In this document: positions 1 through 64,000 of the stretch, piece by piece
Layout: every line of letters starts with the position of its first letter
How positions within the stretch are numbered: the stretch's first letter is position 1
IMG/VR virus record: IMGVR_UViG_3300042465_006773
Length of the DNA stretch: 64,000 nt
Reading direction: 5' to 3' (one strand)
Source: a virus
Made by a program: the position numbers and the translations under genes
Notes under the pieces: generated by a model
Seen by the model: the letters and a program-made list of their open reading frames with translations, nothing else
The model's database searches: none
What the model was told of the DNA's origin: nothing

Positions 1-19
1 ACATACAAGAAAACAATTT

Positions 20-625
20 ATGATAAAAAAACTTTTAAACCCGATTTTTCTATTTGTGGTTCTTTTTTTAACCACATCTCTACAAGCAAATAAAGACGAG
101 GTACATGTAAAAAACAATGTTTTTGAGGTACATTATTCTCAAAAATTAGAACAACCTGTTTGGTTGATATATCATTCTAAAAATAGACCTACTACGGTTA
201 ATAGAGGTTCAATGGATTTTTATACTGAACCAAATATAAAGACTTCAGACAACTTAGATTATAAAAATAATCAATGGGATAAAGGTCATTTGGCGCCAGC
301 GGCTAGTTTCTCAGATAATATGGAGAACTTAAAACAGACGTTTTCATATTTAAATTGTGCATTACAAAATCAAGATTTGAATAGAGGCGAATGGAGACTT
401 CTTGAAGAACAAGAAAGAGTATGGGATGATAATGAAAATTTAGTAATCAAAATAGACTTGATTTTTGATGAAAAATCACAGAAATTACCAACAGGTGCAA
501 CTGTTCCAACTTCTCTTGTGAAACATATTAATTTTACCAAATCCAATTCTTGGAAATGTTACAAATTTGAAAATGTTAAACCATTAAAAAAATGGACAGA
601 ACACCAAGTAAATTGTAAACATTAA
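20..625 (+). CDS. Exported DNA/RNA non-specific endonuclease (NucA/Serratia-type, beta-beta-alpha-Me)
   Basis: DKGHLAPAA catalytic motif, TFSYLNCALQNQDLNRGEW segment, N-terminal signal-peptide-like hydrophobic stretch. Confidence 0.9.
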   Translation: MIKKLLNPIFLFVVLFLTTSLQANKDEVHVKNNVFEVHYSQKLEQPVWLIYHSKNRPTTVNRGSMDFYTEPNIKTSDNLDYKNNQWDKGHLAPAASFSDNMENLKQTFSYLNCALQNQDLNRGEWRLLEEQERVWDDNENLVIKIDLIFDEKSQKLPTGATVPTSLVKHINFTKSNSWKCYKFENVKPLKKWTEHQVNCKH

Positions 626-626
626 T

Positions 627-833
627 ATGCTTTGTAAAGAACTATTTAATTTCCAAGATAAACTATTTTATATTGATAGAAAAATAAAAGAATCGAGTGT
701 ACCTCAAGATTTAATAAATGAACTTAAATCTATTTGGAAAATAGATACAGTTGTCAGACAAAATTCAAGACAAACAAACGAAAGCTATTATTTATTTCTA
801 AAGGAAATAAAGGACGCTGAAATTATTGACTAA
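627..833 (+). CDS. Hypothetical protein
   Basis: 68-aa ORF directly after the nuclease, no recognisable motif. Confidence 0.6.
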   Translation: MLCKELFNFQDKLFYIDRKIKESSVPQDLINELKSIWKIDTVVRQNSRQTNESYYLFLKEIKDAEIID

Positions 834-1210
834 TCTTTATTTTCGTTCGATTTATTGGTTACCGTAATGGTTCTTTTTGTGGTGGTGTTTGGTTTAATTG
901 ATGCGGTATTCATTTCTACGAGTTTGTCATAATTTAATTTGATGTCTTTTATGATTTCCGCAAATTCATAATTTTCATTTTCTTCACTTCTTTTCAAAAG
1001 AAAGTTTATGATAATGGGAACAGACTCGTTAAAATCTTTTATTTTTAAACTAACATTTTTAAGTATTATCTTAAAAACAAGATATTGTGTGACCATTTTT
1101 TTCTCACTATTAAGTGAGAAATACTTATCCGTTTCTATGTTGCTTAATACACTTTTGCCGATATTGTCTATAAACTGAGCAACCCAGTTATTGGTTAAAT
1201 TTATTTTCAT
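830..1210 (-). CDS. Hypothetical protein with UVR-like motif
   Basis: ORF 830-1231; ATG at 1210 preferred because ATATTTAT lies at 1230-1237; ENYEFAEIIKD resembles a UvrB/C (UVR) coiled-coil motif. Confidence 0.55.
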   Translation of the reverse strand: MKINLTNNWVAQFIDNIGKSVLSNIETDKYFSLNSEKKMVTQYLVFKIILKNVSLKIKDFNESVPIIINFLLKRSEENENYEFAEIIKDIKLNYDKLVEMNTASIKPNTTTKRTITVTNKSNENKD

Positions 1211-1252
1211 TATGTTTTCTCGTTTAAACATAAATATTTTGTTTTATATTAT

Positions 1253-1612
1253 TTATTTCGCCCATTTTCCTTTGGCAACAATTTGGGAAATAATAGCATA
1301 AACCGATAAGTCGGAATAAGTGTCAATAACACTCTCACCAACATTGTCTTGTTTCCCCAATAAAACCAATTGTTTTAAACGTTGAATTTTATCATTCATT
1401 CTAAACCAAATACCCGTTTGAGATAGTCTCAATTCTTCTTCAGTTTCTAATCTAGTACCGACCGAAATATTATCGGGACCATAGTTTAATTGTTTTTTAC
1501 AGAACAACTCGTATTGTTCTTTTAAAATTTTTTTAAATTCATAAGTTGTTTCAGGATAACGTTCCTCACATTCTTTAACTGCACTAATTTGTTGTGGTTT
1601 TTCTACTGACAT
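1253..1612 (-). CDS. Nucleotide modification-associated domain protein (DUF1599/Nmad1-like)
   Basis: KKQLNYG...RMNDKIQRL...ESVIDTYSDLSVYAII pattern. Confidence 0.75.
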   Translation of the reverse strand: MSVEKPQQISAVKECEERYPETTYEFKKILKEQYELFCKKQLNYGPDNISVGTRLETEEELRLSQTGIWFRMNDKIQRLKQLVLLGKQDNVGESVIDTYSDLSVYAIISQIVAKGKWAK

Positions 1613-1688
1613 GATATTTATTTTTTTTATTTAAAACATAACGAAAAAAAAGAGAATTTCCAAATATTTATAAAAAAAGTTTAATTGT

Positions 1689-1922
1689 ATGAAGGATAAT
1701 GAATTTAAAGAAGGATTTGAAACACCAAATACACCAAAGTCAAAACAATTGGTTAGGATGTTATCCTTTAGAGTGGTACCAGCGTACTTTCGAGAAATTG
1801 AAAAAGTCGCTGATAAAAAAAATATAACCGTGTCAAAACTTATTCGTACCTACATTAAAGAAGGTATGAAAAGAGACAATGCAATTGATAGTCAGGAAGA
1901 TAAAGAATTTAGAGTAGAGTAA
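1689..1922 (+). CDS. Small ribbon-helix-helix-type DNA-binding protein
   Basis: LSFRV strand followed by EIEKVADKKNITVSKLIRTYIKE helix pair. Confidence 0.6.
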   Translation: MKDNEFKEGFETPNTPKSKQLVRMLSFRVVPAYFREIEKVADKKNITVSKLIRTYIKEGMKRDNAIDSQEDKEFRVE

Positions 1923-2984
1923 CTACTTATCAAATCTTCTAAACGCGTTTTCGGTAATGTGATTGTATTCAACTCCACCTATGAACTGGTGGAGTTCTTT
2001 TTTTCCGGTGTAACTCATTGCTGACTTCAAATACGATTGAAAATTATCGACCCACCCTTCTACGGTATACTCAACCATTTGTTCTTTAACAATACCCTCT
2101 GAAGTTGTTAGTGTCTTTTTTCCCCAACCCATTTGAACTTCTTTGGTTGACATCCCCCTAAATGTTTTAAATAACGGTATATCAACATCAAACATTCTTT
2201 TAGTTTCTTGAGAAAATTGGTTTATAAGTTCATATCCACCAAGAGTAGAATCTCTGTGTTTTCTTGTTTCGCCAGCACTTTCTAAACATTTATTTAAGAT
2301 GGACCCCAACATCACAAAATCAGCACCAATAGCTAACGCTTTTATAATATCAGAATATTTTTTAAATCCACCGTCAGCAACAATTTTTGATGAGTTTGAT
2401 TTACCATATTTTAATTTAATCCGTCTACATTCTTCAATCAACGATGCCATTGGATAACCAATACCCGTTTGAACCGTGGTTAAACATCCGTTACCATTTC
2501 CAATCCCGATTCGAATATAATCGATGGAATTTGATTTGACATATTCAAAGTAAGTATCGGGGTTAGCGATGTTTCCAACCATAAGTTTCATTTGGTCACC
2601 GTATTTATTTTTTGCATCAATAGAAATATTGTATAAATCTTTCATGTGTCCGTTTGCAATATCAATAAGAACCAAAATTGGTTTTCCATTAATTGACGAC
2701 ACGGTATTGTCAAGAAATATTCTTTCAAAATCTTCAATCCCATATGAAAAAAATCTATCATTATCCCACCAATCTTTGTCTGGATGTTCGATTCTGGGAA
2801 TCACGGGTACGATTCCTTGGTCTTTAAAATAATGGAAATTATCTAAACTGATAACCGTGTCCATTGGTGCAGTCATTAATGGCAACATACCATCAACATA
2901 TCTTACGTTTATCTCACTTCTTGAGCGAATGTCTGAAAATCTTGTTGGACAAATTAATATGTCATCAAAATCGAATAATTTCAT
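1923..2984 (-). CDS. IMP dehydrogenase/GMP reductase family protein
   Basis: APMDTV, IDIANGH, GIGNGNGCLTT (catalytic Cys loop), ADGG, MLGS, FRGMST, SEG motifs. Confidence 0.9.
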   Translation of the reverse strand: MKLFDFDDILICPTRFSDIRSRSEINVRYVDGMLPLMTAPMDTVISLDNFHYFKDQGIVPVIPRIEHPDKDWWDNDRFFSYGIEDFERIFLDNTVSSINGKPILVLIDIANGHMKDLYNISIDAKNKYGDQMKLMVGNIANPDTYFEYVKSNSIDYIRIGIGNGNGCLTTVQTGIGYPMASLIEECRRIKLKYGKSNSSKIVADGGFKKYSDIIKALAIGADFVMLGSILNKCLESAGETRKHRDSTLGGYELINQFSQETKRMFDVDIPLFKTFRGMSTKEVQMGWGKKTLTTSEGIVKEQMVEYTVEGWVDNFQSYLKSAMSYTGKKELHQFIGGVEYNHITENAFRRFDK

Positions 2985-3056
2985 TTTTGTTTTTTTTTAA
3001 AATATAAAAAAAGATTAATAATTTACCAAACTAAAAAGTCAAAATATTTATCTGGT

Positions 3057-3389
3057 ATGGTGAACAAAGAAATTGAAGAAAAAACGGTATTAAGAATTTT
3101 AAATAATATTTTATTGGAGGAGACATCCAAAGTAAGTAGAACGGATTATAATCGTGTACAATTTAAAATGGACGAGTTGGAATCCCAAATATTGGAAACA
3201 ATAAAAGAGTTTAGAAAATTTGAGGACGCAATCCCTGACGGATTAAAAACATTAACAAACGGCCGATTAAAATCCATATACACCAATTTGGTTGAATCTC
3301 ACAATACCTTAAAAACTTTGAAAGTTAAAGTTAAAAATCATAAAAAAATCAATCATCAACAATCAGTTGATGAGAAAACAAACAAGTAA
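3057..3389 (+). CDS. Hypothetical coiled-coil protein
   Basis: 110-aa ORF preceded by ATATTTAT. Confidence 0.6.
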   Translation: MVNKEIEEKTVLRILNNILLEETSKVSRTDYNRVQFKMDELESQILETIKEFRKFEDAIPDGLKTLTNGRLKSIYTNLVESHNTLKTLKVKVKNHKKINHQQSVDEKTNK

Positions 3390-3390
3390 T

Positions 3391-3744
3391 TTATTTAATA
3401 ATTTTACTTGCTAAATCTTTTCCTTCTTTTGTAAGAAAGAACATTTCTTCATTGTTCTCATTTTCTATTGAATCTATAATTCCTTTTTCTTTTAGAGAAT
3501 TTAGAGTACCCAAAACAATTATTTCGTTCAGTAAATTTGAGACCTCTTCTTCTGAAAAGGAATCGTAAACATACTCATCCTCGGATAATTGTCCGTCGAT
3601 AAACTTTATTACCAATTTTTTACATATTAAATCAATAATTGAAGAATCAATTTCAAGTTCATTTTCCTCGAAAAAATTGATATCTACAAGTACCTCAACA
3701 AGTTCATTTGTTTTATCTACTACGATTTTGGGGTAGTTATTCAT
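3391..3744 (-). CDS. Hypothetical acidic protein (possible C-terminal winged helix)
   Basis: LNSLKEKGII...FFLTKEGK. Confidence 0.55.
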   Translation of the reverse strand: MNNYPKIVVDKTNELVEVLVDINFFEENELEIDSSIIDLICKKLVIKFIDGQLSEDEYVYDSFSEEEVSNLLNEIIVLGTLNSLKEKGIIDSIENENNEEMFFLTKEGKDLASKIIK

Positions 3745-3842
3745 GGTCTTTTTATAAAGTATACAAATAAAGATTGATAAATCAAAATTTCACTTTACAA
3801 TGTTCATATTAATGTATATTTTTTCTCTAAAATTAGATATCT

Positions 3843-5099
3843 ATGTCAAATAATGAAAAAATTTTCGTACAAATTGCATCATATAGAGACCCCGAACTTC
3901 TACCCACGTTAAAAGACTGTTTGGATAACGCGGAAAACCCTGATAATTTGGTGTTTTCAATTGCTTGGCAACACTCAGAAGAAGATAAATGGGATAATTT
4001 GGATGAATATAAAAATGACCCAAGATTTAAGATAATTGATATAAATTATAAAAGGTCAAAGGGAGTATGTTGGGCGAGAAACTTGCTTCAACAACAATAT
4101 AATAATGAAAAATACACCCTTCAATTAGATTCCCACCACAGATTTACAAAAAATTGGGACACCGAATTAAAATTGGAATTAACGAGGTTGCAAGAAAAAG
4201 GTTACCCGAAACCGATGTTAACTGGTTATATTCCACATTATGAACCCGGTTCGGATTATAGTAGTAGAGAAAGTGTTCCATGGAGAATGAATTTCGATAG
4301 ATTCAGTCCTGATGGAAATATCCATTTTTTACCATCATCCATAGATGATTATAAAGAAAGAACAGAACCGGTTGGTGCCAGATTTTACTCTGCCCATTTT
4401 TGTTTTACGTTAGGTCAACACGCAATAGAAGTTCCTCATGACCCTGAATATTACTTCCATGGTGAAGAAATATCTGTTGCTGTTAGGTCATTTACGTGGG
4501 GTTATGACTTATTTCATTTACATAGAACAATAATTTGGCATTATTATACTCGAAGGGGTTCAATAAAACAATGGGATGATGACAAAGATTGGCCAAAAAG
4601 AAATGATTACTGTTATTATAAAAACAGAAAACTTTTTGGAATGGAAATCGATAACAATAATATAAATTGGGGTGATTATGGTTTTGGTTCACATAGAACA
4701 TTAGAAGATTATGAAAAATATGCGGGTATATCTTTTAAGAAAAGAGGCGTTCAACAATATACTCTTGACGAAAGATATCCACCAAACCCTGTCATTGAAA
4801 ATCAAGAGGATTATGAAAACTCATTTTCAATTAGATTTAAACATTGTATTGATATTGGATATCACGATGTTCCATATGATGATTATACTTTTTGGGCGGT
4901 CGCATTTGAAGATGAAGAGGGTAATGAAATTTTTAGACAGGATGCAAATCCAAATGAAATAAAAAATATGAAAAATGATAAAGATGGATACTGTAAACTA
5001 TGGAGAAGTTTCGAAACAACAAAAAGAGTTGCGAAATGGGTTGTTTGGCCCCACTCCGCTGAACATGGATGGGGTGAAAGACTCGAAGGAAAACTTTAA
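3843..5099 (+). CDS. Glycosyltransferase, Skp1-type GlcNAc transferase family (GT60-like)
   Basis: IFVQIASYRDPEL, GVCWAR, LQLDSHHRF, FHGEEI motifs. Confidence 0.85.
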   Translation: MSNNEKIFVQIASYRDPELLPTLKDCLDNAENPDNLVFSIAWQHSEEDKWDNLDEYKNDPRFKIIDINYKRSKGVCWARNLLQQQYNNEKYTLQLDSHHRFTKNWDTELKLELTRLQEKGYPKPMLTGYIPHYEPGSDYSSRESVPWRMNFDRFSPDGNIHFLPSSIDDYKERTEPVGARFYSAHFCFTLGQHAIEVPHDPEYYFHGEEISVAVRSFTWGYDLFHLHRTIIWHYYTRRGSIKQWDDDKDWPKRNDYCYYKNRKLFGMEIDNNNINWGDYGFGSHRTLEDYEKYAGISFKKRGVQQYTLDERYPPNPVIENQEDYENSFSIRFKHCIDIGYHDVPYDDYTFWAVAFEDEEGNEIFRQDANPNEIKNMKNDKDGYCKLWRSFETTKRVAKWVVWPHSAEHGWGERLEGKL

Positions 5100-6420
5100 T
5101 TTAGATTTTAGTGTTGAAGTGGTGGAAATTACTCCAACACCAAAAGTATCGAAATTAGAAAGAATTTTGGTTCATCTACCTGCATACAGAGAACCAGAAT
5201 TAATTCCAACAATTAAAAGTGCGTTAGAAAATGCTGAATTTCCCGAAAGAATACATTTTGGGATATGTAGACAATATCACCCTGAAGACGGTTTTGATAA
5301 TGTTGATGATTATAGGAACGACCCAAGATTTAAAATCAAAGACATCGTGTACACCGAAGCAAAAGGTTTAGCATATGCTAGAGGTATCATCAACGATGAG
5401 TTACTAACAGATGAAGAATTTGTTTGTCAATTAGACTCACATCATAGATTTGATAAAAATTGGGACAGTACGTTAATTGGTTGGTATCATGAATTAAAAA
5501 ATGATGGTCATAATCCATTAATATGTGGTTATTTACCATATTACGACCCATTTAATGACCCCGAAAAACGTGTTCAAGAACCTTGGTTTTCGAGAGCAGA
5601 ATGTTTTTATCCTCACGGTACCATTTTCATAAGACCAAGTGGTGTTAGGGGTGGTTGGCAACATTTAACCAAACCATATCCCGCAAGATTTATTAGTGGT
5701 CATTTTTGTTTTGGTCCAAACAAATGGGCGAAAGAGGTTAGACATGACCCAAACATTTTCTTTGCTGGTGAAGAAATAAATTTATCTGTGAGGAGTTTCA
5801 CATATGGATACGATTTATTTCACCCACATAAAGTCGTAATTTGGCATGCAACAATGAGAGAAGAAAGAGCCGGAAAATTGGTTTGGGATGACCAACACAA
5901 AAGAGGTGAACCTATGTGGTGGAAACAACAGGAAGTTGGTCGTTCGAGGATAAGACAAATGTTAACAGGCGAAGATAATGGTCATGATTTAGGACCATAT
6001 GGTTTAGGTACAGTAAGAACTGTTCGTGATTATGAAAAATATGCTGGTATTCACTTTAAAAATAGAGCGTTTCAAAAATGGACAATTGATGATAAACCAC
6101 CACCAAACCCACAATTTGAAACAGAAGAAGAATGGGAAAATTCATTTACTCGCTCATTTTATTACTTAGTAACAATTAATAGAGAAGACTTACCTGAAAA
6201 CGACTATGACTTTATTTTGGTCGCATATGATGATGAAAACGGGGAGTCGATATTTAGTAAGTACATTGACAATGGGCAACTAAAGAATTTTCTAACACAT
6301 GGACATCAAATTCACTATGAAGAAATGTTTTATATTGAAAAAGAACCATCAAGAGTGGTATTTTGGGCCCATTCACCTGAAAGAGGTTGGGCTGAAAGAA
6401 AAGAAATAAAATTAAAATAA
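5065..6420 (+). CDS. Second GT60-like GlcNAc transferase (tandem paralogue)
   Basis: LPAYREPEL, GLAYAR, QLDSHHRF, FAGEEI; ORF open from 4975, start uncertain (ATG 5065 or GTG 5119/5122). Confidence 0.8.
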   Translation: MDGVKDSKENFNLDFSVEVVEITPTPKVSKLERILVHLPAYREPELIPTIKSALENAEFPERIHFGICRQYHPEDGFDNVDDYRNDPRFKIKDIVYTEAKGLAYARGIINDELLTDEEFVCQLDSHHRFDKNWDSTLIGWYHELKNDGHNPLICGYLPYYDPFNDPEKRVQEPWFSRAECFYPHGTIFIRPSGVRGGWQHLTKPYPARFISGHFCFGPNKWAKEVRHDPNIFFAGEEINLSVRSFTYGYDLFHPHKVVIWHATMREERAGKLVWDDQHKRGEPMWWKQQEVGRSRIRQMLTGEDNGHDLGPYGLGTVRTVRDYEKYAGIHFKNRAFQKWTIDDKPPPNPQFETEEEWENSFTRSFYYLVTINREDLPENDYDFILVAYDDENGESIFSKYIDNGQLKNFLTHGHQIHYEEMFYIEKEPSRVVFWAHSPERGWAERKEIKLK

Positions 6421-6432
6421 AAAAATTAAAGT

Positions 6433-7170
6433 ATGAATAAATTTATTGAAGTATTAAAAGCGTGTGATAATTTTAAAAAAACAACCTACTATTGGGACCA
6501 CAATAGTTTAACACACGAGGAAAATTCTATTAGAAATTATCCCGCACCGTGGATTACAAAAACCGTTGAATTGTTAAAAATAATAGGTGGAAACGTTGTT
6601 GTTGAAATTGGTTCAACAAGACGAGAATTAACTCAAAATTGTATTTCTTACCATAACAATTCGATGAAATTAGAAAGTAAAGATGCCCCACCTTGTTGTC
6701 AAGATGGTCATTCAACTTATTACTGGGTTAGAGAAGGTTTTGAAGTCTACACTGTCGATATTGACCCAATGTGTAAACAACAAATAGAAAGCTCTTATGA
6801 ATATCATATTAAAGAACCAATTCCGAGTAATTTACACATACACATACCACAAGATGGTATTGATTTTTTAAAAAATTTTAATAAAAAAATTGATTTATTG
6901 TTTTTGGATGGTTGGGACGTTGGGACGGATTCTTTTGCGGAAAAACATTTAGAGGCTTTCATGGTTGCAAAAGATAAACTGTCAGATATTCATCTAATTT
7001 CAATTGATGACACTGATTTTGATACCGACCTTGGTGGTAAAGATAAGTTACTAACACCATACTTATTAGAAAATGGTTATGTAAAGGTTTTGTGGGGTAG
7101 GCAGACTGTATATGTTAAAAATAGTGAATTAGAAAAACCAAAATCAAGTTTTTTTTCAAAATTTTTGTAA
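6433..7170 (+). CDS. Class I SAM-dependent methyltransferase
   Basis: VVEIGS, YTVDIDP, IDLLFLDG, IDD motifs. Confidence 0.7.
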   Translation: MNKFIEVLKACDNFKKTTYYWDHNSLTHEENSIRNYPAPWITKTVELLKIIGGNVVVEIGSTRRELTQNCISYHNNSMKLESKDAPPCCQDGHSTYYWVREGFEVYTVDIDPMCKQQIESSYEYHIKEPIPSNLHIHIPQDGIDFLKNFNKKIDLLFLDGWDVGTDSFAEKHLEAFMVAKDKLSDIHLISIDDTDFDTDLGGKDKLLTPYLLENGYVKVLWGRQTVYVKNSELEKPKSSFFSKFL

Positions 7171-7231
7171 TTATTAATACGGAAATATCGATTAATAAAT
7201 TAATATAAATAACTTAAACTAAGAAGACAAG

Positions 7232-8254
7232 ATGTTCACATTTTTCAAAGTAATTTGGGGTACCGCCCATTTTAAAACTAGATTTTTAAATTTTATAGAA
7301 TCAAATCCTAACATTGCAAAGAAAGTGATATATTTTGTTGATAATGATGAAATCTATGAAGAATATAAATTAGATTATAATATAGTTAGTTTAGATTCAT
7401 TAAGAGAAAATCACGAATGGAGTAACACTTATGAAATTTTTTATAAAGAATCAAATGATACCGAATATGTTAGAAATTTTTGGGATTTTTATCGCGAAAA
7501 AAACACATTATTACCCAACACAACATTTAGATTTGTTTTGCTATATATGTATGAAAAAAACATATTAAAATTTAAATATTTACCCAATAATTCTTTTATA
7601 ACTGACAATGAATTGTTAATAGATAATTATTTTAATACAATTGAACCAGCAATGTTTACAACTAAATTAGGTCTACCAAGACATTATATTAATACTGTTA
7701 GTGGATTTATTAATGATTATTTAAAATTAAAATTCCCACATCTTATATTGCCAAAAGAAGAATATTGGTTAGAAATACAACTTACCACATTTAGTTTTGA
7801 AAACAAAGACCACCTCATGTTATTTTACGATTTATGGGATTCAATATTAAAAGTTATATTTGAAGAACATATTCATCATTTTTTTCAAATGAATCAGATG
7901 GCATATCTCCACATGGATGATGTTATTGGTTATATATTTAGAATATTTGAAATTAATTTTAATTATAAAATTGACCATTGGCATCCTTATTGGGACCAAA
8001 ATACTCTGGGTTTCCATAAAACAACATGGCACGACAATTGGTATTATAAATATTCTAAAAAAATAAATAACGAATATATTCATTATCCTTGGGGCGACTT
8101 TGGGGACTTTGTCGTGCCCGTAAACCCAACAATTGAAACGTATATTGAAAGAAATAAAGAACTGATTAATATATATTTTAATCACCATTTTCCTTATTGT
8201 AATTGTAAAATCACAGAAAATAATCAAGTTAAAATAAAATTTCTTGGGGTATAA
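7232..8254 (+). CDS. Hypothetical protein, possible divergent glycosyltransferase; paralogue of 17287-18294
   Basis: Shared blocks LDSLRENHEWS/IDDLRKDYPWS and FYDLWDSILK/FFDLINNILK; location in the glycosylation island. Confidence 0.55.
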   Translation: MFTFFKVIWGTAHFKTRFLNFIESNPNIAKKVIYFVDNDEIYEEYKLDYNIVSLDSLRENHEWSNTYEIFYKESNDTEYVRNFWDFYREKNTLLPNTTFRFVLLYMYEKNILKFKYLPNNSFITDNELLIDNYFNTIEPAMFTTKLGLPRHYINTVSGFINDYLKLKFPHLILPKEEYWLEIQLTTFSFENKDHLMLFYDLWDSILKVIFEEHIHHFFQMNQMAYLHMDDVIGYIFRIFEINFNYKIDHWHPYWDQNTLGFHKTTWHDNWYYKYSKKINNEYIHYPWGDFGDFVVPVNPTIETYIERNKELINIYFNHHFPYCNCKITENNQVKIKFLGV

Positions 8255-9397
8255 ATGAAAAAAATATGGTACGCCCCCAACAAATTTGAATCGTATGGGG
8301 AACAAGAAATTCAAGCAGTAGTTGAATGCTTACGTTCAGGTTGGTTAGCGGGATTTGGTCCGAAATCAATTGAGTTTGAAGAAAGGGTTGCAAAATATTT
8401 TGGAAAAAAATATGGTGTATTTGTAAACTCAGGCTCATCGGCATGTTTACTTGCTTTAGCAAGTTTACTCCTTCCAAAAGGGACTAAAGTGGTTACACCC
8501 GCTTGTACTTTCTCAACAACACTCGCACCAATAATTCAGCTGGGTTTAGTGCCTATATTTGTAGATGTTGATTTGAATACTTATGTAGCAAATGTAGATG
8601 AGGTATTGAGTGTAATAACTGATGATGTTAAAGTCCTAATGTTACCTAATTTGATTGGTAATAAGCCTGATTGGAAAAAAATCAAAGAGGGTTTAATTGA
8701 TATGGGTAGAGAAGATATCATTTTAATTGAAGATTCGGCTGATACGGTTACTCACACACCCGAAACGGATATTGCTACTACAAGCTTTTATGCATCGCAT
8801 GTTATTACTGCCGGAGGAGCAGGTGGTATGGTGATGTTTAATGAAGAAAAATATCGTAATACTTGCTTACAATTTAGAGATTGGGGTAGGATTGGTGATA
8901 ACTCCGAAGCAATGTCAGATAGATTCAATCATAGTGTTGATGGGATACCATACGATTATAAGTTTTTGTATGGTGTTTTGGGTTACAATATGAAATCATC
9001 GGAAATGAATGCAGCATTTGGACTTGTTCAATTAGATAGGTTTGGTGAGTTTGAAAAAATCAGAAGAGATAATATTGAAAGATATTTGGAAAATCTGAAA
9101 GATGTAGAGGAAATATTGTTACCTGATGATAGTATTAAACCAAATTGGTTAGCAATCCCGCTACAAACTGAAAAGAGATATGAGTTGCTTCACTTTTTAG
9201 AAGATAATAATATTCAAACAAGAGTAACCTTTGCGGGGAATGTAACCCGACATCCAATCTATAGAGAATATCTTCACCCATTTCAAAATTCAGATACTAT
9301 TATGAAAAATGGATTTTTGTTAGGAGCGCATCATGGTATGACAATTGAGGACGTAGATTATGTTTGTGATAAGATAAAAGAATTTTTTAACAAATGA
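8255..9397 (+). CDS. DegT/DnrJ/EryC1/StrS family enzyme, probably NDP-4-keto-6-deoxyhexose 3-dehydratase (RfbH/DdhC/ColD-like)
   Basis: FVNSGSSA, EDSAD, SFYASHVITAGGAGG (His in place of the Schiff-base Lys), RDWGR, GYNMK. Confidence 0.85.
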   Translation: MKKIWYAPNKFESYGEQEIQAVVECLRSGWLAGFGPKSIEFEERVAKYFGKKYGVFVNSGSSACLLALASLLLPKGTKVVTPACTFSTTLAPIIQLGLVPIFVDVDLNTYVANVDEVLSVITDDVKVLMLPNLIGNKPDWKKIKEGLIDMGREDIILIEDSADTVTHTPETDIATTSFYASHVITAGGAGGMVMFNEEKYRNTCLQFRDWGRIGDNSEAMSDRFNHSVDGIPYDYKFLYGVLGYNMKSSEMNAAFGLVQLDRFGEFEKIRRDNIERYLENLKDVEEILLPDDSIKPNWLAIPLQTEKRYELLHFLEDNNIQTRVTFAGNVTRHPIYREYLHPFQNSDTIMKNGFLLGAHHGMTIEDVDYVCDKIKEFFNK

Positions 9398-10344
9398 AAA
9401 TAGTATATGTAACCGGTTGTTTAGGATTCATAGGTTCTTACATAACCAAAACTTGTTTAGATTTGGGTTGGTATGTTAAAGGTGTAGATAAAATAACTTA
9501 TGCCGCAAACAAAGACTTATTAGTAGAATTTAAAAAATACCCAAATTTTTCATTTGTTAATTGTGATATAAATGATTTAAAATTTTTATACGATTGTGAT
9601 TATGTAATTAACACTGCCGCAGAAACTCATGTCGGTAATTCAATAGCAAACAGTGATGATTTTGTTCACTCCAATATAAATGGGGTTCACAATTTGTTAG
9701 AACTGATTAAAAATCATAGAGGAGAAAATATAAGTAAACCAACATTATTACACTTTAGTACCGATGAAGTTTATGGTGATATTGAAGAGGGTGAACATAT
9801 TGAAACGGATTTATTAAAACCATCAAACCCATACTCAGCTACAAAAGCCGCAGCAGATATGTTAGTGTTAGCTTGGGCTCGTACTTATAACTTACCTTAC
9901 ATTATTGTTCGCCCAACTAACAATTATGGTATAGGTCAATATGTTGAAAAACTTATCCCTAAAGCATGTAAGTATCTTAAATTGGGAAGAAAAATTCCAT
10001 TACATAATAATGGTACACCAATTAGAAATTGGTTACATGCTCAAGATACTGCTGATGCTATTATAACAATCATTGAATCAGGAGTAGAAAATGAAATTTA
10101 TAATATTTGTGGAGGTTTTGAACAAAGTAATTTGGATACCATAAAAAAATTACTTATATTAAATAATATAAATTCAGAAGATATAAATAAATATATTGAT
10201 TGGTCATATTCTAGAATAGGTCAAGATATTAGATATGCTTTAGATGATTCTAAATTAAAAGCATTGGGTTGGGAACCACAAGTAAAATTTGATAAAGAAT
10301 TACCTTTAATTGTTGAATACTATAAAAATAAATTTATATGGTAA
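9394..10344 (+). CDS. rmlB: dTDP-glucose 4,6-dehydratase-like
   Basis: VTGCLGFIGS, AAETHV, STDEVYGD, PYSATKAA, NNYG, EKLIP. Confidence 0.85.
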   Translation: MKIVYVTGCLGFIGSYITKTCLDLGWYVKGVDKITYAANKDLLVEFKKYPNFSFVNCDINDLKFLYDCDYVINTAAETHVGNSIANSDDFVHSNINGVHNLLELIKNHRGENISKPTLLHFSTDEVYGDIEEGEHIETDLLKPSNPYSATKAAADMLVLAWARTYNLPYIIVRPTNNYGIGQYVEKLIPKACKYLKLGRKIPLHNNGTPIRNWLHAQDTADAIITIIESGVENEIYNICGGFEQSNLDTIKKLLILNNINSEDINKYIDWSYSRIGQDIRYALDDSKLKALGWEPQVKFDKELPLIVEYYKNKFIW

Positions 10345-10409
10345 TATATATTGACATAGATAAGACTATATGCAAAAGTCCTAAGGTTGGAATTCAGATA
10401 TTAAATTAA
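10338..10409 (+). pseudogene. 5' remnant of a HAD-family phosphatase gene
   Basis: Reads MVIYIDIDKTICKSPKVGIQILN*; HAD motif I (DxDxT) at the N-terminus, start overlaps the rmlB 3' end, truncated at the 31-bp duplication. Confidence 0.55.
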
Positions 10410-10461
10410 AATAAATAAAATGATACACAAATTAAATTAAAATAAATAAAATGATACATAA
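10400..10461 (+). repeat. 31-bp tandem duplication
   Basis: ATTAAATTAAAATAAATAAAATGATACA(C/T)AA twice with one mismatch; duplicates the start region of the next gene. Confidence 0.9.
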
Positions 10462-10978
10462 ACAAACAGACTCAGAAAAACCCTCACTGCATTGGGGATA
10501 CATTAAATGTAAAGGTAAAGTAGCAATTGACTTAGGTTGCGGACGTTGGGAAACCGTTGAATACAGAGACCCATCATGGCCAACTACACCAGAATGGTTA
10601 GTTGAATTAGGTGCTTCAAAAGTAATTGCATTTGACATTGACGCTAATGAAATTAATTGGTACAATGAAAACATAACTCCAAAAATGCCAGTTACCGCAA
10701 TTCATGCTTCTATTGATAGTGTACAAACTGTAAGAGATATTATGGCTACTTATCAACCAAAAGTTGTTAAATGTGATATCGAAGGATATGAAAGAGTATT
10801 TTTAGAATTAAACGATGAAGAATTTACTAGTATTGATTTCTATGCTTTAGAAACTCATAATGATGAACTCTACAATGCGTTTATGGATAAATTTAATACT
10901 TTGGGGTATGAAATTATAGCTACAGTTGATTTAGTTCACGCACCACCAATGAAAGTATTATTTGCTGAGAAAAAATAA
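10451..10978 (+). CDS. FkbM-like SAM-dependent methyltransferase
   Basis: IDLGCG, VIAFD, VKCDIEGYE, LETH. Confidence 0.7.
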   Translation: MIHKQTDSEKPSLHWGYIKCKGKVAIDLGCGRWETVEYRDPSWPTTPEWLVELGASKVIAFDIDANEINWYNENITPKMPVTAIHASIDSVQTVRDIMATYQPKVVKCDIEGYERVFLELNDEEFTSIDFYALETHNDELYNAFMDKFNTLGYEIIATVDLVHAPPMKVLFAEKK

Positions 10979-10996
10979 ATAAAACAATAAATTATT

Positions 10997-12073
10997 ATGA
11001 GTAATAAAATTTTTGAAAATCTGTTTGTATTAGAGTTAGCTAACAACCATTGGGGTTCTTTAAGCAGAGGAAAACAAATTGTAAAAGAATTTGCTAAGGT
11101 TGTTAAGGAGAATAAAATTAAAGCAGCTATTAAATTACAGTTTAGGGATGTGGATAATTTTATTCATAAAGATTTTAAACAAGAAGGTAAAGATATAGAA
11201 TTAGCTACTTTGCCTAAGCGTACTAGATATATTCAAAAGACTTCTAAAACAAAATTAACATATGATGAGTTTAAGGAGTTAATTGATTATATTAAAAAAT
11301 ATGATTGTATCCCAATGTCAACCCCATTTGATGAAAAATCAGTTGATTGGTGTGTACAAATGAACTTACCACTTATTAAAATAGCCAGCTCAGACATCAA
11401 TGACTGGTTATTATTAAATAAAATAGCTAGTACTAAAAAGCCTGTAATTATATCTACAGGTGGAGCTAATGATAAACAAATTGATGACGTTATAAAGTTT
11501 TTTACTAACCGTAATATACCTATAGCTATTAATCACTGTGTATCAAAGTATCCAAGTGAAGATAATGAATTAGAATTAGACCAAATTGATTATCTAAAAC
11601 AAAAATATCCATATTTAGTTATTGGGTTATCAACTCATGAATATCATGATTGGTATTCTTCAATGTATATTTCATATGCTAAAGGAGCTAGAACTTGGGA
11701 AAGGCATATTGACATCCCTTATCCAGCAGGTCACGAGCAAAAAGAAGTATCAAATTATTGTTCATTGCCTAGTCAAATAGATGAATGGTTTAAAGCTTTT
11801 AATAAAGCTAAAATCATGTGTGGTACATCATTAAATGAAAGAAGAGTTATTGATGAAAAAGAATCTAAGTATTTAGAATCACTTTATAGAGGTCTTTATT
11901 TAAAACAAGACTTAGCTAAAGGTACAAAAATAACTGTAGAGCATTTATATAGTGCTATCCCTTATCAAAAAGAAATAAAACATATTACTTCTAGAGAATA
12001 TTTTGATAGTGATTTTATCTTAAACAAAGATTTAAAGAAAGACGCACCTTTAACTAAAAACGATATCATTTAA
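10997..12073 (+). CDS. N-acetylneuraminate synthase family (NeuB/SpsE) with C-terminal SAF/antifreeze-like domain
   Basis: ELANNHWG, STPFD, KIASSD, ISTGG, HCVSKYP, GLSTHE, ERH. Confidence 0.9.
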   Translation: MSNKIFENLFVLELANNHWGSLSRGKQIVKEFAKVVKENKIKAAIKLQFRDVDNFIHKDFKQEGKDIELATLPKRTRYIQKTSKTKLTYDEFKELIDYIKKYDCIPMSTPFDEKSVDWCVQMNLPLIKIASSDINDWLLLNKIASTKKPVIISTGGANDKQIDDVIKFFTNRNIPIAINHCVSKYPSEDNELELDQIDYLKQKYPYLVIGLSTHEYHDWYSSMYISYAKGARTWERHIDIPYPAGHEQKEVSNYCSLPSQIDEWFKAFNKAKIMCGTSLNERRVIDEKESKYLESLYRGLYLKQDLAKGTKITVEHLYSAIPYQKEIKHITSREYFDSDFILNKDLKKDAPLTKNDII

Positions 12074-13809
12074 TGAAAGTTTCGGATATTATTATAAATT
12101 TTTTAGAAAAAAAAGGAATTAACACAGCCTTCACCATATCAGGTGGAGGCTGCATTCATTTAGTAGATTCTTTACGTAAATCTAATATGAATGTTATTTG
12201 TCCTCATCATGAGCAAGCAGCACTAATGGCTAGTGAAGGATACTATAGAATGACCAATAAAATGGCTACTAGTGTTGTAACCACAGGTCCTGGGGGTACA
12301 AATACTATAACAGGTTTGCTTGGTTTATGGTTAGATAGTATACCTTCTATTATTATTTCAGGGCAAGTACCTTCTAATCAACTATCTAAAGGAACAGGAT
12401 GTAGACAAATAGGTGACCAAGAATTTGATATTATTAGTATAGTTAAACCTATGACTAAGTATGCTAAGATGGTTACTGATGCTAATTCTATATTTAGTGA
12501 ATTAGAAAAAGCTTATCAAATGGCTTTAGAAGGTAGACCTGGTCCCGTTTGGTTAGACATACCTTTAGATATACAAGGTGCTAATGTGGATGAAGATACC
12601 CAATTAAGTACATTTTACCCTACTCCAAACTATGACTGCCCAGAACAAATTTTAGAGTGTTTCAAAGAAATACTTGAACAGTCCAAAAAACCACTAGTTA
12701 TAGTAGGTAATGGAATTAGATTATCTAACACTTATAATGAATTAAATGTATTCCTAACTAAAACAAAAATACCAGTAGTAACAGGACCTCATTCAGGTGT
12801 TGATGCTGTTGATAATACTTTAGAATATTATAGTGGCAGAATTGGTATCTTAGGCCAGTTAACATCCAATAAAATAGTTCAAGAAGCTGATTTAATTATA
12901 TCATTAGGTAGTAGATTACCTGTTAAAATGACAGGCTATAATATTCCTGAATTTTCTCCTAATTCAAAGAAAATATTTGTAGATATTGATGTATTTGAAG
13001 TTAAAAAACATAAATTCAATATTGATTTAGCTATTATAACTGACCTTAAAAATTTCTTCTCTGGTATTAGTGATACGAATTATACTTTAGATATATCTGA
13101 ATGGCAATCATTTGTTCTTGAAACTAGAGCAACACAACAGTATTATCATCCAAAACATGAGCAATTAAAAGGATATGCTAGTTTCTATTATTTAGTAAGT
13201 AAAGCACCTAAAATATTTAAAAATACTCCTATAGTTACTAGTAATGGTACGGCTCACGTTATAACATTACAAACATACCAACTAAATAAAGACCAAAGAT
13301 TATTTACAAACGTTGGTTGTGCTAGTATGGGTTATGGGCTACCAGCAGCAATAGGTGCTTGTATAGGTAATAATAAACAAGATATAATATGCGTAGAGGG
13401 AGATGGTAGTATTATGATGAATTTACAAGAACTTGAAACTATAAAAGGATATAACTTACCAGTAAAGATTATATTAATAAACAACGATGGATATTTATCA
13501 ATTAAATTATCACAAGAAGCATTTTTTAATGGAGAAGAATTCGCAAGTAGTCCAACAACAGGAGTAACAATTCCTAACTTTAAAAAAGTTGCAAACGCAT
13601 TTGATATCCATTATCTTAGTATTAAAAATAATAATGAAGTAGAAGATGTGTTAAAAAATATGATGGAAATTAAAGGTCCATGTATGGTGGAAGTATTTAC
13701 CCATCCAAAAGAACGACATGAGCCAAAAGTAACCCATAAGGGAATTGGCCCTGATGGCAAAATTATTCCTGGGGCTTTAACAGATATGTTTATATCAGAT
13801 ACTTTTTAA
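12073..13809 (+). CDS. Thiamine-pyrophosphate enzyme, acetolactate synthase-like (YerE-type sugar-branching candidate)
   Basis: HHEQAA, TTGPGGTN, GRPGPV, SMGYGLPAAIG, GDGS...NN TPP motif. Confidence 0.9.
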   Translation: MKVSDIIINFLEKKGINTAFTISGGGCIHLVDSLRKSNMNVICPHHEQAALMASEGYYRMTNKMATSVVTTGPGGTNTITGLLGLWLDSIPSIIISGQVPSNQLSKGTGCRQIGDQEFDIISIVKPMTKYAKMVTDANSIFSELEKAYQMALEGRPGPVWLDIPLDIQGANVDEDTQLSTFYPTPNYDCPEQILECFKEILEQSKKPLVIVGNGIRLSNTYNELNVFLTKTKIPVVTGPHSGVDAVDNTLEYYSGRIGILGQLTSNKIVQEADLIISLGSRLPVKMTGYNIPEFSPNSKKIFVDIDVFEVKKHKFNIDLAIITDLKNFFSGISDTNYTLDISEWQSFVLETRATQQYYHPKHEQLKGYASFYYLVSKAPKIFKNTPIVTSNGTAHVITLQTYQLNKDQRLFTNVGCASMGYGLPAAIGACIGNNKQDIICVEGDGSIMMNLQELETIKGYNLPVKIILINNDGYLSIKLSQEAFFNGEEFASSPTTGVTIPNFKKVANAFDIHYLSIKNNNEVEDVLKNMMEIKGPCMVEVFTHPKERHEPKVTHKGIGPDGKIIPGALTDMFISDTF

Positions 13810-13810
13810 T

Positions 13811-14443
13811 ATGACTATATTTTTAACAGGAGGAAATGGAGGAATTGGTTCAACAATAGTTGATGTTTTAAAAAAAGCTAATATTGAAGTAATATCTCCT
13901 TCTTCAATAGAACTAAATTTAAACAAAGAGTTTGATGTGACTCATTATCCTGAAATAGATGGTTTTATACATTGTGCTGGGGCTAATGATTTAAAATCAC
14001 ATGATAATGTGGTATTAAATGAGTTATACAATATATTTAAAATTAATACAATTAGTTTTATTGAGTTATGTGGTCAATTAAAATTTAAAAACAATTCTAA
14101 TATTATAGCAATTGGGTCATTATATGCTACTATGACTAAAGAAAACCGAATCCAGTACGCTACATCTAAACATGCTTTGTTAGGGGCTGTAAAGACTATA
14201 GCTTTAGAAAAAGCCTCAAATAATATTAAAGTTAATATGGTATCACCGGGTTTTGTTGATACCCCTTTAACTAGACAAAACAATTCTCAAGAACGTATTA
14301 ATTATCTAAATCAAAATATACCATTAGGTCTTACAAATCCCTTGGAAATAGCTAATTTTTGTTTATATTTAATTCAATATAATAATTCTATCACCGGACA
14401 AAACATAAACATAGATGGTGGTTATACATTAAAAGGATTATGA
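13811..14443 (+). CDS. SDR family oxidoreductase
   Basis: TGGNGGIG, YATSK, VSPGFVDT, ITGQNINIDGG. Confidence 0.9.
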   Translation: MTIFLTGGNGGIGSTIVDVLKKANIEVISPSSIELNLNKEFDVTHYPEIDGFIHCAGANDLKSHDNVVLNELYNIFKINTISFIELCGQLKFKNNSNIIAIGSLYATMTKENRIQYATSKHALLGAVKTIALEKASNNIKVNMVSPGFVDTPLTRQNNSQERINYLNQNIPLGLTNPLEIANFCLYLIQYNNSITGQNINIDGGYTLKGL

Positions 14444-15465
14444 CAAATAAATTTTTTATTCAAAACACAGAATTAGAAACATCTGTAAAAAAAACATCTA
14501 AATTCACAGTTTATTCTCATCCTAAAAATTATGATGTAATATTTGAACCATTTAAAAATACATTTACTGAAGAACAAGTTGTACTAGTAGATAAAAATAT
14601 ACAGCAACTTTATAATATACATCATTCTAAACTAATAATTATTGATGCCACAGAAGAAAACAAATGTATTGAAACTGTTTTAGATGTCTGTGAAACATTA
14701 TTAAAATATAATTTTGATAAAGGCAACACATTGATAGTGATTGGGGGAGGAATTATTCAAGATATTGGAGCCTATACCGCTAAAACTTTTAAAAGAGGTA
14801 TTAAATGGGTTTTTTATCCTACAACATTATTATCACAATGTGATAGTTGCATTGGAGGTAAAACCGCCTTAAACTTTAAAAAATATAAAAACCAATTAGC
14901 TTTATTTTCATCCCCAGATAAAGTGATTATTGATACAAATTTTTTATCAACCCTATCATCTCAAGACATAACATCAGGATATGGAGAAATTGTTAAATTA
15001 TTTCTTATCGGAGGAGAATATTATGTTAGTAATATCAACAACTGGGATTTAGAAACTAGTATATTTCATGCTCTATCTATTAAAAAAGCAGTTATTGAAT
15101 ATGATGAATTTGAACTTTTAGAACGCAAGTCATTAAATTATGGTCACTCATTTGGGCATGTAATTGAAACCCTTACTAATTATAGTATTCCTCATGGAGA
15201 AGCAGTTATGTTAGGTATTGAAGTAATAAATAAAATTTATACTAAATCTCCTTTAATTAGTAATCTTATATCTAATTTTACTAGTTTAGATAAAATAAAG
15301 AATATAAATATTGAAAAATTAGTCAATAATATAAAAACTGATAAAAAGGTTACAAATGGAGTGATATCATTTGTTGTTGTACCTGAGATTGGGACAACAA
15401 TTTTTGTTAATAGTTTAATAGACGATTTACTTATTAAGAATGTGTATGAAATATTTACTAATTGA
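14440..15465 (+). CDS. 3-dehydroquinate synthase / sugar-phosphate cyclase family
   Basis: GGGIIQD, PTTLLSQCDSCIGGKT, KNQL, LNYGHSFGH, HGEAV. Confidence 0.9.
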   Translation: MTNKFFIQNTELETSVKKTSKFTVYSHPKNYDVIFEPFKNTFTEEQVVLVDKNIQQLYNIHHSKLIIIDATEENKCIETVLDVCETLLKYNFDKGNTLIVIGGGIIQDIGAYTAKTFKRGIKWVFYPTTLLSQCDSCIGGKTALNFKKYKNQLALFSSPDKVIIDTNFLSTLSSQDITSGYGEIVKLFLIGGEYYVSNINNWDLETSIFHALSIKKAVIEYDEFELLERKSLNYGHSFGHVIETLTNYSIPHGEAVMLGIEVINKIYTKSPLISNLISNFTSLDKIKNINIEKLVNNIKTDKKVTNGVISFVVVPEIGTTIFVNSLIDDLLIKNVYEIFTN

Positions 15466-16378
15466 TTTTGGGGCCACATACATTAAATGTGCTGTTTATA
15501 ATAAAACTCAAGACCAATATGTTAAAGGACAAATAATTCCTTCTCCTTTTTTTAAAGTTAATAAAATTTCTAAAGTTGAATTATTAAATATTCTTTTTAA
15601 TATTGTTTCTTTACATGAAAAGGTTGATGGTATTATTATATGTACTATCTTAGGAGGTTCATATGTTGAAAATATTTACTACTCTTGGAAATCTTTTCAA
15701 TCTAATAAGGGAGATAAATGTATGATAAGTGGTTTATTTAATGCTAAACCACATATCCATCATTCCCCATTTACTAATTCTTCTGACTATTCAAATAAAC
15801 TAGAAATCATAGGAAATGTTTTATCTACACCTATATATAGCTCACTTGGAGACACAGATTGTGTTATTAAATCTATTAACCTTACCCAAAACTCTGTAGC
15901 TATTAATATGGGGACAGGTTCTCAGATTATCACATTAAATAAAATAGAAAGATATTTCCCTTCAGGAAGAATGTTTTTAACATTTCAAGAATTATTTCAA
16001 TCTATAGGGATTAATATGTTTGAATTAATGGGTAATATCCAAATTGAAAATGTAATACACAGTTCATTAAATTTAAATTTAAATGTCTTTAAACAATCTC
16101 GAAATTATAATTTTGGGGGAAGTATATCTAATATAAACGAAGGTAGTTTTAATATTCAAAATCTATTAGGTTCAATTTTAAAAGAATTTGTTTTACAATA
16201 TAAATCTTTTATCCCTGAATTTAGTGAAATATTATTACTTGGAGGTATATCTAAAAAAATTAGTATACTACCTGACCTATTTAAAATATACTACCCTAAA
16301 TCAACAGTAATATTACTAGAAGATGATATTGAGTCTACTCATAAAGGTATGATTAAATATATAAAAGAAGAATTATGA
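15446..16378 (+). CDS. ASKHA-fold (FGGY-like) sugar kinase, divergent
   Basis: IDFGATYIK, LGDT, INMGTGSQ, LLGG. Confidence 0.65.
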   Translation: MKYLLIDFGATYIKCAVYNKTQDQYVKGQIIPSPFFKVNKISKVELLNILFNIVSLHEKVDGIIICTILGGSYVENIYYSWKSFQSNKGDKCMISGLFNAKPHIHHSPFTNSSDYSNKLEIIGNVLSTPIYSSLGDTDCVIKSINLTQNSVAINMGTGSQIITLNKIERYFPSGRMFLTFQELFQSIGINMFELMGNIQIENVIHSSLNLNLNVFKQSRNYNFGGSISNINEGSFNIQNLLGSILKEFVLQYKSFIPEFSEILLLGGISKKISILPDLFKIYYPKSTVILLEDDIESTHKGMIKYIKEEL

Positions 16379-17139
16379 AAATATTAATAACAGGCGGCAA
16401 TGGTTATATAGCCAAAAGTTTATATAACTCATTAAAAAATTCATATGAAATAACCACACTAACCAGAAATAATTTTGATTTAAATCACTTTAAAATACTG
16501 GATTCATATCTAAAACACAAATACTTTGATGTAGTAATTCATTGCGCTGTAAGTGGGGGGGATAGATTTAAACAAGAAACCTGGAAGGATATGGATAATA
16601 ACCTTCAAATGTATTATAACCTGCTCAATTGTAGGGATAGATTTGGAAAATTAATCCACTTTGGTTCGGGTGCAGAAATAACTCAACCAGAATCTCCATA
16701 TGGTCTAAGTAAACGAGTTATAGCTAAATCTATATTGGAACAAGAAAATTTTTACAATATTAGAATATTTGCCGCTTTTGATGAAAACGAATTAGATACA
16801 CGATTTATTAAAGGAAATATAAAACGGTACATAAACAAAGAACCTATTATCATTCATCAAGATAAACTAATGGATTTCTTTTATATGAAAGATTTAATTT
16901 CATTGGTTGATTATTATATTCAAAATGAAAATCCGCCAAAAGAAATAGATTGCTCATACCCAGAATCTCATACTTTATTTAATATTGCAAATGTGATAAA
17001 TAATTTGGATACTCATAAGGTTCACATTATATTTAATAATGATGGGATGGGTGAAAAATATTGTGGTAATCCCAATACACTTTTAAACTATATTGGATTA
17101 GAGGTTGGTATTAATGAAGTTTATAATAAATTAAAATAA
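16375..17139 (+). CDS. NAD-dependent epimerase/dehydratase
   Basis: ITGGNGYIA, GSGAE, YGLSK. Confidence 0.85.
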   Translation: MKILITGGNGYIAKSLYNSLKNSYEITTLTRNNFDLNHFKILDSYLKHKYFDVVIHCAVSGGDRFKQETWKDMDNNLQMYYNLLNCRDRFGKLIHFGSGAEITQPESPYGLSKRVIAKSILEQENFYNIRIFAAFDENELDTRFIKGNIKRYINKEPIIIHQDKLMDFFYMKDLISLVDYYIQNENPPKEIDCSYPESHTLFNIANVINNLDTHKVHIIFNNDGMGEKYCGNPNTLLNYIGLEVGINEVYNKLK

Positions 17140-17286
17140 ACTTTACAAAAAAAGAAAAATAAAGAAAATAACTATTTATATATTGACACATATTCGTAAT
17201 ATAATAATAGTAAAGGTTACAAGATTAGTAGAATTAACCTATGGTTTAAATGAAACGATAAATGACTATAAAAAATTAAAAATCAG

Positions 17287-18294
17287 ATGAAAATCAACGC
17301 TTTAATGGTTGCAGTTGGATTTGGTCCAACATATAAAAAAAGATTATTAAATAATATAAAGACAAATAAAGGTTATGAAAAATATGACGTTTTAATAATA
17401 ACTGATGATGTTGAATATTGGGACGATATAAAAAATAAAGAAAATATTTTTATTGAACACATTGACGATTTAAGAAAAGATTATCCTTGGTCAATAGAAA
17501 ACGAAAAATTACCTAATGAGAAAAGGGACGAAATAAAATACGCAAAAGAAATTATTGAGAATGATTTTAAATTCCCAACATTACTACATAGATTTAGTTT
17601 TATATGGAAAAATGCTCAAAATTATGATGGTTTTATATGGCCAAATACCGACGTATTACCTAAAGAAATCACAGAAAATCATGTAATTGAAATGAATAAT
17701 TATTTTTCAAAAAAAGAATTTTTGAGTAGTGGAACAAATAAAAATTATACTTGGTGCACCGATATTGATTTACCAAAAAAACATATAATTATGTGTCCAG
17801 GTGGTCATCCATATGATAGTCACGAACAACATAGTCATTTAGTAGATTACACAAAAAAAATTAACGAAAAATATAAAATAACCGATAAAGAAATCATTCA
17901 TAATTTTTTAATGTTTGATGGTAACTTTACAACCTATAATTTTCCAAATAAAACTTATTATTTTAAATTTTTTGATTTAATAAATAATATTTTAAAAGAA
18001 TATTTTGAAAATAAAGATGAGTTTTTTAAAATAGGTGGTAATACCATATGGTTAACGGGTCAAGAGTATATAACATCAATTGCAATGTATTTAATGAATG
18101 GAACAATGATACCATTAAATACTTGTAACATATTAGGTAGCCAAACATTTGACATATGTTGTTACCCCGAAGATAGATTTTGGAATTGGGGGTGGGACCG
18201 CGATATTAATGAAGGACAAGAAGGGTTTATTAGAAAGCATTATGATAAATTAAAACATTTTTATGAATCTCGAGGACAAAAATGGGTTTACTAA
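17287..18294 (+). CDS. Hypothetical protein, possible divergent glycosyltransferase
   Basis: IITDD, NTD motif; paralogous to 7232-8254. Confidence 0.55.
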   Translation: MKINALMVAVGFGPTYKKRLLNNIKTNKGYEKYDVLIITDDVEYWDDIKNKENIFIEHIDDLRKDYPWSIENEKLPNEKRDEIKYAKEIIENDFKFPTLLHRFSFIWKNAQNYDGFIWPNTDVLPKEITENHVIEMNNYFSKKEFLSSGTNKNYTWCTDIDLPKKHIIMCPGGHPYDSHEQHSHLVDYTKKINEKYKITDKEIIHNFLMFDGNFTTYNFPNKTYYFKFFDLINNILKEYFENKDEFFKIGGNTIWLTGQEYITSIAMYLMNGTMIPLNTCNILGSQTFDICCYPEDRFWNWGWDRDINEGQEGFIRKHYDKLKHFYESRGQKWVY

Positions 18295-18321
18295 TTGTCT
18301 TTTTTTATTTATCATCATTTT

Positions 18322-19098
18322 ATGATAGAACAATTAAAATTATACGATGTTAAATCACCAAAACTTAGATTAGGTAATGACGCGGATGGGGGGTACGTTG
18401 TTACACAAGAAATTTTAAACAAAAGCACCGCTTTATTTTCATATGGTGTAGGTTCAGATATCTCATTTGAACTAGATTACGTAAAAAAAACAAATAAATC
18501 GTCGTTTTTTTATGACCACACAGTTAATTCCCCAGAGATTCCCGAAAAATATTCACATTTAATGTTTTTTAAAAAAGAAGGGTTATCATATAAAAAAGAA
18601 GATATGTTAAATAGTTTTTTTTCACATTATGATGAAAGTGGTGTTAAAGGAAAAGTACTATTAAAAATGGACATAGAAGAAAATGAATTTTCTTTTTTTT
18701 TAAATACAGACATTGAAAAACTATCAACATTGGTTTCGGGTATTGTTGTTGAATTTCATTTATTAGGTAGAGAAGAAAATTTTAATAATTTTTTTAAAAT
18801 TTTAGAAAAGTTAAATAAGTATTTCTATCATTGTCATTTACATGCCAATAATTATGCTGGTAGTTTAATTTATCATGAGTATGATATAGAATTTATATTA
18901 CCACACGTTTTGGAATTGACTTTTACAAATAAAGATATTGTTCCATATAATGGAAATTTTTTTGAAAAAATATTTAAATATGATAATAAAGTTCCATTAG
19001 ATATGGGTGAATTTCCAACAGAACACGATAGAAAAAATGATTGGAATAGACCTGACCATTCTTTATCTTTTATAAATACAATAAATAAATTACAATAA
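18322..19098 (+). CDS. Methyltransferase (FkbM/Methyltransf_22-like)
   Basis: RLGNDADGGY, SYGVGSDISFE, LKMDIE, VEFH, HANN. Confidence 0.75.
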   Translation: MIEQLKLYDVKSPKLRLGNDADGGYVVTQEILNKSTALFSYGVGSDISFELDYVKKTNKSSFFYDHTVNSPEIPEKYSHLMFFKKEGLSYKKEDMLNSFFSHYDESGVKGKVLLKMDIEENEFSFFLNTDIEKLSTLVSGIVVEFHLLGREENFNNFFKILEKLNKYFYHCHLHANNYAGSLIYHEYDIEFILPHVLELTFTNKDIVPYNGNFFEKIFKYDNKVPLDMGEFPTEHDRKNDWNRPDHSLSFINTINKLQ

Positions 19099-19100
19099 AT

Positions 19101-19946
19101 ATGATTTATATTTCACTAACTACAGTACCATTAAGAATGGAACAAACCAACGAGTTTAAAAAAAATTTGGAGTCTTTATTATTTCAAAAAACAAATAAAG
19201 AATATAAAATATTATTAAATATTCCTTATAAATATAGAAATGGGACAAGAGAATATAATATTTCGGAAGAATTACAAAATTTTTTTAACATAAACAATAA
19301 AATTATAATTAATAGAATAGAAAAAGATTACGGTCCTGTGGTTAAGATAACAGGTGCGTTGTCTTATGTTACAAATCCAGAAGATATCTTAATTGTGTGT
19401 GATGATGACCATTATTATCATGAAGACATGGTTGAATATCATGTAAAAAAAATAAATGAACATCAAAATACTATTATTTGTTTTAGAGGCGACAACCCAA
19501 TAGAAAAAAGAGAATGGATTGAAGATGGTGTAACTAAATACACACTAAGTCCAACTCACGTTTATTTTCCTGTAAAACACGATTCACAATTAATTGTACC
19601 AGGTCACTGGCACAGTGTATCGTATAAAAGAAGTTATTTTGATGATGATTTTTTGAACGAAGATTTTTTATCGTTATCAACAAATGATGACATATTAGTT
19701 GGGTACTATTTTAGATTGAAACAAAAACCAATTATTTGCGTGAGGTGGGATGATGAAAAAGATTGGAGAATGGTTAATAGTGATGGTAGGAATTCACATT
19801 CGTTTCCAATTCTTTACCCCTTACCATTTCCCGATTCAGGATTTAACGAGCATAGAAAAGAAGCGAATAATCACATGGGTTTTATGGACCAAAAAATATA
19901 CAACGAATTTACACAAAATAATCATAAAATATATATTGAAAATTAA
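19101..19946 (+). CDS. GT-A fold glycosyltransferase
   Basis: ISLTTVPLR, DYGPVVK, VCDDD, NDDILV. Confidence 0.75.
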   Translation: MIYISLTTVPLRMEQTNEFKKNLESLLFQKTNKEYKILLNIPYKYRNGTREYNISEELQNFFNINNKIIINRIEKDYGPVVKITGALSYVTNPEDILIVCDDDHYYHEDMVEYHVKKINEHQNTIICFRGDNPIEKREWIEDGVTKYTLSPTHVYFPVKHDSQLIVPGHWHSVSYKRSYFDDDFLNEDFLSLSTNDDILVGYYFRLKQKPIICVRWDDEKDWRMVNSDGRNSHSFPILYPLPFPDSGFNEHRKEANNHMGFMDQKIYNEFTQNNHKIYIEN

Positions 19947-19951
19947 ATAAT

Positions 19952-20797
19952 ATGTCTTTTTTAGAAAAATTAAAAAAATTAATAATTGGGGAAGAAAAAA
20001 AAGTTGTTATTACGCTGACAACAATACCATCAAGGTTAAGTGCTGAGCACGAAACAGGATTAAAAAGTAACATTAAATCATTAATTGAGCAAGATTACGA
20101 TGGTGAATATGAAATACACTTTAATGTTCCATCATTTTATAAACAAACAGGGGAAAAATACGTTGTACCTCAATGGTTAAGAGATGTTTCATCTAATTTT
20201 CCTAAGTTAAAAATATTTGAAAATTTAGAAGATTACGGTTCAATAACAAAGTTGGTCCCAACTTTGTTAAGAATTTCAAATGAAAATACAATTATTATAG
20301 TTTGTGACGATGATTTGGTTTATCACCCAAAAATGGTCGAGGAACAAGTTAAAAACCAAGAAAATTACGAAAATACCGCTTGTGGGTATGATGGAAGTAG
20401 GTGTGTGCACCCCAATGAGTTCAACGATATTAGAGATTCTTTCGTTGTCTCAGTTTATAAAGATGTGTACGTAAAAATTTTACAACATTACAAAACAATA
20501 TCTTATAAAAGGTCTTTTTTTAAACAAGATTTTTTTGATGAATTTCTTGGTGGTTCTTGGGCGGACGATATTTTGGTTTCCGCGTATATGGGGAAATCGG
20601 GTATTAAAAAATTAGTTAGGTATTATGAACATGAAGAAAAATTGATAACTATCGAACAATGGCAATCAAAAGGTGGTGTTTTAACATTCCCCGTAATTTC
20701 ACATACAACACATGAAGGTCTTGAAGGATGTAATCTATTTAGGCAAAAACAAATAGATGATAATCATATGAAATATATTAATTTGGGATGGATATAA
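19952..20797 (+). CDS. GT-A fold glycosyltransferase (paralogue of the previous gene)
   Basis: ITLTTIPSR, DYGSITK, VCDDD, ADDILV. Confidence 0.75.
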   Translation: MSFLEKLKKLIIGEEKKVVITLTTIPSRLSAEHETGLKSNIKSLIEQDYDGEYEIHFNVPSFYKQTGEKYVVPQWLRDVSSNFPKLKIFENLEDYGSITKLVPTLLRISNENTIIIVCDDDLVYHPKMVEEQVKNQENYENTACGYDGSRCVHPNEFNDIRDSFVVSVYKDVYVKILQHYKTISYKRSFFKQDFFDEFLGGSWADDILVSAYMGKSGIKKLVRYYEHEEKLITIEQWQSKGGVLTFPVISHTTHEGLEGCNLFRQKQIDDNHMKYINLGWI

Positions 20798-20857
20798 AAA
20801 TTCAATTAAAACTCAATATTAAAAATTATAATAAATTAATCACAAAAAATTAAAATT

Positions 20858-23263
20858 ATGCCATTTAGTACAGGATATTTTAAACAACAAACCAAAGATT
20901 ACATATTAAATAAATACGATAAGTCTATTAAAATTTTAGATGTAGGTGCGGGTGCAGGTGCATATTATGATATGTTACATAATGAAGGGTACAGTAACTT
21001 AGATTGTGTTGAAGTTTTTTCTAATTACGTTAAAGATTATAACTTAACTGAAAAATATAAAAAAGTGATAATTGGTGACATAACTAAATTAGACATTGAT
21101 TTCGATGAATATGATTTGATTATTTTTGGTGATGTTATAGAACATATAGCCTTAGAAGATGCTAAATTGTTGTTAAATAAAATTAATCGTAGCGATGTTA
21201 TTATAGGTGTCCCATTTAATTCTCCTCAAGGAATCCACTTTGAAAATGAATATGAAATTCATTTACAGGATGATTTAACATTTATTAATTTTTTTGAACG
21301 TTTTGAGGGATATAAACCATTTTGTTTAAGATTTGATTATGGTTTATTTGTTAAAGGAGATAATAACACTATTTTTCTTGAAACACAACAATCTTCGATA
21401 CCAGAAACATATCAAAGTTTTATTAACTCTAATTTTAATGATTACATTATTAGTGATATTAATGATATTGATAATATCATATTATTAAAAAATCAAATAC
21501 AATCTTTATCTCAAGAAGAAAAAACTAAATTATTTAATTATTTATCAAAACCAACTATAGAAGTAATCAATAAAGATTTAACAATAGTAACAGGATTATG
21601 GAATATAAATCGTCCCGGTAGAGATTTTGACCATTATATAGAACATTTTAAAAATTTTTTGGATATACCTGTTAACATGTTTATTTATATTTCTAAAGAA
21701 TATGAATATTTGGTTTGGGAAAAACGTTCTAAAGAAAATACATTTGTTAAACTTTATGAATTAGATGATATAAAAAATGACATATATAAACCACATTGGG
21801 ATAAAACTCAAAATATAAGAACTAACCCTGATTGGTTAGACCAAGCTGGTTGGTTGTCAGGGTCACCGCAAGCGGTTTTAGAATATTATAATCCGATAGT
21901 ACAATCAAAAATGTTTTTATTACATAGTGCGACGATTTGGAATCCTTTTAACACTGAATATTTCTTTTGGTTAGATGCTGGTATTACTAATACCGTACCA
22001 CATGGTCATTTTGTTGGAAATAAAGTATTAGATAAATTAACAGAAATCGGTAACCCATTTTTATTCTTAAGTTATCCGTATGAGGCTAATACTGAAATTC
22101 ATGGATTTACGTTTAGTGAAATGAATAAAATCGCGGGAACCAAAGTCGAATATGTATGTAGAGGTGGCTTATTTGGTGGACATAAACAACAAATAAACGA
22201 AGCGAATGCAACATACTACTCATTATTAACGAACACACTAAATACGGGATATATGGGTACGGAAGAAAGTATATTTACTTTAATGTCCTATTTAGAACCC
22301 CACATTTACAAAAGATTTGAATTAGACGGTAATGGATTGATTGTGAAATTTACACAAGCGATAATAGATAATAATATTAAAATTATCGAAACAAAACTAC
22401 CATCGATTTCTAAAAATTTTATTAAATATACAGATAGAGACGTTGAGAAAGTTAAAACAAATTTATACATTTTAACTTTTAATTTTCCTGAACAAGTATT
22501 GCATACCATAGAGTCGATGAAAAAGACATCAGAGTGGTTAACTAAACCTCATTTAGTTTTATTAGATAATTCAACAACTGAAGAGGTTAGAAGTGAAAAT
22601 AGAAAAATTGCCGAAGAGTATAATTTTGAATACATTAGTTTAGAGGGTAATACGGGTATATGTGGTGGTAGACAATCAGCTGCAGAACATTTTCATAATT
22701 CAGATGCTGACTTCATGTTTTTCTTTGAAGATGATATGACAGTTAATCCACCCGAATTAGAAGGACAATTTTGTAGAAATGGATTTAGAAAATACATACC
22801 AAATCTCTACAATTTAGTGCACAGAATAATGTTAAAAGAAAAATTTGATTTTCTTAAATTATCGTTTACTGAAGTTTATTTTGATAACGATAAACAATGT
22901 TCTTGGTACAATGTCCCACAAAATATTAGAACAAGAGATTGGCCACATTACGATAAACTACCTGTAACAGGTTTAGACCCAAATGTACCCCTAACTAATT
23001 TCAAAAATATTAGAAGTATGGATGGGTTATCTTACATTGATGGTGAAATTTATTATGCAAACTGGCCGATGATTGTAAGTAAAGAAGGTAATTATAAAAT
23101 GTTTATTGAAACAACTTGGGCTCACCCATTTGAACAAACTTGGATGTCGTATATGTATCAATTGACAAAAGAAAATAAACTAAAACCGGCGGTGTTATTG
23201 GCATCACCAATTTGGCATGATAGAATTAAACACTATCAACCAAATGAAAGAAGAGAAAACTAA
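20858..23263 (+). CDS. Three-domain fusion: SAM methyltransferase + HtrL/YibB(WlaTC)-like glycosyltransferase + GT2-like domain
   Basis: LDVGAGAG...GDVIEH; TIVTGLWNINR...FFWLDAG...GGLFGG...GTEE; LLDNS...FFEDD. Confidence 0.75.
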   Translation: MPFSTGYFKQQTKDYILNKYDKSIKILDVGAGAGAYYDMLHNEGYSNLDCVEVFSNYVKDYNLTEKYKKVIIGDITKLDIDFDEYDLIIFGDVIEHIALEDAKLLLNKINRSDVIIGVPFNSPQGIHFENEYEIHLQDDLTFINFFERFEGYKPFCLRFDYGLFVKGDNNTIFLETQQSSIPETYQSFINSNFNDYIISDINDIDNIILLKNQIQSLSQEEKTKLFNYLSKPTIEVINKDLTIVTGLWNINRPGRDFDHYIEHFKNFLDIPVNMFIYISKEYEYLVWEKRSKENTFVKLYELDDIKNDIYKPHWDKTQNIRTNPDWLDQAGWLSGSPQAVLEYYNPIVQSKMFLLHSATIWNPFNTEYFFWLDAGITNTVPHGHFVGNKVLDKLTEIGNPFLFLSYPYEANTEIHGFTFSEMNKIAGTKVEYVCRGGLFGGHKQQINEANATYYSLLTNTLNTGYMGTEESIFTLMSYLEPHIYKRFELDGNGLIVKFTQAIIDNNIKIIETKLPSISKNFIKYTDRDVEKVKTNLYILTFNFPEQVLHTIESMKKTSEWLTKPHLVLLDNSTTEEVRSENRKIAEEYNFEYISLEGNTGICGGRQSAAEHFHNSDADFMFFFEDDMTVNPPELEGQFCRNGFRKYIPNLYNLVHRIMLKEKFDFLKLSFTEVYFDNDKQCSWYNVPQNIRTRDWPHYDKLPVTGLDPNVPLTNFKNIRSMDGLSYIDGEIYYANWPMIVSKEGNYKMFIETTWAHPFEQTWMSYMYQLTKENKLKPAVLLASPIWHDRIKHYQPNERREN

Positions 23264-23268
23264 AAAAT

Positions 23269-24246
23269 ATGAAAAAAAAAGCATTAATAACAGGGTTGAA
23301 TGGTATGGATGGTTCACATTTAGCTGATTTTTTATTAAAAAAAGACTATGAGGTTTTTGGTGTCATAAAAAATAAAACAAATGAAACTTTAACAAATGCA
23401 AAACATTTAATCGGTAAAGTTAAAATGTATAATGCGGATTTGACTGACCAAAATTCTTTATTTAGAGTAGTAAAAGAATGTGAACCTGACGAGGTTTATA
23501 ATTTAGCATCACAGTCATTTGTTGGTGATAGTTGGAATACACCAGAATTAACATCTAACGTTACAGGTTTAGGGGTTTTAAGAATGTTAGAAACTATCAG
23601 AGAATCTAATAATAAGAATATAAAATTTTATCAAGCGTCTTCCTCTGAAATGTTTGGTAAGATGGTTGAAAATCCTGCAAATGAAAAAACACAATTTTAT
23701 CCTCGTTCACCCTATGGTGTTTCTAAATTATATGGGCATTGGTTAACCAAAAATTACAGAGAAAGTCACGATATGTTTGCTGTTAGTGGGATTTTATTCA
23801 ATCATGAATCAGAAAGAAGAGGTTATGAATTTGTAACAAGAAAAATATCTGACGGAGTAGCAAAAATACATTTAGGTATTATTGATAAAATATATTTAGG
23901 CAATTTAAAAGCGGCTAGAGATTGGGGATACGCACCTGATTACGTTGAGGCTATGTGGTTAATGTTACAACAAGAATCACCCGATGACTTTGTTATTGCC
24001 ACTGGAATAGTTAAAACAATAGAAGATTTTTTAGATTGTGCATTTCAAGAAATTGGTATTAATAATTGGTCAAAATATGTTGGAATTGATAATAGGTACA
24101 TGAGACCCGCGGAGGTTGATGTTTTAAAAGGTGACTACAGTAAAGCAAAAGAAAAATTGGGGTGGGAACCAAAAATTAACTTTGAAAATCTTGTAAAAAG
24201 AATGGTTAAAAATGATATTGAATTACAAAAAAAAATAGATATTTAA
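23269..24246 (+). CDS. gmd: GDP-mannose 4,6-dehydratase
   Basis: ITGLNGMDG, YNLASQSFV, YQASSSEMFG, PRSPYGVSK, FNHES, FVTRKI, RDWG, RPAEV. Confidence 0.95.
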   Translation: MKKKALITGLNGMDGSHLADFLLKKDYEVFGVIKNKTNETLTNAKHLIGKVKMYNADLTDQNSLFRVVKECEPDEVYNLASQSFVGDSWNTPELTSNVTGLGVLRMLETIRESNNKNIKFYQASSSEMFGKMVENPANEKTQFYPRSPYGVSKLYGHWLTKNYRESHDMFAVSGILFNHESERRGYEFVTRKISDGVAKIHLGIIDKIYLGNLKAARDWGYAPDYVEAMWLMLQQESPDDFVIATGIVKTIEDFLDCAFQEIGINNWSKYVGIDNRYMRPAEVDVLKGDYSKAKEKLGWEPKINFENLVKRMVKNDIELQKKIDI

Positions 24247-24265
24247 ACTAAAAAGAAATTAATTG

Positions 24266-24490
24266 ATGATTGTAAAAGAATTTGAATTTATTGGTGATGT
24301 AATAGGTCAAATAGAACGTAGGGGTGGTAGTTTTATGAATTCAACAAATACTTATTTAAATGAAGAATATAGATGTTATTTATTAAGACAGAATAACAAA
24401 ACATATCTAACATCTTTTGATAATTTTAAAATAGCAGAGGAATATTTAATTCAATTGGAAAACAGTAGAGGTGGTGTTTTAATACCATAA
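24266..24490 (+). CDS. Hypothetical protein
   Basis: Short ORF filling the gap after gmd. Confidence 0.45.
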   Translation: MIVKEFEFIGDVIGQIERRGGSFMNSTNTYLNEEYRCYLLRQNNKTYLTSFDNFKIAEEYLIQLENSRGGVLIP

Positions 24491-24527
24491 ACTTATTAAA
24501 TAAAAATAATGGAATCTGAAAGTGATA

Positions 24528-24752
24528 ATGAAGACGAAAGTAAAAGAATCGAAAACAATTTTATATCGAGATACTTCTCTAATGTTAGCTATGTTTTTCT
24601 TACCATTTGGGTACGATGCCCTATTCAAATTATTGATGGAAATAACTGGTTCATATTGGGCAGCAGATATAATTTTCTATTTTATTTCAGGTTGTTTTTG
24701 GTTATCCTATATTTTTTTTTCACGAAAAATATCTAACTCAAACGAAGTTTGA
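24528..24752 (+). CDS. Small membrane protein (2 predicted TM helices)
   Basis: LMLAMFFLPFGYDALFKLLM...IIFYFISGCFWLSYIFF. Confidence 0.55.
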   Translation: MKTKVKESKTILYRDTSLMLAMFFLPFGYDALFKLLMEITGSYWAADIIFYFISGCFWLSYIFFSRKISNSNEV

Positions 24753-25056
24753 TTTCCATCGTTCTAAAACATTCAAAAAATCCATCAACTTCTGTTAATT
24801 CTCTGTTATGTTTGGGTTCTTGACAGGGAAACATTACACGATTATCATTTGTTGATATATTGTACACCCAATGGTGTTTTGTTAACATTTCAACAGTTAA
24901 ATAAACACCATTTTTATCAAAGAATCTATAAAGTTTTTTAATATCATAGTATTGGAGCACGGATATGCTTGGTACGCCAACATTTGGAAACATCGTTTTT
25001 GAAAACAATTCAAATGATTTTGGGAAAAAAATCTCTATTACATACCAATCTAACAT
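24733..25056 (-). CDS. Hypothetical protein
   Basis: 107-aa ORF with normal composition. Confidence 0.55.
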   Translation of the reverse strand: MLDWYVIEIFFPKSFELFSKTMFPNVGVPSISVLQYYDIKKLYRFFDKNGVYLTVEMLTKHHWVYNISTNDNRVMFPCQEPKHNRELTEVDGFFECFRTMEIKLRLS

Positions 25057-25110
25057 ACTATTAAGTATATTGAAATATAATAATTAGATACAAAGAAGTA
25101 TTTATTGTTA

Positions 25111-25479
25111 ATGAGTTTTTTAGAAAAAAATAAACAAGAAAAAATAACATCATTTGTAAAGTTTGTTAATGATGAACTCGGATTAAAAAATTGTCCGAAA
25201 ATAATTTTGCAAAATGGTAGGGGTGATTTAAAGACCACCGCAAACTACAATTATTCTTCCGATACAAAAACCATTAGGGTCAATTCAAAAAATAGAGCAT
25301 TGGTTGATGTAATGAGAAGTATCGCACATGAAATGGTTCACCATAAACAATATGAGGATGGTAGATTAAAAGTTAAACCAGCGGACATAGGAGGAGAAAT
25401 AGAAGACGAAGCAAATGCAAAGGCCGGACAATATATAAAAATGTTCGCACAAAAAGATAAAACAATATACGACGAATGA
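25111..25479 (+). CDS. Small zincin-like metalloprotease
   Basis: RSIAHEMVHHKQ (HExxH) plus downstream EDEANA Glu; GTATTTAT upstream. Confidence 0.7.
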   Translation: MSFLEKNKQEKITSFVKFVNDELGLKNCPKIILQNGRGDLKTTANYNYSSDTKTIRVNSKNRALVDVMRSIAHEMVHHKQYEDGRLKVKPADIGGEIEDEANAKAGQYIKMFAQKDKTIYDE

Positions 25480-25733
25480 AAATAATTGTAACAGAAAAAC
25501 AAATGAAATTAATAACGGGTAGTGTTATTGATGATTTAAGTGAAGAAGAGGATACCGCATCCGCCCAACCATCCGCTGGAACTAGTAGTTCTGGTAGTAA
25601 ACAAGGTTATCCTGAAGTTGGTAAATGGGAAACAGGTGTGACTAGAGGTCCAGCAAATCAAATCGGTGTTACCAAATGGTCGGATGTTGTTGGTTCAACA
25701 TTAAAAAGAGGAAAAGCAAACCCATTAAAATAG
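25476..25733 (+). CDS. Hypothetical, putative virion-internal protein
   Basis: MKIIVTEKQ leader, LSEE motif. Confidence 0.55.
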   Translation: MKIIVTEKQMKLITGSVIDDLSEEEDTASAQPSAGTSSSGSKQGYPEVGKWETGVTRGPANQIGVTKWSDVVGSTLKRGKANPLK

Positions 25734-25775
25734 AATATTAATAATATTAAAGATATTTATTAAGGTAAATCATCT

Positions 25776-27020
25776 ATGTTATACAATAAAAAATTATTAC
25801 TATCAGAATCTGAAAGAAACAGAATCTCCAATATATATAATGGAAATTCTGCTCAATTTGATTTTGTAATCAGTGACTGGTTGTCACCTGATGAAAAATA
25901 TGTGATTTTTTTAGATGAACTATACGATATTCAAAATAAAACCAAATTAGGTAATATTTGGGAAAATTTTGAAAATTTTAAATTTTTCTTAAAACATTCT
26001 TTTGAGGTCGCAACAAATGTGTCTGAGGAGATACGAGAAGACGTTCTGAGTGATATAAATAAATTTGTTATTACAGAGTCCACTCAAAATTTATCTCATC
26101 TTAAATCAATTTTTAGAGAAATTTTAAATGAACAAACCGTAGCTGGTAGTCTTTATAATTTTGGAAAAAACACAATTACAGGTGCGGTAAAAAATACCGC
26201 AGATTTTTTTAAAACAAGTTACGAGGGGGCAAAAAAAACCATAGGTGCCTTGTCTCAGGGTGATTGGAATCAAGCAATAAATATTGTAAAAAAGGGGGCA
26301 TTGTATGTGGCGAGAAAAATACGTGCCGCTTTATACAACCCAATTGGATTAATACTTGATGCGATTTTGGTTGCAACTGGTGTAGGTAAATTAGTTGCTT
26401 GGATTCCGTGGGCGATAGCGGTTGGTTTGGATATATATGAATTTATCACAGGTAATTATGAGGACCCCGACTTACATTGGGGGTGGAGATTATTGTTTAC
26501 TGCTTGTGATATAACGGGATTGATTTTTGCAGGTGCAGCGTCTAAAACTTTAAAAACACTCGTCAACTCGATGATTGGAAGGTTCGGTAAAACCGCAGGA
26601 GGGGTATCAAAAGCGATTAAATCGTCACCTAAATTACAAAATATTTTTAAAAATTTTTCAAGATATTTAACAAAAGCAAAAGAATTTTTAACGTCAGCTC
26701 AAAATACTTTTAAAACTAAATCACCAATGTTATATAAATTTATCTCAACCGCCTTGGGTGGTTTTAATCGATTTGCAACATTTGTTGGTGAAAAAACAAT
26801 ACAATTATTGGGGATAGGAGGTAAAATATTATCTGCACCTGGTAAATTAGCCGGTAAACTTGGTGCCGGACAAGCGGTACAAAATGTTGCAAATGTTGCT
26901 GTACCAATAACCATTTTAGGTACAAAGGGCGAATATGATAAATCGAAATTTGAAGATGAACAATATGTCGCTTTATTAAATAATAAAACAACGTCAGAAT
27001 ATAATTATGATGATTTATAA
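25776..27020 (+). CDS. Putative virion-internal/ejected protein with hydrophobic helices
   Basis: LLLSESE leader, ILNE, Gly/Ala-rich hydrophobic region LILDAILVATGVG... Confidence 0.55.
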   Translation: MLYNKKLLLSESERNRISNIYNGNSAQFDFVISDWLSPDEKYVIFLDELYDIQNKTKLGNIWENFENFKFFLKHSFEVATNVSEEIREDVLSDINKFVITESTQNLSHLKSIFREILNEQTVAGSLYNFGKNTITGAVKNTADFFKTSYEGAKKTIGALSQGDWNQAINIVKKGALYVARKIRAALYNPIGLILDAILVATGVGKLVAWIPWAIAVGLDIYEFITGNYEDPDLHWGWRLLFTACDITGLIFAGAASKTLKTLVNSMIGRFGKTAGGVSKAIKSSPKLQNIFKNFSRYLTKAKEFLTSAQNTFKTKSPMLYKFISTALGGFNRFATFVGEKTIQLLGIGGKILSAPGKLAGKLGAGQAVQNVANVAVPITILGTKGEYDKSKFEDEQYVALLNNKTTSEYNYDDL

Positions 27021-27031
27021 AAATAAAAAAT

Positions 27032-28654
27032 ATGGAAAATAAAGACACAAAAACAATAAGAAAATATCTAAATCTTATCGAATCTATTGAAAATAGATTA
27101 ATACTTGAAAAAAATTCAAATGTCGACTTAAACGAAGAGAGTGCGTTTGTTACCGCGGCTAGAAGTGAAAAACTAGCAGCAGCTGAACTAGAATCTGTAT
27201 TAAAAATGATGAAAAGTGATGCTAAAGTTTCTGCTGAACTAACTAAATTAGGTATTAGAAACACGGATGAATTATTGGCCGCATTAAAAGGTAATAGGGT
27301 AACCTCCAGTATAAAAGGTGCAATGGAATTGAACATTTTAAAGTCTCAAACAGGGAACGCTAAATTAATTGATTTAGCTGCCGAAAATGTTGCTAAAAAT
27401 CAACAATTTTTAAAAAAATATGAAACACAAATTAAAGCGGGTCAACCACAATTTGAGGCTGCTTTAAAACAAGCGGGATATAGTGAACGTGCGATTACTA
27501 AAATTGTTGAGAAAGCGTATTTAAAACAAACTAGTGGTATACAATCAACCGCGACTCAAGCTAAACAATCAGCATTAAATCAACCAGGAATACGAGATAG
27601 ATTAAAAGATAAAGCATATGTTGATGGATTAAAAGCCAAATATAAACCAAAAACATTAAGTCAACAAATATCAGATAAAGTTAAAGGTATGGATTGGAAA
27701 AAAGCGGTAGGTTATACTCTTTTAGCTGGTGGGTCCATCGCGGCACTATGGTTCCTTTTTGCGGAATTGGGGAAAACTGACGAATTACCAGAAGTACCAC
27801 CACAAGATTTTCCACCATGTGCAAAAAGTTTACTAACAAATAAACAAGGTGTTATTGCAGTGAGTCCAAAAGGAGAAATTTCAATAGTGACAAAACAAAC
27901 AGGAGTCGTCGCATATGATGGTGTAGGTGGTTTGAGATTTTATTCCAATGGTAGAGTGTTCACCGCAGATAATTCAAAAAGAGGGACATATACTTGTAAA
28001 GGCACAGAAGTTGCGGTACAAGAAGAAAATAAAAATTTAAGTGAAGAAGATGTACTTGGTATGTCAATAACTTGGGACAGTAAAACCACACCAGAACCAG
28101 GTGAAACACCCGCACCAGGAACTAAATCAACATATAGAAATTGTACGGATTTTCCTTACACTTTTGGATGTAGAAGTCAAGTAATTAAAGAAGTTCAAGT
28201 GTGTTTAGGTATGTCACCAAAATATCAAACGGGAAATTTTGGTCCAATTACGTTAAAAGAATTAAAATCAAAAAGAGGTGAAGAAACTATTACCAAGGAA
28301 GTTTATGATTCAATAAAACAATCCTGTCAAACCAGCGCTACTCGACCTGAATCACAATATATTGAACCAATGCCATCAATAAAATCGGGTCAAATTCAAC
28401 AACCTGAAATTCAACCTAAAACTCAACCATCTCAACCATCTCAACCATCTCAATTAAATAAAGATTTTTGTGTGGCCTTATTCAAGAATATTGATGATAG
28501 AGACCAAGAATCGGGTAGAAAAACCGCAAACAGTACGGAAATTCAACAAATTAAGGACTGTTTGCAACAATACAATTTTCTCTTTAGTGGAAGTGCAAAA
28601 ATGAGAAGAAGATATGGTTTAACTATGTCTGGTGGTGATAGAGGTATTAGATAA
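27032..28654 (+). CDS. Putative virion-internal protein with one TM segment and a possible peptidoglycan-binding-like motif
   Basis: LIES/LNEE motifs, TM AVGYTLLAGGSIAALWFLF, IKEVQVCLG...GNFGPIT. Confidence 0.5.
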   Translation: MENKDTKTIRKYLNLIESIENRLILEKNSNVDLNEESAFVTAARSEKLAAAELESVLKMMKSDAKVSAELTKLGIRNTDELLAALKGNRVTSSIKGAMELNILKSQTGNAKLIDLAAENVAKNQQFLKKYETQIKAGQPQFEAALKQAGYSERAITKIVEKAYLKQTSGIQSTATQAKQSALNQPGIRDRLKDKAYVDGLKAKYKPKTLSQQISDKVKGMDWKKAVGYTLLAGGSIAALWFLFAELGKTDELPEVPPQDFPPCAKSLLTNKQGVIAVSPKGEISIVTKQTGVVAYDGVGGLRFYSNGRVFTADNSKRGTYTCKGTEVAVQEENKNLSEEDVLGMSITWDSKTTPEPGETPAPGTKSTYRNCTDFPYTFGCRSQVIKEVQVCLGMSPKYQTGNFGPITLKELKSKRGEETITKEVYDSIKQSCQTSATRPESQYIEPMPSIKSGQIQQPEIQPKTQPSQPSQPSQLNKDFCVALFKNIDDRDQESGRKTANSTEIQQIKDCLQQYNFLFSGSAKMRRRYGLTMSGGDRGIR

Positions 28655-28665
28655 TAAAATGTATT

Positions 28666-29292
28666 ATGGATATTAGAAATAAAATAAAAAAGAGTTTAGT
28701 TGAGGAGCGTCAACAAAAGTTAACCACGTCTTTGAATGAATTAGAAGACATTAGGGATGACAATTATTTTGTTGAAAAATACTTTTTAACTTGTTCTAAA
28801 TTATTGGAAGAAGGATATTCTTTGGAAGAAATTGAATCAACAGGAATAAAAGATAAATTAAATAGTATTGATTGGAAAGGAGCACTTTCCGATGCGGCAG
28901 TAAATTCAGGAAAAGAATATGCAATTAGGTTTATTTTAACCCAAGTTTTTAGTGTTGGTCCAAATGCCGCAACGTTTTTATCAAGAACACTTGCGGATAT
29001 GAATCCTTTAAATCTTATAAAAATATTCAAAGGACCCTCTGAATGTAATAGTGGTTTTCCTGAGATAGTTGATACTCTTTTAGAACAAGTGGTTAGATAT
29101 CTTGCTGCCGGTGCTACGGGTGTAGACTCCAATACATACGATTTAAATCCAATTAGAAATTTGGGACAAGGTGGTAATACTGCAATTAGAGATGTTGTAT
29201 CAACAACCGCAGGTAATTTGTTTGGTGAAATAATTAAAGAATCGGACTTAGGTGAAAAAATATCTAAAAGATTTTGTGAATTTATACATTGA
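28666..29292 (+). CDS. Hypothetical protein
   Basis: 208-aa ORF within the operon. Confidence 0.6.
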   Translation: MDIRNKIKKSLVEERQQKLTTSLNELEDIRDDNYFVEKYFLTCSKLLEEGYSLEEIESTGIKDKLNSIDWKGALSDAAVNSGKEYAIRFILTQVFSVGPNAATFLSRTLADMNPLNLIKIFKGPSECNSGFPEIVDTLLEQVVRYLAAGATGVDSNTYDLNPIRNLGQGGNTAIRDVVSTTAGNLFGEIIKESDLGEKISKRFCEFIH

Positions 29293-29293
29293 T

Positions 29294-30220
29294 ATGGAAC
29301 TTACGAAAAAACAAATATTAGAAATAACTAAAAGTAAGAAAAACGATTCTCACTTAAATGAGGGAATATTAGATACTGAAAACGTACTTTTAGCCGCGGG
29401 ATTCATACCTGTGATTGGTGAAATTGCGGATATCATTTCAATAATAAGATATATTATGAGGGGTGAACGTCTTAAAGCAGCTTTGACGTTGGTTGCATTA
29501 ATCCCCACAGTTGGTGATTTACTTGTTAAACCCATTTTATTCGCATTTAAAGGGGCACCAAAATTATTAACAACAGGTGGACCTAAGTTGGGTGAATACC
29601 TCGCTAAAAATCCGCAATTGGCCAATAAATTTAAAGATTTAGCACAATACGCTTCTGACCCAAGAGTAACTCAAACCGTGTCAAAAATATCAAATGTAAA
29701 CAAAGGATGGGGAAGAGGTTTACAAGGTGGTTTAGACACATTAAAAAATATATCGGTAAAATATACCGGTCAAGTTGGTAAAGGTTTAGAGGCGGGTGTT
29801 AAATCGTTATCTGCGGGTAAATCATTTGCGGGTGGTCTTAAAGGATATTTTCAAGGACAAAGACTATCAAAGTATTTTGCTAAAAATGGAATGTTACCAT
29901 CAAACGCATTATCAAGGTGGTGGCAAAATGTTTTAGCAAGAAGAGATAGAAGATTGGCGTTTTCTAAATTTTTAATTGCCAACAATTTATTGGGTAAATT
30001 TGGAATACCTAACATCGCTTCACTTGATAATTGGATGAAAGATGAGAATAACTTAAATAAATTAGCTGAAGACCCTACAACAAGTAATTTTATTGCCCAA
30101 AATTCAACCCCACAAGATTTTGGTGGGGGTCAACAACCATCTACCGATGATGGTGGAGGAATGTTAGGTGGTGCAATGAATTTATTTATGTTAAAATATT
30201 TAGCAAAATTTATTGCTTAA
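29294..30220 (+). CDS. Protein with pre-toxin TG-like hydrophobic hairpin (putative ejected protein)
   Basis: AAGFIPVIGEIAD...ALIPTVGDL repeated motif after LNEG; start taken at ATG 29294. Confidence 0.55.
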   Translation: MELTKKQILEITKSKKNDSHLNEGILDTENVLLAAGFIPVIGEIADIISIIRYIMRGERLKAALTLVALIPTVGDLLVKPILFAFKGAPKLLTTGGPKLGEYLAKNPQLANKFKDLAQYASDPRVTQTVSKISNVNKGWGRGLQGGLDTLKNISVKYTGQVGKGLEAGVKSLSAGKSFAGGLKGYFQGQRLSKYFAKNGMLPSNALSRWWQNVLARRDRRLAFSKFLIANNLLGKFGIPNIASLDNWMKDENNLNKLAEDPTTSNFIAQNSTPQDFGGGQQPSTDDGGGMLGGAMNLFMLKYLAKFIA

Positions 30221-30244
30221 AATTAAAATACGAAATATTTATGT

Positions 30245-30345
30245 TTAGAGTCAAATGGTTTGGTCACCATGAGATAATAAACTAATAAAACGAAAGGAGG
30301 GGTTCAATATCTCGGCAAAGGGGTCAATTTGACCCCTTTGTTCGT
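30245..30345 (+). ncRNA. Candidate small RNA A (extended Shine-Dalgarno in a loop)
   Basis: ATATTTAT at 30235-30242; hairpin ATGGT-TTGGTC-ACCAT; GAGATA/TATCTC stem enclosing GAAAGGAGGGGTTC; terminal hairpin CAAAGGGGTC-AATTT-GACCCCTTTG; no ORF >14 codons seen. Confidence 0.55.
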
Positions 30346-30370
30346 TTATGAGATATTGTGTACTTAAAAT

Positions 30371-30400
30371 AAAAAAACCCACCTTGTGAGTGGGTTTCTT
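30371..30400 (-). terminator. Intrinsic terminator downstream of tmRNA
   Basis: On minus: AAACCCAC-TCACAAG-GTGGGTTTTTTT. Confidence 0.8.
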
Positions 30401-30433
30401 TGTACTTATCGGAAAGTACAAAAAGTTAGCCAG

Positions 30434-30851
30434 TGGAGATGGGCGGAATTGAACCGCCGTCCACCCCGAGAAATCATAAATGGACTACATGCTTATTCAA
30501 TTAGTTCACAACTGACAAATAAATGGTTCCTATTTTGACATTGTTACCAATAACTGTGTCGAATTCACTTTTACCACTTTCGTGGATTTACAGGTAGTAC
30601 TCTGAACGAGACCCTTGACACTTTAGGTTGTATCACACCTTAAAGACTTCTGTTTCTAGGTTATTTGTCTCCCGACCCATTGATAGATTCGCCTAGGCTA
30701 CTGCTACCTTGGAAGAAGCGAGGATACCCGCAATTTCCATGTTGTTATAAACGTTGCCGCTTAATTTGTACCATCATTGATTATGGTCATAGATGATGTT
30801 TGACCGCATGCCCATTTAACATTTACACGTGTGTCGATTCCTTTCATCCCC
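30434..30851 (-). ncRNA. ssrA: tmRNA
   Basis: 5' GGGGATGAAAGGAATCGAC pairs with 3' CATCTCCA (G3-U70 Ala determinant); T-arm GGCGGTTCAATTCCGCC; tag ORF 30758-30693 = GNVYNNMEIAGILASSKVAVA*; CCA not encoded. Confidence 0.95.
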
Positions 30852-30855
30852 AAAA

Positions 30856-30866
30856 TTTCAAAGAAC
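30856..30866 (-). promoter_or_regulatory. boxA-like antitermination element in the tmRNA leader
   Basis: GTTCTTTGAAA 4 nt upstream of the mature 5' end; identical copy at 31825-31835. Confidence 0.6.
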
Positions 30867-30926
30867 AAAAAATTGTTATTTGTGATAAATATACGAAAAG
30901 TTTTCAATATTTCAAAAAAAATAGCA

Positions 30927-30954
30927 AAAAAAAAGGTTAGAATTTTCTAACCTT
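30927..30954 (-). terminator. Intrinsic terminator downstream of the giant ncRNA
   Basis: On minus: AAGGTTAGAAAATTCTAACCTTTTTTTT. Confidence 0.75.
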
Positions 30955-30966
30955 AATTAATTGTTG

Positions 30967-31814
30967 AGGGCCTTTCGACTCTTTGCTCCACCACTTGATT
31001 TTAAATCAAGAAAAAAAAAACACTGAGATTACATGTTTTATTAGTTGACTTTAAAAGGATTATTGTTTCCCTTTATATCCACAACCTTTTGAGTTGTACC
31101 AACCAGTGACGGCCAATTAGATTAACCAATCCTTGAGTCATCGGATACTCTCTCAATACTAATCACTCCTCGAGAATGCCTTCCCAATTAACCCTTGCGG
31201 GGTTAGAGGACTTTCTTAAAAATCGTATCGGGCTTGGGACCCTCTACGGCAATGAACGTTTCATTACTAAGTAGTCACCTGTTTCCGACGACTGATGAGC
31301 ACTTTTCCTTTTTATTAGATTTTGTTAATCAAAATAACAAGTTTTTTGGTTTGCGGATTATGAAGGTAGTGGCTCATCGACCAGCCATGTCATCTTTTGA
31401 ACAACACGATACTAAACTACCCTCTGAAATCTCCCGATTTCCATATTTTTGGACTCCTTCAAGAAAAGAACCTTGGTAGGTTCAAATCAAGGACAATAAC
31501 AGCACCACCTGTACAAAGTCATACCTTTCGGTTTTAAGATTCCCATCATATTGAATCACGCGATTACATAGTTGGATGACTATGTTTCTCACATAAATCC
31601 TACGAGTTATTCTTATTGGTGTTCCCACCTCAAATGAAGGACCCGCATCCCCCATTCGTTTTACCACTTTCACTACAGTGTCACCCTCGTTACTCAAGGT
31701 TAAACGATATCTCGTTTGTCTACTCGAGCTCTCTTTCGAAAGCCGCAACTCATCTAACCGAGTGAGTCACTTTATACCACTTTCGTGGTTTATTTAAGGA
31801 CCATAGACGGCCCT
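30967..31814 (-). ncRNA. ~850-nt giant structured ncRNA (GOLLD/ROOL-class candidate)
   Basis: No credible ORF, higher GC than flanks, ends pair (AGGGCC/GGCCCT), many GNRA-capped hairpins on minus (ACCAC-GAAA-GTGGT, ACC-GAAA-GGT, CCC-GCAA-GGG, GTC-GAAA-GGC), own promoter, boxA and terminator; lies between tmRNA and tRNAs. Confidence 0.8.
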
Positions 31815-31824
31815 ATTTTTAAAT

Positions 31825-31835
31825 TTTCAAAGAAC
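31825..31835 (-). promoter_or_regulatory. boxA-like element in the giant ncRNA leader
   Basis: GTTCTTTGAAA. Confidence 0.6.
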
Positions 31836-31883
31836 GATTGATTTTTCAAATCATGGTCTAAACCATAAGTATCAAATCTTTTA

Positions 31884-31891
31884 CAAAGATA
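31884..31891 (-). promoter_or_regulatory. Bacteroidota housekeeping promoter -7 element
   Basis: TATCTTTG matches TAnnTTTG; similar TATATTTG at 33072-33079(-), 41107-41114(-), 43063-43070(-), 45255-45262(-), 59778-59785(+). Confidence 0.7.
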
Positions 31892-31945
31892 CGAAAGAAA
31901 TCAATACAAGTCAAGCATTTTTAAAATTTTTTTTTATTTTTTTTT

Positions 31946-32407
31946 TTAAAGTCTCACTAAATGATTGGCTCCGTAGGTAGTCATAGCCCCATTGTGTTTG
32001 TATCTAACCTTATATCCCATACCTTGAACCAAACCAACAGCCTGTCTTAATACCTTGTTTGACCTAAACTTTGGGTCTGGGTTTAAATCGATATCAATCC
32101 ACGTTACTTTAGGTAAATCGTTATTTCTTAAAAACTCAGCAACTTCTATGGCTTTCCAAACTTCATTAATTAATCTAACTGACATCTCTTTTTCAAATGG
32201 TGTGGTTTCTTTTGTGCACAAAATATGGGCACCTTTACCTTTCATGTATAAAGCGATAACAGTACCGTACACCGTTTTAAAATTACCAAATGATTGAGAA
32301 TCTGACCCAATTAATATTTCGGTGTCAGGTTTTTCTAATAAAAAATTTCTTATATATTCTATTATATTATCTATCGGTATTCCGTGTAGTGTTTTAAAAT
32401 TTTTCAT
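31946..32407 (-). CDS. RNase H-like YkuK (DUF458) family protein
   Basis: ILIGSDSQ, TVIALY..GKGA, RLINEVWKAIEVA, IDIDLN. Confidence 0.8.
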   Translation of the reverse strand: MKNFKTLHGIPIDNIIEYIRNFLLEKPDTEILIGSDSQSFGNFKTVYGTVIALYMKGKGAHILCTKETTPFEKEMSVRLINEVWKAIEVAEFLRNNDLPKVTWIDIDLNPDPKFRSNKVLRQAVGLVQGMGYKVRYKHNGAMTTYGANHLVRL

Positions 32408-32427
32408 AACTTATAATATAAATATAG

Positions 32428-32499
32428 TAGGCCCACCTAGACTCGAACTAGGAATAACAGATTAGAAATCTGTGGTTATATCCCTTTAACTATGGGCCC
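32428..32499 (-). tRNA. tRNA-Arg(TCT)
   Basis: GGGCCCA/TGGGCCT acceptor, ACAGA-TT TCT AA-TCTGT anticodon arm, GTTCGAG T-loop; no CCA. Confidence 0.95.
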
Positions 32500-32506
32500 A
32501 ACTTTG

Positions 32507-32591
32507 TACCACCGACCGGACTCGAACCGGTACGGGAATTACTCCCAACAGAGTTTAAGTCTGTATCGGCTACCAATTACGACACGATGGC
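32507..32591 (-). tRNA. tRNA-Leu(TAA)
   Basis: GCCATCG/CGGTGGT acceptor, ACAGA-CT TAA AC-TCTGT, long variable arm GGGAGTAATTCCC; no CCA. Confidence 0.95.
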
Positions 32592-32635
32592 ATTTTTTTA
32601 TATAAAGATACACAAAAAACTAATGATTTCAAATA

Positions 32636-32878
32636 TTAAATATAGTCTTCACACCATATCGGTGTTTTTTCTCCTACATATGAACCAGAAACATTAAATT
32701 CAAAGTATTCAACGGCATCCATTTCACTCATACCTTGTTTTGTCAGTACATCAATACACTTACTAACAGAATAGATTAATCTCATTGTTTTTGTTTCGAT
32801 ACCTATTATTGCATCGTCGAAACCGTCGGCCATTAAAATATCCTCATCAGGATAGATGTCTAAAATTTTTTGTATCAT
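32636..32878 (-). CDS. Hypothetical phage protein inside the tRNA cluster
   Basis: ADGFDDAIIG...EYFEFNV.GSYVGE.TP, a pattern familiar from phage proteins. Confidence 0.7.
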   Translation of the reverse strand: MIQKILDIYPDEDILMADGFDDAIIGIETKTMRLIYSVSKCIDVLTKQGMSEMDAVEYFEFNVSGSYVGEKTPIWCEDYI

Positions 32879-32897
32879 TTTTTAAAAATATTTTTAG

Positions 32898-32971
32898 TAC
32901 TCCCGATGGGACTCGAACCCACAAGCTTCCCCGTGAAAGGGGGATGTCCTAACCAGTTAGACGACAGGAGC
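32898..32971 (-). tRNA. tRNA-Glu(TTC)
   Basis: GCTCCTG/CGGGAGT acceptor, TCCCC-CT TTC AC-GGGGA; no CCA. Confidence 0.95.
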
Positions 32972-32989
32972 ATTGTTTCATAATTAATG

Positions 32990-33062
32990 TGACCCTGGGC
33001 AGGTTCGAACTGCCGACCCATACATTAAAAGTGTATTGCTCTACCAACTGAGCTACAGAGTC
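32990..33062 (-). tRNA. tRNA-Lys(TTT)
   Basis: GACTCTG/CAGGGTC acceptor, TAGCTCAGTTGGTAGAGC D-arm, ATACA-CT TTT AA-TGTAT; no CCA. Confidence 0.95.
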
Positions 33063-33204
33063 ATTAGGTGACAAATATACATAATAAAAACTAAAAAACA
33101 AAAAAATGTCATATATAATTTTTTAAATATATATGAAAAATAAAATTGCCGGGATATTTATTGTTAACCAAACATGATAAATAAACCAAACATAAATTAT
33201 AACT

Positions 33205-33459
33205 ATGACTTTCAAAAATTGGATTGTAGACTTATTTAAAGACGAGAGAGGTTCTACTTCTATAAAACCCGTAATCGCATTTTTAGGTTCAACTTTTCTA
33301 TGTGGTACTATGTTAGCTAATTCATTTTCTCATGGTGATATTAAACCATCTGAGGATTTGGTAAACGCAGTAATGATTATAACCGCGATAGGAATGGGTG
33401 CCGATACTTTGGATAAGTTTTCACATAAAAGGAAATTTGAAGACAATGTATCTGAATAA
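33205..33459 (+). CDS. Small two-TM membrane protein (holin-like)
   Basis: Two hydrophobic helices, charged C-tail; ATATTTAT at 33154-33161. Confidence 0.55.
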   Translation: MTFKNWIVDLFKDERGSTSIKPVIAFLGSTFLCGTMLANSFSHGDIKPSEDLVNAVMIITAIGMGADTLDKFSHKRKFEDNVSE

Positions 33460-33461
33460 AA

Positions 33462-33956
33462 ATGAAAAAACCATATATACTTACCGTTTTATTTTTTCTT
33501 TTATTGGGGTTAAATAATCTTAACGCCCAAAGTCTTGTTGTTGATACGGTAATCAACAACATAAAAATAGGTCCATTTACTGAAAATAAAAATTTGGCAT
33601 TTGGAGTTAAAAATATTGCTGAAGAAATTATAAACGAACAGGATAAATTTTATTTGGTTGGAGACAAATCAACGTCAGAATATAAAATAAAAATTGAACT
33701 AATATTTTTTGATATTATTAAGGTTAACTCCGGTATTAGTGTTTTCCATCAAGATAAAACAACGACGGTAATTAGAATGAAAGGGATTCTATACAAAGGA
33801 GATAAAAAAATAAAACAAGAATTTTCGGAAGGGAAATCGACAGAAATATCAACTTCAACAATCATTATTGATGAAGGTGGTAAATTTAATCAACAATCTG
33901 CCAGTTCAGCAATAAAAAAAACAACTCAAACACTATTAAATAATTTATTACTATGA
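33462..33956 (+). CDS. Exported protein, possible CsgG/FlgT-middle-like fold
   Basis: Signal peptide ending LNAQ; LAFGVKNIAEE and FNQQSASSAIKK resemble GLGVANITLE and FNQSTIGISTKK of 36793-37539. Confidence 0.5.
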   Translation: MKKPYILTVLFFLLLGLNNLNAQSLVVDTVINNIKIGPFTENKNLAFGVKNIAEEIINEQDKFYLVGDKSTSEYKIKIELIFFDIIKVNSGISVFHQDKTTTVIRMKGILYKGDKKIKQEFSEGKSTEISTSTIIIDEGGKFNQQSASSAIKKTTQTLLNNLLL

Positions 33957-35860
33957 AAAAACTAATTTTAACATTTGTGTTAATGATGATAACCTATGTA
34001 GGTTATTCACAGAGCGTAGGTAATTTTCAACAATTATCTACAATAAGAAGAAACGATACGTTAGATGTAATATTTCAATACATCCCCGACCCAACAAAAG
34101 ATGTAAGGTCGTTTCAAATCGATTTCCAATTTAAGAAGGATTTATTTACACACGTTTCAACAACTGTGGATAATAGTGTTAATACCATGACACCGGCAAT
34201 ATCATATAACGAATATGATAACTTTAAGTATGGTTCATATAGTCCAGCAACGGGTTTATATGGGTATGTTAATGACACAAATTGGACCGTCGCTAGAAAC
34301 TTTTTAGTATTATCAAGTGGTTCTCAAATTTCAGGAGCAATATACATCATTCACAATAAATTTTTAATTAACAATGTTCAATCCAATTTCGTGGAAGATA
34401 GTGTACACGTGAACTGGGTTAGATTGTTTAAAAAAGACGGTACAAGTATTGGTGATAACGTAGCGAATTTGACTTACAAGAGTATGAAGTTAGATTTGGG
34501 TGGTAACTTGGTTATAAGTGGTAATGTTGAACTTCCACCGACTATGAAATTAGATGGTAGAAGACCAATGGTTATATGTACTAAATTAAACACTGGTGAG
34601 TTTGTGTCTTCTTCTTTATGTGATACTTCAGGTAACTATAGTTTAAATAATGTTGATAGAAACACTAGATATAAATTACTTTTAAGATTCCCATCTGATA
34701 GTATGGAAACTTTCAGAGATTATGCGGTAACGATATCAGATGCCGTAAAAACATATGATGAATTTACAAGAACAGACGTTAATCAAACGTATTCAAGATT
34801 TTATTTGAAAAATGGTTTATCTTATTTGATTGCTGATTTAAATGGAAATGGTAATTTAGATGGTGGTGACCCGTATTTGATATACGCAAATGTTAGTGGT
34901 TTAAGAAAAATAGATACTACGAACATGATTAGAGTGTTTAAAGCATCTGATTATGATAACTTAGTTTTAGGTCAAAACCAATGGTCTATTTGGCCTAATT
35001 TTTTAAACACAACAAACTTTATCACGGATAGTGTTGGTAACGAAAATTTGGTTGTGAATATTAAATACTTTATACAAGGTGATGTTGATAGAACATTCTC
35101 TTCAAGAGTGTGGGATAGTAATGGTAATTTAGTTGCCAGAGCAATTTATAAAGGTAAATTAGATATTAACATACCAAACACATATTCTGTTGGTAATCCA
35201 TCGTTATATGTTCCATTTAACATAAACACAAATGGGGATAATAACTATGGACTACAATTTGAAATGAAGTATGACAGAACAAAAGTTAAATTTGAAGAAA
35301 TCGTGTCCAATTTTAATGGTGGCCCATGGTTACAATATGTGACACACGATGAACTATCAGGTACTGTTAGGTTTGGCGGAATGAATAATCAACAAAGAGA
35401 CGGTTTAATTGGTCAATCGACACCTTTTAAACTTAAATTTTCACCAATTGGTGGTGAGGATATCGTAACAAATATTCAAATTAGAGAATTGATGGATGCC
35501 TCGGACGAAAATGGTGACCACTTAAATATTGAGTTACAAAACCAAATCGCAGTTTTAAGTTATAGGTCAATTCCACAGACCCATCAAGTTGTTGAAGAAA
35601 TAACAGCATCGATAAGACCAAACCCAACAACAGGTTGGTTTGAATTAGAAGTTAAATTTCCAAATCAAAATATGTTTATGGACGCATCTATTTATGATAT
35701 CAGAGGTAAGTTGATTCAAAACGTAGGACAAGTTATAACAAATCCAATGGAAACGGTCGCATATAAACAAATTGATATGACATACGCTTCTAATGGAAAT
35801 TATTTTCTAATTCTGAATAATTATAATAAACAATTAACTAAACAATTTATAAAAGTATAA
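33953..35860 (+). CDS. T9SS (Por) type-A cargo protein with cohesin-like and dockerin-like modules
   Basis: Signal peptide; ADLNGNGNLDGGD Ca-loop; VPFNINT...GLQFEMKYD cohesin-like; C-terminal IRPNP...IYDIRGKLI...GNYFL...TKQFIKV sorting domain. Confidence 0.8.
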   Translation: MKKLILTFVLMMITYVGYSQSVGNFQQLSTIRRNDTLDVIFQYIPDPTKDVRSFQIDFQFKKDLFTHVSTTVDNSVNTMTPAISYNEYDNFKYGSYSPATGLYGYVNDTNWTVARNFLVLSSGSQISGAIYIIHNKFLINNVQSNFVEDSVHVNWVRLFKKDGTSIGDNVANLTYKSMKLDLGGNLVISGNVELPPTMKLDGRRPMVICTKLNTGEFVSSSLCDTSGNYSLNNVDRNTRYKLLLRFPSDSMETFRDYAVTISDAVKTYDEFTRTDVNQTYSRFYLKNGLSYLIADLNGNGNLDGGDPYLIYANVSGLRKIDTTNMIRVFKASDYDNLVLGQNQWSIWPNFLNTTNFITDSVGNENLVVNIKYFIQGDVDRTFSSRVWDSNGNLVARAIYKGKLDINIPNTYSVGNPSLYVPFNINTNGDNNYGLQFEMKYDRTKVKFEEIVSNFNGGPWLQYVTHDELSGTVRFGGMNNQQRDGLIGQSTPFKLKFSPIGGEDIVTNIQIRELMDASDENGDHLNIELQNQIAVLSYRSIPQTHQVVEEITASIRPNPTTGWFELEVKFPNQNMFMDASIYDIRGKLIQNVGQVITNPMETVAYKQIDMTYASNGNYFLILNNYNKQLTKQFIKV

Positions 35861-35864
35861 AATC

Positions 35865-36212
35865 ATGAGTGAAGAAACAGAAAACGACGGCTCTTGGGGT
35901 GGTTTGAAAAAAACCATCGTAGGTACATTAGCAACCATTGTCACAGGTGGTGGTGTGTGGGTATCCACAACTCTATTTGGTGGTGGAGGGGACGATAAAG
36001 AAGAAACTAAAACAGAACAGGTTGCACCCGCACCAGTTATTAATCTTAATTTAGAAAATAATAACACTCAACAACAAAATAACTCGGGTGGTGGAACAAC
36101 TATCATAAAAGAAAGAGTTATTGAAAAGCAACCAGAAAATAACAATAAACCCGCACCTGCTCCGAAGAAAAAAGAAGGTGATGAATTTAAAGAAACCCCA
36201 CCAGCATGGTAA
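35865..36212 (+). CDS. Single-TM membrane protein with N/Q/P-rich tail
   Basis: TM TIVGTLATIVTGGGVWV; NNNTQQQNNSGGG. Confidence 0.65.
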   Translation: MSEETENDGSWGGLKKTIVGTLATIVTGGGVWVSTTLFGGGGDDKEETKTEQVAPAPVINLNLENNNTQQQNNSGGGTTIIKERVIEKQPENNNKPAPAPKKKEGDEFKETPPAW

Positions 36213-36778
36213 ATGATAATTCTCAAAACACTGGATTTAGAGAACTTCTAAATTCAATGATGAAAAGAAGGTGGTTTATAACCGCCATAGTTCTTGGTGG
36301 GTTCATGTTAATTATGGGTGGAATATTTTTGGCCATATTTGAACAAAGTGCCATAAGTGGAGAATGGAAAGAACTTCTTCTTTTACTTCTTGGTGCTTTC
36401 ATTGGTTCCTACGGTAAAATCATTGACTATTGGTTCAGTGATACTGATAAGGATAAAATGTTAGTTCAAAAAATGGATGAAGAGGATGGTACTTCGTTAT
36501 CAAATACATCGGATATACCAGATTCACCAAAACCATCAACACCATCTAAACCCATTCTTGATTTAGAAAGTACTGAAACGAAATCAAATAATGAACAAAA
36601 AGTTGGTGTAGAAATCGATGAGGATGGTGATGGTATTATGGATGGTTTAGATTTCGATAATGACGGTATCATTGATGAATATTTCACACACAGACAATGT
36701 GAACACGTTTGGGGTGATTCAGACAATGACGGTGATTTAGAGTGTTTAAAATGTGGTAAAATAAAAGACGAAGAATGA
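36206..36778 (+). CDS. Two-TM membrane protein with Ca-binding DxDGDG repeats and C-terminal Cys motif
   Basis: DEDGDGIMD, DFDNDGIID, DSDNDGD; C-x-H...C-x2-C. Confidence 0.7.
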   Translation: MVNDNSQNTGFRELLNSMMKRRWFITAIVLGGFMLIMGGIFLAIFEQSAISGEWKELLLLLLGAFIGSYGKIIDYWFSDTDKDKMLVQKMDEEDGTSLSNTSDIPDSPKPSTPSKPILDLESTETKSNNEQKVGVEIDEDGDGIMDGLDFDNDGIIDEYFTHRQCEHVWGDSDNDGDLECLKCGKIKDEE

Positions 36779-36792
36779 ATAACATAATCAAA

Positions 36793-37539
36793 ATGAAAAA
36801 ATATTTACTACCAATTTTAGTATTTCTATTTTGGGTTATCATAATGACGATATTAATGTTTGATGTTGCATCTGCACAAGTTATTGGTAAAACACAAACA
36901 GAGCAATACAAAGCGTCATTTGAAACAAGTGTAAATATTGATTCATTAATGGATTATGAGGGACCACAAATTCCTATTCAAATTTTGAAAATAGGTATAA
37001 ATGATGAAGTTTATGAACAATACCCAGAATTAAAAGAAAAAAAAGTTGGTTTGGGTGTTGCAAATATCACATTGGAGTACTTGGAAAATCTAAATAGATT
37101 TACTTTTACCGAAGATAAAACCGAAATAAAAAACAGAATGGTTAAACAATTCCAAGCGTCTCAAGCTGGAATAAGTGCAGATACTTTAGATGGTAGGGGT
37201 AAAATTCGTTTAGCACACTATTTTGTTAGTATTGAAGTTTATGATTTTTCAATAAGTGAAGATGAGACTGTTAACTTGTCTGATGGCGTAAAAAATACTG
37301 TGGTTACAAGATTAGGTTTACAGGTTAGATTTACCGATGCAGAAACAGGCCAAATAATCGCTGCAAGTGGTTTGGGTGAAGCTAAAACGGTAAGAGAATT
37401 AAGTTTAATAAACGACGATAATTTAAGTGATGTTAAATTTAACCAATCAACTATTGGTATAAGCACTAAAAAAGCATTAGACATTGCATGTTGTAGAATA
37501 CTATTGAGAATGATAAAAAAGGGTGTTTTCCCTAATTAA
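36793..37539 (+). CDS. CsgG/HfaB family (curli assembly/holdfast anchor-like) protein
   Basis: Signal peptide; GLGVANITLEYL..LNRFTFTE, VYDF, LQVRFTDAETGQII, GLGEA, STIGISTKKAL. Confidence 0.7.
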   Translation: MKKYLLPILVFLFWVIIMTILMFDVASAQVIGKTQTEQYKASFETSVNIDSLMDYEGPQIPIQILKIGINDEVYEQYPELKEKKVGLGVANITLEYLENLNRFTFTEDKTEIKNRMVKQFQASQAGISADTLDGRGKIRLAHYFVSIEVYDFSISEDETVNLSDGVKNTVVTRLGLQVRFTDAETGQIIAASGLGEAKTVRELSLINDDNLSDVKFNQSTIGISTKKALDIACCRILLRMIKKGVFPN

Positions 37540-37580
37540 CAAAGACAGATTCTAATATCTTCTTTTAAAGAAAATGAGTG

Positions 37581-39011
37581 ATGATATTAAAAAATATTAT
37601 AAAAGTATCTTTAATAATATTACTTATAATATTTTCTAAAATATCAAATGCACAAGTAACCACTTATACATTTATAGACCCTTGTACAAAAGAAGTTAAC
37701 ATTTTTAGTGTACCATTACAAGGAGGTAAAACAACAATAATTTTTTTAAATAAAATAGGTTATTTTGATAGTGACGATTTGTTAAATGGAACATTTTCAA
37801 ATTGGATAAATCAAGTTTATGGTGAATATAGACAAATAAGTCCGTGTTCACAACAACAATCTCAAGTAACTCAAAATCAAATAACCAGTCAAATAATCGG
37901 AGGAGTTGTACAATCGGTAGTCGGTTCAATAATGTCATCCAATCAATCTTCAAATGGGTCAACAGAAAATAACAATGAGGACTCTGAAGAAAACAATAAT
38001 ACTCAAAGAAATGGAAACAATAATACTACGGGAAATAATGAAAACAACTCTTCAAATCAAGGAGGAGGACAATCTCAACCAAATCAAACAAATGGTGGGT
38101 CATCTGGAGGAACAAATAACGGTCAAGGAAATGGAACTACAGGCAATGGTGGAGCGAATGGAGGTACAACTGGTTCAACACAAGGAAGAAATCCGTCGAC
38201 TAAACCGACTGTAAACAATTCAAACAATTCTGAATCAAATGGTGAAGAAGTTGCCGCAACTACCACAATAAATTTAGATAGTAGAACCGAGAAAGGTGAT
38301 AATTCATCAAATGATGGTGGTGGTTCAGGAAGAAGAGGTGGGTCAAGAAGTGGTGGTTCAAACAGTAATCCAATTATAGTTTCCTCAGATTTAACATCGG
38401 CACAAAATTTAGATGGTAGGTTCACAGGGATAATAAACATCAGTACCAGTAGGTCGTCGATGACTGGTTTATCAAATTATGGTGTTACAAGTATGATTTG
38501 GTTAAATTTAAACCAATTCGCCATTTCCGCCAAATATAGTAAAATACATTTTGATAAAAGTCAAAAGTTAAAATTCGTCCATAATCTAAATTTAACAGGT
38601 GTTTATACATATGGTAATTACCTGGTATTTTTAGGGTATAGTGGTATCTTAAATGCAGGTAAATTCGGAGTAACCGGTTTAAATTTGAGTGCTGCCGCCT
38701 CAATAATCACTAAAGAAAAAACAGGTTATTACTCACCTTCTGCAACTTTTTTCTACACAAAACCATTTCAGGTTAACAAAAGATTTATGATGTCACCTGA
38801 AATATATGTAATGTCAACACCGTTAGTTTATTCAACAAAAGATAGAATAACAATTACAGACAGGTACGTGAGTGGTTTTATAGGTACGGGAATGGATTAT
38901 CAAATATCAAAAAGATTTAAAATAAACTTGAATTATAAGGCAAATATGAGTACTAAACCGAATTTTCCTATTTTGTCTTTTTTTCTAATTGGTAGTAAAG
39001 TTAATTTATGA
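37581..39011 (+). CDS. Exported protein with N/Q/G/S-rich linker and C-terminal beta-barrel-like domain
   Basis: Signal peptide (SNAQ), low-complexity middle, alternating amphipathic strands (GTGMDYQISKRFKINLNYKA) to the C-terminus. Confidence 0.65.
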   Translation: MILKNIIKVSLIILLIIFSKISNAQVTTYTFIDPCTKEVNIFSVPLQGGKTTIIFLNKIGYFDSDDLLNGTFSNWINQVYGEYRQISPCSQQQSQVTQNQITSQIIGGVVQSVVGSIMSSNQSSNGSTENNNEDSEENNNTQRNGNNNTTGNNENNSSNQGGGQSQPNQTNGGSSGGTNNGQGNGTTGNGGANGGTTGSTQGRNPSTKPTVNNSNNSESNGEEVAATTTINLDSRTEKGDNSSNDGGGSGRRGGSRSGGSNSNPIIVSSDLTSAQNLDGRFTGIINISTSRSSMTGLSNYGVTSMIWLNLNQFAISAKYSKIHFDKSQKLKFVHNLNLTGVYTYGNYLVFLGYSGILNAGKFGVTGLNLSAAASIITKEKTGYYSPSATFFYTKPFQVNKRFMMSPEIYVMSTPLVYSTKDRITITDRYVSGFIGTGMDYQISKRFKINLNYKANMSTKPNFPILSFFLIGSKVNL

Positions 39012-40756
39012 GATTCTTTGGGTTCTTGTATGTATTATTTTTATTACCAATATTTGTTTTTTCTCAAAACATAAGCGCACCATCATCCACCAATTTTTCT
39101 CAAAATTTATCTAATCAAAATGCGAGTGGATTTTCAATATCAAATTTTAACACAAGCGCAACTTTACTTATTACAATTGGTTTAGTAAATCCACCGGCCG
39201 GTACTACTCTTTCGTTAATAACAACAACAGGATTATCTTTAAGTACAGGTTATTCTTCTTGGTCAAATTTTACAAGAATTAGTTTTACGGGTATTCAATC
39301 AAATATTAACAACGCTTTAAGTTCGTTAAAATTAAACACAGGTTCTTTACCGGGTAATGTTTACATCGCGGTAACCGCAACCGTAAATCCAACGGGATAT
39401 TATTATTTACCAACAAACGGACACTTTTATAGACCGATGTCTTGGCCAGCGGGTAATTCAGGAACAAGTAATTCGATATATGAAAATATAAAAACATTAT
39501 CAACACAACAAACATTTAAAGGACAAACCGGGTATTTGTTAACGATTACATCTCAAGATGAACAAAATTTTGTTCAGTCAAACGTACCGGGTAATAATAT
39601 TTTATTTTCATTAACAGACGTTGGTCAAGAAGGTGTTTGGAGAATAGATGCCGGACCTGAAAATGGTACAATAATAAAAACATCAAATTCGGGCGGAAAC
39701 GTTGCGGGTAGATATAACAATTGGTGTGGTGGTGAACCAAACAATTGGGGTAGTGGTGAAAACTATGCAGTTACTAAATGGGGTGGTGGTAATTGTTGGA
39801 ACGATTTTGGTCCACCTGCATCATCTTTTCCTGGTTCAATAAGTGGTTATGTTGTTGAATTTGGAACGTGGTCAGACCCCGCAAATCAAAATTTCACAGA
39901 TTTTTTTACAGGATTTGTTACACATCAAATTACTTGTACACCATCACAAGAACCACCAAAACCCATTGCAGTAAACGGTAGTAGAACGGGTAGTGGTACT
40001 GTGACAATATCAGCAACAGTTGGTCCCGGTCAAACTGTTGATTGGTATAATAATTTAACAGGGGGTAACCCAATATTAGTTGGTAATACCACTTTTACGA
40101 CACCAGTTATTTCTCAAACAACAAAATATTATGCTCAGTCAAGAAATACGTCAACGGGTTGTGTTAGTTCAACAAGAACAGAAGTCACGGCAACAGTTTC
40201 AATTTCAGAAACAATAAGTGGGACAATAACTATTCCTAATAATATAACAAATAGACCACAATTAAAATTTTATCTTGTTGAGAATAATTTAGAAACATTA
40301 ATACAGACCATAAACGTTAATTCAAATGGTTCATATACTTTGAACCCAACAAAACACAATTCAACATACAAAATAGTTCCAACGTTTTTTGATTCATTAA
40401 CAAATAACGATTTTAATTTATTATTTAACGAATCTAAAAATGAAAATACACCAAATCAATTACCCATTGGTTTGGTTTTAAATAATGGAAAAAAAATGAT
40501 TTCGGGTGATATTAATAATGATGGAAAAATAACAATTGTCGATGCCTATCTATTGGCATCAAGAATATCGGGAATGATTTATTTTAACGAAACGGTATGG
40601 TATTACGAAAATGATTATAATTTAATAGGTATTGGTAATTTTAATTCAATACCTAATTACCGACAATTTATTGTTAATTTTGGGACATCCAATATTATTT
40701 TAAATTTAAAATATATTGTTAAGGGAGACTGCGATTTGTCAATATCCTCTTATTGA
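39008..40756 (+). CDS. Exported protein: C-type lectin + Ig-like + dockerin-like domains
   Basis: GYLLTITSQDEQNF, NWCGGEPNN, WND (lectin); VDWY..LTGG...FTTP...YYA (Ig-like); GDINNDGKITIVDA (dockerin-like). Confidence 0.8.
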   Translation: MRFFGFLYVLFLLPIFVFSQNISAPSSTNFSQNLSNQNASGFSISNFNTSATLLITIGLVNPPAGTTLSLITTTGLSLSTGYSSWSNFTRISFTGIQSNINNALSSLKLNTGSLPGNVYIAVTATVNPTGYYYLPTNGHFYRPMSWPAGNSGTSNSIYENIKTLSTQQTFKGQTGYLLTITSQDEQNFVQSNVPGNNILFSLTDVGQEGVWRIDAGPENGTIIKTSNSGGNVAGRYNNWCGGEPNNWGSGENYAVTKWGGGNCWNDFGPPASSFPGSISGYVVEFGTWSDPANQNFTDFFTGFVTHQITCTPSQEPPKPIAVNGSRTGSGTVTISATVGPGQTVDWYNNLTGGNPILVGNTTFTTPVISQTTKYYAQSRNTSTGCVSSTRTEVTATVSISETISGTITIPNNITNRPQLKFYLVENNLETLIQTINVNSNGSYTLNPTKHNSTYKIVPTFFDSLTNNDFNLLFNESKNENTPNQLPIGLVLNNGKKMISGDINNDGKITIVDAYLLASRISGMIYFNETVWYYENDYNLIGIGNFNSIPNYRQFIVNFGTSNIILNLKYIVKGDCDLSISSY

Positions 40757-41088
40757 TGATTTGTATTAAGTTTATTATATAAAGTTAATATTTGTTCACA
40801 GTATTCATATTCTTCTTTATCTTCAAAGAAGGGTAAAATGTCTCTAATTAAAACAAAACACTCTTTTTTGTTGAATTTTAATTCAGTTTCCCATTGAAGT
40901 CCGTTAATTTTTGCGGATAATAATAATATGACGTTTTCTTTATCTTTTCTATTTATACTTTTAAAAGATAATACAACATTTTTATATATTTCTTCTTTGT
41001 TTTTTAAATAAAATTCAGGGAAGTCTTCATACGATTCGTCGATTTTTAGTTTCTTAATTATCGTGTCCTTTGGTTTGTCTTGATACAT
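40750..41088 (-). CDS. Hypothetical protein with UVR-like C-terminal motif
   Basis: FFEDKEEYEYCEQI; promoter TATATTTG at 41107-41114 favours ATG 41088. Confidence 0.6.
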   Translation of the reverse strand: MYQDKPKDTIIKKLKIDESYEDFPEFYLKNKEEIYKNVVLSFKSINRKDKENVILLLSAKINGLQWETELKFNKKECFVLIRDILPFFEDKEEYEYCEQILTLYNKLNTNHQ

Positions 41089-41152
41089 TGCACTATCTGT
41101 TTTAATCAAATATACGAATCATAAGACTCATATCAAAATTTTTTTATTAACA

Positions 41153-41611
41153 TTATTGGGTATGGTCTATTTTAACCCTAACACAAGATTGTTCTTGTCT
41201 TTCTCTCATTAAAAAATTATTGATATACCCCATAATGTTAGATGCCCCAACTGGGTTCGCTGAATGTGTATAAACCTGTGGAAAGTTAATCGGGGTATTC
41301 CTTTTCTCCATAGATGACATCTTTTCTCTATTTTGAGAAAAATTATCGTAGTAGTGATTTATTAACCATTTAGCACAATCATATCCTGTTTTTTCTTTAA
41401 TATTCTCATAATTTAATTGTCCGTTTGGGTAAACATTTGAATAGAATTCCTCCATCGCACTATCACCTAAATCATGGTCAAGAGATATTATGTCAATATT
41501 CTCTAATCCAATTTTTGTTACTGTTTTTACAAAATCATCGTAATTTCTTACAACAATCCAATCTGTATTAATTGGTGTACGGATATCGTCTAAATAAATT
41601 TTAACTTTCAT
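41153..41611 (-). CDS. Cyclic-phosphate-processing receiver-like domain protein
   Basis: IYLDDIRTP, ISLDHDLGD, TGYDCAKWL, HSANPVG. Confidence 0.75.
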   Translation of the reverse strand: MKVKIYLDDIRTPINTDWIVVRNYDDFVKTVTKIGLENIDIISLDHDLGDSAMEEFYSNVYPNGQLNYENIKEKTGYDCAKWLINHYYDNFSQNREKMSSMEKRNTPINFPQVYTHSANPVGASNIMGYINNFLMRERQEQSCVRVKIDHTQ

Positions 41612-42668
41612 CTTTTTTAAATGGTTTAGAATATGTTGGTCGTATTAATTTCCAAATTTTGCTTGAGTAGTCTTTACCATCTAACATACTAAATAATAAA
41701 TATGGGTACTTATATTTTTTAGTATATTCAGCAAATACCGCTCTATTTTCACCGTTTGAACTTCTACTAATTACTTTGAAAATACACTTGTATTCTTTTT
41801 CTATTTTTTCGTATTGATTTAACAATTCGTTTTTAGTGTCTCTAACCCAATTATAAAATTCATCGGGTACTTTATCAAGAATTTCATCAAAAGAAATATT
41901 ATCTCTTAAAGATTCCCAAATATCGATATTTGAAACATTCGTTAAAATTCTATGTAAACGAACATACTCTTCAAACTTTATTTTCATTCTAAAATTTGAA
42001 GGATAAAATCGAATAACAAACCCCTCTCTATTTGGGGTATTTAGTTTTTTATATGTATCAAAAGTTTCTTTCCCAAAAGTTATCATGGTACTTTCCACAA
42101 TATCTTCTTCTTTAATTTCTGATGAATTAAAAATTGCTCGGGCAGTATACCAATTCAGTTCACCTTCAGGTGACGTTACCGATAAAAAAGTAACCTTATC
42201 GTGTTCGTAACTGACTACAATTCTATTCTCCGAATAGATTATTTCTAATAAATAAGTAAATCCCTTAACAAATTTTGATAAATCATATTTTGATTTAAGA
42301 ATATTAAAACCACGAATAGATTGTTCTGAGGTAAACGAACCTCTTGTCGCCATTATCCACTCATCATCATAATTAAATAAAATACCAAGAGACCCGTCCA
42401 TTTTTTCTTGAACATAAGCATATTCACTATTCCAAGGAATTAAATCTTTATGAATAACCTCTTCGTAATTAAAAAATTTACCAAACGGTTTGGCAACAAT
42501 ATCACCTTTTGAATTAGTAATGAGACCACGACACTGCATGGTGATATCATCCCAAAGAGATTCATACTGTACTTTGGGGGTATAGTTCCAAATGCACAAA
42601 TCTTTGGTAGGATGGATTTGTTTCATTAATAAACCATCTTCGTGGTATTTTTTAAGTGTTTCTATCAT
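41601..42668 (-). CDS. RNA ligase, T4 Rnl1 (RnlA) family
   Basis: CRGLI, KFFN, EKMDGSL (motif I), ATRGSF, EGFVI, MKIK. Confidence 0.9.
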   Translation of the reverse strand: MIETLKKYHEDGLLMKQIHPTKDLCIWNYTPKVQYESLWDDITMQCRGLITNSKGDIVAKPFGKFFNYEEVIHKDLIPWNSEYAYVQEKMDGSLGILFNYDDEWIMATRGSFTSEQSIRGFNILKSKYDLSKFVKGFTYLLEIIYSENRIVVSYEHDKVTFLSVTSPEGELNWYTARAIFNSSEIKEEDIVESTMITFGKETFDTYKKLNTPNREGFVIRFYPSNFRMKIKFEEYVRLHRILTNVSNIDIWESLRDNISFDEILDKVPDEFYNWVRDTKNELLNQYEKIEKEYKCIFKVISRSSNGENRAVFAEYTKKYKYPYLLFSMLDGKDYSSKIWKLIRPTYSKPFKKDES

Positions 42669-43048
42669 ATAGAAAATTCAAAACGTTTCTTCATTATTTC
42701 TAATCTATCTTCTGGTACTCCGTGTAAATTCAAACCTCCATGTCGATTTTCAACAATAATGGAATGTACCCTGTAACCAAATTGATTAGCCATTTCATAG
42801 TAAGAATCCATTTCCCATTTTTGAGTGAAAGTATTAGATACAATGATAAGTGGTTTTTCCAACAACATCCAATCCGAAACTTGATTCCTACACCATTCGT
42901 GTGCTATTTTTAATTTTGACCCGTCAAAGTGATATTCACCGTCTTTCATAAAGTACATATCCGCTTCGATATGTTCACCATCTAAAAGTTTCGCTAACGT
43001 TGATTTACCTGACCCAGGTAATCCTCTTAAAAGTAACAGTTCTTTCAT
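42665..43048 (-). CDS. Stand-alone polynucleotide kinase-like P-loop kinase (AAA_33)
   Basis: LRGLPGSGKSTLA, EADMYF, AHEWC, VSNT, HGVP; start at ATG 43048 downstream of promoter 43063-43070. Confidence 0.85.
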   Translation of the reverse strand: MKELLLLRGLPGSGKSTLAKLLDGEHIEADMYFMKDGEYHFDGSKLKIAHEWCRNQVSDWMLLEKPLIIVSNTFTQKWEMDSYYEMANQFGYRVHSIIVENRHGGLNLHGVPEDRLEIMKKRFEFSI

Positions 43049-43086
43049 TTTATTTGTTTTTACAAATATACGAAAAAAAAACCAAT

Positions 43087-43115
43087 AAAAAACCCCCAAC
43101 GGAGAGTTGGGGGTC
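43087..43115 (-). terminator. Intrinsic terminator (end of sRNA B / clpC transcript)
   Basis: On minus: ACCCCCAAC-TCTCC-GTTGGGGGTTTTTT. Confidence 0.85.
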
Positions 43116-43180
43116 ATGGTCATTTTGTGGTTTCAACACCACTAACTAAAACGAGAGGAATCGGCAAAGATTTCCTATTT
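43087..43180 (-). ncRNA. Candidate small RNA B, complementary to sRNA A
   Basis: ATATTTAT at 43186-43193(-); hairpins AGGAAATC-TTTGCC-GATTCCT and GTGGT-GTTGAA-ACCAC; terminator; block complementarity to 30255-30320. Confidence 0.5.
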
Positions 43181-43220
43181 GATATATAAATATATATACT
43201 TTTACAAAAAGTCAAGGTAT

Positions 43221-45239
43221 TTAGCTTCTTTTTTTAATTATTTTTATTTCACCGTCTTTAAACTTCAGTAAAATGTTTTGATTTTCAGACACCTCACCTC
43301 TTAGTATTTTTTCACTTAAAAAGTCCTCACACAAGTTTTGTATGATTCTCTTTACTGGTCTAGCCCCGAAATCTTCTTGGGTATTCAATTCAGAAATCCT
43401 ATCAACAATTGATGAATCAAATGAAACTTTATAATTTTTTAGTGTGAGTCTTTTTTTAAGTTTCTCTAATTCAAGTTCGATTATTTTGTGGATACTTTCT
43501 TTTACGAGAGGATTAAAACTAATGATATCATCCACCCGATTTAAAAATTCAGGATTAAAGTATTGCTTCAAAGATTTTTGAACAATTAATTTTTTTACTT
43601 CCTCATTTTGAGTATTACTAAAAGATGTTTCAAATCCGAGACCCTTACCAAAATCAGAAACTTTTTTTGCTCCAATGTTAGAGGTCATGATAATTATTGC
43701 ATTTGAAAAACTAACTTTCCTTCCAAAAGAATCTGTAAGGTGTCCTTCATCTAAAATTTGTAATAGTATATTGAACACGTCTTTATGGGCCTTTTCTATC
43801 TCATCAAATAAAACCACAGAAAAGGGGTTGTGTTTAATTTTTTCAGTCAACTGACCACCTTCATCATATCCAACATACCCAGGAGGTGCACCAATCAATT
43901 TTGCAACATTGTGTTTTTCCATGTATTCACTCATATCAACCCGAATAACTTTATTTGGGTCATTAAACAATATCTCTGCAATTGATTTTGCTAAGTAAGT
44001 TTTACCAACACCTGTTGACCCTAAAAAGATAAAGGAACCAATTGGTTTATTGGTGTCTTTAATTCCAACTCTGTTTCTTCGTATTGATTTTGATATAATT
44101 GAGATTGCCTCATCTTGACCAATAACTTTAGATTTCAATTTTTCTTCTAAATTTAAAAGATTGTCAGTTTCAACAACATCAACTTTAGATATAGGAACAC
44201 CGACAATTTGGGATACCATTTCATATACATCATCTATTGAAATTGGTATTTTACTATCTTTTTGTGTTTCCAACCATTTTTCTTTTTCTTCTTGTAGTTT
44301 TGATAAAACCTTTTTTTCTTCATCTCTTAACTTAGCCGCTTGTTCATATTGTTGATTTTTTACTACCTGAATCTTCCTCATTTTTATATCATCGGACTCT
44401 TTTTTAAGTTTTTCAATTACTTCAGGTATTTTAGAGTTTATTTTTTTATCGGAACCAAGTTCATCTAAAACATCAATTGCTTTGTCAGGAAATTGTCTAT
44501 CTGTTATGTACTTTGAAGACAAGGTAACGATTGTAGATAAAACATCATCACTATAATGAACTTTATGAAAATCTTGATATGAATTTCTAAGATTTTTTAA
44601 TATTTGAACTGTTTCATCGGCCGATGGTTCCTTTAAAACTATTTTTTGAAATCTTCGTACAAGTGCACCGTCTTTTTCAATGTTTTTTTTGTATTCATCA
44701 AAAGTGGTTGCACCAATACATTGAATCTCACCTCTAGCCAATGCGGGTTTTAATATATTGGCAACATCCATTGAACCACTTGCGTTACCGGCACCGACCA
44801 TCGTATGCATTTCATCAATAAACAATATTACATTTGGTTCATTTTGTAACTCATTTAAGATTGCTTTAATCCTTTCTTCAAACTGACCCCTGTACTTTGT
44901 TCCTGCAACCAAAGACGTTAAATCCAACGATAATAATTTTTTATCCAATAGATTACTTGGACAATCTCCATTGACTATTTGTAATGCTAATTTTTCAACC
45001 AACGCCGATTTACCAACACCAGCATCACCAACAATTATTGCATTATTTTTTTTCTTTCGGGCTAAAATTTGGGCAATTCTTTTGACTTCTTTTTCTCTAC
45101 CAACAACGGGGTCAATTTTACCTTCTTCCGCTAATTTATTTAAGTCCCTTGAAAAATTATCAAGAACCGGTGTAGTTGAACTTTTTTTTGTTTTTTTGGA
45201 ACTCGATGGGTTCCCATCTTCGAAAAAATCTACTGACAT
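43221..45239 (-). CDS. clpC: ClpC-like AAA+ unfoldase lacking the N-terminal Clp-repeat domain
   Basis: GDAGVGKS and GSTGVGKT Walker A, FIDE and LFDEIEK Walker B, UVR middle domain (QQYEQAAKLRD), GAPPGYVGY, LGF ClpP-docking loop. Confidence 0.9.
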   Translation of the reverse strand: MSVDFFEDGNPSSSKKTKKSSTTPVLDNFSRDLNKLAEEGKIDPVVGREKEVKRIAQILARKKKNNAIIVGDAGVGKSALVEKLALQIVNGDCPSNLLDKKLLSLDLTSLVAGTKYRGQFEERIKAILNELQNEPNVILFIDEMHTMVGAGNASGSMDVANILKPALARGEIQCIGATTFDEYKKNIEKDGALVRRFQKIVLKEPSADETVQILKNLRNSYQDFHKVHYSDDVLSTIVTLSSKYITDRQFPDKAIDVLDELGSDKKINSKIPEVIEKLKKESDDIKMRKIQVVKNQQYEQAAKLRDEEKKVLSKLQEEKEKWLETQKDSKIPISIDDVYEMVSQIVGVPISKVDVVETDNLLNLEEKLKSKVIGQDEAISIISKSIRRNRVGIKDTNKPIGSFIFLGSTGVGKTYLAKSIAEILFNDPNKVIRVDMSEYMEKHNVAKLIGAPPGYVGYDEGGQLTEKIKHNPFSVVLFDEIEKAHKDVFNILLQILDEGHLTDSFGRKVSFSNAIIIMTSNIGAKKVSDFGKGLGFETSFSNTQNEEVKKLIVQKSLKQYFNPEFLNRVDDIISFNPLVKESIHKIIELELEKLKKRLTLKNYKVSFDSSIVDRISELNTQEDFGARPVKRIIQNLCEDFLSEKILRGEVSENQNILLKFKDGEIKIIKKRS

Positions 45240-45390
45240 ATTTTGTTTTTTATACAAATATAAGGGATTTCATGATAAAAAACAAATATATGACAAAATA
45301 ACCTAAAAAAGAAAAAAAGTATGACAATATGTCAGTTTGTGTAATTTGGAATCTTTTTTGTATAAACATATTCAAATAAAAAAATATAAT

Positions 45391-45762
45391 ATGTTAACAC
45401 TTTACAGAGACCCATTCAAAGACGTATTAGATACGTTTTTTGAAAAACCATCTCTATTTAGGGATGGTCAGAGTAAAATCGTTACAAGAGATGATGAATA
45501 TCAAATCCACCTCTCTGTACCGGGATTGACAAAAAATGATTTGACAATTTCGGTAAAAGATGGTTTGATTTCCATTTCTTATAAAAAGGAAGAAACGGAT
45601 GACAAAAATTATTCGTTTGTCAATTCGTTTAAAAAAACTTATTTGATACCAGAAGATGTATCTGAAAAGGATATTTCGGGAAAGGTTGAGAATGGTATTT
45701 TACAAATAACTCTTCCGAAGAATAAGAAAAAATCATTGGAACGATTTATCTCTTTAAATTAA
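45391..45762 (+). CDS. Small heat-shock protein (Hsp20/alpha-crystallin)
   Basis: VPGLTKNDL, ISGKVENGILQITLPK. Confidence 0.9.
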   Translation: MLTLYRDPFKDVLDTFFEKPSLFRDGQSKIVTRDDEYQIHLSVPGLTKNDLTISVKDGLISISYKKEETDDKNYSFVNSFKKTYLIPEDVSEKDISGKVENGILQITLPKNKKKSLERFISLN

Positions 45763-45765
45763 AAC

Positions 45766-45792
45766 AAACCCCGAATCGATTCGGGGTTTTTT
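45766..45792 (+). terminator. Intrinsic terminator
   Basis: AAACCCCGAAT-CG-ATTCGGGGTTTTTT. Confidence 0.85.
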
Positions 45793-45830
45793 ATTTGATA
45801 TTTATTATGTATATTACTAAACAAAAAAAA

Positions 45831-46178
45831 ATGAAAGTAATAATTGCTGGTGGTCGTGATTTTAACAATTACGAACTTTTAAAAGAAAGGTGTGATTATT
45901 TTTTACAAAATCAAACCGACATAGAAATTGTAAGTGGTAATGCTAACGGTGCAGATAAATTGGGTGAACAATATGCCATTGAAAAAAATTATTCATTAAA
46001 AATTTTTAAAGCGGAATGGGATAAATATGGTAAATCAGCGGGAATGATTAGAAATACGGAAATGTCAAATTACGGTGACACTTTGATTGCATTTTGGGAT
46101 GGAAAAAGTAAAGGAACGTCACACATGATAAATGAATCAAGAAAAAAAAATCTAAAAGTTAGAGTAATAAATTATTAA
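45831..46178 (+). CDS. SLOG family protein (DUF2493/YspA-like)
   Basis: IIAGGRDF, IVSGNANGAD, AGMIRN, AFWDGKSKGT. Confidence 0.85.
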   Translation: MKVIIAGGRDFNNYELLKERCDYFLQNQTDIEIVSGNANGADKLGEQYAIEKNYSLKIFKAEWDKYGKSAGMIRNTEMSNYGDTLIAFWDGKSKGTSHMINESRKKNLKVRVINY

Positions 46179-46179
46179 T

Positions 46180-46425
46180 ATGGGAATTACATCAGAAAAA
46201 ATCGAAGGAAATATTATTGAAGTTCAAATTTCTTCTTCAAACCTTAAAAGTGCCAAATATAATACCGAGGAAAAAAATCTTTTGGTTGAATTTAATAATG
46301 GCTCTATTTATGAATATGAGGACGTACCATGGGAAACTTTTGTAAAATTACGAATGGCAGAATCTCAAGGTAAATATTTTAATTCAAGTATATCAAAAAC
46401 ATATAAATACAAGAAAATAACATGA
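46180..46425 (+). CDS. KTSC domain protein
   Basis: SSNLKSAKY...LLVEFNNGSIYEYEDVP...AESQGKYFN. Confidence 0.9.
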   Translation: MGITSEKIEGNIIEVQISSSNLKSAKYNTEEKNLLVEFNNGSIYEYEDVPWETFVKLRMAESQGKYFNSSISKTYKYKKIT

Positions 46426-47192
46426 GTTTGATTGATGAACTTTTTGAAAAATCCGATAAGAAAATCGTAAAATCATTTACGCCAAAGAGTTCGTTATGTA
46501 ATAAAATTTTTAATTTAGAGGGTGAACCGTCTTTAAAAGAAGAAGTAAGAAGTAAACTATTGGAAGTAACCAATGAATTTTTAGAATATTTAGGTATAGA
46601 ATTTTTTGTTTATGATGTTCATTTAACAGGTTCTTTGGCCAATTATAATTGGTCAACATATTCCGATTTAGATATACACATAATAGTCGATTTAGATGAA
46701 TTTAGTAATGGGAAGGAAAAAACAACAACTTATAATGAAATTGTTAGAGAGTTTTTTGAATTGAAAAAGAAATTATGGTCGACAACAAATGATATTAAAA
46801 TAAAGGGCCATGAAGTTGAGTTATATATCGAGGATATCGATGATAAAGGAGTTTCGACTGGTATATATTCCATTTTAAATAATGATTGGATTAGAAAGCC
46901 AGAAAAAAATGAAACAAATATAGATGAAAAAAAAATATTACAAAAAGGTGAAGAGTATGGGAAATTAATTGATGATATATTCAATCGTGCAAAAAATGGT
47001 GAAAATGTTGTAAAAGAGGTTGATGAGTTAAAAAACAAATTGAAAAGATTTAGACAGTCTGGTTTAGAAAGTGGTGGAGAGTATTCTTATGAAAATTTAA
47101 CATTTAAGTTATTAAGAAGAAACGGATTTATTGACAAACTTTTTAAAATAAAAACATACGTTAGAAGTAAAAAATTGTCTTTACCACAGTAA
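46422..47192 (+). CDS. Pol-beta superfamily nucleotidyltransferase
   Basis: LTGSLANYNWSTYSDLDIH (GS...DxD) plus VELY third acidic residue. Confidence 0.8.
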   Translation: MSLIDELFEKSDKKIVKSFTPKSSLCNKIFNLEGEPSLKEEVRSKLLEVTNEFLEYLGIEFFVYDVHLTGSLANYNWSTYSDLDIHIIVDLDEFSNGKEKTTTYNEIVREFFELKKKLWSTTNDIKIKGHEVELYIEDIDDKGVSTGIYSILNNDWIRKPEKNETNIDEKKILQKGEEYGKLIDDIFNRAKNGENVVKEVDELKNKLKRFRQSGLESGGEYSYENLTFKLLRRNGFIDKLFKIKTYVRSKKLSLPQ

Positions 47193-47265
47193 ATAAAACA
47201 ATTTTTTTACTATATGTGTGTATTTATTAATAAACAAATAATAATATTTATTAATTTATAAAAAA

Positions 47266-48294
47266 ATGGCAGATTTAAAACCATTGGGTAGTGAAAAACT
47301 CAAAGCGGATGAAAAATTAAAAAGAATCCTTGAGTTAACATACTACGGTGAAAACAAAAATAAAACCATCACCGAATCTAAATCTTCAACAATGAAGACA
47401 GAATATATATCTGAATCCGTTAATGGGTTTAGATATGGTATTGTTAAAGAAAAAGATGGTTTCTATGTAAAAAAAGGTTTAAATGAAAGTTCATTAGATT
47501 ACATTGGTGGACTTTTTATGAAAAATAAAAATAGATTTAATTCATATGCTGAGGCACTTAAAAGATTACAACTATTAAGTGGCGGTGAATTAAATGAAGC
47601 AACAAAATATGTTTTAAAACAAAAACCTTCAACACCTGAAGGTGATATGGGAGCATTACCACCAGCACCTGAAGGTGATATGGGTACGGATTTACCACCG
47701 GCACCTGAAGGTGATATGGGAGCATTACCACCAGCACCTGAAGGTGATATGGGTACGGATTTACCACCGGCACCTGAAGGTGATACGGCAATGGGAAATG
47801 AGGGTTCACCTAAACCGTCGGATTATATGACGGAAGTGCAGAAATTTGCTGGTAAGTTGGGACAAGAATTAAGAGACCAAAAAGAAAAAATGGAAAGTGA
47901 CGATATTAAATATGTTTTAAACATGATAATATCCGCAGTTGATTTAGACAAACTCGATGATGAAGATATTGAAGAAATCGGTGGTAAATTTGATAGAGAA
48001 ATTGAGGATGACGCAACAATGGGAGATAATATGGATGACGAAACCTTACCAGCAGACGATGAAACCGTTCCTGAAGAACCTGCAGGTGATGAGGAATTAG
48101 GTGAAATGATGGGTATGGATAAACTTGAGTCTTTTATTAATCAACCAATTGAAACTGGTGAGATAGATTTGTCAAAATATGCCGATTTAGGAAAAGGGAC
48201 AAACGAGGAAGATTTAAAAGAGATTGATTTAGATGAAATTAAAAGTGAGATAAATAAAAGTATTGCTGAAACTTTAGGTAAATATTTCAAATAA
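47266..48294 (+). CDS. Acidic putative head-associated protein with Pro-rich repeats
   Basis: ITES/LNES/LNEA motifs; PEGDMG repeats; lies upstream of the head module. Confidence 0.6.
   Translation: MADLKPLGSEKLKADEKLKRILELTYYGENKNKTITESKSSTMKTEYISESVNGFRYGIVKEKDGFYVKKGLNESSLDYIGGLFMKNKNRFNSYAEALKRLQLLSGGELNEATKYVLKQKPSTPEGDMGALPPAPEGDMGTDLPPAPEGDMGALPPAPEGDMGTDLPPAPEGDTAMGNEGSPKPSDYMTEVQKFAGKLGQELRDQKEKMESDDIKYVLNMIISAVDLDKLDDEDIEEIGGKFDREIEDDATMGDNMDDETLPADDETVPEEPAGDEELGEMMGMDKLESFINQPIETGEIDLSKYADLGKGTNEEDLKEIDLDEIKSEINKSIAETLGKYFK
47634..47785 (+). repeat. In-frame 69-bp tandem repeat (33+36-bp subunits), two copies plus a partial
   Basis: Encodes PEGDMGALPPA-PEGDMGTDLPPA twice, with identical DNA. 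Confidence 0.9.
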
Positions 48295-48295
48295 A

Positions 48296-48694
48296 ATGCG
48301 TCTTATTTATGTTAACGAAATAGGAACAGACTATAAAGGTCAAAAACAATACGAATTCATATTCAGCTTGTCTGGCGAAATAAATATGGATGAATGGTAT
48401 GATGTTCCCGCTTCTTCAACATTTACAACTAAATCCCCAAGTGTTGAATACATAGACCAAGTTGGTCTACTCAAAGATACGGATATTGTTTTTGAATTGA
48501 TACAAAATTCTGACTATTTTGGTATTATCGATGCTGTTGACGGTATAGTTGCAATGGCTTGGGAAAAAACAAATTTTGATTCAGAAAAAGATAGGTTATT
48601 TTTTAGATTTGGAGAAACCTATGAATTTATCACAAATAAATTAAAACAAAGAGGAATAACATTAGAAAATAAAAAAATAAAATATTATGAATAG
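48296..48694 (+). CDS. Hypothetical protein
   Basis: 132-aa ORF in the operon. Confidence 0.65.
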   Translation: MRLIYVNEIGTDYKGQKQYEFIFSLSGEINMDEWYDVPASSTFTTKSPSVEYIDQVGLLKDTDIVFELIQNSDYFGIIDAVDGIVAMAWEKTNFDSEKDRLFFRFGETYEFITNKLKQRGITLENKKIKYYE

Positions 48695-49454
48695 AAAAAT
48701 AATAATTGAAAAACTTTTAAAAGAAGGGTTTTCAGAAAAAACTCTTGTTAGTTTTAATGATAAACAACTTGTGACTTTATCAAAAACAGTTTTAAAAGAA
48801 GCTGTGATGATTAAAAAAGACAATGTAAAAGATATCGCAGCAGCTAAAGCTGCTGGTAAAACTATTGAAACTTACGAGTCAAAACATAAAGATGTAAATG
48901 AAAAGTGGAAAGGTGATGTTAAAGTTAAGAAAACAGGAGAACATGCAGATAAAACTGTATCTGAATTAAAAAAAGAACTTAATTCTTTAAAAGAAAAAAG
49001 TAAAAAATATCAAGACGAAGGTAAAAAAGTTCCTAAAAAAATTATAGACCAAGAAGCGGAATTGAAATTTGCTATTAGAGCAAAACAAGGGTGGAAGAAA
49101 AAAATGAATGAAAATGTTTCCGAAATTGAAGAATGGGTTTTAGATTTAACCGAATCAAAGTATTCTCAATTTACATCAAAAAATGATATCATGAAAATTA
49201 TAAATGAAAAAATGGAAACGTTTCAACCGATGCCTATGTCAAAACCAAAAAAAGGTCACAACGGTATTCCTGAGTTTATGACTTACGATGCAATTGTTGG
49301 TAATCAACCGGCTCCATCACCAAATCCATCTCAACCTGATGTACTTCCCGATGCACCACCAAAAGAGAAAGATAAACCAAAACCAAAAACACCTTATCAA
49401 CCGGGTCCGGGGGTTGACCCTAAACCTAAAGCATTAAGAGAAAAAAAATATTAG
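48687..49454 (+). CDS. Hypothetical putative head protein
   Basis: LKE/VNE/MNE/LTE motifs, Pro-rich C-terminus. Confidence 0.6.
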   Translation: MNRKIIIEKLLKEGFSEKTLVSFNDKQLVTLSKTVLKEAVMIKKDNVKDIAAAKAAGKTIETYESKHKDVNEKWKGDVKVKKTGEHADKTVSELKKELNSLKEKSKKYQDEGKKVPKKIIDQEAELKFAIRAKQGWKKKMNENVSEIEEWVLDLTESKYSQFTSKNDIMKIINEKMETFQPMPMSKPKKGHNGIPEFMTYDAIVGNQPAPSPNPSQPDVLPDAPPKEKDKPKPKTPYQPGPGVDPKPKALREKKY

Positions 49455-49457
49455 ACA

Positions 49458-50786
49458 ATGAAGTTTTTAAAAAAAGATTTATTACGTATATTAAGTGAAA
49501 ACTTACATGAGATGCCAATGGATTTTGATACACCTGATAGACCATATCAAGGATTACAAGACAAATTAGCACAAGGAGACACTCCACTAAAAAAGATTCC
49601 ATTACCGTCAACCGGTGAAGAACCTAATAAAAATTTTCAAGAATTACTTGCATCTGAAAGATACAGACAAGTAGTTGCTAAAGTTAGAGAATATACGGGA
49701 GTTGATGCACCAATGCGAGGTGAAGAAAATATTATGCCGTTGGCTCGAATGATGATGTTAGCACATGATGAAATTATCCAAACTGAACGGGCACATAAAG
49801 AAGAATTAGAAAGACTTGCAGTTGAATTAGTAATGAAAGAAATGGGTATTCCTGAAGGGGCCCTACAATTTGATGCGAAGATTGTTGGTATGGGTGAAAT
49901 TGATACTCAGAATTTTAATCGAGAAATGCAACAACAACCAAATATTGAACCTGTCGACATTGAACAAGATTTGATGAGTGATTTGGAATCAATGACAATG
50001 GAAAAGGCGAAGAGAAGATTAATTAATAATATGATACAAGGGGCATCTAAAAAAGGTCACTACATGTATCATTATGTTGCAGATAAGATTAGAGAGATTA
50101 CGGGTTCTGACAGAATTATTGGACAATATGGTATTTTGATGTCAATCAACGATACGTTGTACTGGCAATTAAGTGATGAGACCATGAAGATGATGATGGG
50201 TGGGCCTGAAGGTGGTGGTTCTGTTGGGGGTAAGGAAGAGGTAAGAAGAAATACTAATCCACCGACAATCGTTGCGAGAGGTGTTAATTTTCCGATTCTT
50301 GTTCATGAGTTAATTAAGGGTGTTATGGAATTGTTTGCGATTCAAGGAAGACCTACAGATGAAGAAGGTAATGAAGATACAGAAGCGTGGTCAGAAATTG
50401 AGGGTTCTGAGGACACTCTTGAAAAAGAAATGTGGGATTTACGTTTAGGACCAGCAATTTGGGAAAGAATTAGGTCTCAGTATCCTGAAAATCTTTTAAC
50501 TGATGAAAATAAAATAGAATTACAAAATTATTTATTGGTTGAAATATTTAAATTACCAGCAAAACAATTTTTGGTGTTTATGAGAGAGGTTATATCGGGT
50601 TCAGATGGTGGTAAACGTTTAATGAACGAATTGATGGATGGTATAGATAAATTGCTTAAAAACCAAGATTATCAAGATGCTATTGATGCATTTAACGAAG
50701 ATTTAAATGACATTACAGATAATACAGATGATGATGATTTATCTGATTTCTTAGGTGGTTTAGGTATTAGATTATCCGACGATTAG
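49458..50786 (+). CDS. Hypothetical protein upstream of the terminase
   Basis: 442-aa ORF; ILSE leader; VHELIKG motif. Confidence 0.65.
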   Translation: MKFLKKDLLRILSENLHEMPMDFDTPDRPYQGLQDKLAQGDTPLKKIPLPSTGEEPNKNFQELLASERYRQVVAKVREYTGVDAPMRGEENIMPLARMMMLAHDEIIQTERAHKEELERLAVELVMKEMGIPEGALQFDAKIVGMGEIDTQNFNREMQQQPNIEPVDIEQDLMSDLESMTMEKAKRRLINNMIQGASKKGHYMYHYVADKIREITGSDRIIGQYGILMSINDTLYWQLSDETMKMMMGGPEGGGSVGGKEEVRRNTNPPTIVARGVNFPILVHELIKGVMELFAIQGRPTDEEGNEDTEAWSEIEGSEDTLEKEMWDLRLGPAIWERIRSQYPENLLTDENKIELQNYLLVEIFKLPAKQFLVFMREVISGSDGGKRLMNELMDGIDKLLKNQDYQDAIDAFNEDLNDITDNTDDDDLSDFLGGLGIRLSDD

Positions 50787-50809
50787 TCCGTTTAAATGAC
50801 TAAAAAAAG

Positions 50810-50836
50810 AAAGGGGGACTTATGTCCCCTTTTTTT
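50810..50836 (+). terminator. Intrinsic terminator
   Basis: AAAGGGGGAC-TTAT-GTCCCCTTTTTTT. Confidence 0.8.
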
Positions 50837-50849
50837 ATATTTATATATA

Positions 50850-52621
50850 TGAGTAATCAAAAAATAGAACAACTAAAGGAGTATGCTAAAATTATCAAAG
50901 ACACCCCTTATGCATTAAAAACGTATTTACAAACTTACGATAATACGCAAAAAAGATTCGTTCCGTTGGAGTTATTTCCTGACCAAATACAATTATTAGA
51001 GGATTACGAAAAATACAATGAGAATATAACGAGAAAATATAGACAGGCTGGTGTAACAACGGTTACCGCTGCTTGGATTTCAAAAAAACTTCAAACAGCA
51101 AAAAAAGATAATCCTGAAAGGGTATTGATAATAGCAAACAAAAAAGACACTGCGGTTGAAATGGCTAACAAAATTAGGGCGTTTATTGAACAATGGCCCG
51201 ATTGGGTTAATGTTGGTTTTTCACCGGATAAAAATTCAGAAAGTAGATTTAGATTAAACAACGGTTGTGAAGTAAAAGCAGTGGCAACATCTGCAGATGC
51301 GTTAAGAGGTTACACACCAACGATATTGATTTTTGACGAAGCGGCATATATTGAGGCCGGTGAAGATTTTTGGGCAGCATCTATGGCATCATTGTCTACG
51401 GGTGGTAAGATTATTCTTATTTCCACACCAAATGGTTTTGACCCAATTTATTACGGTGTATACGACCAAGCTATTAGAGGTGTTAACGATTTTCATATAA
51501 CTGACTTAAGATGGTTTAAAGACCCGAGATACACAAAAGATTTAAGATGGGTTAAATGTAGTGATATTGTTCACTATATGTTAAATAGAGAACAATATGA
51601 CGATGATGAGATTGTAATGACCGATTTTGAAATCGAAAATTACAAACAGTATGAAGAGGAAGGATATAAACCTTTATCTTCTTGGTTTGAGTCAATGTCT
51701 AAAAAATTCAAATTTGATAGAAGAAAAATTGCTCAGGAATTGGAGTGTGATTTTCTTGGTTCGGGGGATGGTGTGATTCCAACAGAAGTGCAAGATAACA
51801 TTGTCAAAAACATGTTGAGGGACCCAAAAGAAAAGTACATGCAAGGTACTTTTTGGCAATGGAAAGAACCTATACAAGGCCATAAATACATAATGGGTGT
51901 TGATGTTAGTAGAGGTGATAGTGAGGATTTTTCATCAATAAACATTATTGATTTTGATGAAAGAGAACAAGTTGCAGAATATATTGGTAAAATACCGCCT
52001 GATGATTTAGCATCTATCGCTTATAAATGGGGTGTTCTTTACGAAGCGTTTATTGTTGTTGATATTACTGGTGGGATGGGTGTTGCAACATCAAGAAAAC
52101 TACAAGAATTAAATTACAAAAATCTCTATATTGATGGTATTAACACAAAGAATATTTGGGAATATAATTCTAAAGCAATGGAAAAAATACCCGGTATTAA
52201 CTTCAATAATAAGAGAACACAAATTGTGGCAGCGTTTGAAGAACAATTGAGAAAAGGGTTTCAAGTTAGGTCCGCAAGATTAATGAATGAATTAAATACG
52301 TTTGTTTATATCAATGGTAGACCAGACCACATGAAAGGTGCTCATGATGATGCTATCATGAGTATGTCTATGGCTCTATATGTTGGTGATATTTCTTTTG
52401 CTCAACTAAGTAAAAATGAAAATGCAAATAAGGCGATGCTAGAATCGTGGACAATATCTGAGAGGACATATGAACCAAATAAATCATTTTATTCATATGG
52501 AACATCATTTGACCAAATTGGTTCAATGTCATCGGATGGTAATCCTATTTTTCAACAAAACAATAATGCAACAAAAGAACAATATAAACAATATTCTTGG
52601 TTATTTGGTAAACAACGTTAA
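50850..52621 (+). CDS. Terminase large subunit (T4 gp17-like)
   Basis: LFPDQ, RQAGVTT, LIFDEAA, ISTPNG, QELEC, GVDVSRG, HDD nuclease motif. Confidence 0.92.
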
Positions 52622-52673
52622 TCGTTTATTTTAAACTAATTTTTATTTATATTCTTTTTAACTATTTATATAC

Positions 52674-54476
52674 ATGGCTGATAATTTAACAGTATTTCAA
52701 AGATTAACAAAAATATTTGGTTTTCCCGGTAAAGTAACTCCTGAAGAAGCACCATCTTTTAAATTCGATAAAGAAGAAATTTTAAAAACGAGTAGTAGAG
52801 AAGAATATGAAAAGGCGATGTTGCAGGCTCAACAAACTCAATACATTGCTGATAAATTTTCTAAACTTGACCAATCACTGTATAACCAATCTGTTTATTA
52901 TGAACCAAACAGATTATCAATGTATTATGATGTTGAGTCGATGGAGTTCACTCCTGAAATTTCAGCTGCTTTGGATATATACGCTGAAGAATCTACAACA
53001 TTATCTGAAAAGGGAAACTTACTAACAATCTTTTCGGAATCCGATAGAATTAAATCAACATTAGAAGATTTATTTGTAAACAGATTGGATTTAAACACTA
53101 ATTTACAAATGTGGGCTAGAGGTATGTGTAAATATGGTGACAATTTTGTTTATTTAAAAGTTGACCCAGAAAAAGGTATTATTGGTTGTCAACAATTACC
53201 AAATATTGAGATTGAAAGATTAGAGGGTAAGGAAAGTAAAACCCCTAATCAAATGGATACTATGCAAATGCCAAGTAGAGAACTCAGATTTCAATGGAAA
53301 AATAAAGAAATGGAGTTTCAGTCTTGGGAAATTGCTCATTTTAGACTATTAGGTGACGATAGAAAACTTCCTTATGGTACATCTATGTTGGATAAAATCA
53401 GGAGGATTTGGAAACAATTGTTACTTGCTGAAGATGCTATGTTGATTTATAGAACAACGAGGGCACCCGAAAGACGTGTATTTAAAGTTTTTGTTGGTAA
53501 TATGGATGACAAAGATATCGAACCATATGTACAAAGAGTTGCGAATAAATTTAAAAGGGACCAAGTTGTTGATTCAAGAAACGGTCAAGTTGATATGAGG
53601 TATAATCAAATGGCGGTAGACCAAGATTATTTTATTCCTGTTCGTGACCCGGCTCAAACAAATCCAATTGAAACATTACCTGGTGCTCAAAATTTGGGAG
53701 AAATTGCGGATATTGAATATATTCAGAAAAAAATGTTAGCCGCACTAAGAATACCAAAAGCCTTTTTGGGTTTTGAAGAAGTTGTTGGTGATGGTAAAAC
53801 ATTAGCACTAATGGACATTAGGTTCGCAAGAACAATTAATAGAATTCAAAAATCTTTAATACATGAGTTAAATAAAATCGCTTTAATTCATTTGTATTTA
53901 GTTGGATTAGAAGATGAATTAAATAATTTTTCATTATCTTTAACAAACCCATCCGCTCAGTCAGATTTATTAAGAATTGAACAATGGAAAGAAAAAATTC
54001 TCTTATATAAAGACGCCACTTCCGACCAATCTCAAATAGGTATATTACCCGTTTCACATACATGGGCAAAAAAGAATATCTTGGGTATGAGTGATAGTGA
54101 AGTTGTTTTAGATTTACAACAACAAAGATTAGAAAGGGCGATTGGTTTTGAATTAACTAATACTCAAATGGTAATAAAACGTTCGGGTGTTTTTGATGAG
54201 GTCGATTCCAAATATGGTATTCCCGAAAATGAGAGGGAGGCCGCAGCACAATCACCAGAAGGTGCTGAAGCAGGTGGGGGTATGGATATGGGAGCACCAC
54301 CAACACCACCTTCACCGCCGGCCGGTGGTGAGGCTCCGCTAAGTGAAAATAAAAAAATTAGATTAACAAATTTTTTAGGTGAATCTAACAATTTAGAAGA
54401 TTTATTTGATATTAATAAAGCACAACAGAATATTTATGAAATAGAAAATAAATTAAACGATATACTAAACCAATAA
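52674..54476 (+). CDS. Portal protein (T4 gp20-like)
   Basis: PEISAALD, LPYGTSML, EDAMLIYRTTRAPERRVF, DYFIP, IETLPG. Confidence 0.93.
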   Translation: MADNLTVFQRLTKIFGFPGKVTPEEAPSFKFDKEEILKTSSREEYEKAMLQAQQTQYIADKFSKLDQSLYNQSVYYEPNRLSMYYDVESMEFTPEISAALDIYAEESTTLSEKGNLLTIFSESDRIKSTLEDLFVNRLDLNTNLQMWARGMCKYGDNFVYLKVDPEKGIIGCQQLPNIEIERLEGKESKTPNQMDTMQMPSRELRFQWKNKEMEFQSWEIAHFRLLGDDRKLPYGTSMLDKIRRIWKQLLLAEDAMLIYRTTRAPERRVFKVFVGNMDDKDIEPYVQRVANKFKRDQVVDSRNGQVDMRYNQMAVDQDYFIPVRDPAQTNPIETLPGAQNLGEIADIEYIQKKMLAALRIPKAFLGFEEVVGDGKTLALMDIRFARTINRIQKSLIHELNKIALIHLYLVGLEDELNNFSLSLTNPSAQSDLLRIEQWKEKILLYKDATSDQSQIGILPVSHTWAKKNILGMSDSEVVLDLQQQRLERAIGFELTNTQMVIKRSGVFDEVDSKYGIPENEREAAAQSPEGAEAGGGMDMGAPPTPPSPPAGGEAPLSENKKIRLTNFLGESNNLEDLFDINKAQQNIYEIENKLNDILNQ

Positions 54477-54480
54477 TCAA

Positions 54481-55218
54481 ATGACAAATTTTGGAGAATT
54501 TAAATTAAAAATGTTAACTAAGTTAACTGATTTATATACATCAAAAAATAAAGTGGAATTAAAAAATACCATAAAATCAATCACATCAAATAAAACATTA
54601 TCCGAAATGTATACTTTCTATGAAAACATAGAAAATTTAAACATCACATCAAAAGATAAGGCCAAATTATATGTGGAATCAATCGAACCTATTTTGATTG
54701 AAAAAATGAAAACTATAAAGAAAGATTTGAAAAATTTCACTAAGAATTTAAAAGAAGTTGAGTTTGAAAAAAATTCTTTGTATGAAAATTTAGATATTCT
54801 TTCGGAAGAAAACACTATACACAATATATCCAAAAAAATAGATGCTAGAGAAAATTTAATTGAACATTTATTGAAGGAAAAAAAACGAGATGAAAAACCA
54901 AGTGAAATTCAAATAGAAAATCATTCACTGTTGAATGCAGTATTGGTTAATAATTTTAATATAAAATATTCGGATTTTTTAAGTGAGGAACAAAAAGAAA
55001 CATTTAATAAAATTGTTTCAATGCCCAATGATGAATTAATAAAAGAAACAAAAAACCTTAAAAAGGAATTGACTAACAAAATCGACTCTTTGATTAAAGA
55101 ATCGAGTGAGGATACGTTAAAAGATAAATTAAAAAATGTGATGTCAGAAATAAATAAATCTGACACCACAAAATTTGATTATTATAAACTTATTGAATTG
55201 AAGAATGGGTTACTATGA
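54481..55218 (+). CDS. Hypothetical coiled-coil protein in the head module
   Basis: Directly follows the portal gene; K/E/L-rich helical composition. Confidence 0.65.
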   Translation: MTNFGEFKLKMLTKLTDLYTSKNKVELKNTIKSITSNKTLSEMYTFYENIENLNITSKDKAKLYVESIEPILIEKMKTIKKDLKNFTKNLKEVEFEKNSLYENLDILSEENTIHNISKKIDARENLIEHLLKEKKRDEKPSEIQIENHSLLNAVLVNNFNIKYSDFLSEEQKETFNKIVSMPNDELIKETKNLKKELTNKIDSLIKESSEDTLKDKLKNVMSEINKSDTTKFDYYKLIELKNGLL

Positions 55219-55410
55219 CCTATCTTCTTTGCTTTTAATTTTTTGTTTATAAATTGCTTTAAGTAATTTATCTCTTTTAGCCACGGAAGGTTTCACAAAC
55301 TCCTCTCTGTCTCTTAATTGTTCATTTTGTCTTGTTTTTTGAACCCTGTATTTATATTTTTTTAATGCGGATTCAATTCCTTTTTCTTTACTTACATTGA
55401 TTTTTATCAT
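55213..55410 (-). CDS. rpsU: Phage-encoded 30S ribosomal protein bS21
   Basis: IESALKKYKYRVQKT...QLRDREEFVKPSVAKR...KAIYKQ, Bacteroidota-type. Confidence 0.9.
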   Translation of the reverse strand: MIKINVSKEKGIESALKKYKYRVQKTRQNEQLRDREEFVKPSVAKRDKLLKAIYKQKIKSKEDRS

Positions 55411-55509
55411 AACTTTTTTTTTAAAAATATACGAAAAAAATTTTAAATTATTAACATTATTTCATATATTTTATAAACACCATAAAAATATTATATATGA
55501 TAAATAATA

Positions 55510-55935
55510 ATGAAAAAAGGAAAATTTATAGTAATTGGTTCACACAAGAGTGTAAAAATAGGTTACGGAACTGTAGATTATAAAAATTTAAAAACAATTT
55601 ACATACAATTAAACTCATGGATACAACCAACGTTGGATGAACAAGATTTTGATAAATTAATTTATAAAAGTAGAAAAAGAATAAAAGATAAAATCTATTT
55701 ACTTAATTCCGAGTTTTTCAAACCACAGTGTATTGTTGATTTGGACATAAAAACAAACGGAATTAAATTAAATAAAAGGTCTTTTATGGATTTAGAAATA
55801 ACCCTTTATGTTAGTAAACATTTTGATGTAAGGTCAAAAGAAATAAAAAATTACATTGCAAACCTATCAAAAGACATAATCGAAACAGTACTTGTTGACA
55901 AAACTTTTTATAATTTCTTCGATAAAAAGAATTAA
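55510..55935 (+). CDS. Hypothetical protein
   Basis: 141-aa ORF between rpsU and the protease gene. Confidence 0.65.
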   Translation: MKKGKFIVIGSHKSVKIGYGTVDYKNLKTIYIQLNSWIQPTLDEQDFDKLIYKSRKRIKDKIYLLNSEFFKPQCIVDLDIKTNGIKLNKRSFMDLEITLYVSKHFDVRSKEIKNYIANLSKDIIETVLVDKTFYNFFDKKN

Positions 55936-55968
55936 TCTTTTTCCGAAGTATTTATTATAAAAAGTTTA

Positions 55969-56652
55969 ATGAAGATATTGGGTCCTAATGATACCGGTAG
56001 AGGTATTCTTTTAGAATACGATGCTGGATATATTTCATACGAAGAAAATAAGAAAATAATTTCTGAAATGAGAGAAATGGATTTCTCTCAAGATATTATA
56101 TTGTTTGCTGTTTTACAAAAATATGATACACCAAACAAAAATGGTAGAATATATCCGGAACTTTTATTAAAAAGAGAAAACGAAAAATATCAAACATTAA
56201 TTAAAAAGGGTGGTGCTTTAAATGAATTAAATCACCCAAGTTCGTCTTTAATTGATTTAGATAGGGTTTCCCATTCAATTTTAGAGACATGGTGGGATGG
56301 TAAAATATTAATGGGTAAAATAAAACTTTTTACTTCACCCGCATGGAAAAAAATGGGTATCGTAAGCACAAAGGGAGACCAAGCGGCAATGTTAATTATG
56401 AATGGGGCAACACTTGGTATATCATCAAGAGGTGTTGGTTCATTAAAAAATGTAAAGGGACAAAATATCGTTCAAGATGATTTTGAATTAGTTTGTTTTG
56501 ATTTAGTATCATCTCCAAGCACCCCAGGAGCGTATGTTTTCTCAGACATAAATGACAGAGAGCAGTATCAAGAGTCATTGGATGAAAAACCAAAAGACGT
56601 TGATAAAATGAAAAATCTTATGTCAAGATTGGATAGTTTTTTATCAAAATAA
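55969..56652 (+). CDS. Prohead protease (T4 gp21-like)
   Basis: NKNGRIYP, ELNHP, VSH, GISSRGVGS, FDLVSSPSTPGA. Confidence 0.93.
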   Translation: MKILGPNDTGRGILLEYDAGYISYEENKKIISEMREMDFSQDIILFAVLQKYDTPNKNGRIYPELLLKRENEKYQTLIKKGGALNELNHPSSSLIDLDRVSHSILETWWDGKILMGKIKLFTSPAWKKMGIVSTKGDQAAMLIMNGATLGISSRGVGSLKNVKGQNIVQDDFELVCFDLVSSPSTPGAYVFSDINDREQYQESLDEKPKDVDKMKNLMSRLDSFLSK

Positions 56653-56731
56653 ATTTTTTTACGTTTTTAACAACGTAACATAATATTTTTTACGAAAAAC
56701 AATATATTTATTATAAAACTATATTCATAAA

Positions 56732-57934
56732 ATGAGCAACAAATCAATTTTAGAACAAGCGTTACTTCAAGTACAAACACTTGAAGAAGCAGTAAAAGCG
56801 AACGCAAAAGGTATACTGGCTTCTACAATGAAACAGGAACTGAACGATTTGCTAAAAGAATCATTGGAAGAAGAGAAAGAGGTTGACGAACAACCCGATT
56901 CTGAAGAGGATACAGATGATGTACCAGTAAAAACTGGCGATGAAGAAAATCCAGATAATGAAGATGATGAACCATCAAAAGATATCGATTCATTAGATAC
57001 CGATGATGACATGGCCCCAACAATGGACGACATGGACACCGATGATGACATGGCTCCAACAATGGACGACATGGACACCGATGATGATGTATTAGATATG
57101 ACCGGCGCAGATGAAGACGAAATTTTAAAAGTTTTCAAAGCAATGGGTCCTAATGATGGTGTAATTGTCAAAAAAGATGATAATCATATTGAGTTATCTG
57201 ACGGTGATGATGAGTATATCATTCAATTAGATGAAGACGAAATGATGTCTGATGAAATGCCGGTCGATGAAGACGAAATGATGTCTGATGAAATGCCGGT
57301 CGATGAAGACGAAATGATGTCTGATGAAATGCCGGTCGATGAAGACGAAATGATGTCCGATGAAACTGTTTACGAAATTGAACTTGATGATGTAGATGAG
57401 GGTGACATGTCACCTGAAGACGCAATGGAGGGAGATGTAGAACCAGTTGAGGGTGATGTCGATGAATCCGCTCGTACAATGGGTTATGGTTACCATGGGG
57501 GTTTAAAATCAAAAAACGTGTACAAGGCTGGTAACAAAAGAGACGAAATTAACGAAGAGGTTAGTAAACTAAAAAAACAAAACGATGAATATAAAAAGGC
57601 GTTAGTCTTATTCAAAGATAAGTTAAATGAAGTTGCTGTCTTTAACGCTAATTTGGCCTATGCAACTCGTTTATTTACCGAGCATTCAACAACAAAACAA
57701 GAAAAATTAAATATCTTAAAAAGATTCGATTCAATCTCAACCTTGAAAGAGTCTAAGAACTTATACAGTTCAATAAAAACCGAGTTGGAAACAAAAAAAC
57801 CAGTAACCGAATCGGTGGTTGAAAAAATAAATCACGCACCAACATCTTCTTCTACGAATGTATTGTCCGAGTCTAAGGCTTATGAAAATCCACAATTCAA
57901 AAGAATGAAAGATTTGATGCAAAAATTAAAATAA
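56732..57934 (+). CDS. Prohead scaffolding/core protein (gp22-like by position)
   Basis: Very acidic middle, coiled-coil C-terminus, located between protease and major capsid genes. Confidence 0.75.
   Translation: MSNKSILEQALLQVQTLEEAVKANAKGILASTMKQELNDLLKESLEEEKEVDEQPDSEEDTDDVPVKTGDEENPDNEDDEPSKDIDSLDTDDDMAPTMDDMDTDDDMAPTMDDMDTDDDVLDMTGADEDEILKVFKAMGPNDGVIVKKDDNHIELSDGDDEYIIQLDEDEMMSDEMPVDEDEMMSDEMPVDEDEMMSDEMPVDEDEMMSDETVYEIELDDVDEGDMSPEDAMEGDVEPVEGDVDESARTMGYGYHGGLKSKNVYKAGNKRDEINEEVSKLKKQNDEYKKALVLFKDKLNEVAVFNANLAYATRLFTEHSTTKQEKLNILKRFDSISTLKESKNLYSSIKTELETKKPVTESVVEKINHAPTSSSTNVLSESKAYENPQFKRMKDLMQKLK
56996..57088 (+). repeat. In-frame 39-bp tandem repeat (~2.4 copies)
   Basis: DTDDDMAPTMDDM units. 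Confidence 0.9.
57230..57364 (+). repeat. In-frame 36-bp tandem repeat (~3.75 copies)
   Basis: GATGAAGACGAAATGATGTCTGATGAAATGCCGGTC = DEDEMMSDEMPV. Confidence 0.9.
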
Positions 57935-57967
57935 ACAATAAACTTAAAAAATAAAAAATCTAAAAAA

Positions 57968-59713
57968 ATGGGAGCATTATTAGAATCAGGTATGGTTGGT
58001 AACATTGGATTAAAACACCTCCGTGTTATCAAAGAAGATACCATTAAAAAATGGGATGAGTTAGGATTCCTTGAGGGTCTTGGCGGTCATCAAAAAGATA
58101 ATATCGCGCAATTATATGAAAACCAAGCGTCATATTTGATAAACGAAGCGGCTGTTGCTGATGCATCAGGTTCATTTGAAACTGTTGTATTCCCAATCAT
58201 CAGACGTGTATTCTCCAAATTGTTGGCGAATGACATCGTATCTGTACAAGCGATGAACCTACCTATCGGTAAATTGTTCTACTTTGTACCTAAAATTCAA
58301 GAAAGACAATCTAACGCAACAGGTGACCACTATCAACCATATGGTTTCCCAAGTTCGTTGACTGACCCTAACACTGGTTATACTGGTATCAACTTGTACG
58401 ACCGCTTTTACGAGACTTCTGAAACCGATGCAGTTACTTCAGGTTTGTTTGATTACTCTAAAGGTTCGTATGCGGCGGTCACCGCTAACCCACATGCGTT
58501 TGTGACTTTCTCAAATGGAACTGCAAGTACATCAGCAGCCGCTTTATCTGGTGCTAGTGTATCAAGTTTCATCATTGCCGTTTCGGGTTTCACAACTTAT
58601 GAAGGTGGTGGAAAATTAGCAGGACCTAACGGTCATCCAATGGATACTGAAGAGTTCTTGGCTTCTTTAACTGTAACAATTGCTGGTAACACTACCACAA
58701 ACAATGGTGCTAAAAATTTCAACGTGGTAACACAGAAATATGGTAAAGGTATCGTAGAATACGGAAGTAAAGGTACAGGTAGAACCGGTAAGTATTTTAA
58801 CGTTTGTGATGCTGAAGGTGTTATTTACTTAAACGTAGATGTTGAAACATACACTAATACTTCAGGGTACACCGGTGCTGATTTCTCTTCTAACGACTTG
58901 GCACTTGCAAATATTACTGTTGCGTGGAGAGAGTACAACTCATTAGAATTTGAGGAAGAAATCGGTGAAGTTTCTTTCGACCTTGAATCAGTAACAGTTT
59001 CTGTGACTGAAAGAAAGTTGAGAGCTAGCTGGTCTCCTGAATTAGCACAAGACGTAAGTGCATTCCACAACATCGACGCTGAGGCTGAATTAACAGCTTT
59101 ATTGTCCGAACAAATCGCGGCAGAAATTGACCGTGAAATTCTTCGTGATATTCGTAAAGGTGCCGCTTGGACCACCAAGTGGGACTACAACGAATGGAAA
59201 TATGGGGCTACAGGTAACGCACCTTTCCAAGGTTACACCCAAAAAGACTGGAACCAAACATTGGTTACCAAGATTAACCAAATCTCGGCTCAAATCCACA
59301 AAACTACCTTAAGAGGTGGGGCTAACTGGATTGTTGTATCTTCTGAAGTATCAGCAGTATTTGATGACTTGGAGTACTTCCACGTTTCAAACGCGGCTCC
59401 TGAGCAAGACCAATACAACATGGGTATTGAGAAAATCGGTTCATTGGCAGGTCGTTACCAAGTTTACCGTGACCCATACTTACCAGCCGGTAAGATTATC
59501 ATCGGTCACAAAGGTAAATCATTGTTGGACGCTGGTTACATTTACGCACCATACGTTCCACTACAATTGACACCTACAATGTATAACCCATTCAACTTTA
59601 CACCGATTAAGGGTATCATGACAAGATACGCGAAGAAAATGGTTAACAACCGTTACTTTGGTGTAATCAACGTTAATGGATTGACTACATTTAGTCTTGA
59701 CACCTTAAGATAA
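57968..59713 (+). CDS. Major capsid protein (T4 gp23-like)
   Basis: VSVQAMNLPIG, RKLRASWSPELAQD, IDAEAEL, EIDREI, YAPYVPL, GIMTRY; codon usage typical of a highly expressed gene. Confidence 0.95.
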   Translation: MGALLESGMVGNIGLKHLRVIKEDTIKKWDELGFLEGLGGHQKDNIAQLYENQASYLINEAAVADASGSFETVVFPIIRRVFSKLLANDIVSVQAMNLPIGKLFYFVPKIQERQSNATGDHYQPYGFPSSLTDPNTGYTGINLYDRFYETSETDAVTSGLFDYSKGSYAAVTANPHAFVTFSNGTASTSAAALSGASVSSFIIAVSGFTTYEGGGKLAGPNGHPMDTEEFLASLTVTIAGNTTTNNGAKNFNVVTQKYGKGIVEYGSKGTGRTGKYFNVCDAEGVIYLNVDVETYTNTSGYTGADFSSNDLALANITVAWREYNSLEFEEEIGEVSFDLESVTVSVTERKLRASWSPELAQDVSAFHNIDAEAELTALLSEQIAAEIDREILRDIRKGAAWTTKWDYNEWKYGATGNAPFQGYTQKDWNQTLVTKINQISAQIHKTTLRGGANWIVVSSEVSAVFDDLEYFHVSNAAPEQDQYNMGIEKIGSLAGRYQVYRDPYLPAGKIIIGHKGKSLLDAGYIYAPYVPLQLTPTMYNPFNFTPIKGIMTRYAKKMVNNRYFGVINVNGLTTFSLDTLR

Positions 59714-59733
59714 TCATAAATTATCTTATGTTT

Positions 59734-59760
59734 AAAAGGGGGACATTGTCCCCCTTTTTT
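59734..59760 (+). terminator. Intrinsic terminator after the capsid gene
   Basis: AAAAGGGGGAC-ATT-GTCCCCCTTTTTT. Confidence 0.9.
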
Positions 59761-59789
59761 ATTGCACCATTCTTTTGTATATTTGTAAT

Positions 59790-59978
59790 ATGGAATCTGA
59801 AAAAATAAAACAAATAACTTACGAGAAATCAAAAAACGGTTATACCGTGGGTATTGATATTAGAGATGAAAAAAACTTAAGTGAAATTGGTAAATTAATT
59901 GTTAAAGGTGACGCCATTAGATTGAATTATTATTGTGATGATAGAATCCATTTTACGTCTAAAGAAAAATTAAAATGA
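59790..59978 (+). CDS. Hypothetical protein
   Basis: ATG 59790 after TATATTTG; stop overlaps the start of the next gene. Confidence 0.55.
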   Translation: MESEKIKQITYEKSKNGYTVGIDIRDEKNLSEIGKLIVKGDAIRLNYYCDDRIHFTSKEKLK

Positions 59979-60424
59979 ATTGGACAGATTATTTTTTAAA
60001 TATTGCTGAAGCAATTAAATTAAAGTCTAAAGATAAATCGACCCAAATTGGTGCTGTTATCGTTGGAAAAGATAATGAAATACTCTCTACGGGTTATAAT
60101 TCTTTCCCAAGAGGTTTAGATGATTCAATTGAAGAGAGACAGGAAAGACCTGAGAAATATTTTTGGTTTGAACATGCAGAAAGGAATGCAATTTTTAATG
60201 CCGCAAGAATTGGTGTTTCTCTAAAAAATTCAACGATTTACATCACTTCAGGTATACCGTGTATGGATTGTGCTCGTGGAATTGTAAATTCAGGTATTAA
60301 GACAGTGTGGTGTAAATATACCTGCACAACAAAAAATAAAGAAAAGTGGGAAGAATCCCAAAAAAGAAGTCTACAATTATTTGATGAGTGTGGTATTCAG
60401 GTGTTTTTTTACTCTGACCACTAA
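59975..60424 (+). CDS. dCMP deaminase
   Basis: SKD.STQIGAVIV, GYN, HAERNAI, PCMDC zinc motifs. Confidence 0.93.
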   Translation: MNWTDYFLNIAEAIKLKSKDKSTQIGAVIVGKDNEILSTGYNSFPRGLDDSIEERQERPEKYFWFEHAERNAIFNAARIGVSLKNSTIYITSGIPCMDCARGIVNSGIKTVWCKYTCTTKNKEKWEESQKRSLQLFDECGIQVFFYSDH

Positions 60425-60670
60425 ATCCCCCGTTCCTTTAATTATTCGATGATACAGACCTTCTGGTATGTAAATTGGGGTATTTTTTTTAATCCTTGTT
60501 GGTAGTTCATTATCAATTTGAAACATCCAATCGGTGTCATGTTCACAAATAACTGTTCGGTCTTCCTCATCAAAATGCCATTTAAGTTCAGTATCTAGTG
60601 TGTTTGAACTAAATGTTCTAATGTAGAATCCTTCTTTTAAATTTTCAGTAAAGGGTAATTTATCTACCAC
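60377..60670 (-). CDS. Small cupin-fold protein
   Basis: WHFDEEDR...IYIPEGLYHRIIKG. Confidence 0.7.
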   Translation of the reverse strand: MVDKLPFTENLKEGFYIRTFSSNTLDTELKWHFDEEDRTVICEHDTDWMFQIDNELPTRIKKNTPIYIPEGLYHRIIKGTGDLVVRVKKHLNTTLIK

Positions 60671-61647
60671 GGACTTGAAGATTTTATTCCAAGTGCTTTC
60701 CTATATCTTGAAATATTACAACTCCAATACCCCGCTGTTGTCCTATCTTTCTTCTGGTCACACTTGTGACGAGCCCTGAACGACTTTGCGGCTTTTGGGT
60801 TATTATTCCTAACTCTCAAATTAGGGTCTCCAAAAGTGACCTTAACAACGTTACCGCTACTATTTTTTACATATACAGCAAATTTCTTTGGGCCACCTGG
60901 TGTTCTGAATGGTTTATTGAGTTTAACGTTTTTACCTCTGTGTTTTGCTTCAACAAGATATTCTTCTTCGTCCAAAATAAATGGAATATCTAAAAATACT
61001 TCTTCCCCTTCGTAAATTCCTGTTTCACCTATGTTTGTTTTTATCAATTCCAAATCATCACCATCAAGTAACAAAACACCTTCATTATATAATCTTCTTG
61101 ATTCATTAAATAAATTAAAGAATTTTTCCGAATATATTCTATAAACATTTTCAATCAGTGGTTTCTGATTATTTATATGATAAGATAAACCCTCACTTAA
61201 TAAGTGATTTTTTGATTCAACTAATGTAAGTAGTCTAGGTGGTAAATAAGTTTCAACTATTTCTTCAACATTTAAATTTATAAAATTTACATTTTCATCA
61301 AATCTTGTGAAAGTAGGTTTATTTCCTTTACCTATTTTAGGTTCTTTTTTTTCCGCGTTTCTTTTTTGTGTCACCATAGATTTTTTTTCTTCTTTTGAAT
61401 AAGAACCAGCGGTTTTTGGGGTATCTTTAGATACTTTTTTTTGTGGTCTACATTTAGGGTAACCTTTTCTATCTTTATCACCATCAGCGTCTTTTCTTCC
61501 ACATGGTGGGTGTTTACCATCTACTTTACGACTCACATCAACCCATTTTTCTTTAAACCAACGTCTAAGGTCTTCTCTTAAAACTTCACCACTTTCAAGA
61601 CATTCTTGAATGTATTTTTTATCTTCTTTATTTACAAGTATTTTCAT
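60664..61647 (-). CDS. Modular basic protein, putative virion-internal
   Basis: LRRWFKEKWVD...CGR...YPKCRP and KKFAVYV...FGDP...SFRARHKC modules separated by LxE motifs. Confidence 0.6.
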   Translation of the reverse strand: MKILVNKEDKKYIQECLESGEVLREDLRRWFKEKWVDVSRKVDGKHPPCGRKDADGDKDRKGYPKCRPQKKVSKDTPKTAGSYSKEEKKSMVTQKRNAEKKEPKIGKGNKPTFTRFDENVNFINLNVEEIVETYLPPRLLTLVESKNHLLSEGLSYHINNQKPLIENVYRIYSEKFFNLFNESRRLYNEGVLLLDGDDLELIKTNIGETGIYEGEEVFLDIPFILDEEEYLVEAKHRGKNVKLNKPFRTPGGPKKFAVYVKNSSGNVVKVTFGDPNLRVRNNNPKAAKSFRARHKCDQKKDRTTAGYWSCNISRYRKALGIKSSSPW

Positions 61648-61654
61648 ATTAAGA

Positions 61655-62410
61655 TTAATTAATATAACAATTTAATTCATATTTTTCACCCATACCATAT
61701 ACTTGAATATGTAACGCTTTTTTTTGTTCTTTATCATCTTTTTTTAGTGTTATGGTGAATCTATTTGTCTTTCCCTCTGATGGTTTTTTTGGGCCTGACC
61801 CAATTTTTTCTGCGGTTTCTTCTTTATCATATGTGTACCCTTTTTTCTCAGCATAATCAAGTGCTGCATTTATTGCGGATGTGTAACTCTTGTGATAGAT
61901 TTCATATGATTTATCGTTTTTTCCCTCATTTATCTCTTCGTTTGTTGCTTTTCTCCATTTACCACCTTTTTGTTTGTATCTTTTTGCGGCTGCACCATTA
62001 CAATACGCACTTGGACAAACATCATATCTTGCTTTGGCCCACGCCAAAGCCGCAGCCCATAACTTAGGATTAGTTGGTTTGTTTTTTCCCTCATCAATAG
62101 ATTTTTCTTCATTCATACTAAATTGACTGAGGTCCGCCCTTACTTTATTTGAAGGTTCAATTTGATTCATTAAAAAATCGAAAACTTGGTCTAAAAGACT
62201 TTTCGCCTCCGCAATGTGGTCTTGAGCCCAATCGTGTTGTTTCATTATTGAATCAATTGTATTTTTATTTTGTTTCATTAACATATTACATTGTCTTCCC
62301 ATTTGTTCAATGTTGTCAAAAAACATATAGTTTTCGGGTCTATTCTCTAATTCTGGTTGTTCAGAAATTACCCTTAAATGTTTTCTTATTATTTTATCTA
62401 AATTTTTCAT
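61655..62410 (-). CDS. Modular putative virion-internal protein
   Basis: DWAQDHI, PTNPKLW...PSAY...YKQKGGKW modules separated by IDEG/INEG. Confidence 0.6.
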   Translation of the reverse strand: MKNLDKIIRKHLRVISEQPELENRPENYMFFDNIEQMGRQCNMLMKQNKNTIDSIMKQHDWAQDHIAEAKSLLDQVFDFLMNQIEPSNKVRADLSQFSMNEEKSIDEGKNKPTNPKLWAAALAWAKARYDVCPSAYCNGAAAKRYKQKGGKWRKATNEEINEGKNDKSYEIYHKSYTSAINAALDYAEKKGYTYDKEETAEKIGSGPKKPSEGKTNRFTITLKKDDKEQKKALHIQVYGMGEKYELNCYIN

Positions 62411-62424
62411 ATATTATAAATATT

Positions 62425-63798
62425 TTATCTTTCTGACAAGATTTCAAACTTGACGTAATTATTGTAAAAAACTTCTTCTGTATATGTTTTTGATTTGAAT
62501 TCCATGTAATATTCTCTTGGAATTAAGTATGATGTATCTAAGTAGAAAGAATTTTCATTTGTAACATCTGTTTTTGTCCAATCAAAAACAACAACATTTG
62601 TTTTTCCTTCTTTTATAAAAATACGATAATACACATCATCAAATAAAACCGTTTTTTGTTGTTCAATTGACTTTAGTTCAATTAGTATTTTCTTTAATTC
62701 TCCTCTAATTATTTTTTCATTTTGTTTTATACCTGAAAATTGTACGATATAATTTTGCGTTTCTTTTGGATTTTCACCAAAACTATATCCAGAAGAAAAA
62801 GATTTTGGTACAAATTTTTGAGTGACATCACTAATTGATACACCATCAATTGATAAATTTTTCCACTTGTCATAATAAAATCTTTTACCATCACAAAGTT
62901 GACCTAATAAACCAAAACTAACTTTATACACACCCTTTCTAATTTTTGTTGTTGTTAACCCTGTAACACCAGTAATTGGTGTTAAACTTGAATTTAACAC
63001 GTCGACAGTTGGGGTGTTATCTAAATCATAAAAATTCGTACCTTTTGTCACATAGAGGTAAAGGTTATTTACTTTGTCCCCAATAAAATTTTGTCTATTA
63101 TCAAATATTCTATCTTCAAATACGGTTTCTACAAATGGTTCAAAAAAAGTTTGAGTGTATTTTGAAAAAAAAGAAACAGATTGTTCAGTAGAATCTGTAA
63201 TCTCTTCATATTCACTATCAAATTTTATCCCTAATCCATAATTGGTATTACCCGATACAACAATTCCATTTACATAACTTGTGATGTCTAAATTGATGTT
63301 TTCGTTACCATTGTCAAAATGAATAGTATCAATTATGGTTGCACCGGTAGAATATACTCCTTGAGTTGTCCATCCACTTATTGTTGTTTTGTTAAACCAA
63401 TTGGATGGTCTTGTATCATATATTTTATCACCAAAATCATCGGTATATTCCACAAATTCGTAATCATAACCAACACCCTCATCCCATGATTCATTTAATT
63501 TAAAAACAACCAAATCAAAAGAGGTTGCTCTTTCTCGTCCATTTGATTTATCATTACCAATTAATTTGGGGTCACCAATGACAGTATTTGTCATTTTTAA
63601 ATAGTGTTTAGTGTTGTTATCTATAACTAAATCACCATTATTAACTTTAGATGTTAATCCACTAAAATTAACGGTAAAAATAAATCTAGAAAACCCCTCA
63701 CCATAATAAATTTCGGTAGTTGGATTTTTGGCGGTATTGACCTCACTATTTTTAATAATAGTGTTATTTTTTGAAAAATAAGAACGATAATATGACAT
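62425..63798 (-). CDS. Putative virion structural protein (beta-rich)
   Basis: 457 aa, T/S/N/G-rich, WDEGVGYD motif, ATATTTAT upstream at 63812-63819. Confidence 0.6.
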   Translation of the reverse strand: MSYYRSYFSKNNTIIKNSEVNTAKNPTTEIYYGEGFSRFIFTVNFSGLTSKVNNGDLVIDNNTKHYLKMTNTVIGDPKLIGNDKSNGRERATSFDLVVFKLNESWDEGVGYDYEFVEYTDDFGDKIYDTRPSNWFNKTTISGWTTQGVYSTGATIIDTIHFDNGNENINLDITSYVNGIVVSGNTNYGLGIKFDSEYEEITDSTEQSVSFFSKYTQTFFEPFVETVFEDRIFDNRQNFIGDKVNNLYLYVTKGTNFYDLDNTPTVDVLNSSLTPITGVTGLTTTKIRKGVYKVSFGLLGQLCDGKRFYYDKWKNLSIDGVSISDVTQKFVPKSFSSGYSFGENPKETQNYIVQFSGIKQNEKIIRGELKKILIELKSIEQQKTVLFDDVYYRIFIKEGKTNVVVFDWTKTDVTNENSFYLDTSYLIPREYYMEFKSKTYTEEVFYNNYVKFEILSER

Positions 63799-63823
63799 CA
63801 GTTTTTATATAATAAATATCAAT

Positions 63824-64000
63824 TTAGTTGATTTTAATTGAGGTATTTACCAACTCTTGTCTTAATCTATTATATAATCTTTCCAACTCAGTGTGAGCGT
63901 CGTAATCAGATTTAACGTATGGCTTATTAATGTTGTGTACGTGGGTGGTTAATACATTGTACACCGCATCTATAAAACTTAATAATATTTCACCTCGAAC
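63824..64000 (-). CDS. C-terminal part of a putative baseplate hub/spike protein (runs off the window)
   Basis: In-frame VRGEILLSFIDAVYNVLTTHVHNINKP...SIKIN*; HxH motif typical of spike tips. Confidence 0.5.
   Translation of the reverse strand, partial: VRGEILLSFIDAVYNVLTTHVHNINKPYVKSDYDAHTELERLYNRLRQELVNTSIKIN

Follow-up and report, generated by a model that had tools for sequence, protein, structure and literature searches.

The locus examined here raises the question of whether two small non-coding units, A and B, form a trans-encoded pair of a small RNA and its anti-small RNA, as a preliminary description had proposed. The units lie 12.9 kb apart in a 64,000-nucleotide stretch of viral DNA (IMG/VR record IMGVR_UViG_3300042465_006773), which was analysed as a whole and is called the window below. 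Both are conserved, structured RNA genes, as seen from covariance models and alignments. They are read in opposite senses, and the complementarity between them is conserved and unique to the A/B pair. The features of the two units and of their surroundings are listed in Table 1.

Table 1. Features of small RNAs A and B and of associated elements in the window
Feature	Position	Strand	Remarks
Small RNA A	30246..30348	+	~103 nt; covariance model R1, 110.5 bits
A upstream ATATTTAT promoter-like box	30235..30242	+	(G/A)ATATTTAT invariant, 4-6 nt 5' of the RNA in all A relatives
A hairpin P1, invariant loop UUUGGUCR	30251..30275	+	Pairing kept though outer stem varies by lineage
A block 1, complementary to B	30282..30298	+	Partner is B 43159-43142; predicted unpaired up to AACGAA
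A extended SD-like box GAAAGGAGG(G/U)	30292..30303	+	No conserved ORF behind
A block 2 (UCGGCAAAG)	30312..30320	+	Complementary to loop of B hairpin 1
A 3' hairpin, terminator-like, then UUCGUUUA	30314..30342	+	12 pairs; 99.7% of cells paired
Small RNA B	43087..43182	-	~96 nt; covariance model R2, 105 bits
B upstream ATATTTAT promoter-like box	43186..43193	-	ATATATATTTATAT kept in all B relatives
B hairpin 1, loop UUUGCC	43156..43176	-	Contains block 2' at 43161-43169
B block 1' (UCCUCUCGUUUUAGUUAG)	43142..43159	-	Antisense to A block 1
B hairpin 2 (GUGGU-GUUGAA-ACCAC)	43127..43142	-	Counterpart of A's P1; 5/5 pairs compensatory
B intrinsic terminator with U-tail	43091..43115	-	G.U pair valid on - strand only
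Separate TATATTTG (-7 type) promoter of kinase / Rnl1 ligase / cREC operon	43063..43070	-	Kept 3' of B terminator in 16/16 aligned relatives
Phage bS21 gene	55213..55410	-	Pfam PF01165, 33.7 bits; found in 5/5 relatives searched

A scan of the whole window with Rfam 15 gave matches at the gathering score for GOLLD, tmRNA, and four tRNAs only, and assigned A and B to no family. Permissive scans of the two units returned only sub-threshold, leader-like or terminator-like matches (best, 27.7 versus 41 bits). The preliminary description had not recognised a described family either; A and B are two new RNA families. It had also placed a ATATTTAT box upstream of both units, a terminal hairpin at the end of A, and a U-tailed terminator on the opposite strand at the end of B, and all of these were found. 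Separate loci are supported by the promoter boxes, the 3' hairpins, the strand-specific covariation, and the distance between the units. We infer that each is transcribed as a discrete RNA.

The alignment of A comprises 25 distinct homologues with 98.5% of the cells paired. In the 3' hairpin, three pairs show changes on both sides, and approximately 77 G.U cells across the 25 sequences make the fold valid on the + strand only; the same holds for the U.G pairs in the outer stem of P1. The alifold energy is -25.7, versus -12.4 for the reverse complement, and the GC content of A is 39%, versus 31% genome-wide. Additional matches to the R1 model at 25-30 bits proved to be ordinary terminators. The ATATTTAT box is also present 14-50 nt 5' of the ORFs at 25776 and 33205. 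The alignment of B is larger, with 73 distinct homologues, 99.3% of the cells paired, and compensatory changes at 15 of the 21 pairs. One pair in the helix of hairpin 1 occurs as UA (58 sequences), AU (8), GC (3), and CG (1), and the terminator contains G.U in 58 of the 73 sequences, so that B folds on the - strand only. The two units are therefore not paralogues of the same sense. In IMG/VR, about 30 contigs carry A and at least 117 carry B. The apparent absence of A from one type of relative (L013, including a genome that is 92% complete) is not a loss, because those contigs end at the tRNA/tmRNA island where A is expected.

B is always located directly upstream of the kinase-ligase genes and in the same sense, and its terminator is strong. 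This arrangement would suit a role in cis on the RNA-repair operon (kinase, Rnl1 ligase, and cREC), as a leader or attenuator, with A tuning terminator read-through in trans on the nascent leader. We regard such a main role for B as rather improbable, since every aligned relative has a conserved TATATTTG promoter between the B terminator and the start of the kinase, which indicates that B is an independent unit and not the sole leader of the operon, and since the blocks targeted by A lie 40-70 nt 5' of the terminator without overlapping it. An ORF running through B (42665-43123) was judged an artefact. The kinase has its start at 43048, with its own promoter in front. A sigma-70 promoter scan was uninformative because this type of host uses TAnnTTTG promoters. 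That the B loop AUCUUUGCC resembles the -7 box found in rpsU promoters of the host was given no weight, as it is probably the generic TAnnTTTG consensus.

On the + strand, the two loci share three colinear blocks, all at the places given in the preliminary description: TGGTTT..CACCA (30256-30269 and 43128-43141), CTAA(C)TAAAACGA(A/G)AGGA (30282-30298 and 43142-43159), and TCGGCAAAG (30312-30320 and 43161-43169). The first of these, the hairpin block, is self-paired within each RNA. The A/B core is thus a direct repeat at the DNA level, and its opposite reading makes the RNAs complementary in two blocks, with 13-22 bp around AAAACGAAAGGA and 9-11 bp around UCGGCAAAG. The intermolecular pairing is likely to comprise approximately 26-30 bp, divided between two blocks with an asymmetric loop between them, which shortens the 35-40 nt estimated previously. 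For the suggested loop-seeded interaction, the B hairpin AGGAAAUC-UUUGCC-GAUUCCU is present, but seeding is doubtful because GGCAAA lies within the 3' stem of A itself.

Direct repeats on either side of the tmRNA/GOLLD/tRNA island and accessory operons might also be read as a DNA element, either an operator recognised by a DNA-binding protein of the phage or att-like repeats flanking an island of 5-27 kb. This reading is highly improbable. Both copies are situated inside RNAs with covarying helices and G.U pairs; moreover, the repeats are imperfect in an identical manner in every lineage, with a 12-15 nt insert in A only and differing hairpin loops, and are therefore not as left by recent recombination, which makes an att function unlikely. 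A CRISPR repeat or tracrRNA-like explanation was set aside on reasoning alone, as no repeat array was noticed in the vicinity of A or B.

The complementarity is specific to the two loci. In the window, TAAAACGARAGGA occurs only at A and B (two matches, 0.35 expected), and in relatives of 134-288 kb the core 11-mer is likewise confined to them. When the 5' half of B was scanned against 12,786 windows of 70 nt on both strands, with its own antisense strand set apart, the best partner was A (-36.9 kcal/mol, z -5.4; next best, -33.1). The second-best site, 58933-58987, is within a gene and rich in G.U pairs, and was dismissed as a chance match. We relied on such segment scans in preference to whole-length duplex or cofold energies, which surpass those of shuffled sequences by only about 2 sd (z about -2) and discriminate poorly between cognate (-53.4 kcal/mol) and non-cognate (-50.8 kcal/mol) pairs. 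The bipartite complementarity is retained in 15/15 same-contig pairs, that is, in each phage lineage with A and B on one contig, with energies of -27 to -42 kcal/mol and some covariation, as the preliminary description would lead one to expect. In each of the contigs checked, A and B lie on opposite strands, and across 11 genomes they are 4.9-27.5 kb apart; a cis-antisense pair would share one locus on opposite strands, and A and B do not. On these sequence comparisons, A and B are a conserved, mutually specific antisense pair.

The covariation between the two RNAs appears modest. In block 2, 9-11 bp are kept in nine distinct pair types, with six wobble changes, one compensatory change, and two breaking changes. 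At the variable position of TCG[G/A]CAAAG, A and B combine as G-C, G.U, or A-U, and A.C never occurs, which gives a single G-C to G.U to A-U series, and the substitutions in the A copy of block 2 are equally well explained by A's own hairpin. The second indication is the variable linker, whose states (CUAAnAAAA, GACUAnAAAA, CUGG, and GAAAAAAA) are common to cognate A and B; the permutation test of this match gave p = 0.017 by sequence, and the energy-based test on the linker gave p = 0.06. Next to the shared blocks, features specific to A or to B have remained different, and this speaks against gene conversion.

It may therefore be asked whether the two RNAs ever meet. B could be an antisense-oriented partial copy of A, with the core kept in A for its SD box and closing helix and in B for the CGUUUU/AAAAUG helix and hairpin 1. 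The pairing sites are indeed partly buried in intramolecular helices that involve both cores: GGCAAAG and AACGAA of A lie in its own helices, and in the MFE fold CGUUUU of block 1' partly pairs with AAAAUG inside B. Tested by energy, cognate pairs are not significantly favoured, and block 1 contains uncompensated A.C mismatches, with CGAGAGG of B opposite CGAAAGG of A in the middle of the duplex in the window and several lineages, and two such mismatches in one lineage (L186). Distant phages (L124 and L127) possess an A-like 3' domain, for which no B or other partner was detected in the contigs searched, which are fragments. However, such independence would mean that 26-30 nt in one RNA and their complement in the other had each been kept for a different reason, in lineages whose ligases are only ~50% identical. 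Furthermore, the loop of B stays complementary to A without structural constraint, both of its substitutions being C>U opposite G and hence wobble-compatible, and the linker varies in common between cognate pairs. We consider the independence of A and B unlikely.

We favour the explanation that the dedicated function of B is to antagonise A as an antisense RNA, which we consider reasonably probable. A and B would be separate, convergently transcribed small-RNA genes of freshwater jumbo phages that encode bS21, each driven by a ATATTTAT-type promoter box and ended by its own hairpin. Their cores probably derive from a single ancestral sequence kept as a direct DNA repeat, and since their promoters point towards one another, the transcripts would be mutually antisense in two blocks. 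We infer that they pair in vivo, B binding the single-stranded linker of A and the 5' base of its 3' hairpin, so that one RNA titrates or inactivates the other as in a small RNA and anti-small RNA couple, possibly with cleavage by RNase III. The effector is more likely to be A, whose linker carries a 10-nt extended SD box of the rpsU type with no ORF. The predicted pairing covers 7-8 nt of this box; B would therefore switch A off.

The SD box connects A to ribosomal protein bS21. An SD oligonucleotide, AGAAAGGAGGU, has been used for the Bacteroidia 16S tail (PMC7797042). Most A relatives match 10 of 11 nt of it and the window's own A (GAAAGGAGGG) matches 9 nt. Judged against this oligonucleotide, GAAAGGAGGU of A reaches the 9-13 nt of complementarity to the 16S 3' tail that mark an rpsU leader; the variants of the box are wobble-compatible (GAAAGGGGGU). 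The single-stranded core of A is identical at 16 of 18 positions to rpsU leaders of Chitinophagaceae, which are probably the hosts of these phages. A start codon and a bS21 ORF at SD spacing are absent from A. No conserved ORF follows the SD box in the 25 A sequences, and the reading frames 3' of it range from 6 to 26 codons, depending on the lineage. As far as can be judged from these features, A is a mimic of the rpsU leader and not a member of that family, because it has AUC at the start position and no conserved frame, and because bS21 is encoded elsewhere in the phage, by a gene without an SD.

Because B is antisense to this core, it might instead target the host, at the extended SD of the rpsU leader, with A as a sponge mimicking that target. 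Fifteen B variants, however, paired with 39 candidate host rpsU leaders no better than with control windows from the same loci (means of -9 to -15 versus -12 to -14 kcal/mol), whereas each reached -21 to -36 kcal/mol with its own A. We give this possibility very little credence. Matches to the A core ~330 nt 3' of the host rpsU start fall inside a recombinase-like ORF and were attributed to chance.

For the antagonism of A by B, a function can be suggested tentatively: A may mimic the host rpsU leader without an ORF of its own and act as a decoy for the 16S 3' tail, with B as its timed antisense off-switch. The extended SD is read by Bacteroidia ribosomes solely when bS21 is missing (PMC9976891, PMC13000457), and bS21-encoding phages, the group to which those with A and B belong, have been proposed to hijack translation with their own bS21 (PMC9723584). 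The extended SD of A could capture the freed 16S 3' tail of bS21-free 30S subunits, so that the autoregulation of host rpsU would be starved and the phage bS21 would take over the ribosomes. Alternatively, A may help to displace host bS21, a role played in F. johnsoniae by the 13-bp SD-ASD helix. If this is true, A would be the first RNA decoy targeting a specialised-ribosome circuit. With A and B, the substitution of phage bS21 into host ribosomes, until now a vague idea, becomes testable with defined RNAs. The pair would also offer a natural two-RNA switch for a lineage without such genetic tools.

To our knowledge, small regulatory RNAs of jumbo phages, especially those infecting Bacteroidota, are almost unexplored, and base-pairing small RNAs have been little studied in the host lineage. 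The closest known systems are anti-sRNAs and sponge RNAs. Prophage-encoded anti-sRNAs are present in EHEC. SroC is a sponge of GcvB (PMC4474525), and CJnc180 is an antagonist of CJnc190 (PMC8687705). Like these, A and B are encoded by a mobile element, and one of the two has another small RNA as its main predicted partner, through an extended complementary stretch. In contrast, both appear to be dedicated genes with a promoter each, located 5-27 kb from one another in a lytic-type jumbo phage. They probably derive from a single ancestral sequence that is read in opposite senses, and neither has a known mRNA target. The c4 antisense RNA of phages P1 and P7 resembles the proposed B in acting in trans through two short elements that pair with two others overlapping a ribosome-binding site; its target in P1 is an ORF-containing mRNA from the same operon, whereas A has no ORF, and Rfam C4 gave no match at the gathering score. 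Type I toxin-antitoxin systems with a trans-encoded antitoxin RNA (ZorO/OrzO and TisB/IstR) likewise mask a strong ribosome-binding site by a separate antisense RNA, but A lacks a conserved toxin ORF, and the match to OrzO-P is far below the threshold (21.7 versus 60 bits). The rpsU (bS21) leader of Bacteroidia (PMC9976891, PMC13000457) shares with A the GAAAGGAGGU sequence after an A-rich tract, in a phage genome whose genes are otherwise without SD sequences; unlike that leader, A stands alone, flanked by 5' and 3' hairpins, with neither a start codon nor a conserved ORF.

Relatives of the window were gathered first via the ligase of the RNA-repair operon (78 IMG/VR loci) and afterwards via motif scans. 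Unit B was found in at least 117 viral contigs, and the order ATPase, B, kinase, and ligase is kept without exception. Its 73 distinct sequences align into three hairpins with 99.3% of the cells paired, and both-sided changes occur at 15 of the 21 base pairs. The terminator contains a G·U pair in 58 sequences, which exists on the minus strand only. ATATATATTTATAT is conserved upstream of B, and a separate TATATTTG promoter is located between the B terminator and the kinase; therefore, B is predicted to be a unit of its own. The fixed gene order could also be read with B as a leader of the RNA-repair operon, modulated by A, but beside this separate promoter we consider such a role improbable. 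The operon, which includes a cyclic-phosphate-processing receiver domain protein (cREC; PF20274, 78.5 bits), is probably a counter-measure against anticodon nucleases.

Unit A occurs in approximately 30 contigs (25 distinct sequences), convergent every time with a tmRNA/GOLLD/tRNA/group I intron island; the tmRNA, GOLLD, and tRNA genes are likewise present in the relatives, and the intron adjoins A in some of them. The stem of the 5′ hairpin differs across lineages yet remains paired below an invariant loop, UUUGGUCR, and the 3′ hairpin (12 bp) is 99.7% paired. About 77 G·U cells in the latter become mismatches if read on the opposite strand, and RNAalifold gave −25.7 kcal/mol for A vs −12.4 kcal/mol for its reverse complement. 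(G/A)ATATTTAT is invariant upstream of A, and the same box precedes the ORFs at 25776 and 33205. Gene starts in the AT-rich window (30.8% GC) are of the Bacteroidota type, with TAnnTTTG boxes and A-rich leaders without SD; the GATATTTATT boxes may represent a distinct, phage-specific (late?) promoter class.

Features of the window discussed in the text
Feature	Position	Strand	Remarks
GATATTTATT boxes	25752–25761, 33153–33162, 45797–45806	+	like those of A and B; shortly before ORF starts
Unit A	30246–30348	+	between end of plus-strand operon (stop 30220) and convergent minus-strand RNA island
tmRNA	30431–30851	−	tag GNVYNNMEIAGILASSKVAVA; in RNA island facing A
GOLLD RNA	31020–31424	−	314 bits; in RNA island
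tRNAs Arg-tct, Leu-taa, Glu-ttc, Lys-ttt		−	in RNA island (30431–33062)
RNA-repair operon	41153–43048	−	AAA_33 kinase, T4-type Rnl1 ligase, cREC receiver protein
AAA_33 kinase	42665–43048	−	RNA-repair operon
Unit B	43182–43087	−	between ATPase gene and RNA-repair operon
ClpB/C-like ATPase gene	43221–45257		adjoins B
Phage bS21 gene	55213–55410	−	Pfam 33.7 bits

Neither unit matched an Rfam family, even with E up to 10. The covariance models built for A (R1) and B (R2) gave no cross-matches; therefore, they are two families. The features named for both units in the preliminary description are all present, and the strand-specific G·U pairs in both bear out its view that the RNAs are of opposite, not the same, sense. 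On these comparisons of sequences, both units are structured RNAs that have been conserved, and they are read in opposite senses.

More distant phages (L124:1501–1603 and L127:1501–1613; ligase approximately 53% identical) have only an A-like 3′ domain, consisting of AGAAAGGGGUG, AUCUCGGAAAG, and the hairpin; neither the 5′ hairpin nor the ATATTTAT box of A is present in these elements, and B was not detectable in these fragment contigs. Genomes with B and without A are only apparent, as those contigs stop at the tRNA/tmRNA island. Several independent assemblies of one lineage (G005–G008; loci L139–L142) all break in or beside this island, so that a repeat, strain variation, or the end of the genome may lie there. 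Elsewhere in the window, in-frame tandem repeats lie within plus-strand ORFs (36–39 nt at 56996–57365; 33–36 nt at 47623–47788), and their peptides are acidic D/E/M-rich and PPAPEGDMG-like.

Wherever one contig has both units, they are encoded on opposite strands, 4.9–27.5 kb apart. The complementarity first noticed in the window is conserved: in 15 of 15 same-contig lineages, A has two blocks able to pair with the 5′ half of B, with predicted energies of −27 to −42 kcal/mol. Block 1 (13–22 bp) is centered at AAAACGAAAGGA of A, and block 2 (9–11 bp) is on its UCGGCAAAG; the spacer between them is 12–15 nt in A vs 2–3 nt in B. Of 12,786 segments of the window that were scanned against the 5′ half of B, A ranks first as a partner, the antisense strand of B itself aside (z −5.4), and in relatives of 134–288 kb the 11-mer AAACGARAGGR is found only in A and B. 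A DNA-level element might leave such a shared core, but next to the strand-specific pairs of both RNAs it has very little probability.

Covariation between A and B, which the preliminary description had proposed as a check, is modest. At TCG[G/A]CAAAG in block 2, the A/B states are G-C (6), G·U (1), and A-U (2), never A·C; substitutions in this block mostly keep pairing, with a mismatch in two lineages. The structurally free loop of B has two changes, each C>U opposite G. In the variable distal linker, cognate A and B have lineage-specific states in common (CUAAnAAAA, GACUAnAAAA, CUGG, GAAAAAAA), and a permutation test with ten clade representatives gave p = 0.017 when scored by sequence and p = 0.06 when scored by energy. 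GGUC in the invariant loop of A also matches an invariant single-stranded GACC of B, a small match given little weight. Whole-RNA energies are scarcely better than those of shuffles, block 1 contains an A·C mismatch in several lineages, that of the window among them, and intramolecular helices engage parts of both pairing sites. Independent constraint keeping a sequence and its complement would accommodate the last two of these points, and we regard it as unlikely. Strand, conservation, specificity, and a modest degree of covariation all speak for an antisense pair, and functional pairing of A with B is more probable than not.

Within the linker of A is GAAAGGAGGU; it agrees at 10 of 11 nt with the SD oligo that was used for the tail of F. 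johnsoniae 16S rRNA (PMC7797042). In Bacteroidia, bS21, bS18, and bS6 sequester the 16S 3′ tail, and an extended SD occurs only in rpsU; it is read by ribosomes without bS21, and bound bS21 is incompatible with the 13-bp SD-ASD helix (PMC9976891, PMC13000457). The phage bS21 gene, a counterpart of which is encoded in all five relatives searched, is preceded by a box of the TATATTTT type and, unlike host rpsU, by an A-rich leader without SD. The nearest cellular bS21 genes are from Chitinophagaceae, many in lake MAGs, and thereby give a hint of the host. In contig size (286–334 kb), GC content, and lake origin, the phages studied here match those with bS21 described by Chen et al. (PMC9723584).

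An 18-nt stretch of A, AAAAACGAAAGGAGGTAT, is identical to Chitinophagaceae rpsU leaders at 16 of 18 positions and matches them at the right position in 18 of 80 loci. Host rpsU has AUG at the start position, whereas A has AUC; in the A relatives compared, the box is followed neither by a start codon nor by an ORF that is conserved. In the rpsU leaders (L318–L397), a small hairpin, AUACC-AAAGGA-GGUAU, holds the extended SD approximately 40 nt before the start, directly 3′ of a TATCTTTG −7 box, and would half-mask it. The predicted B pairing covers 7–8 nt of the SD-like box of A. A host target for B was also considered; its pairing with candidate host rpsU leaders was no better than with control segments. 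A host target is therefore highly doubtful, and A remains the specific predicted partner of B. Tentatively, A may be a decoy of the rpsU leader under the control of B.

RNA-RNA antagonist pairs are already known. New here would be a phage with two dedicated sRNA genes that share an ancestor, are read in opposite senses, and are linked to an extended SD lacking an ORF, in a host that is SD-blind.

Follow-up and report, generated by a model that had tools for sequence, protein, structure and literature searches.

The window analysed here, the whole 64,000-nucleotide stretch of IMG/VR virus record IMGVR_UViG_3300042465_006773, comes from a giant lake phage that carries a bS21 gene of its own and a conserved non-coding RNA of ∼95 nt, designated unit A (approximately 30250-30346, plus strand). 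Unit A is a candidate small RNA and is convergent with the phage tmRNA gene (30431-30851, minus strand); a candidate partner RNA, unit B, occupies positions 43082-43185 of the minus strand. The phage rpsU gene, encoding a bS21 of 65 aa, is found at 55213-55410, also on the minus strand. This last gene was located by a PF01165 match in G001, a near-identical 24-kb fragment that covers unit B and bS21, not unit A, and was mapped onto the window at 96.5% identity. Upstream of phage rpsU are CGTATATTTT and an A-rich leader, with no Shine-Dalgarno (SD) sequence. A sequence-only reading of this DNA had proposed that the protein genes of the window in general have A-rich, SD-less starts, and this was found to be the case: GGAG, GAGG or AGGA was present at -20 to -4 in none of the 61 ORFs of at least 100 aa, and A made up 46-64% of the bases at -16 to -2. 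One strong SD-like match in front of the terminase ORF (50804-50821) turned out to be a terminator hairpin and was discarded.

Unit A and its neighbourhood

A covariance model of unit A (R1) scored the window sequence at 106 bits and, among related phage contigs of IMG/VR, identified 25 distinct homologues with scores of 64-113 bits. Weak R1 matches (∼26 bits) in several records were rejected as homologues, being gene 3' ends with terminators, and a search with the pattern CGAAAGGAGG...GGCAAAG proved too loose, as it returned mostly genuine SDs of unrelated phages and a single new homologue, L108. The folding z-score of unit A is -3.95, and no ORF with a canonical start lies within it. No Rfam family reached its gathering threshold when positions 30150-30480 were scanned; at E ≤10 the region returned solely sub-threshold leader and sRNA models, which matched terminators. 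A full-text literature search found no publication describing unit A, and the paper on bS21-encoding phages makes no reference to tmRNA, sRNA or intergenic elements. An A-like RNA was also not found in 101 Chitinophagaceae genomes under strict filters, which constitutes weak evidence.

The anatomy of unit A is that of an RNA gene. A first hairpin, P1 (30255-30270, plus strand), consists of ATGGT and ACCAT around the invariant loop region GGTTTGGTC and shows covariation. It is followed by an A-rich linker (30271-30313, plus strand), which bears an SD-like island, and by an intrinsic terminator, P3 (30312-30347, plus strand), composed of GGCAAAGGGGTC and GACCCCTTTGTT and a U-tract. In the homologue alignment, changes on both sides were seen at four pairs of the extended P1 stem and at three pairs of P3, in which 99.6% of the cells are paired. 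An outer helix, formed by AACGA (30289-30293) and TCGTT (30342-30346), is 100% paired, and its changes are wobble-tolerant only. For the structure as a whole, 94.8% of the cells were paired, compared to 89.2 ± 0.7% in shuffles and 38-60% in slid controls, and 40 cells were altered on both sides compared to 14.7 in shuffles. Pair 9-16 of P1 is UA in 13 homologues and UG in 12; as the many U·G pairs of P1 would read C·A on the opposite strand, the plus strand is established as the RNA strand, and the G·U pairs of P1 and P3 occur on that strand only. The sequence-only reading had placed the island in a loop closed by GAGATA (30271-30276) and TATCTC (30308-30313). This stem is present in the window, but merely 62% of its cells are paired across the 25 homologues; it is therefore no family feature and was rejected as a family helix.

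These data support unit A as an independent small RNA of the plus strand. Its transcription start would be set by a promoter-like octamer, ATATTTAT (30235-30242, plus strand), which is the same in every aligned homologue, its flanks being variable. The same octamer is found, in the correct orientation, 10-50 nt 5' of at least 14 transcription units of the window, the tmRNA gene and unit B among them, and we infer that it is the promoter of unit A.

The 3' neighbour of unit A is convergent in the window and in six related loci, an arrangement which differs from that of the PeSL-like (promoter-plus-stem-loop) leader cassettes of phages, where varying co-oriented protein genes would lie directly downstream. 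In L013, L032 and L108 this neighbour is a tmRNA gene, and in L016, L021, L047 and L051 it is a group I intron. Strong coverage of the tmRNA and of GOLLD was observed in three metatranscriptomes. Among contigs assembled from RNA runs, which carry no strand or end information, one of 185 nt and depth 4 covered positions 30150-30324, and none covered unit B.

The single contig over unit A runs from the end of the upstream ORF (29252-30220) into the RNA, as would be expected if the region were simply the 3' UTR and terminator of that gene, with no action in trans. Such a region could possibly function as an attenuator, in which the island and the 5' arm of the terminator compete for the 3' arm. 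The island and the 5' arm are quasi-repeats, both able to pair with the 3' arm. In the window, the island pairs with the 3' arm and U-tract by means of AACGAA/TTCGTT and AGGGGT/ACCCCT, and in relatives an AGGAGGT/ACCTCTT pairing joins the island to the 3' arm; part of the conservation could hence serve an alternative fold. We nevertheless regard a purely cis-acting 3' UTR as very unlikely. The conserved ATATTTAT block is situated between the ORF stop and unit A, and the only relative found for the ORF protein (L002, 48% identity) has no downstream synteny, with another gene in that position and not unit A, while unit A remains beside the RNA-gene island. The 3' neighbour is always convergent, so that read-through control would have no evident target, and both unit B and the match to 16S tails described below would be left unexplained.

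The SD-like island and its complementarity to 16S tails

The extended SD-like island, GAAAGGAGGGGTTC, was confirmed at positions 30292-30305 of the plus strand, with its core GAAAGGAGG at 30292-30300, and it occurs as a single exact copy in the window. Looser matches with up to three mismatches (4 found, 3.2 expected) and AGGAGG alone (11 found, 10.5 expected) are at chance level in the window. The motif by itself is thus not significant, and its conservation in relatives becomes decisive. Such conservation was indeed observed: GAAAGG(A/G)GG is kept in all 25 distinct homologues, the sole variation of the core being one A>G change that preserves pairing as G·U, and the linker on either side varies. 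No other part of the single-stranded linker is as well conserved as the island, and in most homologues the core is lengthened to AAAGGAGGTAT(T)CC. The GGGGTTC form is specific to the lineage of the window, and the exact 18-mer of the window island had no match in viral contigs. Opening of the SD segment is predicted to cost 2.6-6.3 kcal/mol (about 4), with a predicted net energy of tail binding of -13 to -21 kcal/mol.

Neither the window nor any of the 25 homologues has an ATG, GTG or TTG 4-12 nt 3' of GGAGG, which bears out the earlier claim that no start codon stands at SD spacing. The island of unit A is followed by the terminator, and the phage rpsU lies 25 kb away. An invariant AUC (30309-30311, plus strand) does occur 7-9 nt after GGAGG in 23 of the 25 homologues and 12 nt after it in L326; for L288, where the script chose an earlier ATCT, the conserved ATC was found by manual reading to be 7 nt away. 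This AUC heads a frame of 6-7 codons, and the SD might accordingly be imagined to drive initiation there, producing an ISAKGS-like peptide of 6-7 residues or acting as a start-and-stall element. An in-frame TAA or TAG in the terminator loop lies exactly 6 codons further on in 20 of the 25 homologues, and this spacing withstands a 1-nt indel of the G-run in the L174/L321/L326 clade; it may, however, follow from the stem being of fixed length. AUC initiates translation very poorly, and the frame is 26 and 37 codons long in two homologues and 1 codon long in another. The nucleotides involved are in any case under constraint from the terminator stem, whose fixed length with a YUAAN loop limits them as well, and from their complementarity to unit B, and substitutions track stem pairing and not a codon pattern. 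We give a micro-ORF of this kind the slimmest of chances.

In Bacteroidia, the rpsU initiation region contains an extended SD and is autoregulated by bS21 (PMC7797042, PMC9976891, PMC13000453, PMC13000457). The SDs of rpsU pair with the 16S tail as helices of 9-13 bp (PMC9976891), and the anti-SD (ASD) is strictly needed for rpsU translation (PMC13000453). Three types of 16S tail, GGAACACCTCCTT, GGAATACC and GGATCACC, all occur in Bacteroidota genomes. When all 20-nt windows of both strands were compared, the GAAAGGAGGGGTTC site ranked first for all three tail types, with energies of -17.2, -21.1 and -21.6 kcal/mol (background, -3.5 ± 2.5). With the AACA tail, the window island forms 9 bp, a G·A mismatch and a further 4 bp (-21.1 kcal/mol). 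The 13/14 match to this tail type that had been claimed earlier is arithmetically correct. As the window extension has the G·A mismatch against both the AACA and the AAUA tails, its continuous pairing (9 + 4 bp) is shorter than that of its relatives, whose islands pair with the Chitinophagaceae-type tail GGAAUACCUCCUUU over as many as 15 consecutive positions.

Five named Chitinophagaceae genomes have GGAATACCTCCTTTT as their 16S 3' end, and the homologues L164, L168, L171, L286 and L332 read AAAGG(A/G)GGTATTCC; for AAAGGAGGTATTCC, 15 consecutive pairs and an energy of -25.2 kcal/mol were predicted with the AAUA tail. A second clade, with GGAGG(T/A)TGTTC(C/A), fits the GGAACACC tail with one bulge, reaching -25.7 kcal/mol in L174, and the variants TATCCA and GGTCCA match none of the tail types observed. 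The GTTC extension, which the sequence-only reading took to be lineage-typical, is not conserved, since relatives show TATTCC, TATCCA or (T/A)TGTTCC in its place. Most of the family fits best not a Flavobacterium-type tail but the Chitinophagaceae type GGAAUACC. Over all island variants, the energies predicted for pairing to Bacteroidota tails range from -17 to -26 kcal/mol, stronger than the -15 to -17 calculated for host rpsU leaders; the comparison uses Bacteroidota tail types in general, and any tracking of host tails by the island would be conjectural. The rpsU leaders of Chitinophagaceae carry the 11-mer AAAGGAGGTAT, which is identical in most A homologues.

Unit B and its pairing with unit A

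Unit B scored 110 bits with its covariance model (R2). It is preceded by ATATTTAT at 43186-43193 on the minus strand, where the conserved block is ATATATATTTATAT, and its terminator, on the minus strand, comprises a covarying stem and a U-tract. Three signals of the wobble type (the fifth pair of the second hairpin, the middle pair of the first hairpin and an A/G site) had favoured unit B as a plus-strand paralogue of unit A. This possibility was rejected because the covarying terminator, its G·U pair, the U-tract and ATATATATTTATAT are all on the minus strand, and the blocks shared by the two units stand in different structural contexts.

Units A and B are complementary in three colinear blocks, which involve the loop CUUUGCCGA, the segment UCCUCUCGUUUUAGUUAGU and UGACC of unit B; the B loop is complementary to the block TCGGCAAAG in terminator P3 of unit A (30312-30320, plus strand). 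Both exact blocks occur in the window at A and B only. The cognate A-B duplexes have predicted energies of -41 to -56 kcal/mol compared to about -33 ± 5 for shuffled B, and are 1.5 to 4.5 standard deviations (mostly 3-4) below it. Conservation of the blocks meant that a cross-genome matrix of A × B duplexes was without cognate specificity. Outside the conserved part, the 5' extension of block 2 co-varies by lineage, being ACTAA(C)T in the window, GACTA(A/T)A in the G012 clade, GAAAAAA in the G009/G353 clade and CTGG in G359, and one position of block 3 changes from G-C to G·U to A-U across clades. Uncompensated mismatches are found as well: in the part of the island that is covered by B, an A·C mismatch inside ACGAAAGGA in the window and two mismatches in G356, and in block 3 two A·C mismatches in G357. 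As judged from the alignments, the data support unit B as a real family that is complementary to unit A and co-varies with it; the source of this co-variation may alternatively be gene conversion between the two copies.

It had also been claimed that unit B covers the SD. Unit B is indeed complementary to the island and covers AAAACGAAAGG(A), but the GGAGG(T) core is uncovered in most lineages. This distinction bears on the simplest interpretation of the pair, a plain RNA-RNA circuit, in which A and B would be a sense/antisense (sponge-type) couple and the island a seed for B or for another CU-rich RNA, resembling an SD incidentally. The colinear and unique blocks, the energies of the cognate duplexes relative to shuffled B, the lineage-wise co-variation of the block-2 extension and the succession of pairs in block 3 all agree with it. 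We consider it unlikely: the GGAGG(T) core is invariant even though it is outside the coverage of B in most lineages, the mismatches in the window, G356 and G357 are uncompensated, and the match of the extension to 16S tails and to host rpsU leaders is left unexplained. Such a circuit is compatible with the island being a start-less mimic of the rpsU initiation region, and the two are not mutually exclusive.

A further alternative is that the ligand is a protein, for example host or phage bS21, for which the island would serve as a decoy by forming an SD/ASD-like helix, either by itself or in pairing to B or to the CCUCUUU-like 3' arm of the unit A terminator. bS21 binds the SD/ASD mimic of OLE RNA (PMC12054373), both the terminator stem of unit A (CAAAGGGGUC with GACCUCUUUG) and the A-B duplex look like an SD-ASD helix, and unit B of the G009 clade contains ACCUC, which pairs with GAGGU of unit A. 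The bS21 of Bacteroidia, however, unlike that of Bacillota, holds the unpaired tail and clashes with an extended helix (PMC13000457), and in most lineages the GGAGG core is not reached by B; we consider a protein decoy quite improbable.

Unit A was found only in records of the bS21-phage group. In two sets of related records, unit B was present in 30 of 33 and in 8 of 14, respectively. With the exception of G360 (55 kb), every A record longer than 24 kb also has B, which amounts to 15 records and the window in the first set and to 8 of 9 in the second. The suggested co-occurrence of A, B and rpsU therefore holds in so far as A is usually accompanied by B, but the linkage of the three is not strict: A is absent from G044 (92% complete), where B and bS21 are present, and the fragments G357 and G358 have A and B and no bS21 at the place predicted by synteny.

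Proposed role of unit A and its relation to known systems

The presence in unit A of a long ribosome-docking sequence with no start codon suggests that the RNA probably grips the normally hidden 16S tail of the host. We propose that the linker of unit A exposes, as a start-less copy, the extended SD which Bacteroidia hosts put before rpsU. As such a mimic of the host rpsU initiation region, unit A would pair with free 16S tails and disturb the autoregulation or the occupancy of bS21, an explanation that, from the sequence evidence, we judge to have an even chance of being correct. The targets would be subunits whose tail is left unlocked by bS21, or subunits from which bS21 is displaced, as it is by rpsU mRNA in F. 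johnsoniae. In that organism, a 13-bp SD-ASD helix and bound bS21 are sterically incompatible, and bS21 is lost from 65% of wild-type complexes on rpsU mRNA (PMC13000457). Since a helix of this length excludes bound bS21, the mechanism proposed for unit A is physically plausible.

With no start codon behind the island, the complex of unit A with the tail would be unproductive. As a decoy or competitor, unit A would then perturb the host bS21 autoregulatory loop or bS21 occupancy, an effect which presupposes that it is abundant, and phage bS21 would meanwhile be provided by a gene that lacks an SD. Unit B, encoded on the opposite strand ∼12.8 kb away, would pair with the flanks of the island and probably modulate unit A. 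One may go further and suggest that a ribosomal protein is exchanged in an RNA-powered process run jointly by A and B, yielding a phage-specific ribosome pool, which we think improbable. Unit B would in that case remove unit A by strand displacement, starting at the flanks it covers (the A-tract, the contact of its loop with TCGGCAAAG, and the P1 loop), and the freed tail would be re-locked by abundant, SD-independent phage bS21.

As a start-less mimic, unit A may be compared with several known systems. Similarly to an rpsU leader, it has an extended purine-rich element with at least 9 consecutive pairs to the 16S tail, in SD-poor organisms, and its predicted pairing energy is within or beyond the rpsU range. 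It differs in that it has no start codon or rpsU ORF, ends in a terminator, is phage-encoded and is apparently transcribed alone; an rpsU leader acts in cis, whereas unit A would act in trans. 6S RNA is an open-promoter mimic that traps RNA polymerase, and CsrB and RsmZ are mRNA-leader mimics that trap CsrA; in these cases as well, the recognition element of one or many natural ligands is reproduced by a stable non-coding RNA, which occupies the machine unproductively. The target of unit A, in contrast, would be the 16S tail, reached via Watson-Crick pairing, and not a protein, and unit A has a single site and is phage-encoded.

With regard to unit B, a parallel is offered by a sponge pair of enterohaemorrhagic E. 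coli, in which prophage-encoded AgvB acts on GcvB. There too, two small RNAs encoded in trans share extended complementarity and at least one is phage-borne, but A and B are both phage genes, are kept together across many lineages, and include one member that resembles a ribosome-binding site. RMF and its relatives are cell-encoded, stress-induced protein hibernation factors that mask the anti-SD region, and unit A too would obstruct either the 16S 3' tail or the platform on which mRNA docks; RMF, however, is a cellular stress-induced protein, and unit A is an RNA. Helix P6 of the OLE RNA of Halalkalibacterium halodurans (PMC12054373) is similar to unit A in being non-coding, in containing a copy of an SD/ASD element and in being linked to bS21. 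OLE is nevertheless a cellular RNA of Bacillota of ∼600 nt, in which a single helix holds both strands of the mimic, the copy of the ASD being the key element, whereas unit A presents the SD strand only, in single-stranded form, and shows no sequence or structural homology to it.

The anti-SD is concealed in Bacteroidia ribosomes, and in many of these bacteria rpsU is essentially the only gene for which an SD is used, which gives rise to an autoregulatory loop; the structural basis of rpsU/bS21 autoregulation was solved just in 2020-2026. Even if the link to the ribosome is wrong, A and B are a well-conserved, apparently co-evolving pair of small RNAs in a phage group from which no small RNA is known to have been described. 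If the proposed role is correct, unit A would represent the first case of an RNA that targets the 16S 3' tail in trans and a natural tool acting on ribosome composition, and it would help account for the carriage of bS21 by widespread giant lake phages.

Unit A and its homologues

Unit A, a candidate small RNA of about 95 nt (approximately 30250-30346, plus strand), is situated within the 210 nt that separate the stop codon of ORF 29252-30220 from the convergent tmRNA gene (30431-30851, minus strand), whose 3' end faces it. It is preceded by the promoter-like sequence ATATTTAT (30235-30242) and comprises a hairpin, P1 (ATGGT/ACCAT, 30255-30270), an A-rich linker carrying a Shine-Dalgarno (SD)-like island, and an intrinsic terminator (30314-30347), all on the plus strand. 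At least 14 of the window's transcription units, including tmRNA, terminase and the candidate partner RNA, unit B, have ATATTTAT 10-50 nt upstream in the correct orientation; it therefore probably acts as a promoter element of the phage. A second promoter-like motif, TTTCGTATATTT(G/A/T), was seen on the minus strand before an AAA_33 kinase-like gene (43053-43079), the phage rpsU (55420-55445) and the tmRNA gene (30880-30900), and agrees with the Bacteroidota -7 element TAnnTTTG. The tmRNA unit is closed by a strong, bidirectional-looking terminator, AAAGAAACCCAC...GTGGGTTTTTTT (30371-30401), 25 nt from the end of that of unit A; the convergent RNA genes are thus kept apart by their own terminators.

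No family matching unit A was found in Rfam. A degenerate pattern common to A and B retrieved 51 IMG/VR loci, which were split into A and B types; covariance models (R1 for A, R2 for B) and a second pattern scan then yielded 25 distinct A sequences. In relatives the position of A is kept, beside an RNA-gene island and convergent with a tmRNA gene or a group I intron. The intron replaces the tmRNA gene in loci L016 (1356-1568), L047 (4864-5075), L021 and L051. Among the 25 sequences 94.8% of cells were paired, as compared to 89.2 +/- 0.7 in shuffles, and both-side changes numbered 40 cells against 14.7; slid controls were 38-60% paired. Covariation was observed in both P1 and the terminator, and their many U.G pairs exist only on the plus strand, which identifies A as a plus-strand RNA. 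The outer helix AACGA/TCGTT was paired in all sequences, with solely wobble-tolerant changes. The GAGATA/TATCTC stem, which the sequence-only reading had placed around the island, covaries in some lineages (GAGATG/CATCTC, TAGATG/CATCTA), yet with only 62% of its cells paired it does not hold family-wide.

The island, host 16S tails and the missing start codon

The island, GAAAGGAGGGGTTC (30292-30305, plus strand), occurs once in the window. AGGAGG was found there 11 times, at the chance level (10.5 expected), so that the motif alone proves nothing. Nevertheless, in a scan of every 20-nt window on either strand the island ranked as the best predicted partner of the Bacteroidota 16S rRNA 3' end (the tail), at -17 to -22 kcal/mol compared to a background of -3.5 +/- 2.5. 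The phage's own genes are indeed SD-less: GGAG, GAGG or AGGA was present at -20 to -4 in none of the 61 ORFs with 100 aa or more, whose leaders are A-rich, and the phage rpsU likewise lacks an SD. One apparent exception, at 50804-50821, was rejected as a terminator hairpin. This terminator, AAAGGGGGAC-ttat-GTCCCCTTTTTTT (50804-50844, plus strand), mimics an SD and start codon: the terminase ORF as mechanically listed (50822 onwards) takes its first ATG from the loop. As ATATTTAT follows at 50837, the true terminase start must lie further downstream.

In all 25 homologues GAAAGG(A/G)GG is invariant, and its sole A>G variant would keep pairing with U. The linker 5' of the island and the 5-8 nt on its 3' side vary: GGAGG is followed by TATTCC/TATTCT, TATCCA, (T/A)TGTTC(C/A), TATC(A/T)AA or, in the window and one other lineage, GGT(T/C)CA. 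The "GTTC" extension, earlier taken as lineage-typical, is therefore not conserved across the family.

Among 301 genomes sampled from the phylum, the tail was of three types: GGAATACC, GGAACACC and GGATCACC. The 13/14 match first proposed for the window island was recovered against the second type, GGAACACC, with one G.A mismatch (-21.1 kcal/mol), and the (T/A)TGTTCC clade fits the same type with one bulge (-25.7 kcal/mol). The 16S gene ends in GGAATACCTCCTTTT in five named Chitinophagaceae genomes; AAAGGAGGTATTCC, present in several A homologues, is its perfect 14-nt complement and, with one G.U pair added, forms 15 consecutive pairs at a predicted -25.2 kcal/mol. The observation of an extended SD-like island is borne out, and holds more strongly for relatives than for the window itself. 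The TATCCA and GGTCCA variants had no exact fit to any of the three types. Opening the island costs 2.6-6.3 kcal/mol, leaving predicted net binding energies of -13 to -21 kcal/mol. Chitinophagaceae rpsU leaders, from the cellular relatives of the phage bS21, contain ATACC-AAAGGA-GGTAT, and the 11-mer AAAGGAGGTAT, shared by most A homologues, is the exact host rpsU SD. In these leaders (L206, L209, L219 and others) the extended SD, some 25 nt ahead of the ATG, is half enclosed by a small hairpin; the 5' arm of this hairpin (AUACC) copies the 16S tail and resembles a built-in anti-SD mimic. A strictly filtered search of 101 Chitinophagaceae genomes found no A-like RNAs.

As first noted for the window, no start codon follows the island: ATG, GTG and TTG are absent 4-12 nt past GGAGG in all 25 homologues. 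Nearly all do have an invariant AUC 7-9 nt past GGAGG, opening a frame of 6 codons in the window (30309-30332, ISAKGS-like), and in 20/25 a TAA or TAG falls in the terminator loop exactly 6 codons on. A micro-ORF starting at this AUC has a low probability: the frame survives a 1-nt indel in one clade, but its length breaks down in several homologues, and both the terminator stem and the complementarity with B already restrict its nucleotides.

Unit B and its predicted pairing with unit A

Upstream of unit B (43082-43185, minus strand) the block ATATATATTTATAT is conserved. The unit itself contains two small hairpins and a minus-strand terminator, the latter with a U-tract and a stem that covaries. 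The loop CUUUGCCGA of B is complementary to TCGGCAAAG of A, its UCCU(C/U)UCGUUUU with a lineage-specific extension to the A-tract and CGAAAGGA, and its UGACC to the invariant P1 loop; within the window both exact complementary blocks occur at A and B only. The non-conserved extension of block 2 shifts jointly in A and B, lineage by lineage, and one block-3 position passes across clades from G-C through G.U to A-U. Mismatches speak against so plain a scheme: an A.C within ACGAAAGGA in the window, two in the ACGAAAGGA region of G356 and two A.C in block 3 of G357. GGAGG is also left uncovered by B in most lineages, so B cannot account for the invariance of the core. A and B are read as a co-evolving sense/antisense pair; B as an "off-switch" of A is a guess.

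B was detected in 30/33 and 8/14 of the records searched and bS21 in 26/30 and 5/9, with about 11-13 kb between B and the phage rpsU in all records containing both. All A records above 24 kb also carry B, except G360 (55 kb). A, B and rpsU, suggested to form one system, therefore usually occur together, but not obligatorily: in the 92%-complete G044, B and bS21 are present but A is absent even at E = 10, and G357 and G358 contain both RNA units with no bS21 at the syntenic position. The latter two, fragments of 56-66 kb (loci L325 and L334 in G357, L288 and L335 in G358), show no bS21 11-12 kb from B, unlike all other records; their A reads TCAACAAAG in place of TCGGCAAAG, and B is not changed to match.

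Phage setting, expression and proposed role

The window is a portion of a very large phage genome, with four minus-strand tRNA genes, a GOLLD RNA (31020-31424, minus strand, by the Rfam model), genes for a T4-type terminase, portal and prohead protease, a ClpC-like gene and an rpsU (bS21, 65 aa; 55213-55410, minus strand) located via the near-identical IMG/VR fragment G001. This gene set matches the freshwater Bacteroidota bS21 phages, reaching 331 kb, of Chen et al. (PMC9723584), where tmRNA, small RNAs and intergenic elements are unmentioned. Of the cellular bS21 relatives that a pattern-based search detected, those nearest to the phage protein came from freshwater Chitinophagaceae, a lead to host range rather than proof.

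Parts of 29800-31500 were present in fourteen runs recorded as RNA. In three metatranscriptomes deep contig coverage was seen for tmRNA and some 800 nt of GOLLD; A was represented by one 185-nt contig (30150-30324, depth 4) and B by none, such contigs being blind to the strand and ends of a 95-nt RNA. GOLLD was covered without break from about 31020 to about 31800 (minus strand) at very high depth by contigs from three studies, in one run at about 11,800 (bin 31268-31834); the depth of tmRNA (30458-30798) was 15-57. Since the Rfam model accounts only for 31020-31424 of GOLLD, the complete RNA is some 800 nt long.

Full-text literature searches returned no description of an RNA like A. The nearest known systems are the rpsU initiation region itself, the SD/ASD mimic of OLE RNA, bound by bS21 (PMC12054373), decoy RNAs such as 6S and CsrB, and sponge-type small RNA pairs. 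A strong SD is, in many Flavobacteriales, essentially confined to rpsU; it forms 9-13 pairs with the tail (PMC9976891), and rpsU translation strictly requires the anti-SD (PMC13000453). In cryo-EM, bS21 and the 13-bp helix formed on rpsU mRNA exclude each other sterically, and bS21 was lost from 65% of wild-type complexes (PMC13000457). As the SD of A is equal or longer and start-less, competition with rpsU mRNA for free 16S tails would be expected, and A might possibly also displace bS21; the best explanation, inferred from sequence, is built on this. The original interpretation finds partial support. A is a real and conserved mimic of the ribosome-binding site of host rpsU, start-less and with a partner RNA, and it may plausibly bind ribosomes and act on bS21.

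Follow-up and report, generated by a model that had tools for sequence, protein, structure and literature searches.

A GOLLD RNA gene with a boxA-like leader in a probable T4-like freshwater phage of Bacteroidota

The minus-strand region between the tmRNA and tRNA genes of the 64-kb stretch of viral DNA analysed here (the window) is very probably the GOLLD RNA gene of a T4-like phage infecting Bacteroidota. The RNA is a canonical GOLLD over its full length, a type of giant phage RNA known before, and takes the form of a non-coding, covariation-supported molecule of two domains and ~800 nt, which runs from 31814 to about 31012 (-). The gene is preceded by a leader with a boxA-like word, the sole feature of this GOLLD gene that was not found in print, in a search of titles and abstracts.

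Identity of the RNA and its phage context

An Rfam scan of the whole window matched GOLLD (RF02032) at 31424-31020 (-) with 314.5 bits (E = 3.6e-89). The cmscan alignment takes in the full model (1-416 of 416), flags none of the consensus pairs as non-canonical, and scores about twice the gathering score of 150 bits. An earlier note made from the sequence alone had proposed a GOLLD-like member as one of two readings, and the full-model match confirms it. ROOL, OLE, RNase P, and group I/II introns, which the note had named as other families to be compared with cmscan, gave no match at the gathering threshold over the window and none even at E up to 1 in 30855-31960, where GOLLD is the sole significant family of a permissive Rfam scan (E up to 1). 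RsaA at 30929-31050 reached 25.4 bits against a cut-off of 50 (E = 0.086) and was taken as a chance match over the terminator region. The part covered by the RF02032 model constitutes the conserved 3' domain (31020..31424, -). The G+C content of the region is 0.36-0.455 vs ~0.30 for the window, in agreement with the raised GC noticed earlier.

The window encodes a T4-type Gp23 capsid protein, a Gp20 portal protein, a T4-type large terminase, a protein with a type IX secretion (T9SS) sorting domain, and a ClpC-like ATPase at 43221-45257 (-), which is 49-57% identical to cellular homologues. The best 80 relatives of this ATPase are nearly all from Bacteroidota, which supports that phylum as the host phylum and suggests acquisition from a host, and the T4-type proteins, the T9SS domain, and the ClpC relatives together indicate a freshwater T4-like phage of Bacteroidota. 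Two tandem GlcNAc-type glycosyltransferases (PF11397) and a thiamine-pyrophosphate enzyme, at 3843-6420 and 12073-13809, are probably auxiliary surface-sugar genes. A blastn search against GenBank phages returned one partial match, to the 642-kb uncultured phage LR756502.1 (locus L001), whose GOLLD at L001 831-1319 scores 275 bits and is followed by a tRNA gene within 10 nt. GOLLD is absent from the nearest viral record (G001), which is a 24 kb fragment and hence uninformative on this point.

Four tRNA genes, Arg(tct), Leu(taa), Glu(ttc), and Lys(ttt) (32427..33062, -), and one tmRNA gene (30431..30851, -), all found with Rfam and ARAGORN, lie within 1.3 kb of GOLLD on the same strand. The placement between tmRNA and tRNA genes had been recognized in the earlier note, and a phage location beside tRNA genes is typical of GOLLD. 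An RNase H-like gene (PF04308, phrog_11311; Pfam E = 1.8e-16) is located directly upstream of the GOLLD promoter at 31946..32407 (-). Ten of 117 loci, including L081, L063, L057, L002, L103, and L066, have a relative of this gene (34-63% identity) on the GOLLD strand within a few kb, and the RNase H-like protein is a possible processing partner of GOLLD.

Leader of the GOLLD gene

The predicted promoter (31884..31914, -) carries the -7 box TATCTTTG at 31891-31884 (-), which matches the TAnnTTTG of Bacteroidota and bears out the promoter named in the earlier note. A sigma-70 scan reads the promoter as TTGACT-17-TATCTT, an A/T-rich tract lies upstream of the box, and transcription is predicted to start near 31877. 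Downstream follow the leader hairpin TGATT-TGAAA-AATCA (31839..31853, -) and, 3 nt after it, the boxA-like word GTTCTTTGAAA (31825..31835, -), so that the hairpin occupies the boxB position. A hairpin is found at the same place in relatives (consensus tCGGAaatgTCCGA + aac + GTTCTTTGA), and one also precedes the word in at least one Bacteroidota rrn leader (L202). The window leader has the hairpin between TAnnTTTG and boxA and is free of RNA contig cover. At the other end of the transcription unit, an intrinsic terminator-like hairpin of 9 bp with a loop of 4, followed by T9, is located at 30954-30933 (-), as the note had also stated.

The 11-mer GTTCTTTGAAA has two exact copies in the 64 kb, one in the GOLLD leader and the other at 30866-30856 (-), 4 nt before the mature 5' end of the tmRNA; the same word stands 6-7 nt before the tmRNA genes of related loci. 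Its core, GTTCTTTGA, was found within 160 nt upstream in 31 of the 37 non-redundant GOLLD genes with enough upstream sequence. Twenty-one of the 37 loci have TAnnTTTG on the upstream side of boxA (0.056 expected per site), and the spacing between the two ranges from 23 to 48 nt (mode 26-28; 48 nt in the window), mostly with a hairpin in between. Across related loci, the core occurs 146 times vs ~14 expected from composition; 77 of these occurrences are within 112 nt upstream of GOLLD, 21 sit 8-22 nt before a tRNA gene, and several sit 6-7 nt before a tmRNA gene. Its presence before tRNA and tmRNA genes indicates that the word marks stable-RNA genes generally and not GOLLD alone. Before the tRNA genes of related phages it often appears as GTTCTTTGACATATTGG right after a terminator-like hairpin. 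The same core is present in 14 of 24 distinct Bacteroidota rrn leaders from an even genome sample, 85-217 nt before the 16S gene, and the looser GTTCWTTRA in 18 of the 24, vs 1% of shuffled leaders. On the strength of the counts in GOLLD leaders and rrn leaders, the boxA-like leader of the earlier note therefore stands.

The E. coli rrn leader comprises a promoter, a boxB hairpin, and boxA, and serves a Nus-factor antitermination complex. Given that GTTCTTTGAAA is the boxA word of Bacteroidota rRNA leaders, Nus factors would confer termination resistance, and by this analogy the leader suggests rRNA-type antiterminated transcription of GOLLD. Transcription would begin at the host-type promoter TATCTTTG and pass the hairpin and then GTTCTTTGAAA, host Nus factors would make the RNA polymerase termination-resistant on the long untranslated GOLLD RNA, and the leader and the 3' trailer would then be trimmed off. 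It is about an even call that, in T4-like phages of Bacteroidota, GOLLD and the phage tmRNA and tRNA genes form a stable-RNA set marked by the host rRNA-leader boxA, with the Nus machinery making GOLLD. In that reading, the host promoter and the hairpin usually precede boxA, and GOLLD is perhaps folded co-transcriptionally by the Nus machinery.

Distinctly less likely, and on balance doubtful, is that GTTCTTTGA, instead of being boxA, serves stable-RNA genes as a phage-specific promoter, operator, or RNA-processing signal. Upstream of tmRNA 5' ends its distance is only 6-7 nt, and upstream of tRNA genes 8-22 nt; in some cases a terminator-like hairpin directly precedes the word and TAnnTTTG is missing in front of it. 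Such placement also suits a processing or initiation signal. However, 14 of 24 Bacteroidota rrn leaders carry the identical 9-mer at 85-217 nt before 16S, which speaks for boxA, as does its position before GOLLD, 26-28 nt downstream of a host -7 box with a hairpin in between, like in rrn leaders. As a -7 promoter box in its own right, GTTCTTTGA was rejected: the TA of TAnnTTTG is missing from it, and in most cases a proper box is found 26-28 nt further upstream.

The segment between boxA and the RNA differs among the loci. In most relatives, a conserved AGATTATCCrTTCAGGAGTA segment follows boxA and a conserved GATAAAnGATAA abuts the first GOLLD nucleotide; the window, L087, L036, and L061 are without both, and their boxA is 9-13 nt from the 5' end. 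The RNA contig of one relative reaches 50 nt upstream, through the GATAAAnGATAA motif, which is thus transcribed at least there. In the library searched, four papers contain both words, GOLLD and boxA, but none has them in its title or abstract, and matches of the 11-mer GTTCTTTGAAA in paper texts were unrelated primer sequences only. The boxA leader offers an experimental way into the question of how so long an untranslated RNA avoids Rho termination; it ties GOLLD to the phage tRNA and tmRNA genes and may help to find the function of GOLLD. If the boxA reading is true, a cage-forming GOLLD would be made by the Nus-factor rRNA transcription machinery of the host.

Extent, expression, and fold of the RNA

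RF02032 covers the conserved 3' half only, and the remaining 390 nt (31814-31425) should thus be the variable 5' half. When a conserved 3'-domain motif was used as a probe, more than 117 viral contigs with GOLLD were obtained, and 31814-31425 aligned from query position 2-3 to 390, at 65-80% identity, in ~90 viral GOLLD loci. Alignment over the whole 5' half in ~90 loci indicates a common environmental 5' domain and a conserved boundary at ~31814. The GOLLD 5' domain (31425..31814, -; RNA nt 1-390) rests on this homology and on compensatory changes in its helices 1-20. Ahead of the 3' domain, the RNA has the structured and less conserved 5' part of ~400 nt that is expected of GOLLD, with a total length of ~800 nt.

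On the 3' side, the homology shared by relatives ends after GTAATCTCAGNNT(T)n, at about 31020-31010 of the window. A U-run at 31010..31019 (-) marks the conserved 3' end of the RNA, and the ends of RNA contigs at 31012-31024 give a weak hint to the same place. What follows this end in relatives is a tRNA or a terminator with no relation to the window trailer; a tRNA lies within 150 nt 3' of GOLLD in 27 of 118 loci, and in 24 of these it is tRNA-Met. The trailer of the window (30967..31009, -), which contains GGCCCT, is common to no homologue and has no RNA contig. A decayed tRNA was considered for 31009-30967, where relatives have tRNA-Met, and found unsupported by ARAGORN and Rfam.

The stretch is present in 20 public runs, 14 of lake or freshwater DNA, four of which may be where this DNA came from, and six of river or freshwater metatranscriptomes. 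Four RNA runs from four studies were mapped as Logan contigs on 30200-33200. In these four metatranscriptomes, RNA contigs span 31012/31024 to 31795/31798, for example contigs of 772 nt and 811 nt with 2-3 differences from the window, and the tmRNA is covered by RNA contigs as well. Contig cover was zero in the bins 30907-31007, 31816-32421, and 30200-30400 in the four RNA runs, a weak hint as it comes from contigs, and flanks without cover argue against DNA carry-over. GOLLD is thus transcribed, as the ncRNA call in the earlier note implied, and made as a discrete non-coding RNA; on its ends and strand the contigs are a hint only. In contigs of two runs, an Illumina adapter follows directly after 31798, the 3' edge of helix P1, which could reflect a 5' end 16 nt inside the conserved start or a reverse transcription stop at the P1 pseudoknot.

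The conserved and accumulated RNA is accordingly ~800 nt long (31814 to about 31012), and not the 848 nt (30967-31814) proposed in the earlier note, whose boundaries fail at the unconserved, contig-free trailer. It is very unlikely that the functional unit is an 848-nt RNA closed by an AGGGCC/GGCCCT helix. In the window, one hexamer is the perfect complement of the other, and the primary transcript probably extends to the terminator at 30933. However, the 5' AGGGCC is occupied in a covarying local hairpin, P1, in which 31813-31809 pairs with 31802-31798 (alignment pair 2:17: GC 21, CG 8, UG 5, UA 4). The loop of P1, 31808-31803, pairs with 31723-31718 to form a pseudoknot (pair 9:118: GC 26, CG 8, AU 3, UA 2). 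Of 64 distinct homologues, only the window itself has, within 140 nt of its 3' end, six nucleotides complementary to the 5' end, and the 3' strand of the helix (30967-30972) lies beyond the conserved end, in the unconserved trailer, outside every RNA contig of the four studies. The closing helix described in the note is thus unique to the window and gives way to P1, and with it the 848-nt boundaries lose their support. The long-range pairs 3:815 and 4:814 proposed by RNAalifold were dropped in favour of P1 because they involve only invariant columns.

The fold was assessed on an alignment of 39 sequences, every pair of which is <93% identical. RNAalifold gave 195 pairs, 144 of them with compensatory changes, and the structure together with P1 amounts to 198 pairs in 38 helices. 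Paired cells make up 96.5%, vs 79.8% in shuffles (none of 500 as high) and 37-42% with slid partners, and the pairs changed on both sides number 146, vs 103 in shuffles and 44-67 when slid. Compensatory changes in 146 of 198 pairs bear out the structured RNA of the earlier note; they fall in helices 1-20 of the 5' domain as well as in the 3'-domain helices. The single-sequence folding z-score is -4.7, and the cmscan alignment indicates that the 3'-domain consensus helices and pseudoknot can form.

The hairpins singled out by eye fared differently. ACATAGT-CATCCA-ACTATGT at 31586-31565 corresponds to helices 13 and 14 and is real and covarying, and GNRA-capped hairpins are present, such as CCAC-GAAA-GUGG at 31788-31777. 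AAACGA-GATA-TCGTTT (31717-31702) is indeed perfect in the window and pairs in 78.6% of cells across homologues, but it competes with better supported structure, since its bases are shared with two long-range helices whose pairing reaches 100% and 92% of cells. It covaries partly (pair 124:133: UA 14, CG 13, other 12) and may be a transient alternative fold or a co-transcriptional folding intermediate. A variable A/U-rich linker of 64 nt (31304..31367, -) corresponds to the poorly aligned columns 524-611 and is unalignable among homologues. It is closed by helix 23, 31378-31368 with 31303-31294, which has 10 pairs, six of them compensatory, and 99% of cells paired. Relative to the Rfam consensus, this helix crosses the outer stem of the 3' domain's first hairpin and thus forms a pseudoknot that is absent from the Rfam structure line. 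The 4-nt loop GGCA at 31180-31177 contains an invariant GC.

Two further readings have next to no probability. A new class of giant ornate RNA, unrelated to or merely resembling GOLLD, was raised in the note since the family could not be assigned by eye, has no supporting point, and is refuted by the full-length Rfam match at twice the gathering score and by the homology of both domains to more than 100 GOLLD loci. That the region encodes small proteins is scarcely credible either: the two longest ORFs of the region, an 88-aa TTG ORF at 31482-31748 (-) and an 81-aa ORF at 31234-31479 (+), are both open in the window, but each is interrupted by in-frame stops in 36 of 38 homologues, indel lengths are not divisible by three, and substitutions keep base pairs and not codons, in line with the absence of a credible ORF reported earlier.

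Cage assembly and comparison with known systems

The GOLLD family is reportedly first described in Weinberg et al. 2009. The class is thus already known, since 2009, with its cage solved in 2025, and lake phages with GOLLD beside tRNA genes are the textbook setting. The present gene adds a well-bounded, naturally expressed GOLLD from a phage with a nameable host phylum, with a 39-sequence alignment that supports the 5' domain, the P1-loop pseudoknot included. Since tRNA and tmRNA genes constantly accompany GOLLD, a part in how the phage deals with translation is favoured, for instance holding or shielding tRNA-sized cargo.

The env-38 GOLLD of 833 nt forms a 14-mer nanocage of D7 symmetry (PDB 9MEE), in which 5' domains make up the caps, 3' domains the rings, and a disordered linker lies inside (Kretsch et al., 2025, PMC12286853). 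The Streptococcus agalactiae GOLLD of 700 nt forms a 12-mer (PDB 9L0R; review PMC12990946). GOLLD oligomers vary among 10-, 12-, and 14-mers, and the stoichiometry follows the helices present (PMC12286853, PMC12990946). By inference from these two solved relatives, the window RNA would form a cage as well, with a 12- to 14-mer as the best guess of its size. RNA copies alone, with no protein, would build a closed cage of dihedral symmetry, with the 5' domains as caps, the 3' domains as rings, and the linker 31367-31304 facing the interior.

The window RNA resembles env-38 in its Rfam family, two-domain layout, length (~800 vs 833 nt), internal variable linker, origin from a lake or aquatic phage, and adjoining tRNA genes. 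The GGCA loop at 31180-31177 lies about where the self-pairing L21a loop has been described, by an inferred mapping. The two differ in the sequence itself. Among related GOLLD loci, 24 have a tRNA-Met 3' of the RNA, whereas the window has none. With the S. agalactiae GOLLD, the window RNA shares the conserved 3' domain and presumably the cage-forming principle. However, the S. agalactiae RNA is without several 5' and 3' helices (P9, P11a-c, P21b) and has another stoichiometry (PMC12990946), and the window RNA, unlike it, is of the longer environmental type.

ROOL and OLE are likewise large, ornate RNAs that form RNA-only oligomers and, for ROOL, are associated with phages or tRNA genes, but they are unrelated to the window RNA in sequence and secondary structure, without an Rfam match at E up to 1. 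Compared with rrn leaders, the GOLLD leader of the window has a single promoter and no identified boxC, and its cargo is a phage GOLLD (elsewhere tmRNA or tRNA) and not rRNA. It shares with them the order of predicted promoter, hairpin, and boxA word, and its 9-mer is identical to that of Bacteroidota rrn leaders.
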